Source: Alphaproteobacteria bacterium (GTDB lineage: Bacteria; Pseudomonadota; Alphaproteobacteria; CAAHEQ01; UBA3637). Taken from it: a stretch of 33,109 bases of DNA. Position numbers and translations under genes: made by a program. The stretch covers positions 1 to 33,109 of the forward strand of contig JAZLIX010000017.1 in NCBI GenBank assembly GCA_045617605.1, in the 5' to 3' direction. Positions within the stretch are counted from its first letter, which is position 1, and each line of letters begins with the position of its first letter. The notes under the pieces are model-generated. The model was not told the DNA's origin. It searched no databases and saw only the letters and a list, made by a program, of their open reading frames with translations. Shown here in pieces: positions 1 through 33,109 of the stretch.

Positions 1-304
1 TCATTTTATCCTTTCTGTTTTTATATTTTCGTTTGTATACAAACTTAAAGTTCTTTTAAGTTATATCCTCATCATAGCTAAATTTCATGATTTGTCCAGC
101 TCTTTTTTAATAAAAATAAGGAAAAGTGATAAAAAAATCCACTTTGTTAATAAAAAATTAACTTTTTTCGTTCTATGATTGGCAAGAAAGAATATCTGTT
201 CATCTTGAACGAGTGTGAAAGATTTTGTGATAAGGTTCTTCAAAAATCTGTCTCTTTCAGGATGATGATGGGTATGTAAAGGGGTTAGCAAAAGGGAAAA
301 ACAG

Positions 305-1120
305 ATGCAACAAAAAAGTTTTATGCTCTTTCTGTTTTGTTTATGTGGTACATCATTACCAGTGTTGTCAGCTGATTTGTTGGCTGATGAACAAGGGCCG
401 ACTGCACCTGAGGCTGTGGCAACTGTTACGGCGGGTGAAGATTTCTTACTTCCTTCTTATGTTGTTCCTAATGAAAATTCTACTTATTCTCGGGAACCAA
501 CACCAGTTCCTTCCGAAATTGACATTTTAAACGAAATTTTTGGTACCTCTGAATCGGCAGAAATTGCCCCACAAAAAATCAGTAAGCCAATACAACACAC
601 TTTTTCCCCTAGAACAGGCGTTCAAAATGCGAATGAAGAACCTTTATTGACTCCTTTGCCTCCTCTTCCTGTTATTCAGAATGATGTCACTATTGAACCT
701 AAAAAAGTTGCTTTTAAACAGACAAAGTATGTAGATCAGGTTTTGGCTATGGCAAGTGATGCGGGATCGACTGTAACAATGCCACGTGAAATTCGAATTA
801 CGTTTTATCCTGGTCAATCCACTTTTTCTGCTCAAGCGTTGAAATGGGCAAAATCTTTTGCTGTACGTGTTGTGAATCATCCAACTTTATTAGCTGAAAT
901 TCGTGTAAGTGAGAATCATTGGTCTGTTCAGGAAAAACGTTTGGCTGTTTTATTACAAATTTTAAAAGAGGTGGGGGTTTCTTCCCATCAGGTGCGCTTG
1001 TATAAAACAGGACGTGATGAAAATACGATTTTAATGGGATATACTGAAAATCCTGATTATACAGGTATTGGAAAAACAAAAAATTCAAAAGAAGGGATGC
1101 AAAAAACGATTGATTGGTAA
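305..1120 (+). CDS. Exported protein, first gene of the type IVb pilus operon. The C-terminal part loosely resembles an OmpA/MotB-like domain.
   Basis: ATG at 305. N-terminal hydrophobic signal MQQKSFMLFLFCLCGTSLPVLSA/DLL. The C-terminal ITFYPGQSTFS...QEKRLAVLLQILKEVGVSSHQVRLYKTG follows the OmpA_C spacing but lacks the usual core residues. Same strand as the downstream pil genes and close to them. Confidence 0.5.
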   Translation: MQQKSFMLFLFCLCGTSLPVLSADLLADEQGPTAPEAVATVTAGEDFLLPSYVVPNENSTYSREPTPVPSEIDILNEIFGTSESAEIAPQKISKPIQHTFSPRTGVQNANEEPLLTPLPPLPVIQNDVTIEPKKVAFKQTKYVDQVLAMASDAGSTVTMPREIRITFYPGQSTFSAQALKWAKSFAVRVVNHPTLLAEIRVSENHWSVQEKRLAVLLQILKEVGVSSHQVRLYKTGRDENTILMGYTENPDYTGIGKTKNSKEGMQKTIDW

Positions 1121-1180
1121 AAAAGGCTTGTATCTTTTAAAAATATCGTGTATCCTGACATAAAGAAAGGGAGTGGGAAG

Positions 1181-1945
1181 ATGAAAAAAATATTTTTTAA
1201 GACTTTGGTTTTGGCGTCCGTTTGGGTTTTGCCAGCATCAGCTCAACAATTTATTGATTGTTCGGAAGGGGATGCAACGTGTGATGTTTTGTATGCGACG
1301 GATGAATTGTTTACGTCAGGAAATCAAAATTCTGTTCAAGTAGCTGATTGGACGCAATTAAAAACAAATGATAAGCCATTGGCGGAATCTAAACCAATGA
1401 ATACTTTACCTTCTGGAAATAATTATCGAGTTGTTTTACCCAAAGGGGCTACAGTCAGTGAAGGTCCTAATGCAGTAGTTGTGCCAAGTAAAAAAACAAA
1501 TTCACGTGTTGATGTGTTGCCTGATGGTTCTGTTCAAACAACAACAATTGAAGTGACAACACAAGAAACGCCAGGTGGGTATCAGGAAACGACAAAACGG
1601 ATCGAACGTTTGGATACAGAAAAACAAGGGGCTGTTTGGGTTGAAAAATCCTTGACAGATAAAGTGGATTATGGGGATGCTGCCCATGATTGGGAAGCTC
1701 CACGTGGAGAAACGCTACGCTCTTTGTTAATGCAATGGGGTGAGGTTTCTGGTTGGACTGTTGTTTGGAAATTAGATAAAGATTATAAGCTAGAGGCAGG
1801 GGTTGTCTTCCGTGGTACATTTACCGAGGTGGCTAGTGCTATTATTCGGACATTTGCACGGGCTGTTCCTGCTCCAATTGGAACCTTTTATAAGGGGAAT
1901 CGTGTCTTAGTCGTCAGTATACAGGAGGATGAGAATGCGCATTAA
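1181..1945 (+). CDS. TcpQ/PilL-like domain protein (secretin-associated periplasmic component of type IVb pili)
   Basis: ATG at 1181 with RBS gggagtgggaag, preferred over the track's GTG at 1148. Signal peptide MKKIFFKTLVLASVWVLPASA/QQ. The C-terminal WEAPRGETLRSLLMQWGEVSGWTVVWKLDKDYKLEAGVVFRGTFTEVASAIIRTF matches the TcpQ-type domain pattern as I remember it. Confidence 0.65.
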   Translation: MKKIFFKTLVLASVWVLPASAQQFIDCSEGDATCDVLYATDELFTSGNQNSVQVADWTQLKTNDKPLAESKPMNTLPSGNNYRVVLPKGATVSEGPNAVVVPSKKTNSRVDVLPDGSVQTTTIEVTTQETPGGYQETTKRIERLDTEKQGAVWVEKSLTDKVDYGDAAHDWEAPRGETLRSLLMQWGEVSGWTVVWKLDKDYKLEAGVVFRGTFTEVASAIIRTFARAVPAPIGTFYKGNRVLVVSIQEDENAH

Positions 1946-3533
1946 AAATTTAACATTTGCTTTGTTGGCAAGCTGTTTTGTTTTGGCATCATGTAATAAG
2001 TATGCAGCTGAAACAGATAAGCGTATTGAAACAACTTTGGCTCGTGTGGAAGAATATAGAGAAATTGCAGAAATTCCTGATTTACCGGAAGCTGTGGATA
2101 CTGTTCGTGTACAAAATGATATTTGGTTGGGGGCGAACAGCACTAAGATTATGGAAGGAGAAGCTTTACCTTCTTGGGTAGAAAAAGAAGATGGAATTAC
2201 AATGGCCATTTCTGAAGATGCTAAGCTTCCTGATATTATTCAAGAAATTTCGGATATGACAGGGATTACTATTCGTATAGATGATTTAAAAGCAGAAAAT
2301 GCCATTCCAGAAGAAACAGTTTCTGTTAAATATTCTGGAAAACTGAGTGGTTTTTTGAACTATTTGTCTAATCGTTATGGACTTTATTGGCGCTATAAAG
2401 ATGATGTCATTACCTTTTATACGCAAGAAACACGTGTTTTTACTGTGTATGCTTTACCAACAGAGACTTCTTTGACGGCCAGTATGAGTGGGGCAACCAT
2501 GGGTGAAAGTGGTGGCGGAAATGCAACTTCCAATTTGTCTGTTAATTCGGATTTAAAGGTATGGGACAGTATTGAAGAAGGGGTTAAACAAGTTGTTGGC
2601 GAAAATGGCAAATTATCATTCAGTCGTGTGGCGGGAACTGTGACTGTGACGGCTAGTCCTTATATAGTGAAAAAAGTGGCCGCTTATATTGCCAATTGGA
2701 ATGAAAAACTTTCTCGTCAAGTGGCTATTACTGTTCGGATTATTCAGGTTACATTGAATAATGAAGATAACTATGGATTAGATTTGAACGCCGCTTTTGG
2801 TAGCAGTCGTATTAAAAGTTCTTTCATGACTTCAATTCCTGAGGCGGGGGCCAGTGCTGTCGCTGGAAACCTGGCAATGACTCTGTTGAAACCAGGAAAG
2901 TGGAGTGGTTCTAAGGCAGTCATCAATGCTTTGTCTACGCAAGGAAAGACTCAAATGGTGACCAGTTCATCTGTGACAACTTTGAACAATAAGGTGGCAC
3001 CTGTTCAAATTTCTACTTCCAAAAATTACCTGAAAGAAATTACAGTGACGACATCTGGAACAAACGAAGATAAAAGTACGGATACAGATTATGAAGTAGA
3101 TACTCTTAATTATGGCTTTACTATGGAAATTTTACCCAGAATTTTGGATCATGGTCGGTTGATTGTCTTGTTTAACCTATCTATTACAGACTTTTTGGGA
3201 TTTGAAAAGGTTGGTACAGCAGGAGAGGATTCTGGCTCTGGTGAAGGGGGAGATGAGGATTCTGAATCAGAAGTAACAAACTTGCAATTACCTACAATGC
3301 AAATGCGTGGATTTGTGCAAGAAATTGCAATGCGTTCTGGTCAAACCTTAGTTCTGACAGGATTTGAAGATTTACTTGAAACAACTTCCACATCTGGTAT
3401 TGGTAAACCGAAAATGGGATTATTGGGTGGTACAGCTTATGATAGTACAGAACGTCGTGTTTTGGTGATTACCATGACACCTGAGGTTTTGCAATCCCCC
3501 TTAGCTCCAGAAGCTTTAATGAGAGATTATTAA
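1935..3533 (+). CDS. pilN: Type IVb pilus secretin lipoprotein (PilN family)
   Basis: AGGAGG at 1923-1928, then ATG at 1935; the track's ATG at 1929 abuts the SD. Lipobox VLASC near the N-terminus. C-terminal secretin-like blocks: NYGLDLNAAFG, TTLNNKVAPVQISTSKNY, LQLPTMQMRGFVQEIAMRSGQTLVLTGFED, RRVLVITMTPEVL. Sits in the R64 pilN position upstream of pilO/P/Q/R. Confidence 0.8.
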   Translation: MRIKNLTFALLASCFVLASCNKYAAETDKRIETTLARVEEYREIAEIPDLPEAVDTVRVQNDIWLGANSTKIMEGEALPSWVEKEDGITMAISEDAKLPDIIQEISDMTGITIRIDDLKAENAIPEETVSVKYSGKLSGFLNYLSNRYGLYWRYKDDVITFYTQETRVFTVYALPTETSLTASMSGATMGESGGGNATSNLSVNSDLKVWDSIEEGVKQVVGENGKLSFSRVAGTVTVTASPYIVKKVAAYIANWNEKLSRQVAITVRIIQVTLNNEDNYGLDLNAAFGSSRIKSSFMTSIPEAGASAVAGNLAMTLLKPGKWSGSKAVINALSTQGKTQMVTSSSVTTLNNKVAPVQISTSKNYLKEITVTTSGTNEDKSTDTDYEVDTLNYGFTMEILPRILDHGRLIVLFNLSITDFLGFEKVGTAGEDSGSGEGGDEDSESEVTNLQLPTMQMRGFVQEIAMRSGQTLVLTGFEDLLETTSTSGIGKPKMGLLGGTAYDSTERRVLVITMTPEVLQSPLAPEALMRDY

Positions 3534-3542
3534 GGAGATAAC

Positions 3543-4865
3543 ATGGACGAATCCATCCCTATGCCTTCTGAAACGCCACAACAAAGCCGGTTGAGATCTT
3601 CAGCTGGGGTTGTGACGGTCAAGGGGCAACATTATGCTGTGGGATTGATTTGGCAACCTCTACAAAATTTGGATGATCCGATTTTAGAGGTTCGTGAAAC
3701 GGCCGAATCTGAAATGGGGGCTGACCTTTATTGTTTACGTCCTGCAGCAACCCCTCAATATGGTATTGGGCGAACAGAGTTAGAACATCGTGATGGGATG
3801 CCCTCTTTGGCAGCGGCTGTTGCTTCTGTTTTCACTGATCAATCTTCTTTCTGTGGTGTTTTTAAAGTTGATGAAGGTTGGTGGTTGATTGCCATTCGTA
3901 ATGATTTGATTTTAGCAGAAGAGGATGTTGTTTTTGCTAATGAAGAGGAGGCTCAGCGGGCTTATGCCTCTATGATGGCTGTGCCAGATTGGGGGTTACG
4001 GATTGTTCCAGAAGAATGGCAAATGGAAGGAGCGGAATATCGTGATCTTTCTTTTGTTTTACAAAAAGCTCGTAAGATTCGTTTACAACCAATTAATGCT
4101 GTTCGCCGGACAAAGTTTTTGTTATTTATTACTATTTTAATTCTGGCCGCTCTTGTATGGTTAGGGTATTCTTTGTTTTCTTTGTGGAAAAATGTTTTTC
4201 CACCTGAAAAAATTCGGGTGGTTGAACAACCGACTGTATTGCCTCCTGTTCGTCCAGAACCAGAAAAACCAAAACCATGGGAAAAAGTGGTGGATTTGCC
4301 GGCTTTCTTTAATCAATGTTGGACAAGTGTTTATCAAATTCGGTCAATTGTTGTTCCTGGTTGGACGATGGGGAATATTGAATGTACGGTTGCTGGTGCC
4401 AGTACTTCGTGGCGTTTGACAGATGTTCAAACTGGTCGTTTGACATGGATGAATTTTGGATTGGATGAATATCAATTAGTCAATATGAAAGTGGATGTAT
4501 CTGCTAGTGGTGATTCTGCAAATGGTATGCTTCCTTTTACTAAGTTACCAATGGTGGCTTCTGTTCCTAAACTAACCTCTCTTGAATTAGAGGATGATTT
4601 AAAGGAAATCAAACAAGCAATGAATTTACAAGGATTTCAATATTCACGTCAAAGTTTATTGGATCCACCCAATCGTCCTGATGGAACACGTCCAGCTAAT
4701 CAAAAGTCTTATACTTTTTATTCGTTTACGTTAAGTTCGCCTTTTCCACCACAGGAATGGGAGAAATTTTTTGGAAAGTTTTCGGGAGTAGAGTTATTGC
4801 GGATACAATATACTCCAAGCAATGGTAATAATTGGACATATGAAGGGAGAATTTATGCAAAATAA
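3543..4865 (+). CDS. pilO: Type IVb pilus biogenesis protein PilO (PilO2 family), bitopic membrane protein
   Basis: 440 aa. The N-terminal VKGQHYAVGLIWQPL block is typical of PilO2-type proteins. Single central TM segment FLLFITILILAALVWLGYSLFSLW. Syntenic position between the secretin and PilP. Confidence 0.7.
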   Translation: MDESIPMPSETPQQSRLRSSAGVVTVKGQHYAVGLIWQPLQNLDDPILEVRETAESEMGADLYCLRPAATPQYGIGRTELEHRDGMPSLAAAVASVFTDQSSFCGVFKVDEGWWLIAIRNDLILAEEDVVFANEEEAQRAYASMMAVPDWGLRIVPEEWQMEGAEYRDLSFVLQKARKIRLQPINAVRRTKFLLFITILILAALVWLGYSLFSLWKNVFPPEKIRVVEQPTVLPPVRPEPEKPKPWEKVVDLPAFFNQCWTSVYQIRSIVVPGWTMGNIECTVAGASTSWRLTDVQTGRLTWMNFGLDEYQLVNMKVDVSASGDSANGMLPFTKLPMVASVPKLTSLELEDDLKEIKQAMNLQGFQYSRQSLLDPPNRPDGTRPANQKSYTFYSFTLSSPFPPQEWEKFFGKFSGVELLRIQYTPSNGNNWTYEGRIYAK

Positions 4866-5739
4866 ACATGTTTCTTTAATCGTTTTGACAGCATTTTTAA
4901 TGGCAACAGATGTCATGGCGCAAGAAGTTGATTTATTAGCTGATACAAAAACAGGAACACTTGTTTCCGAAAGTGAAACTTTGGATTCTCTGTCTGATCT
5001 TTCGGCGGATATCAGTCAAAAAAAGACGGTGGATTTTCCTCCACGTTCTTCTTTAGATTCAATGGAATTGGCACCTCTTCCTGGTATTTATGAAACGGAT
5101 ATGAATGGTCCTCAACCCATGGCAGAATCTGTTTCTGTCAACGATCTTCCCAGTGAACAGTTATTGGGACGTTTGACTCCTGAAGTTTTTCAGGAAATGG
5201 CAGAATTGGAACGTGATAATGCTTATTTAAAATTACAAATTCAAAAACAGGAAATGAAAAATTCTTTGGAACAGGCTCGGGCACAATATCGTCAAGCTCG
5301 GTTGGATGAAATTGATAAGCGTGAAGGGGTTGTTCGTAATCGTATTCAATGGTGGCAAGAACAAGAAAAGTTACGTCAAGAGGTTGAAAAAGAACGTCAG
5401 GCAGCGGAGGAAGTTAAAAATAAAATGGCTGAAGCAGAGGCTTTAAAAGCTCAATTAGAAGCTGAGGCGGCCAATCAAAATCGGGAACAAATAAAAGAAT
5501 TAGAAGAGGAAGAAAATGAAGAGCTTTTGCCGACAACTCCAGCTGTTGTTTTGTATTCTTTGGTAAATGTTAAAGGAACACGTGGGAATTTAACCGCACG
5601 TGTGAAAAACATTGCTACAGATGAGATACAAACTGTTAAGGTGGGTGATAAATTAAATGGAGAAGTGATTACAGCAATTACTTCAGAAACAGTTGTTGTA
5701 GATAGAAATGGAATGGAATACGTCATTCAATTCCCTTAA
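4855..5739 (+). CDS. pilP: PilP-like pilus biogenesis protein with a long coiled-coil insert
   Basis: ATG at 4855 with RBS gaaggga, overlapping the pilO stop by 11 nt. Signal peptide MQNKHVSLIVLTAFLMATDVMA/QE. E/Q/K/A-rich coiled coil. The C-terminal beta-rich VVLYSLVNVKG...VKVGDKLNGEVITAITSETVVVDRNG resembles the PilP domain. Syntenic position. Confidence 0.6.
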   Translation: MQNKHVSLIVLTAFLMATDVMAQEVDLLADTKTGTLVSESETLDSLSDLSADISQKKTVDFPPRSSLDSMELAPLPGIYETDMNGPQPMAESVSVNDLPSEQLLGRLTPEVFQEMAELERDNAYLKLQIQKQEMKNSLEQARAQYRQARLDEIDKREGVVRNRIQWWQEQEKLRQEVEKERQAAEEVKNKMAEAEALKAQLEAEAANQNREQIKELEEEENEELLPTTPAVVLYSLVNVKGTRGNLTARVKNIATDEIQTVKVGDKLNGEVITAITSETVVVDRNGMEYVIQFP

Positions 5740-5756
5740 CTGAGCAGGTATTATCA

Positions 5757-7709
5757 ATGGATGAGAAGGAACAAAATTCGATTTCACAGGAAAGTGTTTC
5801 TGCTGATTCGTCTGAAGTAATTCAGGGAGCTGAACAGCAGTCCATTGATGTGTCCAAATCTGAAGAAACTCCTTTAGAAGGGATGATGGTTGCAAGTCAG
5901 ATTTTGGCTCCACCCAAACCATTGGAAGACAGTTTAAATACTTTAAAAGAATATCAAAGTGAACAATCACAAGAAGCTCCTCAAGCGTCTGTTCAACCTG
6001 AAGAAATTACTGCTGAAACAAAATTGACAGTGGAAGAGGATCCGAATTTTAAAGGAGATAATCCTGATGTACAGGCTCCACCAGGTGGGTCACCTTATGC
6101 CACTCCTGAATATGATAATAAGGATTATGGTTCACCCCAGTTTTTTAAAGATTTGTTTTCAAACGGAAATGAATGTGTAACCAGTACAACTGGTTCGTTT
6201 GCAGTCAATGATGAAACAAGGGCTATGTTGGCTTTGTTTTCCAATGGCCGATTGTTTGTTGTGGAAGATCATAAGTATGATGGTCGAGTTTTGGGATTTG
6301 AATATTTGGCTAAAAAAAGGCGTTTACAAATTGGTCAGCCAGAATATGTTCCTGCAGGTATTTTGAATGATATTTATAGTTATGCTGTTCAGATGCATAA
6401 CGCTTCTGTGATTGCAACAGATGATGAAACGCAACGTCAGACCAGAATGCAACGTGACTTTGTGACGGTGATTTCTCGGGCAGCGATTAATCACGTTTCT
6501 GACGTTCACATTGTAGTGGCAGAGCATACGACCGTTATGTTTCGTGTGAATGGATTAATGCAAACAGAAATGGAATATAATAAAGATTGGGGTGAAAGTT
6601 TTGTACGTGCAGCATTTGCTTCTGCTGATATTTCGGATGCCAACTATGCTCAGAATGAATATCAAGCAGCACAGAAATTGGGACGGACACCACTTCGTGG
6701 TTCTGGGGGTCGATTGGTTCTTCCTAAAAATGTGTTGGGTTTACGTTTACAATTTAACCCGATTGCGTTTGGTTCACGTTATGTTGTTATTCGTATTTTG
6801 TATGCAGATGAAAATGCGGCTTCTGGTGAAGAATCCATTAAAGCACTGGGCTATGGTAAATACGAATTGGATACATTTCGGTACTTACGCTCTATTCCTA
6901 CAGGAATTGTGATTGTTTCAGGACCAACAGGTTCTGGTAAATCAACTACTTTGCAACGAAATATGATAGCCATGTTACAGGAACGTAATTATGAAACTAA
7001 CTTGATTACGGTGGAAGATCCTCCTGAATATCCTATTCCTGGGGCTCGTCAAATGCCTGTGACCAATGCGGGAATTGAAGAGGCTAAAGATCGTGAATTT
7101 ACAAAGGCTTTAGCGGCGGCTCTGCGTTCTGATCCGGATTCATTGATGATTGGGGAAATTCGAACATTGTCAGCAGCTGATTTGGCTTTCCGTGGTGCTC
7201 TTTCAGGGCATAATGTGTGGTCAACGTTGCATGCTAATACGGCGGCGGCTGTATTATTACGTTTGCGAGATATTGGGGTTGAAAATTTTAAGTTGGAAGA
7301 TCCATCTATTATGCGGGGGATGTTGGCTCAGCGACTTTTCCGAAAACTTTGTCCACATTGCCGGATTCCTGCTCGTACACAATTAGATAATCCTGCTATT
7401 CAACGTTTACGTGAAGCTTATGGGGATATAGGGGTGGAAAGGGCTTATTTACGTGGTCCAGGATGTGAAGAATGTGATTTCCATGGAGTAAGTGGCCGAA
7501 CAGCCATTGCGGAATTTATTTTGCCTGATGCAACCTTTTTGGATTTAATGTTAAAAGGGGAATCACAAAAGGCAATGAATTATTGGATTTCAGATCTAAA
7601 AGGTCGAACATTGCGTGAAAATGCGGTAGAGCGGATGTTTAACGGGATATTGGATATTGATGAAGTTGAACGTTGGACTGGTCCAATCAATCGAAATGCC
7701 GTAGGTTAA
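5757..7709 (+). CDS. pilQ: Type IVb pilus assembly ATPase (GspE/PilB superfamily; PilQ in R64 nomenclature)
   Basis: Walker A GPTGSGKST, Asp box TVEDPPEY, Walker B DSLMIGEIR, His box GHNVWSTLHAN, and the tetracysteine motif CPHC...CEEC. About 150 aa of acidic low-complexity N-terminal extension. Confidence 0.9.
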   Translation: MDEKEQNSISQESVSADSSEVIQGAEQQSIDVSKSEETPLEGMMVASQILAPPKPLEDSLNTLKEYQSEQSQEAPQASVQPEEITAETKLTVEEDPNFKGDNPDVQAPPGGSPYATPEYDNKDYGSPQFFKDLFSNGNECVTSTTGSFAVNDETRAMLALFSNGRLFVVEDHKYDGRVLGFEYLAKKRRLQIGQPEYVPAGILNDIYSYAVQMHNASVIATDDETQRQTRMQRDFVTVISRAAINHVSDVHIVVAEHTTVMFRVNGLMQTEMEYNKDWGESFVRAAFASADISDANYAQNEYQAAQKLGRTPLRGSGGRLVLPKNVLGLRLQFNPIAFGSRYVVIRILYADENAASGEESIKALGYGKYELDTFRYLRSIPTGIVIVSGPTGSGKSTTLQRNMIAMLQERNYETNLITVEDPPEYPIPGARQMPVTNAGIEEAKDREFTKALAAALRSDPDSLMIGEIRTLSAADLAFRGALSGHNVWSTLHANTAAAVLLRLRDIGVENFKLEDPSIMRGMLAQRLFRKLCPHCRIPARTQLDNPAIQRLREAYGDIGVERAYLRGPGCEECDFHGVSGRTAIAEFILPDATFLDLMLKGESQKAMNYWISDLKGRTLRENAVERMFNGILDIDEVERWTGPINRNAVG

Positions 7710-7720
7710 AGGAGGGATAA

Positions 7721-8827
7721 ATGGCAACAAAAGAACAGGGAAGTTTTTTAGATACGCTTAATATAGGTTATGCCCATGCAATGGTCAGATTACATGCTGA
7801 AGACCGTTTGGAAATGTATCGTAAGTTAGCTGCTCTTTTAAAAAACCGCTTTTCTTTGATGGATGCCTTGGAACGACTTTATCAAATTGCCAGTAAAGAT
7901 GGAAAGAATAAGGAAGATTCAATGGCTTTGGCAATTACCAGTTGGATGACTCAAATACGAAATGGTAGTACCTTTTCAGAAGCTTTGCGTGGATGGGCAC
8001 CCAGTACTGAATTATTGCTGTTGTCTGTTGGTGATGTTTCAAATTTGGAAACAGCCTTACAGCATACCGTACGTGTGGTGGAGGGGATGAACAAAATGCG
8101 TGAGTTGGTCTGGGGCGCTGTGGCTTATCCTTTGTTCTTGTTGTCAATGGTTTCCTTGCTTATTTGGGCAGTTGCTAAGTTCATGGTGCCACCGATGAAA
8201 GAGGCTGTTCCTAATTTACAGTGGAAAGGAATAGCTGCCACTTTGGTGAATATGTCAGTTTTTGTGGATCAGCATCCTATTTTTTTGTTTTCAATATTAC
8301 CAGTGATAGTGGTTATAGTCTTACTTACGTTCCCTTATTGGAAAGGGGCGGGGCGTGCTACGGCTGACAAGATGCCACCATGGTCTATCTATCGGACATT
8401 TATCGGAGTCAGCTGGTTGTTGGCATTATCGGCTTTGGTACGGGCGGGGATGCCTGTGTCACGTGCTGTACGTGCTTTGATGGGAAATGAGGCGAGCCCT
8501 TATTTAAAATATCGATTGAATAGAACGCTACTTTACATCAATAACGGGGATAACTTGGGGGAAGCCCTTTATCATACCCATTTAGGTTTTCCAGATGAAG
8601 AAGTGGTTGGGGATTTGCGGATTTATGCTGAATTGGATACCTTCCAGGAGGCTTTGGAAAACCTGGCAAACGGGTGGTTGGAATCTTCTATTCGGGATAT
8701 TGATAAAAAAGCTGCCATCTTGAATGGGTTCGCCATTTTAATGATTGCTGGTGTCATTGGTTGGGTTGTTTGGGGTACCTTTGAAATGCAAAACCAAATG
8801 GTCAGTGGAATGGGTTTAGGCGGTTAA
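7721..8827 (+). CDS. pilR: Type IVb pilus inner-membrane platform protein (GspF/PilC family; PilR in R64 nomenclature)
   Basis: 368 aa. RBS aggaggg before ATG at 7721. Two cytoplasmic helical repeats and three hydrophobic segments, as in GspF-like proteins. Immediately follows the ATPase gene. Confidence 0.8.
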   Translation: MATKEQGSFLDTLNIGYAHAMVRLHAEDRLEMYRKLAALLKNRFSLMDALERLYQIASKDGKNKEDSMALAITSWMTQIRNGSTFSEALRGWAPSTELLLLSVGDVSNLETALQHTVRVVEGMNKMRELVWGAVAYPLFLLSMVSLLIWAVAKFMVPPMKEAVPNLQWKGIAATLVNMSVFVDQHPIFLFSILPVIVVIVLLTFPYWKGAGRATADKMPPWSIYRTFIGVSWLLALSALVRAGMPVSRAVRALMGNEASPYLKYRLNRTLLYINNGDNLGEALYHTHLGFPDEEVVGDLRIYAELDTFQEALENLANGWLESSIRDIDKKAAILNGFAILMIAGVIGWVVWGTFEMQNQMVSGMGLGG

Positions 8828-8998
8828 AGGGCGTGCATTCCCTACATTCAAGGCGAAAAAGTTTAAACATTTCTTGATTTTTGTCCAAAAACTGTCATCC
8901 TTTGGGGTGGGGGTTAGGGCGCTGATAGCACTGGCTCCAGTGACAATGGATGTTAAAGCTGTGATAATATCGTTAAAGTAAGTAATAATAAAATTCAT
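8816..8998 (-). CDS. Small phage membrane protein, possibly a holin-like lysis factor
   Basis: 60 aa. RBS ggagaa before ATG at 8998. N-terminal hydrophobic helix, then a TPTPKDD motif seen in small phage membrane proteins. Last gene of the particle operon, next to the endolysin. The 3' end overlaps the pilR stop by 12 nt. Confidence 0.45.
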   Translation of the reverse strand: MNFIITYFNDIITALTSIVTGASAISALTPTPKDDSFWTKIKKCLNFFALNVGNARPLTA

Positions 8999-9007
8999 TT
9001 TATTCTC

Positions 9008-9316
9008 CTATTTTAAAATCAGGTTAAGTAAGGCAATTGAAATAGCTGTGACAGTGGTTAAGGCGATTGTTCCCATTAATGAACGAAGGGGGGCAATTTC
9101 ACGTCGCAGTACAAATTCCTGGCGCAGTTGATTATGAATCTCTTGGCAAGTTTTTTTGTTTTGCACAGAGCCCATAAAATTCAAGAGTTCTGTATGAACA
9201 GAGGTAATTTGGGTTGATAAATCGGCAACTTGGCATTTAATTTCTGCCAGTTGCTTTTGTTGTGAATCGGCCAAGGCCATCAGGCGACCGATTTCCAGTG
9301 AAAAACTTTTTGGCAT
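9008..9316 (-). CDS. Coiled-coil protein with a C-terminal transmembrane anchor (lysis cassette member; spanin- or holin-like function unproven)
   Basis: 102 aa. RBS gaaagga. Heptad-like N-terminal region and the C-terminal TM TIALTTVTAISIALLNLIL. Lies 10 nt downstream of the endolysin gene. Confidence 0.45.
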   Translation of the reverse strand: MPKSFSLEIGRLMALADSQQKQLAEIKCQVADLSTQITSVHTELLNFMGSVQNKKTCQEIHNQLRQEFVLRREIAPLRSLMGTIALTTVTAISIALLNLILK

Positions 9317-9325
9317 TTTTTCCTT

Positions 9326-9733
9326 TCAGTTCACGGTATAGAACAAATGATTACCAATATGGGCTGATGGAATTACCCCGCGTGCCCAATAGGGATTGAC
9401 TTGAAGGGCGTGATAATGGGTTGCCCCACAGGTATTATCGGTCAGGTTTCCATGCAGAGCCCTTAAAGCAACTCGTTTACAAATTTGATAAACAGGGTCA
9501 TCTGATAAATCTTGTTGTAACAGTTTGAAGTTGGGGTCTGTTGGGTTCCAACAAGAAAATTGTTGAGGTTTTAAACAAATTTCAATGATTGTTTTTCCCC
9601 ACCACGTCCGTTGTTGGTGTAAAGCCATTTTATGACGGTTTAAAATCACATTAGCAACGGCCTCAATTCCAGACAAAGATTCCCCCCTGGCTTCGCCATA
9701 AAGGGTCTTGGCAAAAATTTCTAATTCATCCAT
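9326..9733 (-). CDS. Cell-wall hydrolase of the SleB/CwlJ (Hydrolase_2) family, putative endolysin
   Basis: LYGEARGES...IEAVANVILNR...QQFSCWN...ATHYHA...IGNHLFY matches the conserved blocks of this family. Confidence 0.85.
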   Translation of the reverse strand: MDELEIFAKTLYGEARGESLSGIEAVANVILNRHKMALHQQRTWWGKTIIEICLKPQQFSCWNPTDPNFKLLQQDLSDDPVYQICKRVALRALHGNLTDNTCGATHYHALQVNPYWARGVIPSAHIGNHLFYTVN

Positions 9734-9751
9734 TTTGTTATCCTTTCATTT

Positions 9752-11143
9752 TTAGGAACGCCATAAGGGGCGATTTCGGTTAAAACTGATGATTCGTGGT
9801 AGGCGGACTGGTTCTGATAACAGGCATCCTGCCACCGCATCCAATCCATCATCATGGGTTCGACCTGAGGCATTAAAGTCCTGCATTTCACTGACAAAAG
9901 GGGTGCTCATAACTGATGAATGGACATAAAGTGATCCGTTCATTAAGGGGGCTTCTAAAGCCCCTAAAATGCGTTCGGATTTATTTTGATGTGATGTTTT
10001 TTCTAGAATAGCGCATCCCATACGGCGACGGGAAAATTCTTGTCTTAAAAGGGCTGGCAAGAATCGTCCAATGCCATTTGTTTCCAGATGAACGGCAGGC
10101 AAATAATTATCCCACACAAAGTCGGCAACTTGTCGGCATTGCCAACTGGTTGATTCTTCTGCTTCAGGAACTTGCAGATATTTCATGGCGTGCAGGTAAT
10201 AGTTGCCGTCCTCGCCTGTAAAAACGCAAGCAATCACGCTGGCATCTCCGCCCGCTTTTCCAAAGGCGGGATCCCACCAACAACTGGCTGACATCATTTT
10301 TATATCTCCGATTTTCAGCAAGCCATATCCATTGGCTTCCCTATATAAAAGAGGAGTGTCATACATTTTAAGGCGTTTACTATCCAAGCGACTCTCATCA
10401 AATTTGACCGCTTGCAATAACATTTGGCTGGCAAATTTATTGGGGGTCGTAGAACGCCTGATTTCTTCAATTTTTTGTAATGAAAAGCGTTCAGGCCAAA
10501 CAGAGTCTCCCTTTAAATTCAACAAGGGGAGTTTCAGCCAATGCCAGCCTTCTTTTTTTTGATAAATGGTGTCTTCAGCATGGGGTGTCCCGATATACAA
10601 CATCATTCCACCAGGGGTTAGAATGTAGTCCAACTCTGCCAATTTTGTGCGCAGGTCCTTGCGCTTTAAGGCATTATTGCAAGTCTTGGGAACTTCCACG
10701 TCATCACATAAAATGATGTCTGCCCGACAGCCTGTCATATTGGCGGATAGTCCCCGAGCCAGCATAGAAGGGTCTCGTCCGACTTGAGTGCGTTTGATGG
10801 TAAAACGATCACTAGCCCATTCTTCTGCTTTATGGGGCTTCATTCCAAAACAAGCCGGATGATGCTCAATAATATGCTTGGTGTGGGCAACCATTTTTTT
10901 GGCCAGCGTATGATCGGCGGAAACCACCAACAACCTGAGATTCGGTTTTTGTAATAAGACCCAAGCACAAAATAACCCCACTAATGTTGATTTTCCGGAA
11001 TTACGGAAAGCCAAAAGCAGACCTTTTCGACCATTGGAACAGTTAAATAAATCTTCCAAAAATTGTCCAATGACTTTATGGTGGCGAGGTAATTTTAGAC
11101 CATTTACCTTATCCCAAATCCAAAGAAATTCCAGAAAAGTCAT
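9752..11143 (-). CDS. terL: Phage terminase large subunit
   Basis: 463 aa. N-terminal LPRHHKVIGQFLEDL block, Walker A-like FRNSGKST, Walker B-like ILCDDVE, and a C-terminal nuclease-like region with acidic residues (WWDPAFG, HDDGLDAVA). Confidence 0.85.
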   Translation of the reverse strand: MTFLEFLWIWDKVNGLKLPRHHKVIGQFLEDLFNCSNGRKGLLLAFRNSGKSTLVGLFCAWVLLQKPNLRLLVVSADHTLAKKMVAHTKHIIEHHPACFGMKPHKAEEWASDRFTIKRTQVGRDPSMLARGLSANMTGCRADIILCDDVEVPKTCNNALKRKDLRTKLAELDYILTPGGMMLYIGTPHAEDTIYQKKEGWHWLKLPLLNLKGDSVWPERFSLQKIEEIRRSTTPNKFASQMLLQAVKFDESRLDSKRLKMYDTPLLYREANGYGLLKIGDIKMMSASCWWDPAFGKAGGDASVIACVFTGEDGNYYLHAMKYLQVPEAEESTSWQCRQVADFVWDNYLPAVHLETNGIGRFLPALLRQEFSRRRMGCAILEKTSHQNKSERILGALEAPLMNGSLYVHSSVMSTPFVSEMQDFNASGRTHDDGLDAVAGCLLSEPVRLPRIISFNRNRPLWRS

Positions 11144-11390
11144 CGGTATTTAGTTCCTTTTTTGCTTGATCTAATAAAGTGCTGATATCAGGAATAACCG
11201 GTTCCAGTGTGGGTTCTTTTTGTGTCAGCTTCACTAATAAGGCCACGTGCAAAAGGGCGGCTTTACAAGCAGTGTGATAGGCATTAAATTCTTTTGTTTC
11301 ACTGGGAGCTGGTTCATTTGAAAAAGCTAAATAATCGGACAAGGCTTTTTGTAAGGCGGGGACAAGTTCCTTTCCTACTTCAAAACTCAT
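11109..11390 (-). CDS. Small protein immediately upstream of terL (positional candidate for the small terminase subunit)
   Basis: 93 aa. ATGA start/stop overlap with the upstream gene, and the 3' end overlaps the terL start by 35 nt. The position is analogous to T7 gp18. No recognisable motif. Confidence 0.4.
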   Translation of the reverse strand: MSFEVGKELVPALQKALSDYLAFSNEPAPSETKEFNAYHTACKAALLHVALLVKLTQKEPTLEPVIPDISTLLDQAKKELNTDDFSGISLDLG

Positions 11391-11863
11391 TTAATCATGG
11401 TCCGACTGAAACTGGTACTGATATTACCTAAAGTATTTAAGGAACTGAGTTTACTTTCAGAACTTAAACTATTCAGGCGCAATAAGTTAGTACTATTGGT
11501 ATTTCCCAAACTATTTAACAACGCCTCAGAAGAAATTTTGGCTTGATTTTGCAGGTATTTATCCTCAATATCATGTTCTCTTTGCAGGGCGTTTAAATAA
11601 GTTTGACCGGTTCCTGATTTACTGCTGGTTCCCAAAGCCCCTAAAGAAGCCTTATAGGCGGCCTGTTGTTGAAGCAGTAAATTTCTTTTTTTTCTTTGTT
11701 GTTCAGCCAAAGCTAACTTGGCTTGTTCATCTTGCAGTCTGGTATTTTCAGCCGCCGTCCGATTGGCATTTTTAATGGTTTTCTTTTGACGGTCAGAATT
11801 GACTTTTGTATAATATGCACTTGCCAAAGCACTGGCAATAGTGACAACGATAGCAGCTTCCAT
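11387..11863 (-). CDS. Small virion-associated or internal protein (N-terminal TM plus Q/K/L/S-rich coiled coil)
   Basis: 158 aa. Starts 2 nt after the nozzle gene stop. N-terminal hydrophobic MEAAIVVTIASALASAYY, then low-complexity helical sequence. Sits where T7-like phages place their internal virion proteins. Confidence 0.45.
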   Translation of the reverse strand: MEAAIVVTIASALASAYYTKVNSDRQKKTIKNANRTAAENTRLQDEQAKLALAEQQRKKRNLLLQQQAAYKASLGALGTSSKSGTGQTYLNALQREHDIEDKYLQNQAKISSEALLNSLGNTNSTNLLRLNSLSSESKLSSLNTLGNISTSFSRTMIK

Positions 11864-11864
11864 T

Positions 11865-13790
11865 TTATCCTCCTATTTTAATATCGCTGACAACGGATAC
11901 AAGTTTAAAGGTGGCGGGTAAAGTTCCCTTGATTTCCCATAAAGCGTTTTGGGGATTTCTGTGCCATCCTAATCCTCTGATGACTAAATCCAGTGTGTGT
12001 TTTTGTGGGATACTGTCCATTTGGTAATTTGCCAAATTTGGTACCAATTCTTGATGGAGTCCAGATCCTGTATCAATTTCAACACTTTGGGTATCTACAA
12101 CACGAAAAACGCCCCGAATAAATCTGGCATTGGTAACAGGAGCAGGTCCATTATTTGCTCCAGTAATTGGGGGCAGAGGGGCAATCAGATGTGTGAAGGC
12201 TAATCCTACTTCTACTGCAGAGGCGGGTGTTAAAAGGGTTAAAGTTCCATTTTCAATTATTTGTGGGTCTTGAACTCGTCCATCAGCGACAATTTGAACT
12301 TGTTGTCTTTCCAATACAGTAAGCCCTGTCCATATGTCTGTGGCTGGAGTGGCACTCAATAAGAATCCTCTATCAGTATGCAGGTCTTCATTAAATTTTT
12401 CTAGATAATAGGTGTTATCCTCTTTAATAATAAAGTAAGCATTTCCACCGCAAACGGTCACGTTTTGAAAAGCACCTTGTGTGGTTTGATGTGTCCAGCT
12501 CTGCATATCTTCAGCACGAAAACTGGTGAGGACAGATAAACTCCCATCTTGCATCACGACATAGGCTTGACGTAAGTATTTATCGTACGCCATATCCACA
12601 GGTTTATCAATTAAATGATGGGCTAGTAAGGAAAGGTCGGTTGCTTGATAGACACCTTCTAAATCCGAAAATAAAAATTCCCGAATTTCTTTCCCATTGG
12701 CGGCTGCAAAAATGGTGGCTCCATCTATTCCGACAGGGGGAATAAAGTGTGTATCATCTGACCCTACTTGCGTTTGGCGTTTTAACTGAATGGAGGTCGG
12801 CGTTAAAGGATCACCTGTCACCATCCATTCGGCACTGGTGGTAAAAACTTGTAAATGACGTCCAGCAAATAAAGCACAAATTTTATTGGCTTGGTCTGAC
12901 ATCAATGAAAAAGTAATGGCTTCACTGTCCAGCGCTGTTCCTTCTTCAAAGTTTGAAATGTCTTCAGTTTGACTGAACCACAAGGTGTTTGGTAAATCTT
13001 TAGACCCACCGAATACCAATCTGGATTGATAAGTTGTCACAGTTGTCGGCCACCCATGTTCGCTGCATAGGGCTGGTTCTCCCCAATAGCGTGTGGGATT
13101 TAAAGGGGTCGAATCAGCAATATCGTTCTCTTCCATCAGCTTTTTTAAAACAGTTGCGGTGGCAGTTGTAGTATTACTGACGCCGGTAATTCTGACATAG
13201 CCATCGGCTAGTTTAAATTGCTTACCAATGTGGGTATTGGTGAATACATTGGCACTGGCGGTTAAGGTCACGTTTCCGCCACATCCTGATGAAGCTATTG
13301 TTACATTGTCTGCTACAAAACGAGCATAGGGTTGGTGGATATAATTGTTGGCATTTAAAAAGTCAAAATTATTCCCAGTCCAAGTGTTATTTTTGAAAGT
13401 GAATTGATAAGGTTGAACATCAGCGTGAACGACAATCAGTCCGTCGGACAAAGCGCACCAACAAAGTTTATCTAATTGTGCCGTTGTCCAAGGGGTTGTC
13501 AGGGTTGCCTGTAAAACTTCATTTTTGTAAATTTGCGTTTCTTCATTTAAAATCAAAAATAAATAGGTGTTTTGGCTATCCTGCTCATAACTGATGAGGC
13601 GTGCTTTTCCGTTCAAGGTTTGTAAGTATTGAAGACCCGGGCGACGATGAATACCCCCAGTGGGTTCAATAAAAACATTTTCCAACTTTAAGGCGCCGTT
13701 GGCATAAGCATTTAAATCGGCTCGTCCCAACAGATCAGGGGACAATTCCCCTGCGGTAAAGTTGGTTTTAGTGGTAAATAAGTTTGTCAT
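11865..13790 (-). CDS. Podovirus tail tubular protein B / nozzle-like protein
   Basis: 641 aa. The N-terminal FTAGELSPDLLGRADLNAYANGALKLENVFIEPTGGIHRRPG is the block I associate with nozzle proteins of podoviruses. ATGA overlap with the upstream adaptor gene. Confidence 0.65.
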   Translation of the reverse strand: MTNLFTTKTNFTAGELSPDLLGRADLNAYANGALKLENVFIEPTGGIHRRPGLQYLQTLNGKARLISYEQDSQNTYLFLILNEETQIYKNEVLQATLTTPWTTAQLDKLCWCALSDGLIVVHADVQPYQFTFKNNTWTGNNFDFLNANNYIHQPYARFVADNVTIASSGCGGNVTLTASANVFTNTHIGKQFKLADGYVRITGVSNTTTATATVLKKLMEENDIADSTPLNPTRYWGEPALCSEHGWPTTVTTYQSRLVFGGSKDLPNTLWFSQTEDISNFEEGTALDSEAITFSLMSDQANKICALFAGRHLQVFTTSAEWMVTGDPLTPTSIQLKRQTQVGSDDTHFIPPVGIDGATIFAAANGKEIREFLFSDLEGVYQATDLSLLAHHLIDKPVDMAYDKYLRQAYVVMQDGSLSVLTSFRAEDMQSWTHQTTQGAFQNVTVCGGNAYFIIKEDNTYYLEKFNEDLHTDRGFLLSATPATDIWTGLTVLERQQVQIVADGRVQDPQIIENGTLTLLTPASAVEVGLAFTHLIAPLPPITGANNGPAPVTNARFIRGVFRVVDTQSVEIDTGSGLHQELVPNLANYQMDSIPQKHTLDLVIRGLGWHRNPQNALWEIKGTLPATFKLVSVVSDIKIGG

Positions 13791-14356
13791 CCACGTACCT
13801 CAATCAATGAAAAATCTTGAAAAGTTGAATTGACATTTTGCTGTGAATCAACCAGACGAGCTGTCGAAATACTTGTTTCTGACATTTTTTTGACATACTC
13901 CGTACGGGTGGTGCTTTCGGTTAAGGGCAGACAGAATTCAGTGGCTAATTTTCCAACCAAGGCTTCTACAAAAAAGGCAGGGAAAGTGTTTTCTTCGGGG
14001 CGACGAATATAATTTAAAACAACCTTATCGGCATTAGTGTACAGTTTTTGTCCCACGATTTTATAATTCAGTCCTGAGCTTTTCACATTTTGTCCGGCAG
14101 ACAAAACACGCACACAATCATTGGGGAGTTGGTATGCATATTGATAATCTGACACGGGGTTTTCAGTTAAACGGGCTAGTGTTTTTTGGGTTAAGGCAAA
14201 GCGCCATGGATAAGAGGCCAATAAGTTTTGTAGCGTTGGCTCATACAGTTGGTTGGCGACTTCGGCTTCGGCAGTTTCTTCTTCAAAGGAAGTGATGCTT
14301 TTCGCACCAATTTTAATCAAGGCTTTGGAACAAAGCGTAATGGCAGTATCACTCAT
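13787..14356 (-). CDS. Podovirus head-tail adaptor / tail tubular protein A-like
   Basis: 189 aa. The LCSKALIKIGAKSITSFEE...YPWRFAL...YQYAYQLPNDCVRVL pattern is typical of this adaptor family. First gene after the capsid terminator. Confidence 0.6.
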   Translation of the reverse strand: MSDTAITLCSKALIKIGAKSITSFEEETAEAEVANQLYEPTLQNLLASYPWRFALTQKTLARLTENPVSDYQYAYQLPNDCVRVLSAGQNVKSSGLNYKIVGQKLYTNADKVVLNYIRRPEENTFPAFFVEALVGKLATEFCLPLTESTTRTEYVKKMSETSISTARLVDSQQNVNSTFQDFSLIEVRG

Positions 14357-14376
14357 TTTAAATCCTTTCTTAAATC

Positions 14377-14404
14377 AAAAAAAACCGACCTCGTGTGAGG
14401 TCGG
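14377..14404 (-). terminator. Rho-independent terminator directly downstream of the major capsid gene
   Basis: On the minus strand, CCGACCTC-acac-GAGGTCGG (8-bp GC-rich stem at 14385-14392 / 14397-14404) is followed by eight T (plus-strand A run 14377-14384). Confidence 0.8.
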
Positions 14405-14421
14405 CAAGGGGTGCAATTTTT

Positions 14422-15273
14422 TTATTCAGCGACTGGAACAATATCCAAACATTCCATTTTGACAACACCGTTGTCATCAATTAAACAAGCTCCTTGGCTC
14501 ATCATATTGTTGACATAATGGGCGGCATAATCACCATGCCATGTAATGTCTGTGGTAATGTCTTGACCGGCGGCGAGTCCAATGGCGGACTTGTGGTAAA
14601 TAAAGCAAGTCGTTGTGGCAGAACTGTCAGATCCGGAAGTTGGTAAGCCTGTATGCATAATCCAGTTGATGCCCATCCATTTACGGGATTCAGAACCAGA
14701 TAACAAGGGGTGTTCATCGCCCACATAGTTGGCGTTGGAAAATTCTTCCAAACTTAAAAGTTGGTTCCATTGAGCAGGTCCCACCAAAGCATAGCGTTCG
14801 CCATCATCAGGAACATCATTTGTGTTGAGTGTTTTGAAGGCCGTCAAAATACGTTCTTTGGTCAAAGCTTCTGAAGAAGTTCCGGCAGTTTGTGTACCAT
14901 CACTTAAGGCTGTGATGATCAAATCATCTGTTTTGCGACCCAAGGCATAAGCACCGGCGGTAGCCAAGACTTTACGTTCATCATGGCCGACTTTTAATTC
15001 GTCCAATTTATCTACCCATTGTCCGGCGTACCAGTCGGCCAATGTACATTCCACAGGGGCGTGTGTGACAGCGGCCGGTGTTAATTGGGCATTGCGGGCA
15101 GATTTTTGGTTGGCTGTTTGTGTTCCAATCACTTGGAAAGTTGTACTGGCACCGTTCACGTTATCTTTAAAACGAACAGTGGAACGCAATTTTGAACCTT
15201 GTTGCTGATAGGCGGTATGCACATCGGCTTCAAAGTGTTTAATAAAGGCAGCATCAATAGCTGTTGAGGTCAT
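14422..15273 (-). CDS. Major capsid protein (probable HK97 fold)
   Basis: 283 aa. Follows the scaffold gene and is followed by a strong terminator. The N-terminal FIKHFEADVHTAYQQQGSKLRSTVR...GRKTDDLIITAL pattern recalls phage capsid families. RBS aggagaaaaaaa. Confidence 0.7.
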   Translation of the reverse strand: MTSTAIDAAFIKHFEADVHTAYQQQGSKLRSTVRFKDNVNGASTTFQVIGTQTANQKSARNAQLTPAAVTHAPVECTLADWYAGQWVDKLDELKVGHDERKVLATAGAYALGRKTDDLIITALSDGTQTAGTSSEALTKERILTAFKTLNTNDVPDDGERYALVGPAQWNQLLSLEEFSNANYVGDEHPLLSGSESRKWMGINWIMHTGLPTSGSDSSATTTCFIYHKSAIGLAAGQDITTDITWHGDYAAHYVNNMMSQGACLIDDNGVVKMECLDIVPVAE

Positions 15274-15400
15274 TTTTTTCTCCTATAAAAGTTTTTAAGT
15301 TTATAAACAAATCCTTTTAATGGGTTGTGAAGAAAATTCTTCGCCGATTATCAAGGGCATTTTTGCGGGACCCATAGAGTTTATCCGCTGGTTCAAAGGG

Positions 15401-16051
15401 TTAGCCGTACAAACGGCGGAAGCCCCTTTCAACACGCTGAACCAATTCAGGATCTTGTTCTTTCCAATATTTTGGATCCTGCATCAGTCGGCGTAAAGTG
15501 ATTTCATCATCTTTGGTATTCAGCTGGCTTTTGCCGGCAATGACAGGCGATTCTTGCTTTTCCTGCATCATTCGGTAAAGCGTCATAATGCCATCTTTAG
15601 ATGTGGCTAAAGTATTAAAGGTGTTTGTGTCTAAATTCTTTTCTCCCCATTGGGATAGTTGACGGGCGATTTCATTAAAGCGTTCTGCTCCGCCAAATTC
15701 TTTTTCCAATTCCTGCAGTTCTTTATCGGCGGATAATTGTTCTGTCATCGATTGGATTTGTGGAATTAAAATTTCTGCAGCAATATCATACACGCCTTGC
15801 ACTTGTTCATTGGTGAGTCCCAGTTGAAATAAACGTTCGTTGATTACTTTATCAATGACTAACAAAGGATTTTTAAGGGTAATTTTGTATCCTTCGGCAT
15901 TGGTGGGAATTCCTTCTTTTGGGGCGCCCAGTTTCTTTTCCAAAGCGACATACGATTTGGCTAAATCATTCACATTGACATTTCCTTCTTTGTCCAAGAA
16001 TTTTTCTGGGACAACAGGGGTTTCATTTTCTTCTTTTAATAAATTGGTCAT
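15401..16051 (-). CDS. Capsid scaffolding protein
   Basis: 216 aa, acidic and helical. N-terminal PEKFLDKEGNVNVNDLAKSYVALEKKLG motif. Lies between the portal and capsid genes. Confidence 0.6.
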   Translation of the reverse strand: MTNLLKEENETPVVPEKFLDKEGNVNVNDLAKSYVALEKKLGAPKEGIPTNAEGYKITLKNPLLVIDKVINERLFQLGLTNEQVQGVYDIAAEILIPQIQSMTEQLSADKELQELEKEFGGAERFNEIARQLSQWGEKNLDTNTFNTLATSKDGIMTLYRMMQEKQESPVIAGKSQLNTKDDEITLRRLMQDPKYWKEQDPELVQRVERGFRRLYG

Positions 16052-16060
16052 TCTGACTCC

Positions 16061-16258
16061 TTATTCTTTTTTTCCTTGTTCAATCAAATTATCCAGGTAG
16101 GCTATCATGGCGCGCTGACCTTCCAAATACCACAACTCGTTTGTGGAAGCATCGGGGGCCAGTGTGCGATTTAATGTGCGGGATTTCAGGTGTTCTAACA
16201 TCTTTTTCCCGTCTGCTGTATTTGACAGCCGCACCATCACGTGTTGAATTTCTTTCAT
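16061..16258 (-). CDS. Small conserved phage protein between portal and scaffold
   Basis: 65 aa from ATG at 16258, which forms an ATGA overlap with the portal stop; the track's longer 95-aa version runs inside the portal gene. From memory, NTADGKKMLEHL...LWYLEGQRAMIAYL resembles small proteins at this position in BPP-1-like podoviruses. Confidence 0.5.
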   Translation of the reverse strand: MKEIQHVMVRLSNTADGKKMLEHLKSRTLNRTLAPDASTNELWYLEGQRAMIAYLDNLIEQGKKE

Positions 16259-17742
16259 ACACTTTCCTTTAGCGGAATTGAGGGCGTTTGAGTATTTACT
16301 TTTTCCAGCATAAAGTTGCTTGGTAATCCCAATTTTTCGGCCATCCACTTCATAATTTCAGGCACGTTTAAGGTAGTGCTGGCCTCTTGTCCTAAACTGG
16401 CGACAGAAGTCAACCACTGCAAAGCATTTTGGGCATCTTTACGGTTTTGTGTTTCAGCTCTGGGGGATTTATAGCTGACATTTAACAATCTGCCATCAAT
16501 AAAGATTTCTGGAATTTCTCCCCGTTTACGGAGCAGTGCTGTTGCCCGTTCAATGAGTGGCATCAACAACTCTGATTGCAATCGTCCATAAGTGGCGCCT
16601 AGTATTCGAATCATTTCATCAGAACGCTCTAAAACTTCTGTGGCGGTCATCTTCATATCATCACACACAGTGCCTAGTTTATCGCCCAGCAAGGCGTGGC
16701 GAATGTGTTCACGTAAGTCTTTAATCACCAGTTGTGATACATCAAACTTGCCGGGGGCTTCCAATGGGGTCAGTCCTTTAGAGCCGACAGCTTTTGGAAT
16801 AATCGCACCCGGGGTCAGATGAATGTTGGCAGGATTTAAAATGCCATCATCTTCGGCTAACCAGATACCTGTCACGGCGATTGTGGCGTTTTTTAAAATC
16901 AATTCCACAACCTTGTTGGCGGTCTTAATATCTGGCAGAGCTTTCATGACAGGGGAACGGCCGTAAACTTCCCCCGGGGCTTTCAGCCAGCGGAACGCAA
17001 TAAATGGGCTGGTGGTGTAAACAGCTTCTTTCAGGACGAAAGGGAAATCCTGATTTTTTGCGGCGAGATGCTGGCAATTGGGATCCATAAAGGCAACCGA
17101 GCGATATCCGCCATTTTGTTGGGGTAAAATCGCTTCAATCACCTGAATGGGTGTTTCATCGTCTTTATCTTGTTTTAAATATCGGCTACCAAATCGGTCT
17201 TCAAATTCTGAACGCGTCAGTGAAAAACAGCGAAAGACCTTATCTAATTTTCCTGTGGGACCTTCGCTTAAACAGAGCTCACTTAAAGGAATAGCAGTAA
17301 AGCGGAAAGCAGATGTTGCGCCAATGGGGGCTTCTTCAAACAACAGGCACGCTGTTCCTGCGGTAATTAAATCCAAATAGCATTGATGAATTTCAGTTGC
17401 AAAGTTAGATCGATCAAAATGATTTTGTAAAGTGGCTGAGATTTTTTCCAAAGTCGGTGCGCATGATTCTTTTTCACCAGTGGAAAGTTCTGTCCCTGTA
17501 CTTAAACTAAACCAGCGCATCCATGGGGGCGTCAGTTCTGATAACATCAAGGCAGCCAGTTGGTCGGTAGCATCTGGAGCTGTTGCATCAAACAGGGTAC
17601 TGATTTTACTGCTACTACTTGAAAAAACTGTTTCACGTTGAGGCAGAGCATAGGCGTAACATTCTTGCCATGTGCTTTCCCAGTTGGCACGCACAGCTAA
17701 TGCTTTTTGATAGTCACGATAAAGAGATTGAATATCTGTCAT
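16255..17742 (-). CDS. Podovirus-type portal (head-to-tail connector, T7 gp8-like family)
   Basis: RBS ggagaa, then ATG at 17742; the track uses TTG at 17745. RANWESTWQECYAYALPQRE and LFDATAPDATDQLAALMLSELTPPWMRWFSL match the conserved N-terminal blocks of this connector family. Confidence 0.85.
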   Translation of the reverse strand: MTDIQSLYRDYQKALAVRANWESTWQECYAYALPQRETVFSSSSSKISTLFDATAPDATDQLAALMLSELTPPWMRWFSLSTGTELSTGEKESCAPTLEKISATLQNHFDRSNFATEIHQCYLDLITAGTACLLFEEAPIGATSAFRFTAIPLSELCLSEGPTGKLDKVFRCFSLTRSEFEDRFGSRYLKQDKDDETPIQVIEAILPQQNGGYRSVAFMDPNCQHLAAKNQDFPFVLKEAVYTTSPFIAFRWLKAPGEVYGRSPVMKALPDIKTANKVVELILKNATIAVTGIWLAEDDGILNPANIHLTPGAIIPKAVGSKGLTPLEAPGKFDVSQLVIKDLREHIRHALLGDKLGTVCDDMKMTATEVLERSDEMIRILGATYGRLQSELLMPLIERATALLRKRGEIPEIFIDGRLLNVSYKSPRAETQNRKDAQNALQWLTSVASLGQEASTTLNVPEIMKWMAEKLGLPSNFMLEKVNTQTPSIPLKESV

Positions 17743-17781
17743 CAAAATTCTCCTAAAGGGTTGAACAAAAAAACAACCTAG

Positions 17782-17820
17782 AATAGAAAAAAGAGTCTTC
17801 TCAAAATGAAAAGACTCTTT
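17782..17820 (-). terminator. Rho-independent terminator between the two early genes and the portal gene
   Basis: Perfect 9-bp inverted repeat AAGAGTCTT (17791-17799) / AAGACTCTT (17811-17819) with an 11-nt loop. On the minus strand the hairpin runs into a run of six U followed by CUAUU. Confidence 0.7.
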
Positions 17821-17875
17821 GGATACAGTTCTAGGTTTTAACTGAAATGGATTATATCACAAAAATTTTAAAATG

Positions 17876-18274
17876 TCAAGGATTATTTTCCTTTTTTGAC
17901 AAAATAAATTGAAAAAGTTGGTATGGTGTCCATATTTTTGGACTGGAAATTCCCAAAAAACGTTTGACAGTTTCGACACAGGTCAAAGGACGAAAATAAC
18001 CTTTTTCGGTTAAGTTTAGATAAGGTGTTGTTCGTAGCAACCGATATCCTTTTTCTTTAATCAGGAATAAAAGAGCTCTGTTTCGGACAAAAATTAAATC
18101 GGTGTAATTCCAAACGGGATCAATTAAAATCCAATCAAAACCATTCCCCATAATCAAGAAACAATGATAAAATCCTTTTTTTAAAAATTTTGTCCACCAA
18201 TGAGTTGGATTTCCACCAAAAGCGACATAGGCAAATGGAAAACGATAAGATGCAAGTGTCGGATTTAAAATCAT
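17876..18274 (-). CDS. Hypothetical protein, second early gene of the particle cluster
   Basis: 132 aa, W/F/Y-rich, with conserved-looking HCFLIM and TCVETVKRFLGI blocks suggesting a small enzyme fold. No family recognised. Confidence 0.5.
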   Translation of the reverse strand: MILNPTLASYRFPFAYVAFGGNPTHWWTKFLKKGFYHCFLIMGNGFDWILIDPVWNYTDLIFVRNRALLFLIKEKGYRLLRTTPYLNLTEKGYFRPLTCVETVKRFLGISSPKIWTPYQLFQFILSKKENNP

Positions 18275-18289
18275 ATAAAACTCCTTATA

Positions 18290-18646
18290 TTATAGACAAT
18301 AAACAATTCCTTTTTTGCGTAAAAGGGATTCTAAAAATGAAAGAGCCTCTTTCCAAAGTTGGCAAATTTTTAGACTATCGCCAAAATGTGGATGTGGTGG
18401 AACTTGTTCAAATCCATACTTGGTTAGTACTTTTAAATGAACGGGTTTTAAGGTGCCTTCTCTTAATAGTCTTTTGACAACAATGGCAATATCGGATGAT
18501 TCACAAGGGCGAATCGTTTTGGCTTCATATCCGTGAGTTCTTTCATTTTTTAAACTTTCACATAAACAGTACCAAAACCACGCTTCCTCTGTTGAATCAA
18601 AAGGTGTTGCTTTACGTGTGTCTGATGATAGGTAAATATTCCTCAT
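18290..18646 (-). CDS. Hypothetical small protein, first gene downstream of the SOS-box promoter (candidate regulator)
   Basis: 118 aa. RBS gaggag before ATG at 18646. The EEAWFWYCLCESL...RPCESSDIAIVVKRLLREGTLKPVHLKVLTKYG pattern hints at a helical DNA-binding region. Function inferred from position only. Confidence 0.5.
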   Translation of the reverse strand: MRNIYLSSDTRKATPFDSTEEAWFWYCLCESLKNERTHGYEAKTIRPCESSDIAIVVKRLLREGTLKPVHLKVLTKYGFEQVPPHPHFGDSLKICQLWKEALSFLESLLRKKGIVYCL

Positions 18647-18674
18647 TTAATCTCCTCTGATTTGTTTTAAAAAA

Positions 18675-18689
18675 GAACAAAACAAGAAC
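18675..18689. promoter_or_regulatory. Alphaproteobacterial-type SOS (LexA) box GAAC-N7-GAAC
   Basis: GAACAAAACAAGAAC is the exact reverse complement of the 15-mer in the recA leader (28710-28724). It overlaps the putative -10 of the leftward promoter. Confidence 0.7.
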
Positions 18690-18714
18690 TAACACACTTT
18701 TTTAGGAAAGTCAA
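18686..18714 (-). promoter_or_regulatory. Putative sigma70 promoter of the particle cluster (leftward)
   Basis: Minus strand: TTGACT (18714-18709), 17-nt spacer, TAGTTC (18691-18686). The -10 is weak and embedded in the SOS box. Confidence 0.4.
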
Positions 18715-18738
18715 TACCAAAATAAGAAAAAAATCCTA

Positions 18739-18767
18739 TTGACATTTTTAAAAAAGTATGTTAATCA
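18739..18767 (+). promoter_or_regulatory. Putative promoter of the HTH-S24 repressor gene (rightward, back-to-back with the leftward promoter)
   Basis: TTGACA (18739-18744), 17 nt, TAATCA (18762-18767). Confidence 0.4.
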
Positions 18768-18808
18768 TTTATACAACTAAAAAGGGTTTTAAAAAGAAAG
18801 GAAATGAT

Positions 18809-19444
18809 ATGCAACTTTCATATAATGAAATTTGGTTGGGATTGGAAAATTTGGCAGCAGCAAAAGGACTTTCTCTTTCCGCAATGGCACAAAAAGCGGG
18901 TTTGGATCCAACCAGTTTTAATAAATCAAAACGAATCGGGGCTGATGGTCGTAAACGATGGCCTTCCACCGAAAGTATGAATAAAGTTTTAAAGGCGACC
19001 AATACGACAGTCTTTGAGTTTATGGAATTGGCAGGTGAGCCTTGTCCTCAACCAAAAAATGTGATTCCTTTGTTGGGATTAGCCAAAGCGGGGCGTGAAG
19101 GTTATTTTGATTCGGATGGTTGGCCGATTTTGACGGATGATTGGGATGCTGTGGAATTTCCTTTTACACTGGATAAAAAAGTGTATGCTTTGGAAGTTTC
19201 CGGCAATAGTATGGAGCCTGTTTATCGGGATGGAGATAAGTTGATTGTGGCCCCCGATTTGGAAATTCGTAAGGGGGATCGTGTAATCACAAAAACAACA
19301 GGGGGGGAAGTGATGGTGAAGGAATTTCAGCGTCGTTCTTTGAATCAGGTGGAATTGAAGTCTTTGAATCCTGCTTGTCCAGATGTGGTGTTAGCCCCTT
19401 CTGATGTCGCTTGGATGGTTCGTGTGATTTGGGTCAGCCAATAA
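18809..19444 (+). CDS. HTH (XRE-like) plus S24 peptidase repressor (CI/LexA-like, self-cleaving type)
   Basis: ATG at 18809 with RBS aagga. N-terminal HTH LSLSAMAQKAGLDPTSFNKSKR, then RWPSTES. C-terminal S24 motifs GNSMEP (catalytic Ser) and a downstream Lys (EVMVKEF). Not the canonical winged-helix LexA N-terminus. Confidence 0.85.
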   Translation: MQLSYNEIWLGLENLAAAKGLSLSAMAQKAGLDPTSFNKSKRIGADGRKRWPSTESMNKVLKATNTTVFEFMELAGEPCPQPKNVIPLLGLAKAGREGYFDSDGWPILTDDWDAVEFPFTLDKKVYALEVSGNSMEPVYRDGDKLIVAPDLEIRKGDRVITKTTGGEVMVKEFQRRSLNQVELKSLNPACPDVVLAPSDVAWMVRVIWVSQ

Positions 19445-19500
19445 AAAAGTTGCAATTAGGCAAAATATATGCTAAAAAAAACAAAAAATAAGGAGTTTCA

Positions 19501-20031
19501 ATGAAAAAAATTTTTGCCTTTTTGATGACTTTGTCTTTTACAACGGTTGCTTTTGCGCAAGCTTGTACTGCTGTTTGTCCAATGGCCATAGGTTTGCTAT
19601 TGATAATAGCTAAAAAAATGAATGTTGAAGTTGAAGTTGTAGGGGTTTTGTCTGGAGCATTATTGAGTATAGTTGGTTATATTTTAATTAAGATTTTTAA
19701 TAAAAAAAATTGGCATTTTTTATTTCGTGATAAAATTTTAATGCTTTTTGCAATTTCATTGGTAGGTTTTGTATTTTTTAAAGATTTGGAATATAAGCCT
19801 CGTTTGGTTTGGAATTTTATATATATAGATTCATTCTTATTGGCTGCTATATGTGGGGCTTTGGCACATATAGCGGGGGTTCATTTATATGCTTGGATGA
19901 AAGAAAAGAATGGGGGGCATGCCCATTTCCCATTTGAAAAAGTGGTTGTTCCTATTTTGTGTGATGCCTTGGTGTGTTATATCTTTTGGGGAACCAATTT
20001 GTGTGAATGTAAAGAAGTTCTCATAAAATAA
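19501..20031 (+). CDS. Cys-rich polytopic membrane protein, unknown function
   Basis: 176 aa. RBS aaggag. Several hydrophobic helices. N-terminal CTAVC (CxxxC) and C-terminal CDALVC...CEC clusters. Confidence 0.6.
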   Translation: MKKIFAFLMTLSFTTVAFAQACTAVCPMAIGLLLIIAKKMNVEVEVVGVLSGALLSIVGYILIKIFNKKNWHFLFRDKILMLFAISLVGFVFFKDLEYKPRLVWNFIYIDSFLLAAICGALAHIAGVHLYAWMKEKNGGHAHFPFEKVVVPILCDALVCYIFWGTNLCECKEVLIK

Positions 20032-20043
20032 AAGGAGTTGAAA

Positions 20044-20622
20044 ATGATGCAAAAAAAAGCTGAATCAGTAAAAGAATTTGTGGAACGTATTGATGCCACC
20101 AAAAAGAAGAATCCGAAAGATTTATCATCTGATCAAGATTTAACGATTGCGATTATGAACCTGATTTCCATTGAAGAACACCTGATTTTTTCTGGTGCTA
20201 AGACAGGTAAAACAGGATTTTATGATATGGTTCAGGAAGTGCGGGAATTACGTAAAAATTTAATGTTGAAAATTATTCCCAGCTATGAAGGTGAGGTGTG
20301 GTGTATTTCAAAACATTTGTTGGCCGCTGCAATGCGCTTGATGGAAGTGGGAACAAAACAACAATCAATGGACCACAAAGAAGAGGCTTATCAGCTTTTC
20401 ACTCAAGCCTATGATTTATATTGCTTGTTCTGGGGTCTGAATATGAATTTGGTAAATATTGATGGGGCAAAATGGCAGTCTGAGTCTTTGGAAAAAGTTC
20501 AAGAAGAGGTGGCGCAGATTAAAGCAGCAGTGACACCTGTTCAAGAAGAAGTTGCCGATAAATCTATGTTTGGTAAGTTAAAGTCTGTGATTCGTAAGGC
20601 GGTGGATTGCTGTATTGAATAG
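20044..20622 (+). CDS. Hypothetical soluble protein, conserved-looking
   Basis: AGGAG, 6 nt, then ATG at 20044. The blocks DLTIAIMNLISIEEHLIF and GEVWCISKHLLAAAMRLMEVGTK look like a conserved family I cannot name. C-terminal VDCCIE. Confidence 0.6.
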   Translation: MMQKKAESVKEFVERIDATKKKNPKDLSSDQDLTIAIMNLISIEEHLIFSGAKTGKTGFYDMVQEVRELRKNLMLKIIPSYEGEVWCISKHLLAAAMRLMEVGTKQQSMDHKEEAYQLFTQAYDLYCLFWGLNMNLVNIDGAKWQSESLEKVQEEVAQIKAAVTPVQEEVADKSMFGKLKSVIRKAVDCCIE

Positions 20623-20642
20623 TTTTTGCCAAAGGGGGAGAA

Positions 20643-21602
20643 GTGGCACAAACATCTTTTGCAGTTGTTTTGGATAAAAAAGGGGGCGCAAAAAAAGTTC
20701 CCTTACAGAAGAAGTTGGCCGATGAAAAACGGCCTCTTTGGATTCATCTGGATGATGAGGCTTCTGAAAAATTAGAACATTATAAAAAGCAAAAGGTTTT
20801 ACTTCCTGTCGTGGAGCATCTTTCTAATGTGGATACCGCCCCTAAATGTGTGCGTTATAAAAATGGATTGATGGTGACATTACGTGGGTTAAATGTCAAT
20901 AAAAATGCTGATGATGATATGGTGGCTGTGCACATATGGATGACTAAAAATCGTTTAATTACGGTAGCAGATGAACCAGTGGCCGCTGTATCAGAGGTGT
21001 TGGATTTGTTTCGTCGTAAACATGGTCCCAAAAACATCCCAGCTTGCTTTACATTATTGGCTCGTCATATGATTAAGAAAATTGAAATGTCTTTGGCAGA
21101 TATTGCAGAGCAAACAGATGATTTGGAAGATCGTGTGATTGAAGAAAAGGGCATTCGTCAGGATAAAAAATTGCGTGAAGATTTATCACATTTACGTCAT
21201 TTAATTGTCAGCTTTAGACGTTTTTTGGCTCCCCAGCAAGAAGTAATGCAATCGTTGGAAAAAATGTTGTTGTTTGGGGCGGAAGAAAAAGTTCATTTAC
21301 GTTCTTTGGCTCGTGATTTGTCAATGGCTGTTGAAAAGCTCAATTTCGCCAGAGATCATTCCTCGGTGACACAAGATCAACTGGATGCCAAAACGAATAC
21401 AAATATCAGTCAGATTATGTATTTGATGAGTATGATTATGGTTATTTTTACCCCCTTGTCTTTTGTGACAGGCTTGTTAGGGGCGAATATCGGCGGTATT
21501 CCTTTTAACGAAAATCCCTATGGCTTTGTTTTTATTTGTCTGATTTTACTGATTATTTTGTTAGTTCAGATTACTTTTATCAAGAAAAAACATTGGTTTT
21601 AA
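20643..21602 (+). CDS. zntB: CorA-superfamily zinc transporter ZntB-like
   Basis: GTG start after gggggag. Two C-terminal TM helices flank the GANIGGIP loop (ZntB signature GxNxGGIP). Confidence 0.75.
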   Translation: MAQTSFAVVLDKKGGAKKVPLQKKLADEKRPLWIHLDDEASEKLEHYKKQKVLLPVVEHLSNVDTAPKCVRYKNGLMVTLRGLNVNKNADDDMVAVHIWMTKNRLITVADEPVAAVSEVLDLFRRKHGPKNIPACFTLLARHMIKKIEMSLADIAEQTDDLEDRVIEEKGIRQDKKLREDLSHLRHLIVSFRRFLAPQQEVMQSLEKMLLFGAEEKVHLRSLARDLSMAVEKLNFARDHSSVTQDQLDAKTNTNISQIMYLMSMIMVIFTPLSFVTGLLGANIGGIPFNENPYGFVFICLILLIILLVQITFIKKKHWF

Positions 21603-21747
21603 AATAAAAAAGAGGACAGCCAAAAGAGGGGGAGAAATCCACAGCTTGTAATCGTTTTGAGGAGTATAACGTTAACAAGTCTTCCAACTGTCCGAGTGGT
21701 ATTTTAGCACAGTTTAAAATTTTTGTCAAATATTTTTTAAAAAGACT

Positions 21748-22227
21748 TTATTCTGCCACTTCTGATTTTTGTTGCAGTTCTTCCATAGGCATAGACAAAC
21801 TATCCTGTGATGCTTTTTTATGGCGTATTACAGGGCGTTTTTCCACAACGGGAGCGGGTGTCTCAGAAGAGGTTGTTTCTTCTGAAGGAGTATTTTCTTC
21901 TTGTGCAGACATTTCAGATTCCTCTAAAGCAGATTGCTCTTCTACCCGTATTTTTGCTTGTTCATTTTCAATAGCAATATTTTGTAATCTTAAGTAATGG
22001 TCTGCATATTGTAAACAGGTTTGAGCTAAAACAGCATCTCCTTGTGTTTGTGCATCTTTGGCCCCTGTTTGATATTTTTCAACCAATTGTAATGGGGTGC
22101 CACGTAATTTTCCCAAAGGGCCTGATGAATCTAAGTTGGTAAAACGTGTAATCTGTTGTAAAGCAACGGAACGTATAGAACGGTTCGTATTATTATGCCG
22201 ACGTTGGCGATTAAATGATTTATTCAT
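21748..22227 (-). CDS. DUF4167 domain protein (conserved in Alphaproteobacteria)
   Basis: Arg/Asn-rich N-terminus, then GPLGKLRGTPLQLVEKYQTGAKDAQTQGDAVLAQTCLQYADHYLRL, which matches the DUF4167 core. Confidence 0.75.
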   Translation of the reverse strand: MNKSFNRQRRHNNTNRSIRSVALQQITRFTNLDSSGPLGKLRGTPLQLVEKYQTGAKDAQTQGDAVLAQTCLQYADHYLRLQNIAIENEQAKIRVEEQSALEESEMSAQEENTPSEETTSSETPAPVVEKRPVIRHKKASQDSLSMPMEELQQKSEVAE

Positions 22228-22341
22228 ATGTCCTCGAAAGTAATGTAAAAGGCCTGTCCCTTTTTTCTATCCGACCTAATTTTATGGGAAAAACAAAGTT
22301 AGTTTATCATAATTTTTTTTATTTGTCCAGTAAATTTTTTA

Positions 22342-22370
22342 TTGACATTCATTTGTTGATATATTATAAT
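22342..22370 (+). promoter_or_regulatory. Consensus sigma70 promoter of the rimP-nusA-ylxR-infB operon
   Basis: TTGACA (22342-22347), exactly 17 nt, TATAAT (22365-22370). Confidence 0.75.
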
Positions 22371-22397
22371 ACCGTCATAACTTCTTTCAAAAACTAA

Positions 22398-22429
22398 GGG
22401 GTGGGACTTAAAAAAGCCCCGCCTTTTTT
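22398..22429 (+). terminator. Leader hairpin plus T-tract (attenuator-like intrinsic terminator) upstream of rimP
   Basis: GGTGGG (22400-22405) pairs with CCCGCC (22418-22423; 5 GC plus 1 GU), followed by TTTTTT (22424-22429). Lies between the promoter and the rimP ATG at 22443. Confidence 0.5.
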
Positions 22430-22442
22430 AAAAGGAAAAAAG

Positions 22443-22928
22443 ATGAATTTGATTGAAACAGTAATTAAAACAATAGAACCTGCCTTGACGGATATGGGCT
22501 ATGAATTGGTGCGTGTTACCGTTCAAGGGAGGGAATTACAAACCCTGCAAATTATGGCAGAGCGAACAGATCGCAAAGAAATGGGGCTAAAAGATTGTGA
22601 AAAAATCAGTCGGACAGCTTCGGCCTTACTGGATGTGGCGGATCCTTTTTCTGGGAAATGGGTATTAGAGGTTTCTTCCCCAGGTATTGACCGTCCTTTA
22701 GTTAAATTAGCCGATTATGACCGCTTTGTTGGACAATCAGCTAAAATCGAATTGGCTAATGAAATCGATGGGCGTCGTCGTTTTAAAGGTGTTTTAAAGG
22801 GAATTAAAGACCAAAATGTTTTGTTGGATTTTGAAGGGACAGAATTGGAACTTCCTTTTAATCAAATTCAACACGCAAAACTTACTTTACCAGAAGAAAT
22901 TTTTAACTTAAATGAAAGGAAAAAATAA
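22443..22928 (+). CDS. rimP: Ribosome maturation factor RimP
   Basis: MNLIETVIKTIEPALTDMGYELVRV... and the SSPGIDRPL motif. TAATG stop/start overlap with nusA. The track's GTG at 22401 lies inside the leader hairpin. Confidence 0.9.
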   Translation: MNLIETVIKTIEPALTDMGYELVRVTVQGRELQTLQIMAERTDRKEMGLKDCEKISRTASALLDVADPFSGKWVLEVSSPGIDRPLVKLADYDRFVGQSAKIELANEIDGRRRFKGVLKGIKDQNVLLDFEGTELELPFNQIQHAKLTLPEEIFNLNERKK

Positions 22929-24445
22929 TGCAAACAGCAACACTTCCAAGACCGGAATTAATTCAAATGGCCGATTTATTGGCCCATGAAAAAGGATTAG
23001 AAAAAGCTGCTATTTTGGCTGCTATGGAGGACGGGATTTCTAAGGCGGGGCGCAGTAAATATGGTCCAGAATATGATATCCGGACACATATTGACCCTAA
23101 TGATGGGGCTATTGAAATGACACGTGTTTTAACCATTGTTGAAACAGTGGAAGATGAATTTAAGCAAATTTCTTTGGCTGAAGCTCGCAAATCTGATAAA
23201 TTTGCTAAAGTGGGTGATATTATTTCTGATCCTTTACCTCCTATGGATTTTGGTCGTATTGCTGCCCAAACAGCTAAACAAGTCATTATGCAAAAGGTTC
23301 GTGAGGCAGAACGCAATCAACAATATGAAGAAATGATTGATAAGAAAGGTCAGATTGTTCATGGTTCTGTAAAACGTGTAGAAGGCGGTAATTTAATCGT
23401 TGAAGTTGGTCATACCGAGGCTATGCTTCGTCGTGATGAATTGATTCCCAGAGAAATCTATCATGTGGGTGATCGCATTCGTGCTTTGGTGTTGGATGTA
23501 CGCCGTGAAATCAAAGGGCCTCAAATTTTCTTGACCCGTTCTCATCCAGACTTTTTGGCGGCTTTATTTAAAGCAGAAGTGCCTGAAGTCTATGATGGCG
23601 ATATTGAAATTAAGGCTGTGGCTCGTGATCCAGGATCCCGTTCTAAAATCGCTGTTTATTCTGCGGATAATACAGTGGATGCACGGGGTGCTTGTATTGG
23701 TATGCGCGGGGTGCGTGTTCAGGCTGTTACGGCTGAATTGCAAGGCGAAAAGATTGATGTGGTGTCTTGGTCAGCTGATCCTGCCACTTTCATCATCAAC
23801 GCTTTGTCTCCAAATGAAGTTTTAAAGATTGTCATTGATGAAGAATCTAAAAATGTGGAAGTCGTGATGAATGAAGAACAATTGTCGTTGGCTATCGGAC
23901 GTCGTGGACAAAATATTCGTTTAGTCAGTCAATTGACAGGATGGCACATTGATATGATGACAGAAGCACAAGAAGCTGAACATCGTCAGGCTGAAACTCA
24001 AGAACGTGTAAACTTGTTTATGGGGGCTTTGGATATCGATGATATGATGGCTCATTTATTGATTCAAGAAGGCTTCTCCTCTGTGGAAGATATCGCTTAT
24101 GTGGCTTTGGATGAATTGTCAGGGATTCAAGGGTTTGATGAAGCTTTGGCAACAGAACTTCAAACACGTGCTAAGGCCTATTTGGTTGCGAAAGAAAATG
24201 AAATTAATGCCAAATTAAAAGAATTAAAATTGGCAAAAGACCTCACTTCTTTTGAAGGTTTGAGCGGTGAAATGTTGGTGAAGTTAGGTGAAAAAGGAGT
24301 TAAAACTTTGGATGACTTTGCTGATTTAGCCAGTGATGAATTGTTGGAAATTGTTGGTACAGTTTTGACCGAAAAACAAGCAAATGAGCTGATTATGAAA
24401 GCTCGGGAGCATTGGTTTGTTCAGGAATCATTGGCGGAAAAATAA
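22928..24445 (+). CDS. nusA: Transcription termination/antitermination factor NusA
   Basis: S1-like GDRIRALVLDV, KH GxxG motifs (IGMRGVRVQ, IGRRGQNIRL), and C-terminal acidic HhH repeats. Confidence 0.95.
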   Translation: MQTATLPRPELIQMADLLAHEKGLEKAAILAAMEDGISKAGRSKYGPEYDIRTHIDPNDGAIEMTRVLTIVETVEDEFKQISLAEARKSDKFAKVGDIISDPLPPMDFGRIAAQTAKQVIMQKVREAERNQQYEEMIDKKGQIVHGSVKRVEGGNLIVEVGHTEAMLRRDELIPREIYHVGDRIRALVLDVRREIKGPQIFLTRSHPDFLAALFKAEVPEVYDGDIEIKAVARDPGSRSKIAVYSADNTVDARGACIGMRGVRVQAVTAELQGEKIDVVSWSADPATFIINALSPNEVLKIVIDEESKNVEVVMNEEQLSLAIGRRGQNIRLVSQLTGWHIDMMTEAQEAEHRQAETQERVNLFMGALDIDDMMAHLLIQEGFSSVEDIAYVALDELSGIQGFDEALATELQTRAKAYLVAKENEINAKLKELKLAKDLTSFEGLSGEMLVKLGEKGVKTLDDFADLASDELLEIVGTVLTEKQANELIMKAREHWFVQESLAEK

Positions 24446-24752
24446 TCTTAATGGGTTAAAAGAACCCGGTATTCGTACCTGTTTTGTGTGTAAAACACAA
24501 GACAGGCGCGAAAATTTATTACGCTTCACAGGACGTCCTGGTATGCCTTTATGCTATGATGTAAAAGAAACAAATCCAGGTCGTGGTATGTGGGTGCATC
24601 AGGATTGCTTGCAGGAAGCTTTTCAAAAACGTTTGTTCTATAAAGCTGCGAAAGGAACAGTGCGTATTTCAGAAGAATTAGCTGAAACTATGAAAACGTT
24701 ATTTAAAATTATTGTCGAGGCCGACAAAAAACAAGAAAGGAGACCTTTATGA
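24417..24752 (+). CDS. ylxR: YlxR/DUF448 family RNA-binding protein
   Basis: The pattern RTCFVCK...LLRF...GRGMWVH...C is present. No in-frame ATG, so the TTG at 24417 after GGGAG is inferred as the start. ATGA overlap with infB. Confidence 0.7.
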   Translation: MFRNHWRKNNLNGLKEPGIRTCFVCKTQDRRENLLRFTGRPGMPLCYDVKETNPGRGMWVHQDCLQEAFQKRLFYKAAKGTVRISEELAETMKTLFKIIVEADKKQERRPL

Positions 24753-27115
24753 CAGAAAAATTGACTCTTACAGGAAAAACACTTTCATTGGGAAATCGTG
24801 TTAATTTGGGGGCCAAAACAGGCGTTCAAATTGAAGTACGTAAAAAGCGTGTGATTATGCCTGAACAAAAGCCGGCTACCATTACGACGGATGCCGCCCA
24901 AAAATTAAAGTTGTTACAAGAAGCTCAGAAAGTGGCAGAACACGCCAAGAAGTTAGAAGAAGAACGTTTGGCTAAAGCCGAAAAAGAACGAAAGGCCACT
25001 GAAGAAAAAGCCATTAAAGAGGCCAAAAGAAAAGCAGAAGAACAAGCAAAATTAGTACAACAATCTGTCCAAAAAGAAGAGGCTCATCATTCTGATTTTT
25101 CCAAGAAAAAAACACGTGATGAAGATGAAGGTTCTGACGTCAAATTTAATGCACCTCATAAAAGTACCTTTGATCAAAAGCGTGCCAATAAAATCAATAT
25201 GAATGCTTATCGTCAATATACACCCGAGGATGAAGATGAGGATGATGAAAATGGTGGTGTACAACATCGTCGTCGGTCTTTAGCTTCTATTAAACGGGCA
25301 AAAGAAAAAGAACGGCAAAAGTTTTTAAATGCCAATAAGCCACAGGAAAAAATTTCACGTGAAATTACAGTTCCAGAAACGATTTCAGTACAAGAACTGG
25401 CCAATCGTATGAGTGAAAAAGGGGCTTCAGTTGTTAAAGTATTGATGAAATTAGGGATGATGGTGACTATTACTCAAACTATTGATGCCGATACAGCGGA
25501 ATTGGTAGCCACAGAATTGGGACATAAAGTTAAACGTGTGGCTGAATCAGATGTGGAAAATGTGTTGAAACATGAAGAAATTGCAGAAGATAAATTCTTA
25601 CCTCGACCTCCTGTTGTGACGGTTATGGGACACGTGGACCATGGGAAAACTTCCTTGTTGGATGCTTTGCGTTCTACACACGTGGCTACAGGGGAAGCTG
25701 GTGGGATTACGCAGCATATCGGTGCTTATCAGGTGGTGTTGGCTGACGGTCATAAAATTACCTTTATTGATACGCCAGGACACGAAGCCTTTACAGAAAT
25801 GCGTGCTCGTGGGGCTCAAGTCACAGATATCGTGGTGTTGGTAGTGGCAGCTGATGATGGTGTGATGCCTCAGACAATCGAGGCTATTAATCACGCTAAA
25901 GCGGCTAAAGTGCCTGTTATTTTGGCGATTAATAAAATTGACCGTCCGGGGGCAAATCCGGAACGAGTCCGTACTGAATTGTTACAACATGGTATTGTTG
26001 TTGAAAAAATGGGTGGAGACGTGTTGGATGTGGAAGTATCTGCTAAAAATAAAACGAACCTGGATAAATTAGTGGATGCCATTTTGTTGCAAGCTGAAAT
26101 GTTGGATTTAAAGGCACCACAAGTAGGACAGGCCGAAGGTGTTGTGATTGAAGCTCGTATGGATAAAGGGCGTGGTTCTGTGGCGACTGTTTTGATGAAG
26201 ACTGGCACACTGCACGTTGGTGATATTTTTGTGACCGGTAAAGAATGGGGTAAGGTGCGTTCACTCACGAATGCTAAATTGGAACGCTTGACACAAGTAG
26301 TGCCGGCGCAACCAGTGGAAGTGGTGGGTCTTAATGGAACACCGTCTGCAGGGGATGATTTTGTGGTGGTGGCGGATGAAAATACAGCCCGTGAAATTTC
26401 CTCTTATCGTGACAGAAAGGCTCGTGAATTGTTGAATATGAAACGTTTGGGTGGTACAGAAGGACTGTTGGCAAAAATTAAAGCAGGCGAAATGAAAGAA
26501 GTCCCTGTCTTGATTAAAGCCGACGTGCAAGGGTCTGTGGAAGCCTTGAACGGGACTTTGGCTAAAATCAAGAATGATGAAATTAAAGTCAATGTGATTC
26601 ATTCTTCTGTCGGGGCAATCAATGATACAGATGTAGCTTTGGCACACGCCAGCCATGCGATTATCATTGGCTTTAATGTGCGGGCAAATCCCAGTGCACG
26701 TGATATAGCTAAACGTGATGGCGTGGATATTCGCTATTATTCCATTATTTACGATGTGGTGGATGATATGGAAAAGGCTGTGGAAGGCTTGCTGACACCC
26801 GAAGAGCACGAAAAGATTTTGGGTCATGCCGAAATTCGCCAAGTCATTTCTATTTCTAAAGTCGGGAAGATTGCTGGTTGTATGGTGACAGATGGCTTGA
26901 TTAAACGTGGTTCAAAGGTGCGTTTGTTGCGTGATAACGTTGTGATTTTCACAGGCGATTTGGAACAACTTAAGCGGATGAAAGATGATGTCAAAGAAGT
27001 CAAGGAAACCTATGAATGCGGTGTGAAGTTGGCAAAATATGATGACATCAAGGTTGGGGATGTGATTGAATCCTTTGAAATGGAAAAAACCGCTGTGAAA
27101 TTTGTGGCAAAATAA
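24749..27115 (+). CDS. infB: Translation initiation factor IF-2
   Basis: G-domain motifs GHVDHGKTS, DTPGHEAF and NKID. Lys/Glu-rich N-terminal region. 788 aa. Confidence 0.97.
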   Translation: MTEKLTLTGKTLSLGNRVNLGAKTGVQIEVRKKRVIMPEQKPATITTDAAQKLKLLQEAQKVAEHAKKLEEERLAKAEKERKATEEKAIKEAKRKAEEQAKLVQQSVQKEEAHHSDFSKKKTRDEDEGSDVKFNAPHKSTFDQKRANKINMNAYRQYTPEDEDEDDENGGVQHRRRSLASIKRAKEKERQKFLNANKPQEKISREITVPETISVQELANRMSEKGASVVKVLMKLGMMVTITQTIDADTAELVATELGHKVKRVAESDVENVLKHEEIAEDKFLPRPPVVTVMGHVDHGKTSLLDALRSTHVATGEAGGITQHIGAYQVVLADGHKITFIDTPGHEAFTEMRARGAQVTDIVVLVVAADDGVMPQTIEAINHAKAAKVPVILAINKIDRPGANPERVRTELLQHGIVVEKMGGDVLDVEVSAKNKTNLDKLVDAILLQAEMLDLKAPQVGQAEGVVIEARMDKGRGSVATVLMKTGTLHVGDIFVTGKEWGKVRSLTNAKLERLTQVVPAQPVEVVGLNGTPSAGDDFVVVADENTAREISSYRDRKARELLNMKRLGGTEGLLAKIKAGEMKEVPVLIKADVQGSVEALNGTLAKIKNDEIKVNVIHSSVGAINDTDVALAHASHAIIIGFNVRANPSARDIAKRDGVDIRYYSIIYDVVDDMEKAVEGLLTPEEHEKILGHAEIRQVISISKVGKIAGCMVTDGLIKRGSKVRLLRDNVVIFTGDLEQLKRMKDDVKEVKETYECGVKLAKYDDIKVGDVIESFEMEKTAVKFVAK

Positions 27116-27137
27116 AGGTATATTTTAAGGGGGAGAA

Positions 27138-27611
27138 ATGTCCAAAATTTTGGTAAATAAGGTCCTTGATAAAGATATTGAAGAAATTGGTAAGATTGCT
27201 TATCAAGTTTCTTTAATCCATTATTATCAAATAAAAAAAGAATTTAAAAAGCCAACAATTCAAAATCAAACCGCTTATATCCGTAAAAGTGTTTTAAATA
27301 AGAATTGTTTAGTGATGAAAGCCCAAATCGGTGACACCATTGTGGGATATGTTGTTGTTTATTTTAATACTTATCCGAACGAATATTTCCAATTGAATCA
27401 ACGTGCTTTTATAGGAAGCATTGGTGTGGATGAAAATTATCAGCGGCAGGGTGTTGGTCAGGCGTTATTAAGGGCGGTGGAAAAAGAAATAAAGAAAAGA
27501 AAAATTTCAGTGATTGAAATTGATTATTATGCTTTTAATGAAGCTGCCGAATCGTTATACAAATACTGTGGTTACGAACCTTTAAAAAGATATATGCGGA
27601 AGTTTATTTGA
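27138..27611 (+). CDS. GNAT family N-acetyltransferase
   Basis: Acetyl-CoA motif A QRQGVGQALL and the C-terminal YKYCGYEP block. Confidence 0.8.
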   Translation: MSKILVNKVLDKDIEEIGKIAYQVSLIHYYQIKKEFKKPTIQNQTAYIRKSVLNKNCLVMKAQIGDTIVGYVVVYFNTYPNEYFQLNQRAFIGSIGVDENYQRQGVGQALLRAVEKEIKKRKISVIEIDYYAFNEAAESLYKYCGYEPLKRYMRKFI

Positions 27612-27616
27612 TAAAC

Positions 27617-27643
27617 AAAACGGGCTTTTAAAAAGCCCGTTTT
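27617..27643. terminator. Bidirectional rho-independent terminator between the GNAT gene and recA
   Basis: AAAACGGGCTT-ttaaa-AAGCCCGTTTT: an 11-bp palindromic stem flanked by an A run on one side and a T run on the other. Confidence 0.8.
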
Positions 27644-27662
27644 AATTTTAACCGAATCCTTT

Positions 27663-28697
27663 TTATTCGGCTTCTGTTGGGGCATCATTATCCCCCACAA
27701 TCATATCGCGTGAAATATCCTTGGCATGGTCACGAATTGCTTTTTCCAGCTCTTCTGTTACCTTTGGATTGTCTTTCAGGTATTGACGAGCGGATTCACG
27801 ACCTTGTCCGATTCGGGTGTCTTTATAGGAAAACCAAGAACCAGCCTTTTCCACTAAACCGGCCTTAACTCCTAAATCCAATAATTCGCCCATTTTAGAA
27901 ATGCCTTCGCCATACAGAATATCAAAATCAACAGTCTTAAATGGAGGAGCAACCTTATTCTTCACAATCTTAACACGGGTCTGATTTCCGATGACATCTT
28001 CGTGGTCTTTAATGGAACCAATGCGACGAATATCCATACGAACAGAGGCATAGAACTTTAACGCATTTCCGCCTGTTGTTGTTTCAGGGTTGCCAAACAT
28101 GACCCCGATTTTCATACGAATTTGGTTAATGAAGATAACCAAAGTGTTTGTTCTGGCAACTGAGGCTGTCAATTTCCGCAAAGCTTGACTCATTAATCTG
28201 GCTTGCAATCCCATATGTTGATCGCCCATATCGCCTTCCAGTTCGGCTTTGGGAACCAAGGCAGCCACCGAGTCCACTACCAATACACTGATTGTCCCAG
28301 AACGCACCAAAGTATCAGCAATCTCTAACGCCTGTTCCCCAGTATCTGGTTGGGAAATCAACAGGTCATCAATTTTAACCCCTAACTTGCGGGCATAAAT
28401 GGGGTCCAAAGCGTGTTCTGCATCCACATAGGCGCAGTTACCACCTTGTTTTTGGGCTTCAGCCACCACGTGTAAAGCCAAGGTTGTTTTTCCTGAACTT
28501 TCTGGTCCGTAAACTTCAATGATACGTCCTTTAGGTAATCCCCCAATTCCAAGAGCTAAATCTAATCCCAGCGATCCAGTTGAAATGGCAGGCATATCCA
28601 CGGCATTTTCCTGTTGACCTAAGCGCATAATTGACCCTTTTCCAAAGGCGCGTTCAATCTGTGCCACAGCGGCTTCTAAAGCTTTATCTTTTTCCAT
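27663..28697 (-). CDS. recA: Recombinase RecA
   Basis: Walker [10 protein letters not shown], plus [18 protein letters not shown] and [14 protein letters not shown]. Confidence 0.98.
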
Positions 28698-28709
28698 TTT
28701 TTCTCCTTT

Positions 28710-28724
28710 GTTCTTGTTTTGTTC
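28710..28724. promoter_or_regulatory. SOS (LexA) box GTTC-N7-GTTC in the recA leader
   Basis: GTTCTTGTTTTGTTC lies between the putative recA -10 (28737-28732) and the RBS. This is the direct-repeat architecture described for alphaproteobacterial LexA. Confidence 0.75.
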
Positions 28725-28731
28725 TTTTTGA

Positions 28732-28760
28732 ATTTTAATTTAATTTTTTATAGATTGCAA
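28732..28760 (-). promoter_or_regulatory. Putative recA promoter
   Basis: Minus strand: TTGCAA (28760-28755), 17 nt, TAAAAT (28737-28732). Confidence 0.5.
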
Positions 28761-28796
28761 GATGTTTTTTCTAAAAAAAGAAAATTATTTTTAAAG

Positions 28797-28826
28797 TTGA
28801 CAATTGATACTTATCTGGTGTAAACT
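28797..28826 (+). promoter_or_regulatory. Putative promoter of the lipoprotein gene
   Basis: TTGACA (28797-28802), 18 nt, TAAACT (28821-28826). Confidence 0.45.
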
Positions 28827-28851
28827 TTACGGGTAAATGAAAGGAAAATAC

Positions 28852-29133
28852 ATGAAAAAAGTACTTACATTAGCAACAGCTTTATTATTAACAGCTTGTG
28901 CTGCCAGTGAGGCCAATACCTCTAATTCAGCATTGAATGTCTGCTTGACACAAAAAGCCACAGCAACTATTCAAGATGGAACTGCTTTTACAACCCCTGT
29001 AAAGACTTTGGCTCAAGATATTTCTTCAGCTTGTTTAAAACAATTGGCTTTGGAAAAGACAGGTCTTTCTGAGGAATCAGTGACAGCAGCACAAAACGTA
29101 TTGACGGCTTTAAAAGCTATGAAATCTGAATAA
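28852..29133 (+). CDS. Small lipoprotein, unknown function
   Basis: ATG at 28852 with RBS aaagga. Signal peptide with lipobox MKKVLTLATALLLTA/C. Confidence 0.7.
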   Translation: MKKVLTLATALLLTACAASEANTSNSALNVCLTQKATATIQDGTAFTTPVKTLAQDISSACLKQLALEKTGLSEESVTAAQNVLTALKAMKSE

Positions 29134-29160
29134 AGATTTTGAAATATGTGCTTTGTTTAT

Positions 29161-29186
29161 CCCGGCATTTTTTGTCGGGATTTTTT
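29161..29186 (+). terminator. Rho-independent terminator after the lipoprotein gene
   Basis: CCCGGC-attttttt-GTCGGG (6 bp including one GU), followed by ATTTTTT. Confidence 0.55.
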
Positions 29187-29195
29187 GTTTAATTC

Positions 29196-29222
29196 TTGAC
29201 AAAAACAAAGAAAAAGTATAAT
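29196..29222 (+). promoter_or_regulatory. Putative promoter of the 138-aa gene
   Basis: TTGACA (29196-29201) and TATAAT (29217-29222), but with a short 15-nt spacer. Confidence 0.45.
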
Positions 29223-29252
29223 ACGTGCCCTTTCAAACAGAAAAGGAATTTT

Positions 29253-29669
29253 ATGAATTTAGAAGAATTAGCAAAACATTGGGGAAAATCTTTAGAAGAA
29301 ACAAAAAGAATTTCTGATTTTATGAATGATCATTATCATTTATATGTTGGTAAACATGAACATGGTGATGGTTTATTTCATGCTGGGATGTATATGTATG
29401 ACGTTAGTGATGTTGCTCGTCGTGCTCGTCGTCCACATTTAATTTTTTCTATCAATCAAGGATTTAAAACAGAACAAGAGGCTATTCGTGCTATTAATGG
29501 GGGAATTGACACTTTGGTAATGCCTGAATTTAAGGTTGGAGAATTGGATGTTCCATCAGATGCTTGTAGGGCTATTTGTAAATTAAATGATCCTTCTTGT
29601 ATCCGTATTCGTCGTAGGGGATTAAAAGTACTTAAGGCTGGTATAGGGGCGCCTCAATATCATAGATAA
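29253..29669 (+). CDS. Hypothetical protein
   Basis: ATG at 29253 after aaaagga; the track's TTG at 29196 coincides with the -35 hexamer. 138 aa, His/Arg-rich. No family recognised. Confidence 0.55.
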   Translation: MNLEELAKHWGKSLEETKRISDFMNDHYHLYVGKHEHGDGLFHAGMYMYDVSDVARRARRPHLIFSINQGFKTEQEAIRAINGGIDTLVMPEFKVGELDVPSDACRAICKLNDPSCIRIRRRGLKVLKAGIGAPQYHR

Positions 29670-29738
29670 TTGCTCTTTTAAAAAGAAAAGACTTGCATTT
29701 TTTATATAAAATAAATACCCTTAGATCAGGGAGAAAAA

Positions 29739-31310
29739 ATGGATTTAAGGGAGATTATTTCTTTTTGGAAAAGTTTAGAGCCTTTAATTTTTGAGGCCTA
29801 TCGTGTCTTGGGTAAAGAGGTTACTATGGGGATGCCTGGGCCTTGTATGCCTGCTATCAGTGAATCGGAAAACGTTGGCATAGGCTCGCCTTATGGCAAA
29901 GGGGCAGAGCGTATTTGGGGATTTTTTGGGACAGCTTTGCATAAAATTCAATTAGGTCCTGGTGGACGAACCAATAAAATTACAGGGCATTCTCCTTATA
30001 TGTCAGAAATGGCGGATAATCCTTTTTTTATTCCCCCTGAAAGTTTGGTTAGATTGGGGTTGGTCAAAGCAGAAACTTTGGAAAAAATTTATGCCACACC
30101 TAAAAAAGCGGATTTTATCAACTTTGAACAGGTGGAGGAAGATTTTAATACACTTTTAAGTGAAGCACATCAAACGAAAAAGGCTCGTCTTCCTCTTCCT
30201 GTATTTAGTGCACGTTTGGCCGAGACTTATGCAGAACATTGTTTATTTCCCTATATTGGGGATTTGCAGGTTTTGATTCCGGCAGAAATTCAAAAAAAAT
30301 ATCCGAATTTATTTTTAAAGGAGATGGCACTAGGGGCGCCCCCAGATGCTTTTTCGGATAAACCCCAACTATGGGGATTTCCTGTTTTTAATCCAGATTT
30401 TTTGTTTAATAAAGATGGGTCTTTGGGACAAGCGGGTTTGATTTGGCAACAGATTTTGGAAACAGCCTTACGGCGGGCAAAAGGGGGATTACGTATTGAC
30501 CATTTTATTGCCTTTATTGATCCGTATTTATTGTCAGATAATCCCAAAATAAAACCAGGGCGGTTATATTCTTCGCCTCGTCATCCAATTTTGAAAAAGT
30601 ATCGCAAGAAAAAGTTGGCTGAATTTGGAGAAATTACAGAAAGAATTTTATTGCCGGCTGCCCGAAAATATGGGATTCGTCCAGAAGAATTGTATTTGGA
30701 AGATATTGGTATTCGTCCACCGCAGATGGATAAGGTATTAGATAAATTTGGTCTGAATCGGATGGTGGTAACTCAGTTTGTGGATATTAATGATGAAAAT
30801 CATATTTATCATTTAATGCAGACTCGTCCTCAAGATGTGGCAGCATTGGATACACACGATTTACCTTCTATTCAAGAATTTTTTGATAAAATGGATGATG
30901 CTCATCGTTATGCACATGCCAGTCATATGGCAAAAAGTTTAAGATTTGTTTATAACGACTCCTTAAAATCCACCGAACAATTAGTGCGTATGAAGTGGGC
31001 AGAATTGATGCTGTGTCCAGCCAAACGAGTGCAAGCCTTTTTTACCAGTTGGACAGGTCAATCGGGACGTTATAATATCCCTGGCACATTGAATGCTTGG
31101 CATTTAAGATGTGTGCCGAATTTTGAAGAACTTTATTTTAAGAATTTGGCTTTAGGGCGTGCCTATAATCCACTGGATGCGACAGCTTTGGCGATTTTTG
31201 CCAAAGGGGATGATTTTTACGATGCCCATCGTACGTTGGTGGATAAACTTCGCCAATCAGAAGAAATCTTGATGAATAAAATTCAATCATCTATTATTTT
31301 GTTTTGTTAG
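29739..31310 (+). CDS. malQ: Divergent GH77-like 4-alpha-glucanotransferase (amylomaltase)
   Basis: GIGSPYGKG near the N-terminus, WGFPVFNPDF, LRIDHFIAF (nucleophile Asp), LEDIGIRPP (acid/base Glu) and LDTHDLPS (third catalytic Asp), in the order expected for GH77. Confidence 0.7.
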   Translation: MDLREIISFWKSLEPLIFEAYRVLGKEVTMGMPGPCMPAISESENVGIGSPYGKGAERIWGFFGTALHKIQLGPGGRTNKITGHSPYMSEMADNPFFIPPESLVRLGLVKAETLEKIYATPKKADFINFEQVEEDFNTLLSEAHQTKKARLPLPVFSARLAETYAEHCLFPYIGDLQVLIPAEIQKKYPNLFLKEMALGAPPDAFSDKPQLWGFPVFNPDFLFNKDGSLGQAGLIWQQILETALRRAKGGLRIDHFIAFIDPYLLSDNPKIKPGRLYSSPRHPILKKYRKKKLAEFGEITERILLPAARKYGIRPEELYLEDIGIRPPQMDKVLDKFGLNRMVVTQFVDINDENHIYHLMQTRPQDVAALDTHDLPSIQEFFDKMDDAHRYAHASHMAKSLRFVYNDSLKSTEQLVRMKWAELMLCPAKRVQAFFTSWTGQSGRYNIPGTLNAWHLRCVPNFEELYFKNLALGRAYNPLDATALAIFAKGDDFYDAHRTLVDKLRQSEEILMNKIQSSIILFC

Positions 31311-31949
31311 AATCCATGACGTTTGAAGGTAATCATCTATCGTTTGGGTTTCCATTTTGGTTTCCATTTTGGTTTTCATTTGGGCTTTTACTTGCCCCAC
31401 CTTTGTCTTTGCTTTATTGTCTTCTGACGTTTGGGTTTCCATTTGGGTTTTCATTTGGGCTTTTACTTGCCTCACCTTTGTCTTTGCTTTATTGTCTTCT
31501 GATTCATTCCAAGAAATAACTTTTTGGTTCGAAGTTATAGTACAAGCTTCACCATCAACCTTTTTCTCAGTCCAAATTATACCAGTTTTATCTGCTTTAA
31601 AAGTAGTTTTAATAGGCATCAAGGCATGGCTATCAACTCGAATGTTTCCCCCCGCTGCATTAATCGCATTCACCAATTCTTTTGGTGCCTCATAATCTGT
31701 TGACCAATCTATTGGCCCATTTTTTGATAAAACGAGATTTTGAATACTTTTTAAGATATTATTTTTTTCATATTCTGGGATTTTTTTATATAAACCCTGT
31801 ACCGTGTTAGCACTTATTAAACACACAGAGAAAGGGGGCCCACTGTTAAAAAGTTCCACCAATGTTACATCGCCCTGGTTTCCTGTATTGATAATCTCAA
31901 TTACTTTTTTGGCAATTTGGTCCGCTTGTTGTTCTGTAAAGTATGACAT
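31287..31949 (-). CDS. Hypothetical protein with a C-terminal K/Q/T/M-rich tandem repeat
   Basis: Strong RBS aggagg before ATG at 31949. 220 aa. The C-terminal SEDNKAKTKV(R/G)QVKAQMKT(Q/K)METQT is repeated. The 3' end overlaps the malQ-like stop by 24 nt. Confidence 0.65.
   Translation of the reverse strand: MSYFTEQQADQIAKKVIEIINTGNQGDVTLVELFNSGPPFSVCLISANTVQGLYKKIPEYEKNNILKSIQNLVLSKNGPIDWSTDYEAPKELVNAINAAGGNIRVDSHALMPIKTTFKADKTGIIWTEKKVDGEACTITSNQKVISWNESEDNKAKTKVRQVKAQMKTQMETQTSEDNKAKTKVGQVKAQMKTKMETKMETQTIDDYLQTSWILTKQNNR
31342..31503. repeat. Imperfect in-frame tandem duplication (87 nt plus 75 nt) inside the 220-aa gene
   Basis: Copy A (31342-31428) and copy B (31429-31503) share gtttgggtttccatt(t)tgg...ttttcatttgggcttttacttgcc(c/t)cacctttgtctttgctttattgtcttctga. 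Copy A carries one extra 12-nt ttccattttggt-type subunit. Confidence 0.85.
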
Positions 31950-32030
31950 TCTATCCTCCTTTTTTATAAAATTTTACAGCGTGATGTAAATTAATCTCCA
32001 TCTAACCCATCACTCTTTAACATAGGATGA

Positions 32031-32058
32031 ATTTTATCACAAAAAAATTATTTGTCAA
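32031..32058 (-). promoter_or_regulatory. Putative extended -10 promoter of the repeat-protein gene
   Basis: Minus strand: TTGACA (32058-32053), 16 nt ending in TGA, then TAAAAT (32036-32031). Confidence 0.55.
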
Positions 32059-32066
32059 TGTTTTTT

Positions 32067-32807
32067 TTATTTTTTCTTGATGAGGTCCATCAGTTCAATC
32101 GGGAACAGGACCACTTTTTGTGAAGTAGAGGTGGAAATATCCTTGATAGTTTGCAGGGTTTTCAGTTGCAAAGTGACAGGACTTTTTTCCAAAGTTTTGG
32201 CGGCCTCTAACATCTTTTTGGAAGATTCCAATTCTCCGGTTGCAGTAATGACCATTGCCCGACGATTCCGTTCGGCCTCGGCTTGTTTGGCCATCGCCCG
32301 TTTCATATCTTCGGGCAATTCAATTTCTTGAACCACAATGGAGTCAATATCGATTCCCCACTTGTCGGTGGCTTCATCCACAATGGATTTAATTTCTTCG
32401 CCCAAGCGCTTGCGTTCGGATAAAATGGTGTCCAAATCGTTATTGCCTATAATATCTTTCAGGGCAGATTGGGTCAGTTGAATCACAGCAAACACATAAT
32501 CAGAAATTTTGATAACGGCATTTTCTGGACTTTTGACTTGAAAATAAACAGCCGCATTGATGTTGACAGGAATATTGTCTTTTGTAATGACTTCTTGTTT
32601 GGGAATATCCACTGTTTCAATACGCAAATCAATCTTTTGAACTGTTTGAATCAAGGGAATCGTCCAACGCAGACCTGGTTCAATGGTTTTGCTATAACGC
32701 CCCAAAGTGAATACAACCCCTTTTTCAAATTGCATAATAATTGTGAAACCTGGTAAAATGACAAAAAAGAAAATAAAGCCCAATATAATGATAAATAATG
32801 TATCCAT
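32067..32807 (-). CDS. SPFH/band-7 (stomatin/slipin-like) membrane protein
   Basis: ATG at 32807 preceded by aaggagg; the track's upstream extension lacks an RBS. N-terminal TM LFIIILGFIFFFVILPGFTII, then the band-7 core (RIETVDIPKQEVITKDN, AEAERNRRAMV). Confidence 0.85.
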   Translation of the reverse strand: MDTLFIIILGFIFFFVILPGFTIIMQFEKGVVFTLGRYSKTIEPGLRWTIPLIQTVQKIDLRIETVDIPKQEVITKDNIPVNINAAVYFQVKSPENAVIKISDYVFAVIQLTQSALKDIIGNNDLDTILSERKRLGEEIKSIVDEATDKWGIDIDSIVVQEIELPEDMKRAMAKQAEAERNRRAMVITATGELESSKKMLEAAKTLEKSPVTLQLKTLQTIKDISTSTSQKVVLFPIELMDLIKKK

Positions 32808-32885
32808 TTGATTCCTCCTTTTTTTGATAGGATTGCATAAAAAACAGAATAAAGCAAGAGAAAAATTGGGGCTCAAGGATAGTTC

Positions 32886-32914
32886 TTGACTTTTATCAAA
32901 AAATAGGCTATAAT
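32886..32914 (+). promoter_or_regulatory. Near-consensus sigma70 promoter upstream of ffh
   Basis: TTGACT (32886-32891), exactly 17 nt, TATAAT (32909-32914). Confidence 0.7.
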
Positions 32915-33015
32915 ATGCTCGTTTCCGATATCGCTAAGTGTTTTAGCTTCCGTTGGAGGCACCCCAATCTGTGATGGTTCATACATTGGGGCGAAACTGT
33001 ATGTGAAAGGTTTTT

Positions 33016-33067
33016 ATGTTTGGTGGATTGACAGAACGGCTGACAAAAGTATTTGATAAGTTAACAG
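33016..33067 (+). CDS. ffh: Signal recognition particle protein Ffh, 5' fragment (first ~17 codons only)
   Basis: MFGGLTERLTKVFDKLT matches the MF..L..RL...F..L.G start typical of Ffh. The reading frame then runs into adapter-like sequence. Confidence 0.55.
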
Positions 33068-33109
33068 GAAGTCGGATCGTAGCCATGTCGTTCTGTGAGC
33101 CAAGGAGTT
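33068..33109. other. Probable sequencing-adapter contamination at the contig end (BGISEQ/DNBSEQ read-2 adapter)
   Basis: AAGTCGGATCGTAGCCATGTCGTTCTGTGAGCCAAGGAGTT matches, from memory, the MGI reverse adapter AAGTCGGATCGTAGCCATGTCGTTCTGTGAGCCAAGGAGTTG. The Ffh similarity stops exactly here. Confidence 0.8.

Follow-up and report, generated by a model that had tools for sequence, protein, structure and literature searches.

A conserved podovirus-derived locus of uncultured gut and rumen Alphaproteobacteria: a strong candidate for an undescribed family of GTA-like particles

Introduction

RcGTA is encoded in alphaproteobacterial hosts by a chromosomal head-packaging cluster without replication or integration genes, which is vertically inherited and under purifying selection. 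Its fibres are encoded elsewhere, and competence proteins of the recipient aid DNA entry. Classical GTAs are run by global regulators of the host. PBSX of Bacillus subtilis is an SOS-inducible defective prophage that does not propagate, but packages host DNA and lyses its producer.

In Caulobacter crescentus, which produces CcGTA, two small genes are under the control of RogA, a LexA-like protein of ~210 aa that has an S24-like domain, and GafY/GafZ switch on a long terminator-containing structural cluster via activation and antitermination; RogA lacks catalytic residues and binds GGAA-N4-TTCC (PMC9632790, PMC11150451). FpGTA of Faecalibacterium prausnitzii, a Firmicute, is a podovirus-like GTA encoded by a ~10.5-kb operon, with lysis and fibre genes in a second operon of 5.5 kb; experiments have shown particles ~40 nm across that contain 8.4–8.9 kb of packaged DNA (Borodovich et al., Nat Commun 2026, PMC12946183). 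FpGTA shows that podovirus-derived GTA-like elements exist (PMC12946183). An earlier note on the DNA analysed here had claimed that a short-tailed GTA would be new, which no longer holds because FpGTA has been published.

The window (the whole analysed stretch of 33,109 nt, positions 1–33,109 of the forward strand of contig JAZLIX010000017.1, assembly GCA_045617605.1) contains a particle unit of 10,629 bp (8816–19444) with 14 minus-strand genes and a divergent S24 repressor gene (Table 1). Many uncultured Alphaproteobacteria of gut and rumen carry this unit as a conserved chromosomal locus that is passed on vertically, which makes it a strong candidate for a family of GTA-like particles not described before.

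Organization of the unit

Table 1. Features of the particle unit and the recA-upstream box in the window.
Feature	Position	Strand	Evidence and remarks
S24 (LexA/CI-type) repressor gene	18758 (or 18809)–19444	+	PF00717, E 2e-22; phrog_4 transcriptional repressor
Divergent control region	18647–18808	.	Sequence reading and promoter scan
S24 promoter	18739–18768	+	Promoter scan
Palindrome AATAGGA..TCTTATT	18740–18721		Candidate operator of S24 repressor
Early promoter	-35 TTGACT 18714–18709; -10 TAGTTC 18691–18686	-	Promoter scan
LexA-box-type direct repeat GTTC-N7-GTTC, GTTCTTGTTTTGTTC	18675–18689	-	Alphaproteobacterial type; overlaps early -10
Early gene 1, 118 aa	18290–18646	-	Four-helix protein, no named family
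Early gene 2, 132 aa	17876–18274	-	Orphan family
Late promoter TTGACA-17-TATAAT	17851–17879	-	Promoter scan; extended TG, 12/12 positions
Conserved leader CAGTTAA ... (G/C)TGTATC	17822–17850	-	Fixed spacing from -10; one copy per locus
Intrinsic terminator between late promoter and portal gene	17790–17820	-	
T7-type portal	16255–17745	-	PF12236, E 2.5e-121; likely start ATG 17742
Bbp19-like small protein, 65 aa	16061–16258	-	PF25181, E 3e-10; orthologue 65 aa
Scaffold (scaffold-like)	15401–16051	-	phrog_3742; orthologues match PF05396; syntenic with phage Hodr
Major capsid protein, HK97 fold, 283 aa	14422–15273	-	PF19821, E 7e-74
Intrinsic terminator 3′ of capsid gene	14384–14405	-	Seen in 24/42 loci
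Adaptor (gp11-like)	13787–14356	-	phrog_394, E 3e-53; 189 aa in 24/26 loci
Nozzle (gp12-like)	11865–13790	-	phrog_376, E 9e-122; also PF25675
gp14-like small internal virion protein	11387–11863	-	PF24072, E 4e-4, under Pfam cut-off
93-aa protein, TerS position	11109–11390	-	phrog_31793; small-terminase role from position only
TerL, large terminase	9752–11143	-	phrog_38, E 2e-81; weak matches to PF22530, PF03237
SleB-type endolysin	9326–9733	-	PF07486, E 2e-18; phrog_938
102-aa protein, C-terminal membrane anchor	9008–9316	-	Position conserved; lysis accessory, holin or spanin candidate
60-aa membrane protein, holin candidate	8816–8998	-	phrog_9685, E 6e-12; final gene of unit
recA-upstream copy of the 15-mer, GAACAAAACAAGAAC (recA strand)	28710–28724	+	12 nt 5′ of recA start codon

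All gene types listed in the earlier note were recovered on the minus strand at the location given there. The number of minus-strand genes was reduced from the 16 proposed to 14, and 14 genes were likewise called in orthologous loci. The S24 repressor gene, previously regarded as a neighbour outside the cluster, is counted within the unit because it adjoins the cluster in every genomic context. On the left, the ORF coordinates agreed with the proposed border, where the gene of the 60-aa membrane protein overlaps a host T2SSF (pilR-like) gene convergently by 12 nt. The right flank is host-like as described, with CorA/ZntB family, DUF4167, rimP-nusA-ylxR-infB and also recA genes. The same coordinates reproduced the reported overlaps of 4 nt at 13787–13790 and 11387–11390 and of 35 nt between the TerS-position gene and terL; a further one, at 16255–16258, stands if the Bbp19-like gene begins at ATG 16258, which gives the 65 aa of the orthologues. 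Terminators were described there as preserved, and two intrinsic ones are present (Table 1). Consistent with the claimed lack of integration, excision and replication genes, no integrase, excisionase, primase or polymerase was detected by Pfam or PHROGs among the scanned ORFs of the window. Besides, no tRNA gene and no replication, fibre or large ejection-protein genes were found in the window.

The order portal, Bbp19-like protein, scaffold, capsid, adaptor and nozzle is shared with Pelagibacter phage Hodr (EXVC031P) and HTVC010P-type podoviruses, which are phages of 32–35 kb. Identities to Hodr were 43.5% for the capsid, 34% for the portal, 35% for the adaptor and 46% for the endolysin; no similarity of the TerL to the Hodr genome was detectable. 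After the nozzle gene, Hodr carries genes of 159, 783, 1247 and 349 aa, candidates for internal core and fibre proteins, as well as an early region; of this set the unit has retained a 158-aa gene alone, the gp14-like gene, which matches the 159-aa gene of Hodr in position.

Like RcGTA, the unit is alphaproteobacterial and chromosomal, is vertically inherited under purifying selection and contains no replication or integration genes. RcGTA comes from a long-tailed HK97-like phage; with its T7-type portal, adaptor and nozzle, the unit is therefore an independent domestication. PBSX differs in being a contractile-tailed killer particle of a Gram-positive host. By gene content as described, FpGTA and the unit are both compact, both include TerS-like, TerL, portal, scaffold and capsid genes, and both occur in gut bacteria without replication or integration genes, FpGTA being near-ubiquitous in its host genus. 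They differ in that the lysis genes lie inside the unit itself, that no fibre gene is known for it and that it has a complete repressor and early-gene switch attached; moreover, particles of the unit are predicted from its genes.

Control region and SOS box

The S24 repressor likely starts at ATG 18809, giving a protein of 211 aa like its orthologues. Canonical LexA was rejected as its identity, since TIGR00498 scored 39 bits against a cut-off of 111 and matched the C-terminal part only. Type A repressors keep the Ala-Gly site (LAKAGREG), the Ser (SGNSMEP) and the Lys (VMVKE), while those of type B, like RogA, lack the catalytic residues. The motifs of the control region are conserved across type A loci, and the GTTC-N7-GTTC box was found 5′ of the first early gene in 24 of them.

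In the window, recA (PF00154, E 8e-144) is preceded by the same 15-nt box as lies at the early promoter. The recA-upstream 15-mer is a host SOS operator and lies outside the element; judged from the sequence, the identical copy ties the control of the element to the host SOS regulon, and the host SOS wiring suggested in the earlier note is thus supported better than could be known there. Compared by description with the RogA site, the candidate operator of the unit has TAGGA(A) half-sites. CcGTA differs in its long-tailed RcGTA-type particle, its stationary-phase induction and the location of its regulators far from the cluster, and no resemblance of the unit's early proteins to a protein of the DnaA-domain-IV type, such as GafY, was detected.

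Early genes and late promoter

The protein of early gene 1 had no match in Pfam, PHROG or NCBIfam, but has 98 close relatives, and its profile matched 556 representative clusters. When its AlphaFold model (pLDDT 83) was compared to PDB folds, phage 21 Q was the recurrent best match (TM 0.44–0.48), albeit with E>1. This protein is a candidate late-gene regulator and, on the basis of the model, possibly a Q-like antiterminator. Early gene 2, the stop codon of which falls within the -35 of the late promoter, encodes a protein with 124 relatives among 5.8 billion proteins, none of them named. H37, C38 and C99 are invariant in an alignment of 33 sequences, C38 being merely near-invariant in the wider set of types A and B; the model (pLDDT 84) showed no fold match in PDB.

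CTTGACA of the late promoter is invariant in 24 aligned loci, and the conserved leader that follows may serve the late regulator as a loading or pause element. In 37 of 42 loci a hairpin with T-run lies close to the promoter, compared to 19% of random 180-nt windows, and the stem sequences of this terminator vary between loci. The layout resembles that of Q/PR′/tR′ in lambdoid phages: in both, a regulator gene lies directly 5′ of a strong promoter, an intrinsic terminator follows within ~60 nt of the promoter and then the whole late operon, and a conserved element is found in the initially transcribed region. Neither early protein, however, showed significant similarity in sequence or fold to the Q families or other known antiterminators.

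Distribution, conservation and chromosomal context

The unit with all 15 genes intact (10.42–11.18 kb) was found in 25 other loci, and ~20 more have a rearranged version of 11.5 kb that shares the control module. The hosts of both versions are all uncultured gut or rumen alphaproteobacterial MAGs. Capsid relatives are encoded in at least 567 stretches of species-representative genomes. Gene lengths are near-constant, as for the adaptor (Table 1), the nozzle (635–644 aa) and TerL (463–490 aa). In the close pair L002–L003, dN was 0.00–0.02 versus a dS of 0.09–0.42 for the 13 scorable genes (the Bbp19-like and 93-aa genes returned no value); in more distant pairs dS was saturated with dN still at 0.05–0.4. 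The unit is under purifying selection.

The GC content of the element follows that of its flanks from 34% to 48% (r=0.90, mean difference 0.002), and protein identities of element and flank co-vary (r=0.89, 71 locus pairs), being 67.8% and 66.8%, respectively, between the window and L002. No att-like direct repeats flanked the element in 21 loci, no integrase or replication module was present in the Pfam-annotated flanks of related loci, and no free or circular contigs of the unit were found; contigs of 7–10 kb continue into host genes instead of ending as free genomes. The lnt gene, an HTH gene, the ATP synthase operon and pil genes recur as neighbours in shuffled arrangements, and distant versions contain inserted host genes, namely a histidine kinase in L097 and lipB and dnaB in L081. 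The chromosomal site varies by clade (pil/corA, ATP synthase, lnt/tRNA methyltransferase), and therefore the element has moved, or its surroundings have been rearranged, several times. The GC match, the co-variation of identities, the low dN/dS, the lack of att repeats and the recurrent host neighbours show the unit to be fixed and selected.

Comparative genomics had been proposed in the earlier note as a check, and its outcome (a unit intact in dozens of species-level genomes, co-diverging with its flanks, matched in GC, under purifying selection and without att-like repeats) favours a GTA-like, domesticated element. Neither the full-length prophage context in relatives nor the frameshifts or relaxed selection regarded there as contrary evidence were found: the Pfam-annotated flanks were free of the modules named above, and genes were intact with low dN/dS for those that could be scored. 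The argument against simple decay also held, given intact genes, constant lengths and conserved regulatory DNA.

Discussion

We consider the unit to be probably a podovirus-derived particle-production module, fixed and vertically inherited, that is, a GTA-like “viriform”, known here from its sequence. Several features speak against a GTA. The circuit is phage-like and self-contained, in that its CI-type repressor cleaves itself and its late switch is Q-like, and the early proteins do not significantly resemble known antiterminators. In the nearest cultured relatives by capsid, 32–35 kb are packed, and such a head, if retained, could hold the whole 10.6-kb locus; the criterion that the particle cannot carry its own genes would therefore fail. 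Fibres and large ejection proteins would be missing from the particles, so that DNA delivery may be absent, and several different chromosomal sites are used across clades.

All evidence of domestication would fit equally well with a PBSX-like defective prophage kept for another use, in which a subpopulation lysed upon SOS induction frees killing or adsorbing particles, or DNA or other goods, any packaged DNA being incidental and undelivered. The SOS-type control, the unit's own endolysin and holin candidates, and the absence of fibres and large ejection proteins, unlike in the related phage Hodr, agree with such a role. We regard it as unlikely, however: a full packaging machine (portal, TerS-position protein and TerL) is selected in every locus and would be superfluous for a pure lysis or killing device, and podovirus stubs are not known to have a tailocin-like killing mechanism. 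The authors of FpGTA voice the same caveat on their element (PMC12946183). Decay of a recently truncated prophage late region, an alternative raised in the earlier note, would account for a unit without early, replication and integration genes. It is extremely improbable, and refuted as far as sequence comparison can refute it, since all genes are intact and of constant length in >40 species-level loci, synonymous sites are saturated between loci, dN/dS is low where measurable and the regulatory DNA is conserved.

Two further explanations involve mobility. An element without integrase or replicase might spread itself if packaging started at a pac site in or beside the unit and proceeded in situ as in lateral transduction, with a head of >11 kb holding the unit plus flanks and entry via homologous recombination of the flanks. 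Capsid relatives from phages with 32–35-kb genomes, a compact and always complete unit with its control module attached, and the occupation of several different sites are compatible with this. Yet flank recombination cannot make new sites, the element is as similar between loci as its flanks are, distant hosts showing no excess, and the GC content is fully adjusted to each host, which makes self-spreading quite improbable. A mobile mini-phage or capsid-forming satellite, the other alternative of the earlier note, would rely on a helper phage for integration, replication, fibres and ejection proteins. The unit has its own head and packaging genes as capsid-forming satellites do, the absent functions are those that a helper could provide, and fragments of the unit are listed as viral in IMG/VR. 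This explanation is nevertheless very improbable: integrase, att repeats, a tRNA target, free or circular contigs and any other sign of mobility are lacking, the element co-diverges with its flanks and matches them in GC, and host genes are inserted within distant versions. Known satellites carry an integrase and a replication module.

For a fixed GTA-like module, the following course is proposed. In the undamaged cell, the early promoter would be closed by two repressors, a LexA-type one on the GTTC-N7-GTTC box overlapping the early -10 and the CI/RogA-like S24 repressor of the element on the palindrome between the divergent promoters. DNA damage would activate RecA, the repressors would cleave themselves, and the two early genes would be expressed. 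One or both early proteins may then modify RNA polymerase starting at the consensus late promoter, which looks constitutive, and the modified polymerase would pass the promoter-proximal terminator and that after the capsid gene, a lambda Q-type logic that Caulobacter GafZ likewise follows. A single late transcript would yield the portal, scaffold, capsid, adaptor, nozzle, gp14-like, terminase and lysis proteins. Because the unit can neither excise nor replicate, the terminase would fill the heads in situ from chromosomal DNA, and the cell would lyse. As the particles would be without large ejection proteins and fibres, delivery to a recipient would need fibre genes located elsewhere and help with uptake by the recipient, as for RcGTA.

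Gene Content of the Unit and Its Flanks

The unit at 8816-19444 (10,629 bp) was found to consist of 14 closely packed minus-strand genes, placed between 8816 and 18646 by their ORF coordinates, and a divergent S24 repressor gene. Profile searches against Pfam and PHROGs identified ten of the 14. The gene overlaps and boundaries described in the earlier note were confirmed by the ORF coordinates; its count of sixteen genes was two too many, and 14 genes were called in orthologous loci too. No RNA family in Rfam matched the unit.

The remainder of the window consists of ordinary chromosomal genes. Scans against Pfam, PHROGs and NCBIfam detected no gene for an integrase, replication or a fibre in the unit or among the other window ORFs examined, and nothing else phage-like outside the unit; the window contains no tRNA gene. 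Likewise, no replication, integration or excision genes were found in those related loci that carry Pfam annotation.

Features of the unit, its control region and its flanks
Feature	Position	Strand	Evidence or remark
Pilus cluster of type IVb, Tcp/R64-like (TcpQ-like protein, secretin, PilO, 305-aa unknown protein, T2SSE, T2SSF)	305-8827		One flank of the unit
Two small membrane proteins after the endolysin		minus	60-aa one: phrog_9685, phage family without known function
SleB-type endolysin		minus	Profile search
Large terminase (TerL)		minus	phrog_38, E 2e-81
93-aa protein, small-terminase position		minus	phrog_31793, phage family without known function
158-aa protein, weakly gp14-like		minus	Profile search
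Nozzle		minus	phrog_376, PF25675
Adaptor		minus	phrog_394
HK97-fold capsid protein		minus	PF19821, E 7e-74
Scaffold-like protein		minus	Profile search
Bbp19-like small protein		minus	Profile search
T7-type portal		minus	PF12236, E 2.5e-121
Intrinsic terminator	17820-17790	minus	Between leader and portal gene
Conserved leader			After the late promoter; ends in (G/C)TGTATC at a fixed distance
Late promoter, TTGACA-17-TATAAT with extended TG	17879-17851	minus	Perfect consensus
132-aa early gene	17876-18274	minus	Upstream end of unit; no match in Pfam or PHROGs
118-aa early gene	18290-18646	minus	Upstream end of unit; no match in Pfam or PHROGs
Direct repeat GTTCTTGTTTTGTTC	18675-18689		GTTC-N7-GTTC; overlaps the -10 of the early promoter
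S24 (LexA/CI-type) repressor gene			Profile search; divergent from the two early genes
CorA-family transporter, DUF4167, rimP-nusA-ylxR-infB, recA, malQ			Other flank of the unit; profile search
recA	27663-28697	minus	Downstream of the region 28698-28760
Box GAACAAAACAAGAAC in the recA promoter region (28698-28760)	28710-28724		GAAC-N7-GAAC, alphaproteobacterial SOS type; 12 nt before the recA start codon

Two conserved genes without assigned function (19501-20622) separate the repressor gene from the CorA-family gene; their products are a membrane protein of 176 aa and a second protein of 194 aa. Both genes were seen only at the pil/corA site, in the window and in the related loci L002-L005 and L024 of other alphaproteobacterial genomes, and were therefore assigned to the host flank and not to the element. 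The pilus cluster ends at its T2SSF gene, which overlaps the last gene of the element by 12 nt, with no gene for a pilin, prepilin peptidase or adhesin after it. In another related locus, L033, the pilus genes are located on the opposite side of the element, so that element and pilus cluster occur as neighbours in two arrangements.

Distribution and Architectures of the Family

The capsid protein of the window had no identical entry in an exact look-up, and a similarity search with it returned 4128 relatives at E<=1e-10. Contigs of several of these, with capsid identities from 89% down to 61%, were looked up and shown to carry the unit from the S24 repressor and the two small genes through the portal to the last small membrane gene, always embedded among host genes. 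When one genome per species was scanned, capsid relatives were present in at least 567 stretches; the best 80 of these all came from MAGs of uncultured gut, rumen or termite-gut Alphaproteobacteria, including Candidatus Enterousia and Candidatus Scatocola.

Mapping of the window proteins onto all loci divided them into three architectures. Type A, comprising the window and 25 other loci with a capsid identity to the window of at least 64%, has the layout seen in the window. Type B (about 20 loci, capsid identity 59-61%) has the same repressor and two early genes, and its terminase-lysis block precedes the portal. Type C (56-59%, mostly Enterousia) is more rearranged. Type A units are 10,423-11,181 bp long, with all genes intact and of near-constant length: the adaptor is 189 aa in 24 of the 26 loci, the nozzle 635-644 aa and TerL 463-490 aa.

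Relation to Short-Tailed Phages

The nearest cultured relatives of the capsid protein were found in podoviruses with 32-35-kb genomes, among them Pelagibacter phage Hodr (43.5% capsid identity), HTVC010P-type pelagiphages and some Vibrio phages. The portal, Bbp19-like gene, scaffold, capsid, adaptor and nozzle follow each other in the same order in Hodr and in the unit, and this is the order of a virion module of the T7/HTVC010P type. After the nozzle, Hodr has genes of 159, 783, 1247 and 349 aa, which by position and size probably encode internal core (ejection) proteins and a fibre, whereas the unit retains just the 158-aa gene. No relative of the unit's TerL was detectable in the Hodr genome. 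On the basis of this gene comparison, the unit corresponds to the head, tail stub, packaging motor and lysis genes of such a phage; it lacks the ejection apparatus with its large internal core proteins, the receptor-binding tail fibres and the entire early and replication region.

Residence of the Unit in Its Hosts

The GC content of the unit was found to equal that of its flanks across hosts with flanks ranging from 34% to 48% GC (r=0.90, mean difference 0.002). Protein identity of unit and flanks was also near-equal in 71 locus pairs with common flanking genes (r=0.89), although these pairs are not mutually independent, so that r is not a probability and the near-equality of the two values is the point. 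For example, identities for unit and flanks were 67.8% and 66.8% between the window and L002, 88.6% and 83.5% between L001 and L020, and 84.1% and 87.0% between L002 and L018. Between species, synonymous sites were saturated (dS>1) at a dN of 0.05-0.4. The closest informative pair, L002 and L003, showed a dN of 0.00-0.02 compared to a dS of 0.09-0.42 for 13 scored genes, small ones included, with no dN/dS value for the Bbp19-like and 93-aa genes. These sequence comparisons show vertical inheritance under purifying selection, as would be expected of a gene transfer agent (GTA) in the general sense.

No att-like direct repeats were found at the unit ends in 21 loci, where the longest common words (8-11 nt) were within the range of shuffled controls. 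The sites occupied differ between clades, which might suggest repeated insertion, yet lnt, a small HTH gene, the ATP synthase operon and the pilus genes recur beside the unit in shuffled form, and the variation resembles the outcome of local rearrangements about an old locus. There was no evidence of a free or circular form; Logan contigs of 7-10 kb, a length at which free genomes were conceivable, continue into host genes.

Distant versions of the unit carry inserted host genes. In L097 (6715-9681), from a GC-rich MAG labelled Azospirillaceae, a HAMP/HisKA histidine kinase and an LTXXQ (CpxP/Spy-like) protein interrupt the cluster between scaffold and capsid, and the same repressor and two early genes are present in the cluster. 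In the type C locus L081 (13761-19787), terL is split into a 197-aa ATPase ORF and a 307-aa nuclease ORF about 3.3 kb apart, and lipB is placed between a repressor-like gene and the endolysin. A split terL was also found in about 30 other type C loci, for instance L067, L083 and L087 from Candidatus Enterousia-type genomes. Three genes occupy the stretch between the halves, all on the opposite strand, and encode an unknown protein of 217 aa, a double-HTH_3 protein and a full DnaB-type helicase. Both terminase halves are still open reading frames in many species.

A phage-derived cluster of this kind could be a prophage, whole or decaying, or a satellite dependent on a helper. The integrase or transposase, the att repeats and the replication or early module by which an integrated temperate prophage is defined are all absent, and the annotated flanks of the unit are host genes. 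Decay of a former prophage would account for these absences, but taken together the GC match, co-divergence, selection, lack of att repeats, recurrent neighbours, lack of free copies and host-gene insertions exclude a decaying remnant. Phage satellites (PICI, capsid-forming PICI, P4-like elements and PLE) are defined by an integrase with att sites, a replication initiator and mobility, whereas the unit carries neither an integrase nor a primase-type gene, lacks att repeats and co-diverges with its flanks. The combined evidence from GC content, co-divergence, selection, att repeats, neighbours and contigs argues strongly against either a mobile phage or a satellite. A GTA (viriform) in the general sense has a chromosomal cluster of structural and packaging genes without replication, integration and excision genes, and the gene content of the unit agrees with this. 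It is not of the RcGTA type (Rhodogtaviriformidae), because its portal and tail are T7-type (PF12236, phrog_394, phrog_376); it shows no homology to the long-tailed HK97-like head-tail cluster, and tail tube and tape-measure genes are absent from the unit.

Control Region

Sequence reading and a promoter scan identified two back-to-back promoters in the intergenic region. Direct repeats of the form GTTC-N7-GTTC are the LexA-box type described for Alphaproteobacteria, and the box of the recA promoter region equals the one at the early promoter in all 15 bases. This 15-mer occurs just these two times in the window; the degenerate box pattern gave one further match, within a pilus gene, with about one expected by chance. 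Twenty-four type A loci have the box in the corresponding position, and type B loci have a GTTA-N7-GTTA variant. Whichever protein binds, the early operon has a predicted operator in common with recA.

As regards host control of particle production, one of the traits of a GTA, the early promoter carries a recA-type LexA box and the unit also has a repressor of its own. That the S24 protein might be the host LexA was ruled out, since its likeness to LexA is C-terminal only and its gene travels with the unit. As a canonical LexA (TIGR00498) it scored 39 bits compared to a cut-off of 111, with residues 103-218 alone matched, and matches to LexA in PDB cover the C-terminal domain only. In the alignment, type A repressors have kept an Ala-Gly site together with the Ser and Lys found in repressors that cleave themselves. 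In type B repressors (e.g., 2934-3554 in L009), the catalytic serine of the S24 domain is lost and the N-terminal DNA-binding domain is highly conserved; the change from GTTC to GTTA in the repeat upstream of the early genes accompanies this loss. A palindrome with TAGGA(A) half-sites, located between the two -35 elements, is a candidate operator for the S24 repressor. We infer from sequence which protein acts at which site in this region.

The stop codon of the 132-aa gene falls inside the -35 of the late promoter, the core of which does not vary among 24 aligned type A and type B loci. The hairpin and T-run of the terminator that follows were found in 37 of 42 loci, compared to 19% of equally sized random windows, with stems that vary in sequence by locus. 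A second terminator, after the capsid gene, was found in 24 of the 42. In lambdoid late control, PR′ comes after the Q gene and leads, by way of a pause or loading element and tR′, into the late operon. The unit has the same layout, with a regulator gene just upstream of a strong promoter, a conserved initially transcribed element and a terminator. Because of this match, one of the two early proteins is predicted to be an antiterminator, and the DNA layout would suit promoter-proximal antitermination of the Q type.

Neither early protein gave a match in profile searches of Pfam, PHROGs, NCBIfam and PDB. The AlphaFold model of the 118-aa protein (pLDDT 83) has four helices, and its most frequent top fold match in PDB was phage 21 Q, at non-significant scores (TM-scores 0.44-0.48, E>1); this modelled likeness is a hint that agrees with the DNA evidence and does not test it. 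Fold matches in BFVD were weak. A profile search of 1.84 billion representatives placed 556 representative clusters, mostly of 110-160 aa, in the 118-aa family at E<=0.001, and the ten clusters looked up had no functional name from any source. For the 132-aa protein, the AlphaFold model (pLDDT 84) had no fold match in PDB, and just 124 relatives were present among 5.8 billion proteins. Its conserved His and Cys had raised the idea of a permuted papain/LRAT-like thiol enzyme, which no profile or fold search supported.

The late promoter and leader occur as one copy per locus, and no further copies, such as might mark fibre operons, were found elsewhere in the window. A metagenome-wide scan for the promoter and leader pattern returned 120 stretches; three are the element itself and the others look like chance matches.

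Comparison with Known Gene Transfer Agents

FpGTA, the podovirus-like GTA of Faecalibacterium, consists of a 10.5-kb operon carrying the head and packaging genes of a short-tailed phage, with fibre and lysis genes in a second operon; its particles are about 40 nm across and contain 8.4-8.9 kb of host DNA (PMC12946183). The premise of the earlier note that a short-tailed GTA would be new has thereby been overtaken. In the Caulobacter GTA (CcGTA), the LexA-like RogA controls two small genes, gafY and gafZ, whose products activate the cluster and antiterminate its transcription (PMC9632790, PMC11150451). This is the same regulatory logic as proposed for the unit, the likeness being one of circuit, and RogA is without the serine, like the type B repressors. 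FpGTA and CcGTA are close functional precedents, and no description of the present element was found in the literature searched.

The explanation that fits the unit best is an independently domesticated, podovirus-derived locus for particle production with a self-contained, damage-responsive switch, which is GTA-like in that sense. The sequence comparisons establish its gene content, distribution, conservation, co-divergence with the host and regulatory architecture, whereas particle production, packaging and the antitermination step are predictions from them. Since it has no excision and replication functions, packaging of chromosomal DNA would occur in situ. The particles of a GTA would hold host DNA that is essentially random, in place of the element's genome. 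The predicted particles might serve gene transfer or killing, or be a mere by-product of lysis. A head capacity below the length of the locus, another trait of GTAs, could fail to apply here, given that the phages of the capsid relatives have genomes of 32-35 kb. A more specific reading is offered tentatively, as being somewhat more likely wrong than right: that the unit represents a new, independently domesticated podovirus-derived GTA family, fixed in hundreds of uncultured gut and rumen alphaproteobacterial species and switched on by a damage cascade (LexA box, CI/RogA-like repressor and a promoter-proximal antiterminator of a new type). Because ejection proteins and fibres have been lost, host DNA would, on the same reading, reach only the periplasm of kin cells, which would finish the uptake.

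Few GTA families have been described so far, and FpGTA is the only podovirus-like candidate reported. If the unit makes DNA-carrying particles, it would be a second, independently derived short-tailed GTA lineage, sitting in widespread, uncultured gut Alphaproteobacteria and unusually compact, with 15 genes on 10.6 kb, switch included. A unit of this size could be rebuilt in a tractable host to probe the minimal requirements of a GTA. The control region offers a clean, testable circuit that includes two orphan early proteins, one of them a possible antiterminator of a new kind. The comparative data record stages of domestication, with a repressor that cleaves itself in one lineage and has lost its catalytic function in another and with host-gene insertions in others, and these stages bear on the conversion of a phage to a host organelle.

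Records in Viral Sequence Collections

In IMG/VR, the element family was represented only by fragments of 4-10 kb. The only close match to the window capsid in the phage collection was MT838907.1, an unannotated 5,084-bp record from human faecal samples entered as 'Bacteriophage sp.', with a capsid 57.5% identical to that of the window. As this record carries such a capsid, fragments of the element family have already been deposited as phage sequences.

Follow-up and report, generated by a model that had tools for sequence, protein, structure and literature searches.

The window, the whole 33,109-nt AT-rich stretch of DNA that was analysed, carries a set of phage structural and lysis genes, two small genes upstream of them, a divergent repressor gene and recA. 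The features used below are listed by their coordinates in the window.

9008 to 17745, minus strand: T7/HTVC010P-like structural and lysis operon, by Pfam and PHROG matches
17780 to 17820, minus strand: predicted intrinsic terminator, a 14-bp stem with a T-run, between P_late and the portal gene
17851 to 17892, minus strand: P_late, predicted late promoter (TTGACA at 17874-17879, 17-nt spacer, TGnTATAAT with the -10 at 17851-17856)
17879 to 17892: S24-type operator on P_late, reading AGGAAAATAATCC and then T, overlapping the -35
17876 to 18274, minus strand: p132, phage-derived early gene of 132 aa, with its stop codon within the P_late -35
18290 to 18646, minus strand: p118, early gene of 118 aa, of no known family, with four conserved cysteines
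18675 to 18689, minus strand: LexA-type SOS box of the cluster; the plus strand reads GAACAAAACAAGAAC and the early-gene strand GTTCTTGTTTTGTTC
18686 to 18714, minus strand: P_early, predicted early promoter (-35 TTGACT at 18709-18714, 17-nt spacer, TGn, -10 TAGTTC at 18686-18691)
18721 to 18740: imperfect palindrome AATAAG-N8-CCTATT over the -35 of the S24-gene promoter, a proposed site for autoregulation by the S24 repressor
18739 to 18767, rightward: predicted S24-gene promoter (-35 TTGACA at 18739-18744, 17 nt, TGn, -10 TAATCA at 18762-18767)
18809 to 19444, plus strand: gene for a CI-like repressor of 211 aa (Cro/C1-type HTH and S24 autopeptidase)
27663 to 28697, minus strand: recA (TIGR02012, 571 bits)
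28710 to 28724: SOS box of the recA leader; the plus strand reads GTTCTTGTTTTGTTC, the same 15-mer as the cluster box and the reverse complement of GAACAAAACAAGAAC
28732 to 28760: predicted recA promoter (-10 TAAAAT at 28732-28737, -35 TTGCAA at 28755-28760), with the box 7 nt downstream of the -10

The particle cluster and its small upstream genes

The operon comprises genes for the portal, a Bbp19-like protein, scaffold, capsid, tail tubular proteins A and B (nozzle), a gp14-like protein, a 93-aa protein, the large terminase, a cell-wall hydrolase and a 102-aa protein. Searches with Pfam and PHROG found no replication, integrase, tail-fibre, large internal-core or small terminase genes in the cluster. 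The phages closest to it are podophages of Vibrio and Pelagibacter. The gene order was the same in L001-L008 and L215-L226, within varying chromosomal contexts. All ORFs of the cluster loci are intact and syntenic, with S24 proteins that are 57-94% identical and capsids that are 58-95% identical; one lineage, L009, retains the regulator module only. The relatives presumably come from animal-gut or rumen metagenomes, to which their accession series and sample names point.

By gene content the cluster corresponds to a GTA, as a chromosomal head, tail and lysis set without replication or integration genes that is conserved among relatives. It is probably a domesticated, podovirus-derived, GTA-like element. 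It might not yield functional particles unless the missing tail-fibre and core genes lie elsewhere, and that particles are actually made is a speculative proposition.

The gene for p118 is the first after the box in every locus. Its conserved cysteines are C27, C29, C48 and C95. The protein had no match in Pfam, PHROG, NCBIfam or the PDB, a p118 profile run against the PDB and Pfam was also empty, and no match was found in phage genomes. Its AF2 model was poor (pLDDT 57) and unusable for a fold search. Speculatively, p118 is a candidate late-gene regulator. The p132 model was better (pLDDT 85); it had no PDB match at E<=0.001, and its weak top matches include cysteine peptidases. The structural and sequence homologues of p132 are uncharacterised phage proteins, one of which lies between TerL and the portal in a Vibrio podophage. 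No Q-like or other solved fold in the PDB and no Pfam Q family was found for p132, and it was dropped as an antiterminator candidate because its homologues sit in the structural module of Vibrio podophages. A concatenated p118 and p132 query returned only 15 homologues.

Promoters, operators and the S24 repressor

The box covers the last 4 nt of the P_early -10 and the predicted start site. The arrangement TTGAC(A/T)-17-TA[GTTC (the bracket opens the box) recurs at almost every orthologous locus. A leftward promoter with the box over its -10, as the earlier note described, is thus present and conserved, with an overlap of exactly these 4 nt. The rightward TTGACA-17-TAATCA promoter without a box was found as well, and it also has a TGn. 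Both -10 hexamers, TAGTTC and TAATCA, are weak, without the customary T at the last position, and the start sites given are therefore predicted ones. P_early is predicted to drive directly two small genes only, those of 118 aa and 132 aa.

The stretch from the 132-aa gene to the portal gene contains the next promoter, P_late, which is conserved and matches the sigma-70 consensus at 12 of 12 positions, plus the TG. The S24-type operator on it is conserved at 13 of 15 loci and is a perfect palindrome, AGGAAAATTTTCCT, in L003, L004 and L215; in L226, related elements lie on the -35 and in the spacer. Downstream, a strong hairpin with a U-run was obtained at all seven loci folded (z = -2.7 to -4.7). 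The terminator stems are unrelated in sequence among loci, so that the structure is conserved and the sequence is not. Rfam gave no family anywhere in the window, the late leader included. The leftward promoter had been credited with both the 118-aa gene and the particle operon. This holds for the 118-aa gene, whereas the operon has its own P_late and terminator. Because of this separate promoter, its S24-type operator and the terminator, LexA could govern the structural genes no more than indirectly, by way of the two small genes. From the direct SOS derepression of particle genes that had been predicted, the box is retained, with a damage response as its most likely role, but not the direct grip on the structural genes.

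The 211-aa protein matched PF00717 with 79 bits and phrog_4 ('transcriptional repressor') with E=7e-25 over residues 16-210. Its N-terminus gave a weak Cro/C1 HTH match (HTH_26, E=0.006), and its best PDB sequence match was the C-terminal domain of lambda CI. Among the S24 catalytic residues, Ala94-Gly95 and Ser134 are invariant and Lys171 is nearly invariant. When it was considered as a LexA, the protein scored 39 bits with TIGR00498 against a cutoff of 111, aligned over residues 86-201 only (the S24 part), and no PF01726 LexA winged helix was present. Judged by its domains, the protein is a CI-like S24 repressor and not LexA. Its gene is highly conserved, single-copy and chromosomal, and no relatives of the protein were found in viral contigs. 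Exact look-up found no identical sequence on record for either the RecA or the S24 protein of the window.

The proposed operator at the S24 promoter is degenerate in its left half (AAG) in the window and perfect, AATAGG-N8-CCTATT, in L009. The core AGG-N8-CCT (consensus GAGGyAATAATTCCTAG) was found about 58 nt upstream of S24 homologues at 63 of 79 loci, on a background of 0.02 per 200 nt. Most of these 63 loci are without the GAAC box (the GTTC-N7-GTTC motif read on the other strand), and the element is also present at high-GC S24 homologues that have no box, p118/p132 or cluster. It was sought by pattern; a weight matrix built from the high-GC sites failed on the AT-rich lineage because the operator spacer has diverged. 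The S24 protein presumably binds AGG-N8-CCT, and it would be a second, separate damage sensor with a palindromic operator of its own. The region had been described as a divergent phage-type switch. Divergent promoters are indeed present, but the S24 gene appears to be more than a bystander, with AGG-N8-CCT as its own operator.

The shared box and its conservation

The earlier note reported a 15-nt identity between the cluster box and the recA leader. Sequence and coordinates were exact, and the true length of the repeat is 20 nt (18670-18689 is the reverse complement of 28710-28729). First-order Markov simulations of the window gave a mean of 3.7 exactly repeated 15-mer pairs, and a repeated exact 15-mer alone is not remarkable in 33 kb of AT-rich DNA. 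A 20-mer pair appeared in 0 of 60 simulations. GTTC-N7-GTTC occurs three times in the window against 0.94 expected; at least three copies were seen in 9 of 100 shuffles, and this count, taken alone, is not significant. The third copy (3772-3786) lies within an ORF. Together with copies in L219 and L226 (in dksA), it was rejected as a regulatory site and regarded as a chance match in coding sequence. The near-box GTTGTTTTTTTGTTC at 17763-17777 was also rejected, as it is not kept in other loci. The 16-mer AGAACAAAACAAGAAC gave at least 120 scattered matches in viral contigs, and the ssb upstream region in L006 had no SOS box.

In the 326.5 kb of DNA searched from relatives, the exact motif was found 29 times: 17 times at the orthologous early promoter, four times at recA and eight times elsewhere. 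Two promoter classes therefore hold 21 of the 29 boxes, and the eight others compare with 8.8 predicted from composition for the same DNA. The motif is thus enriched at promoters, while its off-promoter copies are close to chance, and the position of the box is kept at 17 loci, both of which bear on the earlier reading in its favour. It is this comparative conservation, rather than the sequence match itself, that makes the box convincing.

At the 17 early promoters the GTTC half-sites are invariant and 11 nt apart, while the spacer varies (TTGTTTT, TTATTTT, TCGTTTT, CTGTTTT, CTATTTT and ATTCATT); that of L226 is wholly different. Every cluster-bearing lineage except one has the box over the -10/+1 of the leftward promoter, and the register TTGACA-17-TA[GTTC is held by roughly a dozen different sequences. 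L009 and L221 have the box further along, 7-8 nt downstream of the -10 hexamer. Because both half-sites are retained there despite the displacement, conservation of GTTC reflects more than its being part of a -10. Phylogenetic inertia accounts for part of the conservation seen between related loci, though flanks and spacer have diverged. The exception is the L007/L223 lineage, in which the early promoter has no GAAC box and carries the element GGGAAAATAATCCTAT instead. The HTH region of its S24 protein is nearly identical to the others, including the invariant FNKSKR motif.

At recA the box is 13 nt upstream of the ATG, just upstream of the RBS. Its orientation is opposite to that of the cluster box, and the -10 above it is unrelated. 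The 15-mer is unchanged in L090 (RecA 90% identity) and L091 (86%), and L092/L093 (83%) have a box displaced by one half-site. It follows the predicted -10 by 4-19 nt in four lineages, each in a different genomic context. Among 78 other Alphaproteobacteria sampled from the matches listed, with RecA 71-78% identical to that of the window, 38 had an exact GTTC-N7-GTTC within 300 nt upstream of recA. AGG-N8-CCT was absent from the recA upstream regions examined. The operators are thus partitioned: recA has the GAAC type only, the S24 promoter and P_late have the AGG-N8-CCT type only, and most lineages have the GAAC type at P_early.

GTTCN7GTTC is the published LexA box of Caulobacter (PMC9578287, Table 1), and the alphaproteobacterial LexA architecture claimed in the earlier note agrees both with that source and with the 38 recA regions above. 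As in the LexA operators of Caulobacter crescentus, Rhodobacter and Rhizobium, the site is a GTTC direct repeat with a 7-nt spacer. It lies at recA on or just past the -10, and the base after the first GAAC is A, which also holds for many of the recA boxes sampled. It differs from them in its unusually conserved, T-rich spacer (TTGTTTT) and in lying only 13 nt from the recA ATG. The 15-mer is probably a genuine alphaproteobacterial LexA-type SOS operator, presumably bound by LexA. A tblastn search with E. coli LexA found no LexA-like ORF in the window or in about 300 kb of lineage loci. Because no lexA gene was seen there, it is the motif and parsimony only that point to LexA. Given the LexA architecture and the conservation at both recA and the leftward promoter, DNA-damage-induced derepression is the most likely function of the box.

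Alternative readings and the proposed circuit

Could the shared sequence have arisen by chance in A/T-rich DNA, or be a generic element near promoters to which no dedicated protein binds? The simulated frequency of 15-mer repeats, the non-significant motif count in the window and the fact that the first half-site belongs to the P_early -10 hexamer would fit this. However, no simulation produced a 20-nt identity, and boxes are strongly enriched at exactly two promoter classes in relatives. The half-sites also hold their 11-nt spacing while the spacer changes, the box is kept when moved off the -10 (L009, L221), and the recA copy stands in opposite orientation below an unrelated -10. This reading is largely refuted by the comparative data, and we regard it as highly improbable. 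A real LexA site could instead sit on a decaying prophage remnant that makes no particles and has no present-day role. The missing genes for tail fibres, large internal virion proteins, small terminase, replication and integrase agree with such a remnant, as do the reduction of L009 to the regulator module and the one lineage without the box. Against it, ORFs remain intact and syntenic over the range of S24 and capsid divergence given above, maintenance extends to the promoters, the terminator and both operators, and the chromosomal contexts differ, with no integrase or att signatures. Because all of these elements are kept across diverged loci, long-term purifying selection, not decay, is indicated, and we consider a mere remnant unlikely.

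The remaining alternative concerns the binder. LexA-less bacteria with other SOS repressors are known (HdiR, UmuDAb, NG1427), and this lineage may have lost canonical LexA, with the adjacent HTH-S24 protein as the SOS repressor that binds GAAC-N7-GAAC at recA and beside its own gene. The box does lie within the divergent control region of the S24 gene, as in a classic lexA-recA pair. The cleavage site and catalytic dyad are intact, the gene is conserved, single-copy and chromosomal, which a variable phage repressor is not, and none of the sequences examined contained a lexA. Yet 52 nt separate the box from the S24 -35 downstream of it, and therefore the S24 gene would not be autoregulated through the box. 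The S24 family has a different operator, AGG-N8-CCT, at 63 of 79 loci, mostly without a GAAC box, and this operator is absent from the recA upstream regions. In the L007/L223 lineage the HTH region is almost the same, yet the GAAC box is missing. A Cro/C1-type HTH dimer would be expected on an inverted, not a direct, repeat, and among Alphaproteobacteria the motif is the ancestral LexA box. Taken together, these points make the S24 protein a quite unlikely SOS repressor, slightly more so than decay of the cluster.

We therefore return to LexA on P_early and recA, with the S24 repressor on P_late, a terminator beyond it and damage releasing both repressors. We hold this account to be probable as a whole. 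In the undamaged cell, host LexA would occupy two sites in the window, below the recA -10 and on the -10/+1 of P_early. The latter, an extended -10 promoter, would transcribe p118 and p132 and not the structural and lysis operon. P_late would be held by the S24 repressor at AGG-N8-CCT on its -35, and the same operator type lies on the -35 of the repressor's own gene. The intrinsic terminator directly before the portal gene would be a second block on the late operon. Upon DNA damage, active RecA would promote LexA self-cleavage, and recA and p118/p132 would be expressed. The S24 repressor, with its Ala-Gly site and Ser/Lys dyad intact, would cleave itself likewise, and P_late would fire. RecA-dependent cleavage of both LexA and the S24 repressor is presumed here. 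Read-through of the terminator, or another form of late licensing, may require one of the early products, for which the Cys-rich p118 is the most plausible choice; an antitermination role for p118 is speculative.

Parts of this circuit are familiar. LexA controls early or antirepressor genes of temperate phages such as coliphage 186 (tum) and CTXphi (PrstA, with RstR). The Bacillus phage GIL01 is reported to have a host LexA box on P1, acting with gp7 (PMC4551915). The present locus resembles these phages in having a host LexA box on a phage-derived promoter beside a resident repressor. Unlike theirs, this repressor itself looks RecA-cleavable, and two parallel damage sensors are therefore expected here. 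In addition, p118 and p132 resemble no known antirepressor, and the element is a non-replicative structural cluster. Pyocins of Pseudomonas aeruginosa are tail-only particles in which PrtR, an autocleavable HTH-S24 protein, represses prtN, with no LexA box known. They share with the present cluster a chromosomal, domesticated set of particle and lysis genes and an HTH-S24 repressor beside one or more small regulatory genes by which the structural genes are licensed. Here, in contrast, the S24-type operator is on the structural promoter and a LexA-type box is on the small genes. The late region is also like lambdoid PR'-tR'-Q, with a near-consensus promoter and a strong terminator within about 60 nt before a structural and lysis operon, and small genes just upstream, except that P_late has a repressor-type operator. 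GTA clusters need antitermination, provided in CcGTA by GafYZ (PMC11150451). Nothing resembling Q, GafY or GafZ was recognised among the proteins at the cluster.

The earlier note also drew a parallel to RcGTA of Rhodobacter capsulatus. As summarised in the passage of PMC9638019 that cites Kuchinski 2016, RcGTA production depends on LexA, indirectly via CckA. The parallel is loose. It holds in that an SOS regulator would bear on the making of a domesticated phage particle in an alphaproteobacterium. It fails in that the RcGTA link, in that account, runs indirectly through cckA and not through a box on the cluster, whereas here the box lies directly on the early promoter, which predicts derepression. 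Nor is the cluster of the RcGTA type: its particle genes are T7/HTVC010P-like and of podovirus type, and those of RcGTA are of HK97/siphovirus type.

To our knowledge, every GTA known is of the long-tailed type, with a link to DNA damage that is indirect or unclear. In the literature, we found no description of a T7-like or podovirus-derived GTA. A bolder version of our account is possible but doubtful: an undescribed podovirus-derived family of GTAs or killer particles in uncultured Alphaproteobacteria, in which two RecA-sensitive repressors must fall together (LexA early, S24 late), the Cys4 protein p118 is the antiterminator or licensing factor, and the LexA box was swapped for an S24-type operator in one sub-lineage.

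Many species in one uncultured lineage of Alphaproteobacteria have retained, in intact form, a compact T7-like cluster for head, stub-tail and lysis. The layout of its control region is legible nearly to the base, with an SOS box, an S24-type operator on a perfect late promoter and a terminator. The predicted operator AGG-N8-CCT is thereby defined for a widespread, uncharacterised family of alphaproteobacterial HTH-S24 proteins. If the account is true, the cluster would represent a new origin of domesticated phage particles and a natural two-key (AND-type) damage switch. It would also be a case of operator swapping in evolution, between two repressors that sense one signal.

The SOS-type box at recA and at the early promoter

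The window carries copies of the LexA-type operator GTTC-N7-GTTC (GAAC-N7-GAAC on the other strand) both at recA and at P_early, the leftward promoter before p118 and p132:

18675-18689, plus-strand reading: box copy 1, GAACAAAACAAGAAC
28710-28724, plus-strand reading: box copy 2, GTTCTTGTTTTGTTC, 13 nt upstream of the recA ATG
27663-28697, minus strand: recA (TIGR02012, 571 bits), a bona fide recA gene
18290-18646, minus strand: p118, a small gene preceding the structural module
17876-18274, minus strand: p132, a second small gene preceding the structural module
18809-19444, divergent from p118/p132: S24 gene (HTH plus S24, 211 aa)

The earlier note had described the two boxes as identical over 15 nt. 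The match is exact and even extends to 20 nt, the reverse complement of 28710-28729 being 18670-18689. Simulating the window with a first-order Markov model gave a mean of 3.7 exact 15-mer pairs, and 20-mer pairs in 0 of 60 simulations. Three copies of GTTC-N7-GTTC occur in the window, where 0.94 would be expected, and a count of three was reached by 9 of 100 shuffles. Box identity within the window alone is thus weaker evidence than it appears, and its significance had to rest on the sequences of relatives. Another 15-mer, TCCTTTGTTCTTGTT, matches exactly between 8128-8142 (inside a T2SSF-like ORF) and 28704-28718 (the recA RBS/box region); the second GTTC is missing from it, and the match looks fortuitous.

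We compared the region upstream of recA in three relatives, each with recA in a different genomic context. The two whose RecA is 90% and 86% identical have the same 15-mer, placed after the predicted -10 and before the RBS. In the third (83%; L092/L093:9960-10000) the box is GAACGAAAGAGGAAC. Here the first half-site has decayed to TATT, the old second half-site is reused as the first, and GAAC-N7-GAAC is restored by another GAAC that has arisen 11 nt farther downstream, overlapping the RBS. As a control, the 300 nt upstream of recA were compared in 78 other Alphaproteobacteria, and 38 of them have an exact GTTC-N7-GTTC there. GTTC-N7-GTTC has also been published as the LexA box of Caulobacter (PMC9578287, Table 1). 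The alphaproteobacterial LexA architecture named in the earlier note agrees with both.

S24 homologues 57-94% identical adjoin the p118-p132-structural cluster in many assemblies with differing chromosomal flanks. GAAC-N7-GAAC lies 123-164 nt upstream of the S24 ATG in every cluster locus except one lineage (L007, L008, L223), which answers the check on orthologous loci that the earlier note had named. The leftward promoter that it had placed under the box is likewise supported: on the p118 strand, the layout TTGAC(A/T)-17 nt-TA[GTTC-N7-GTTC] is kept across orthologous loci. The 3′ end of the -10 hexamer is made up by the first half-site. Most loci have TAGTTC as this hexamer; L005, L215 and L217 have TATGTT, with the box beginning at the fourth base. 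L009 and L221 retain both half-sites, in a box displaced to 7-8 nt downstream of the hexamer. The spacer is TTGTTTT, TTATTTT, TCGTTTT, CTGTTTT or CTATTTT, and ATTCATT in L226, the most distant locus, whereas both GTTC half-sites are invariant across the P_early loci compared. Because the spacer varies and the half-sites never do, the conserved unit is the direct repeat with its 11-nt register rather than the 15-mer itself. These features and their conservation are read directly from the DNA.

The 326.5 kb of lineage DNA compared hold 29 boxes, of which 17 are at P_early and 4 at recA; the remaining 8 compare with 8.8 predicted from composition. The stray boxes checked all lie within ORFs. One locus with 59% S24 identity (L009:7534-9045) keeps the S24 gene, box, p118 and p132 homologues. 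No structural cluster or late promoter was found beside these regulator genes; a histidine kinase and mutS come next.

The particle operon and its late promoter

The window is chromosomal DNA of about 40% G+C from an uncultured alphaproteobacterium, and homologues are annotated solely as "MAG: Alphaproteobacteria bacterium". The operon and its control region comprise:

17874-17879 (-35 TTGACA), minus strand: P_late, with 17 nt and TGnTATAAT; a perfect sigma-70 promoter (12/12 plus TG) between p132 and portal
17790-17820 (stem) plus T-run, minus strand: intrinsic terminator, ~25 nt past the predicted start and directly before portal (promoter-to-terminator region 17780-17892)
9008-17745, minus strand: podovirus-type module (Pfam and PHROG matches), containing the following
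portal (PF12236)
scaffold
capsid (PF19821)
tail tubular A and B, B being the nozzle (phrog_394, phrog_376)
gp14-like protein, 93-aa protein and 102-aa protein
large terminase (phrog_38)
cell-wall hydrolase (PF07486)

The earlier note had the box promoter driving both the 118-aa gene and the particle operon. The first part holds, p118 and p132 being the only direct targets of P_early. The second does not, since the operon has its own promoter, P_late, between p132 and portal, followed by a terminator that RNA polymerase has to pass. The p132 stop codon lies within the P_late -35. AGGAAAATAATCC abuts this -35, and its AGG-N8-CCT (17879-17892), an S24-type operator, ends in the first T of TTGACA. 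The arrangement is found in 13 of 15 loci, three of them with the perfect palindrome AGGAAAATTTTCCT; L226 has related elements on the P_late -35 and in the spacer. P_late is probably repressed by the S24 protein.

A terminator was present in all seven loci folded, with unrelated stem sequences and z-scores of -2.7 to -4.7. A promoter followed by a terminator before structural genes is the same layout as lambda PR'-tR'. Antitermination is required in the Caulobacter GTA (PMC11150451). The leader between P_late and the terminator is conserved. Its start, CAGTTAAAAsC (17833-17845), resembles TACAACTAAAAAG (18772-18784), which is conserved at the predicted S24 transcript start; the -10-like TAAAA in both could be a sigma-dependent pause or a shared recognition element.

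The structure model of p132 is of high confidence (pLDDT 85). A search of the PDB gave no relative at E<=0.001, and the weak top matches include cysteine peptidases; in p132 His37-Cys38, Asp52, Cys99 and Glu101 are invariant. Because its homologues are hypothetical proteins between TerL and portal in Vibrio podophages (e.g. L294:1954-2427), p132 is an ancestral morphogenesis-module gene, now under the early promoter. For p118 we found no known family, phage homologue or solved relative, and its predicted model is poor. It has four conserved cysteines (C27, C29, C48, C95) and an invariant EAWxW motif, as might be expected of a small protein that binds zinc.

The phages nearest to the module are Vibrio podophages of about 32 kb and HTVC010P-type pelagiphages. 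Genes for replication, integration, tail fibres or large internal core proteins are absent from 9008-17745, as is a recognisable small terminase. The related Vibrio phage does have the large internal core proteins (gp15/gp16 analogues). Either the missing particle genes are encoded elsewhere, or the particle cannot inject DNA by the usual route.

A type II secretion or type IV pilus-like gene set (1929-8827) directly abuts the cluster end. It contains a T2SSF homologue, identified by comparison with L003, which has the same neighbour; the other ORFs may have secretin- and ATPase-like roles. Long direct repeats (31341-31490) lie inside a 220-aa ORF (31287-31949, minus strand) and encode KAKTKVxQVKAQMKT(Q/K)METQ units. 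The window has no other repeats of at least 20 nt except the box pair; the repeats are placed as follows:

31371-31405 / 31446-31480 and 31398-31427 / 31473-31502: repeats offset by 75 nt
31341 / 31428: repeat offset by 87 nt

Binding protein of the box

The S24 protein itself does not qualify as LexA: it scores 39 bits against TIGR00498 (cutoff 111), in the S24 part only. Its N-terminus weakly matches Cro/C1-type HTH models; taken as a whole, the protein matches phrog_4 "transcriptional repressor" (7e-25). All 29 homologues compared share the Ala94-Gly95 site and Ser134, and nearly all share Lys171. The protein belongs to a widespread alphaproteobacterial HTH-S24 family that extends far outside this lineage; its high-GC members stand alone, the one in L242 beside pyrD and DUF952.

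As the product of the neighbouring gene, the S24 protein is the obvious rival to LexA for binding the GAAC box at both the cluster and recA. However, its homologues in high-GC metagenome contigs (51-55% identical) lack p118/p132, the cluster and the GAAC box alike. What the family does carry is AGG-N8-CCT, upstream of the gene in 63 of 79 loci against a background of 0.02 per 200 nt; this is the family's own predicted operator. In the high-GC homologues (L227-L293) it takes the strongly conserved form GAGGyAATAATTCCTAG, about 58 nt before the gene, and is presumably an autoregulatory operator. In the window, AATAAG-N8-CCTATT (18721-18740) overlaps the S24 promoter -35, with the perfect AATAGG-N8-CCTATT in L009. 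The exceptional lineage argues the same way. L007/L223 have a nearly identical S24 HTH region, including the invariant FNKSKR motif, yet lack the GAAC box. Their P_early (L007:9793-10000 and L223) reads TTGACT-TAATGGGAAAATAATCC-TATACA, with GGGAAAATAATCCTAT between -35 and -10, so that an S24-type operator apparently occupies the place of the LexA box. Conversely, no AGG-N8-CCT was found in the recA upstream regions. The two distributions do not overlap, as two separate binding proteins would predict. From motif and parsimony, we infer that the GAAC-box binder is canonical LexA.

The S24 promoter of L007/L223 contains repeated TTTTCCTATT units. At 18630-18643, AGGTAAATATTCCT is a good match to the S24-family operator and overlaps the first p118 codons (MRNIYL). 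About half of the orthologous loci have it; it may serve as a third operator or simply reflect the coding sequence.

Proposed two-tier regulation

In the regulation we propose, DNA damage would activate RecA, and cleavage of LexA would derepress recA, p118 and p132. Cleavage of the S24 repressor too would derepress P_late and the S24 gene's own promoter. An early product would then allow RNA polymerase past the terminator, and the head, tail, terminase and lysis genes would be expressed. A role for p118 here, like particle formation, is speculative.

Phage-derived promoters with a LexA box are familiar from 186 tum, CTXphi, GIL01 and colicins, and S24 repressors controlling domesticated particles from the pyocin PrtR. 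In Rhodobacter capsulatus, RcGTA depends on LexA, whose effect is indirect and runs through CckA (PMC9638019); the box-based derepression proposed here follows another logic. Our literature searches found no paper on a podovirus-type GTA. What appears to be new is the carrier, a conserved podovirus-type cluster, and the combination of two damage-sensitive repressors on successive tiers, together with an apparent operator swap in one sub-lineage (L007/L223).
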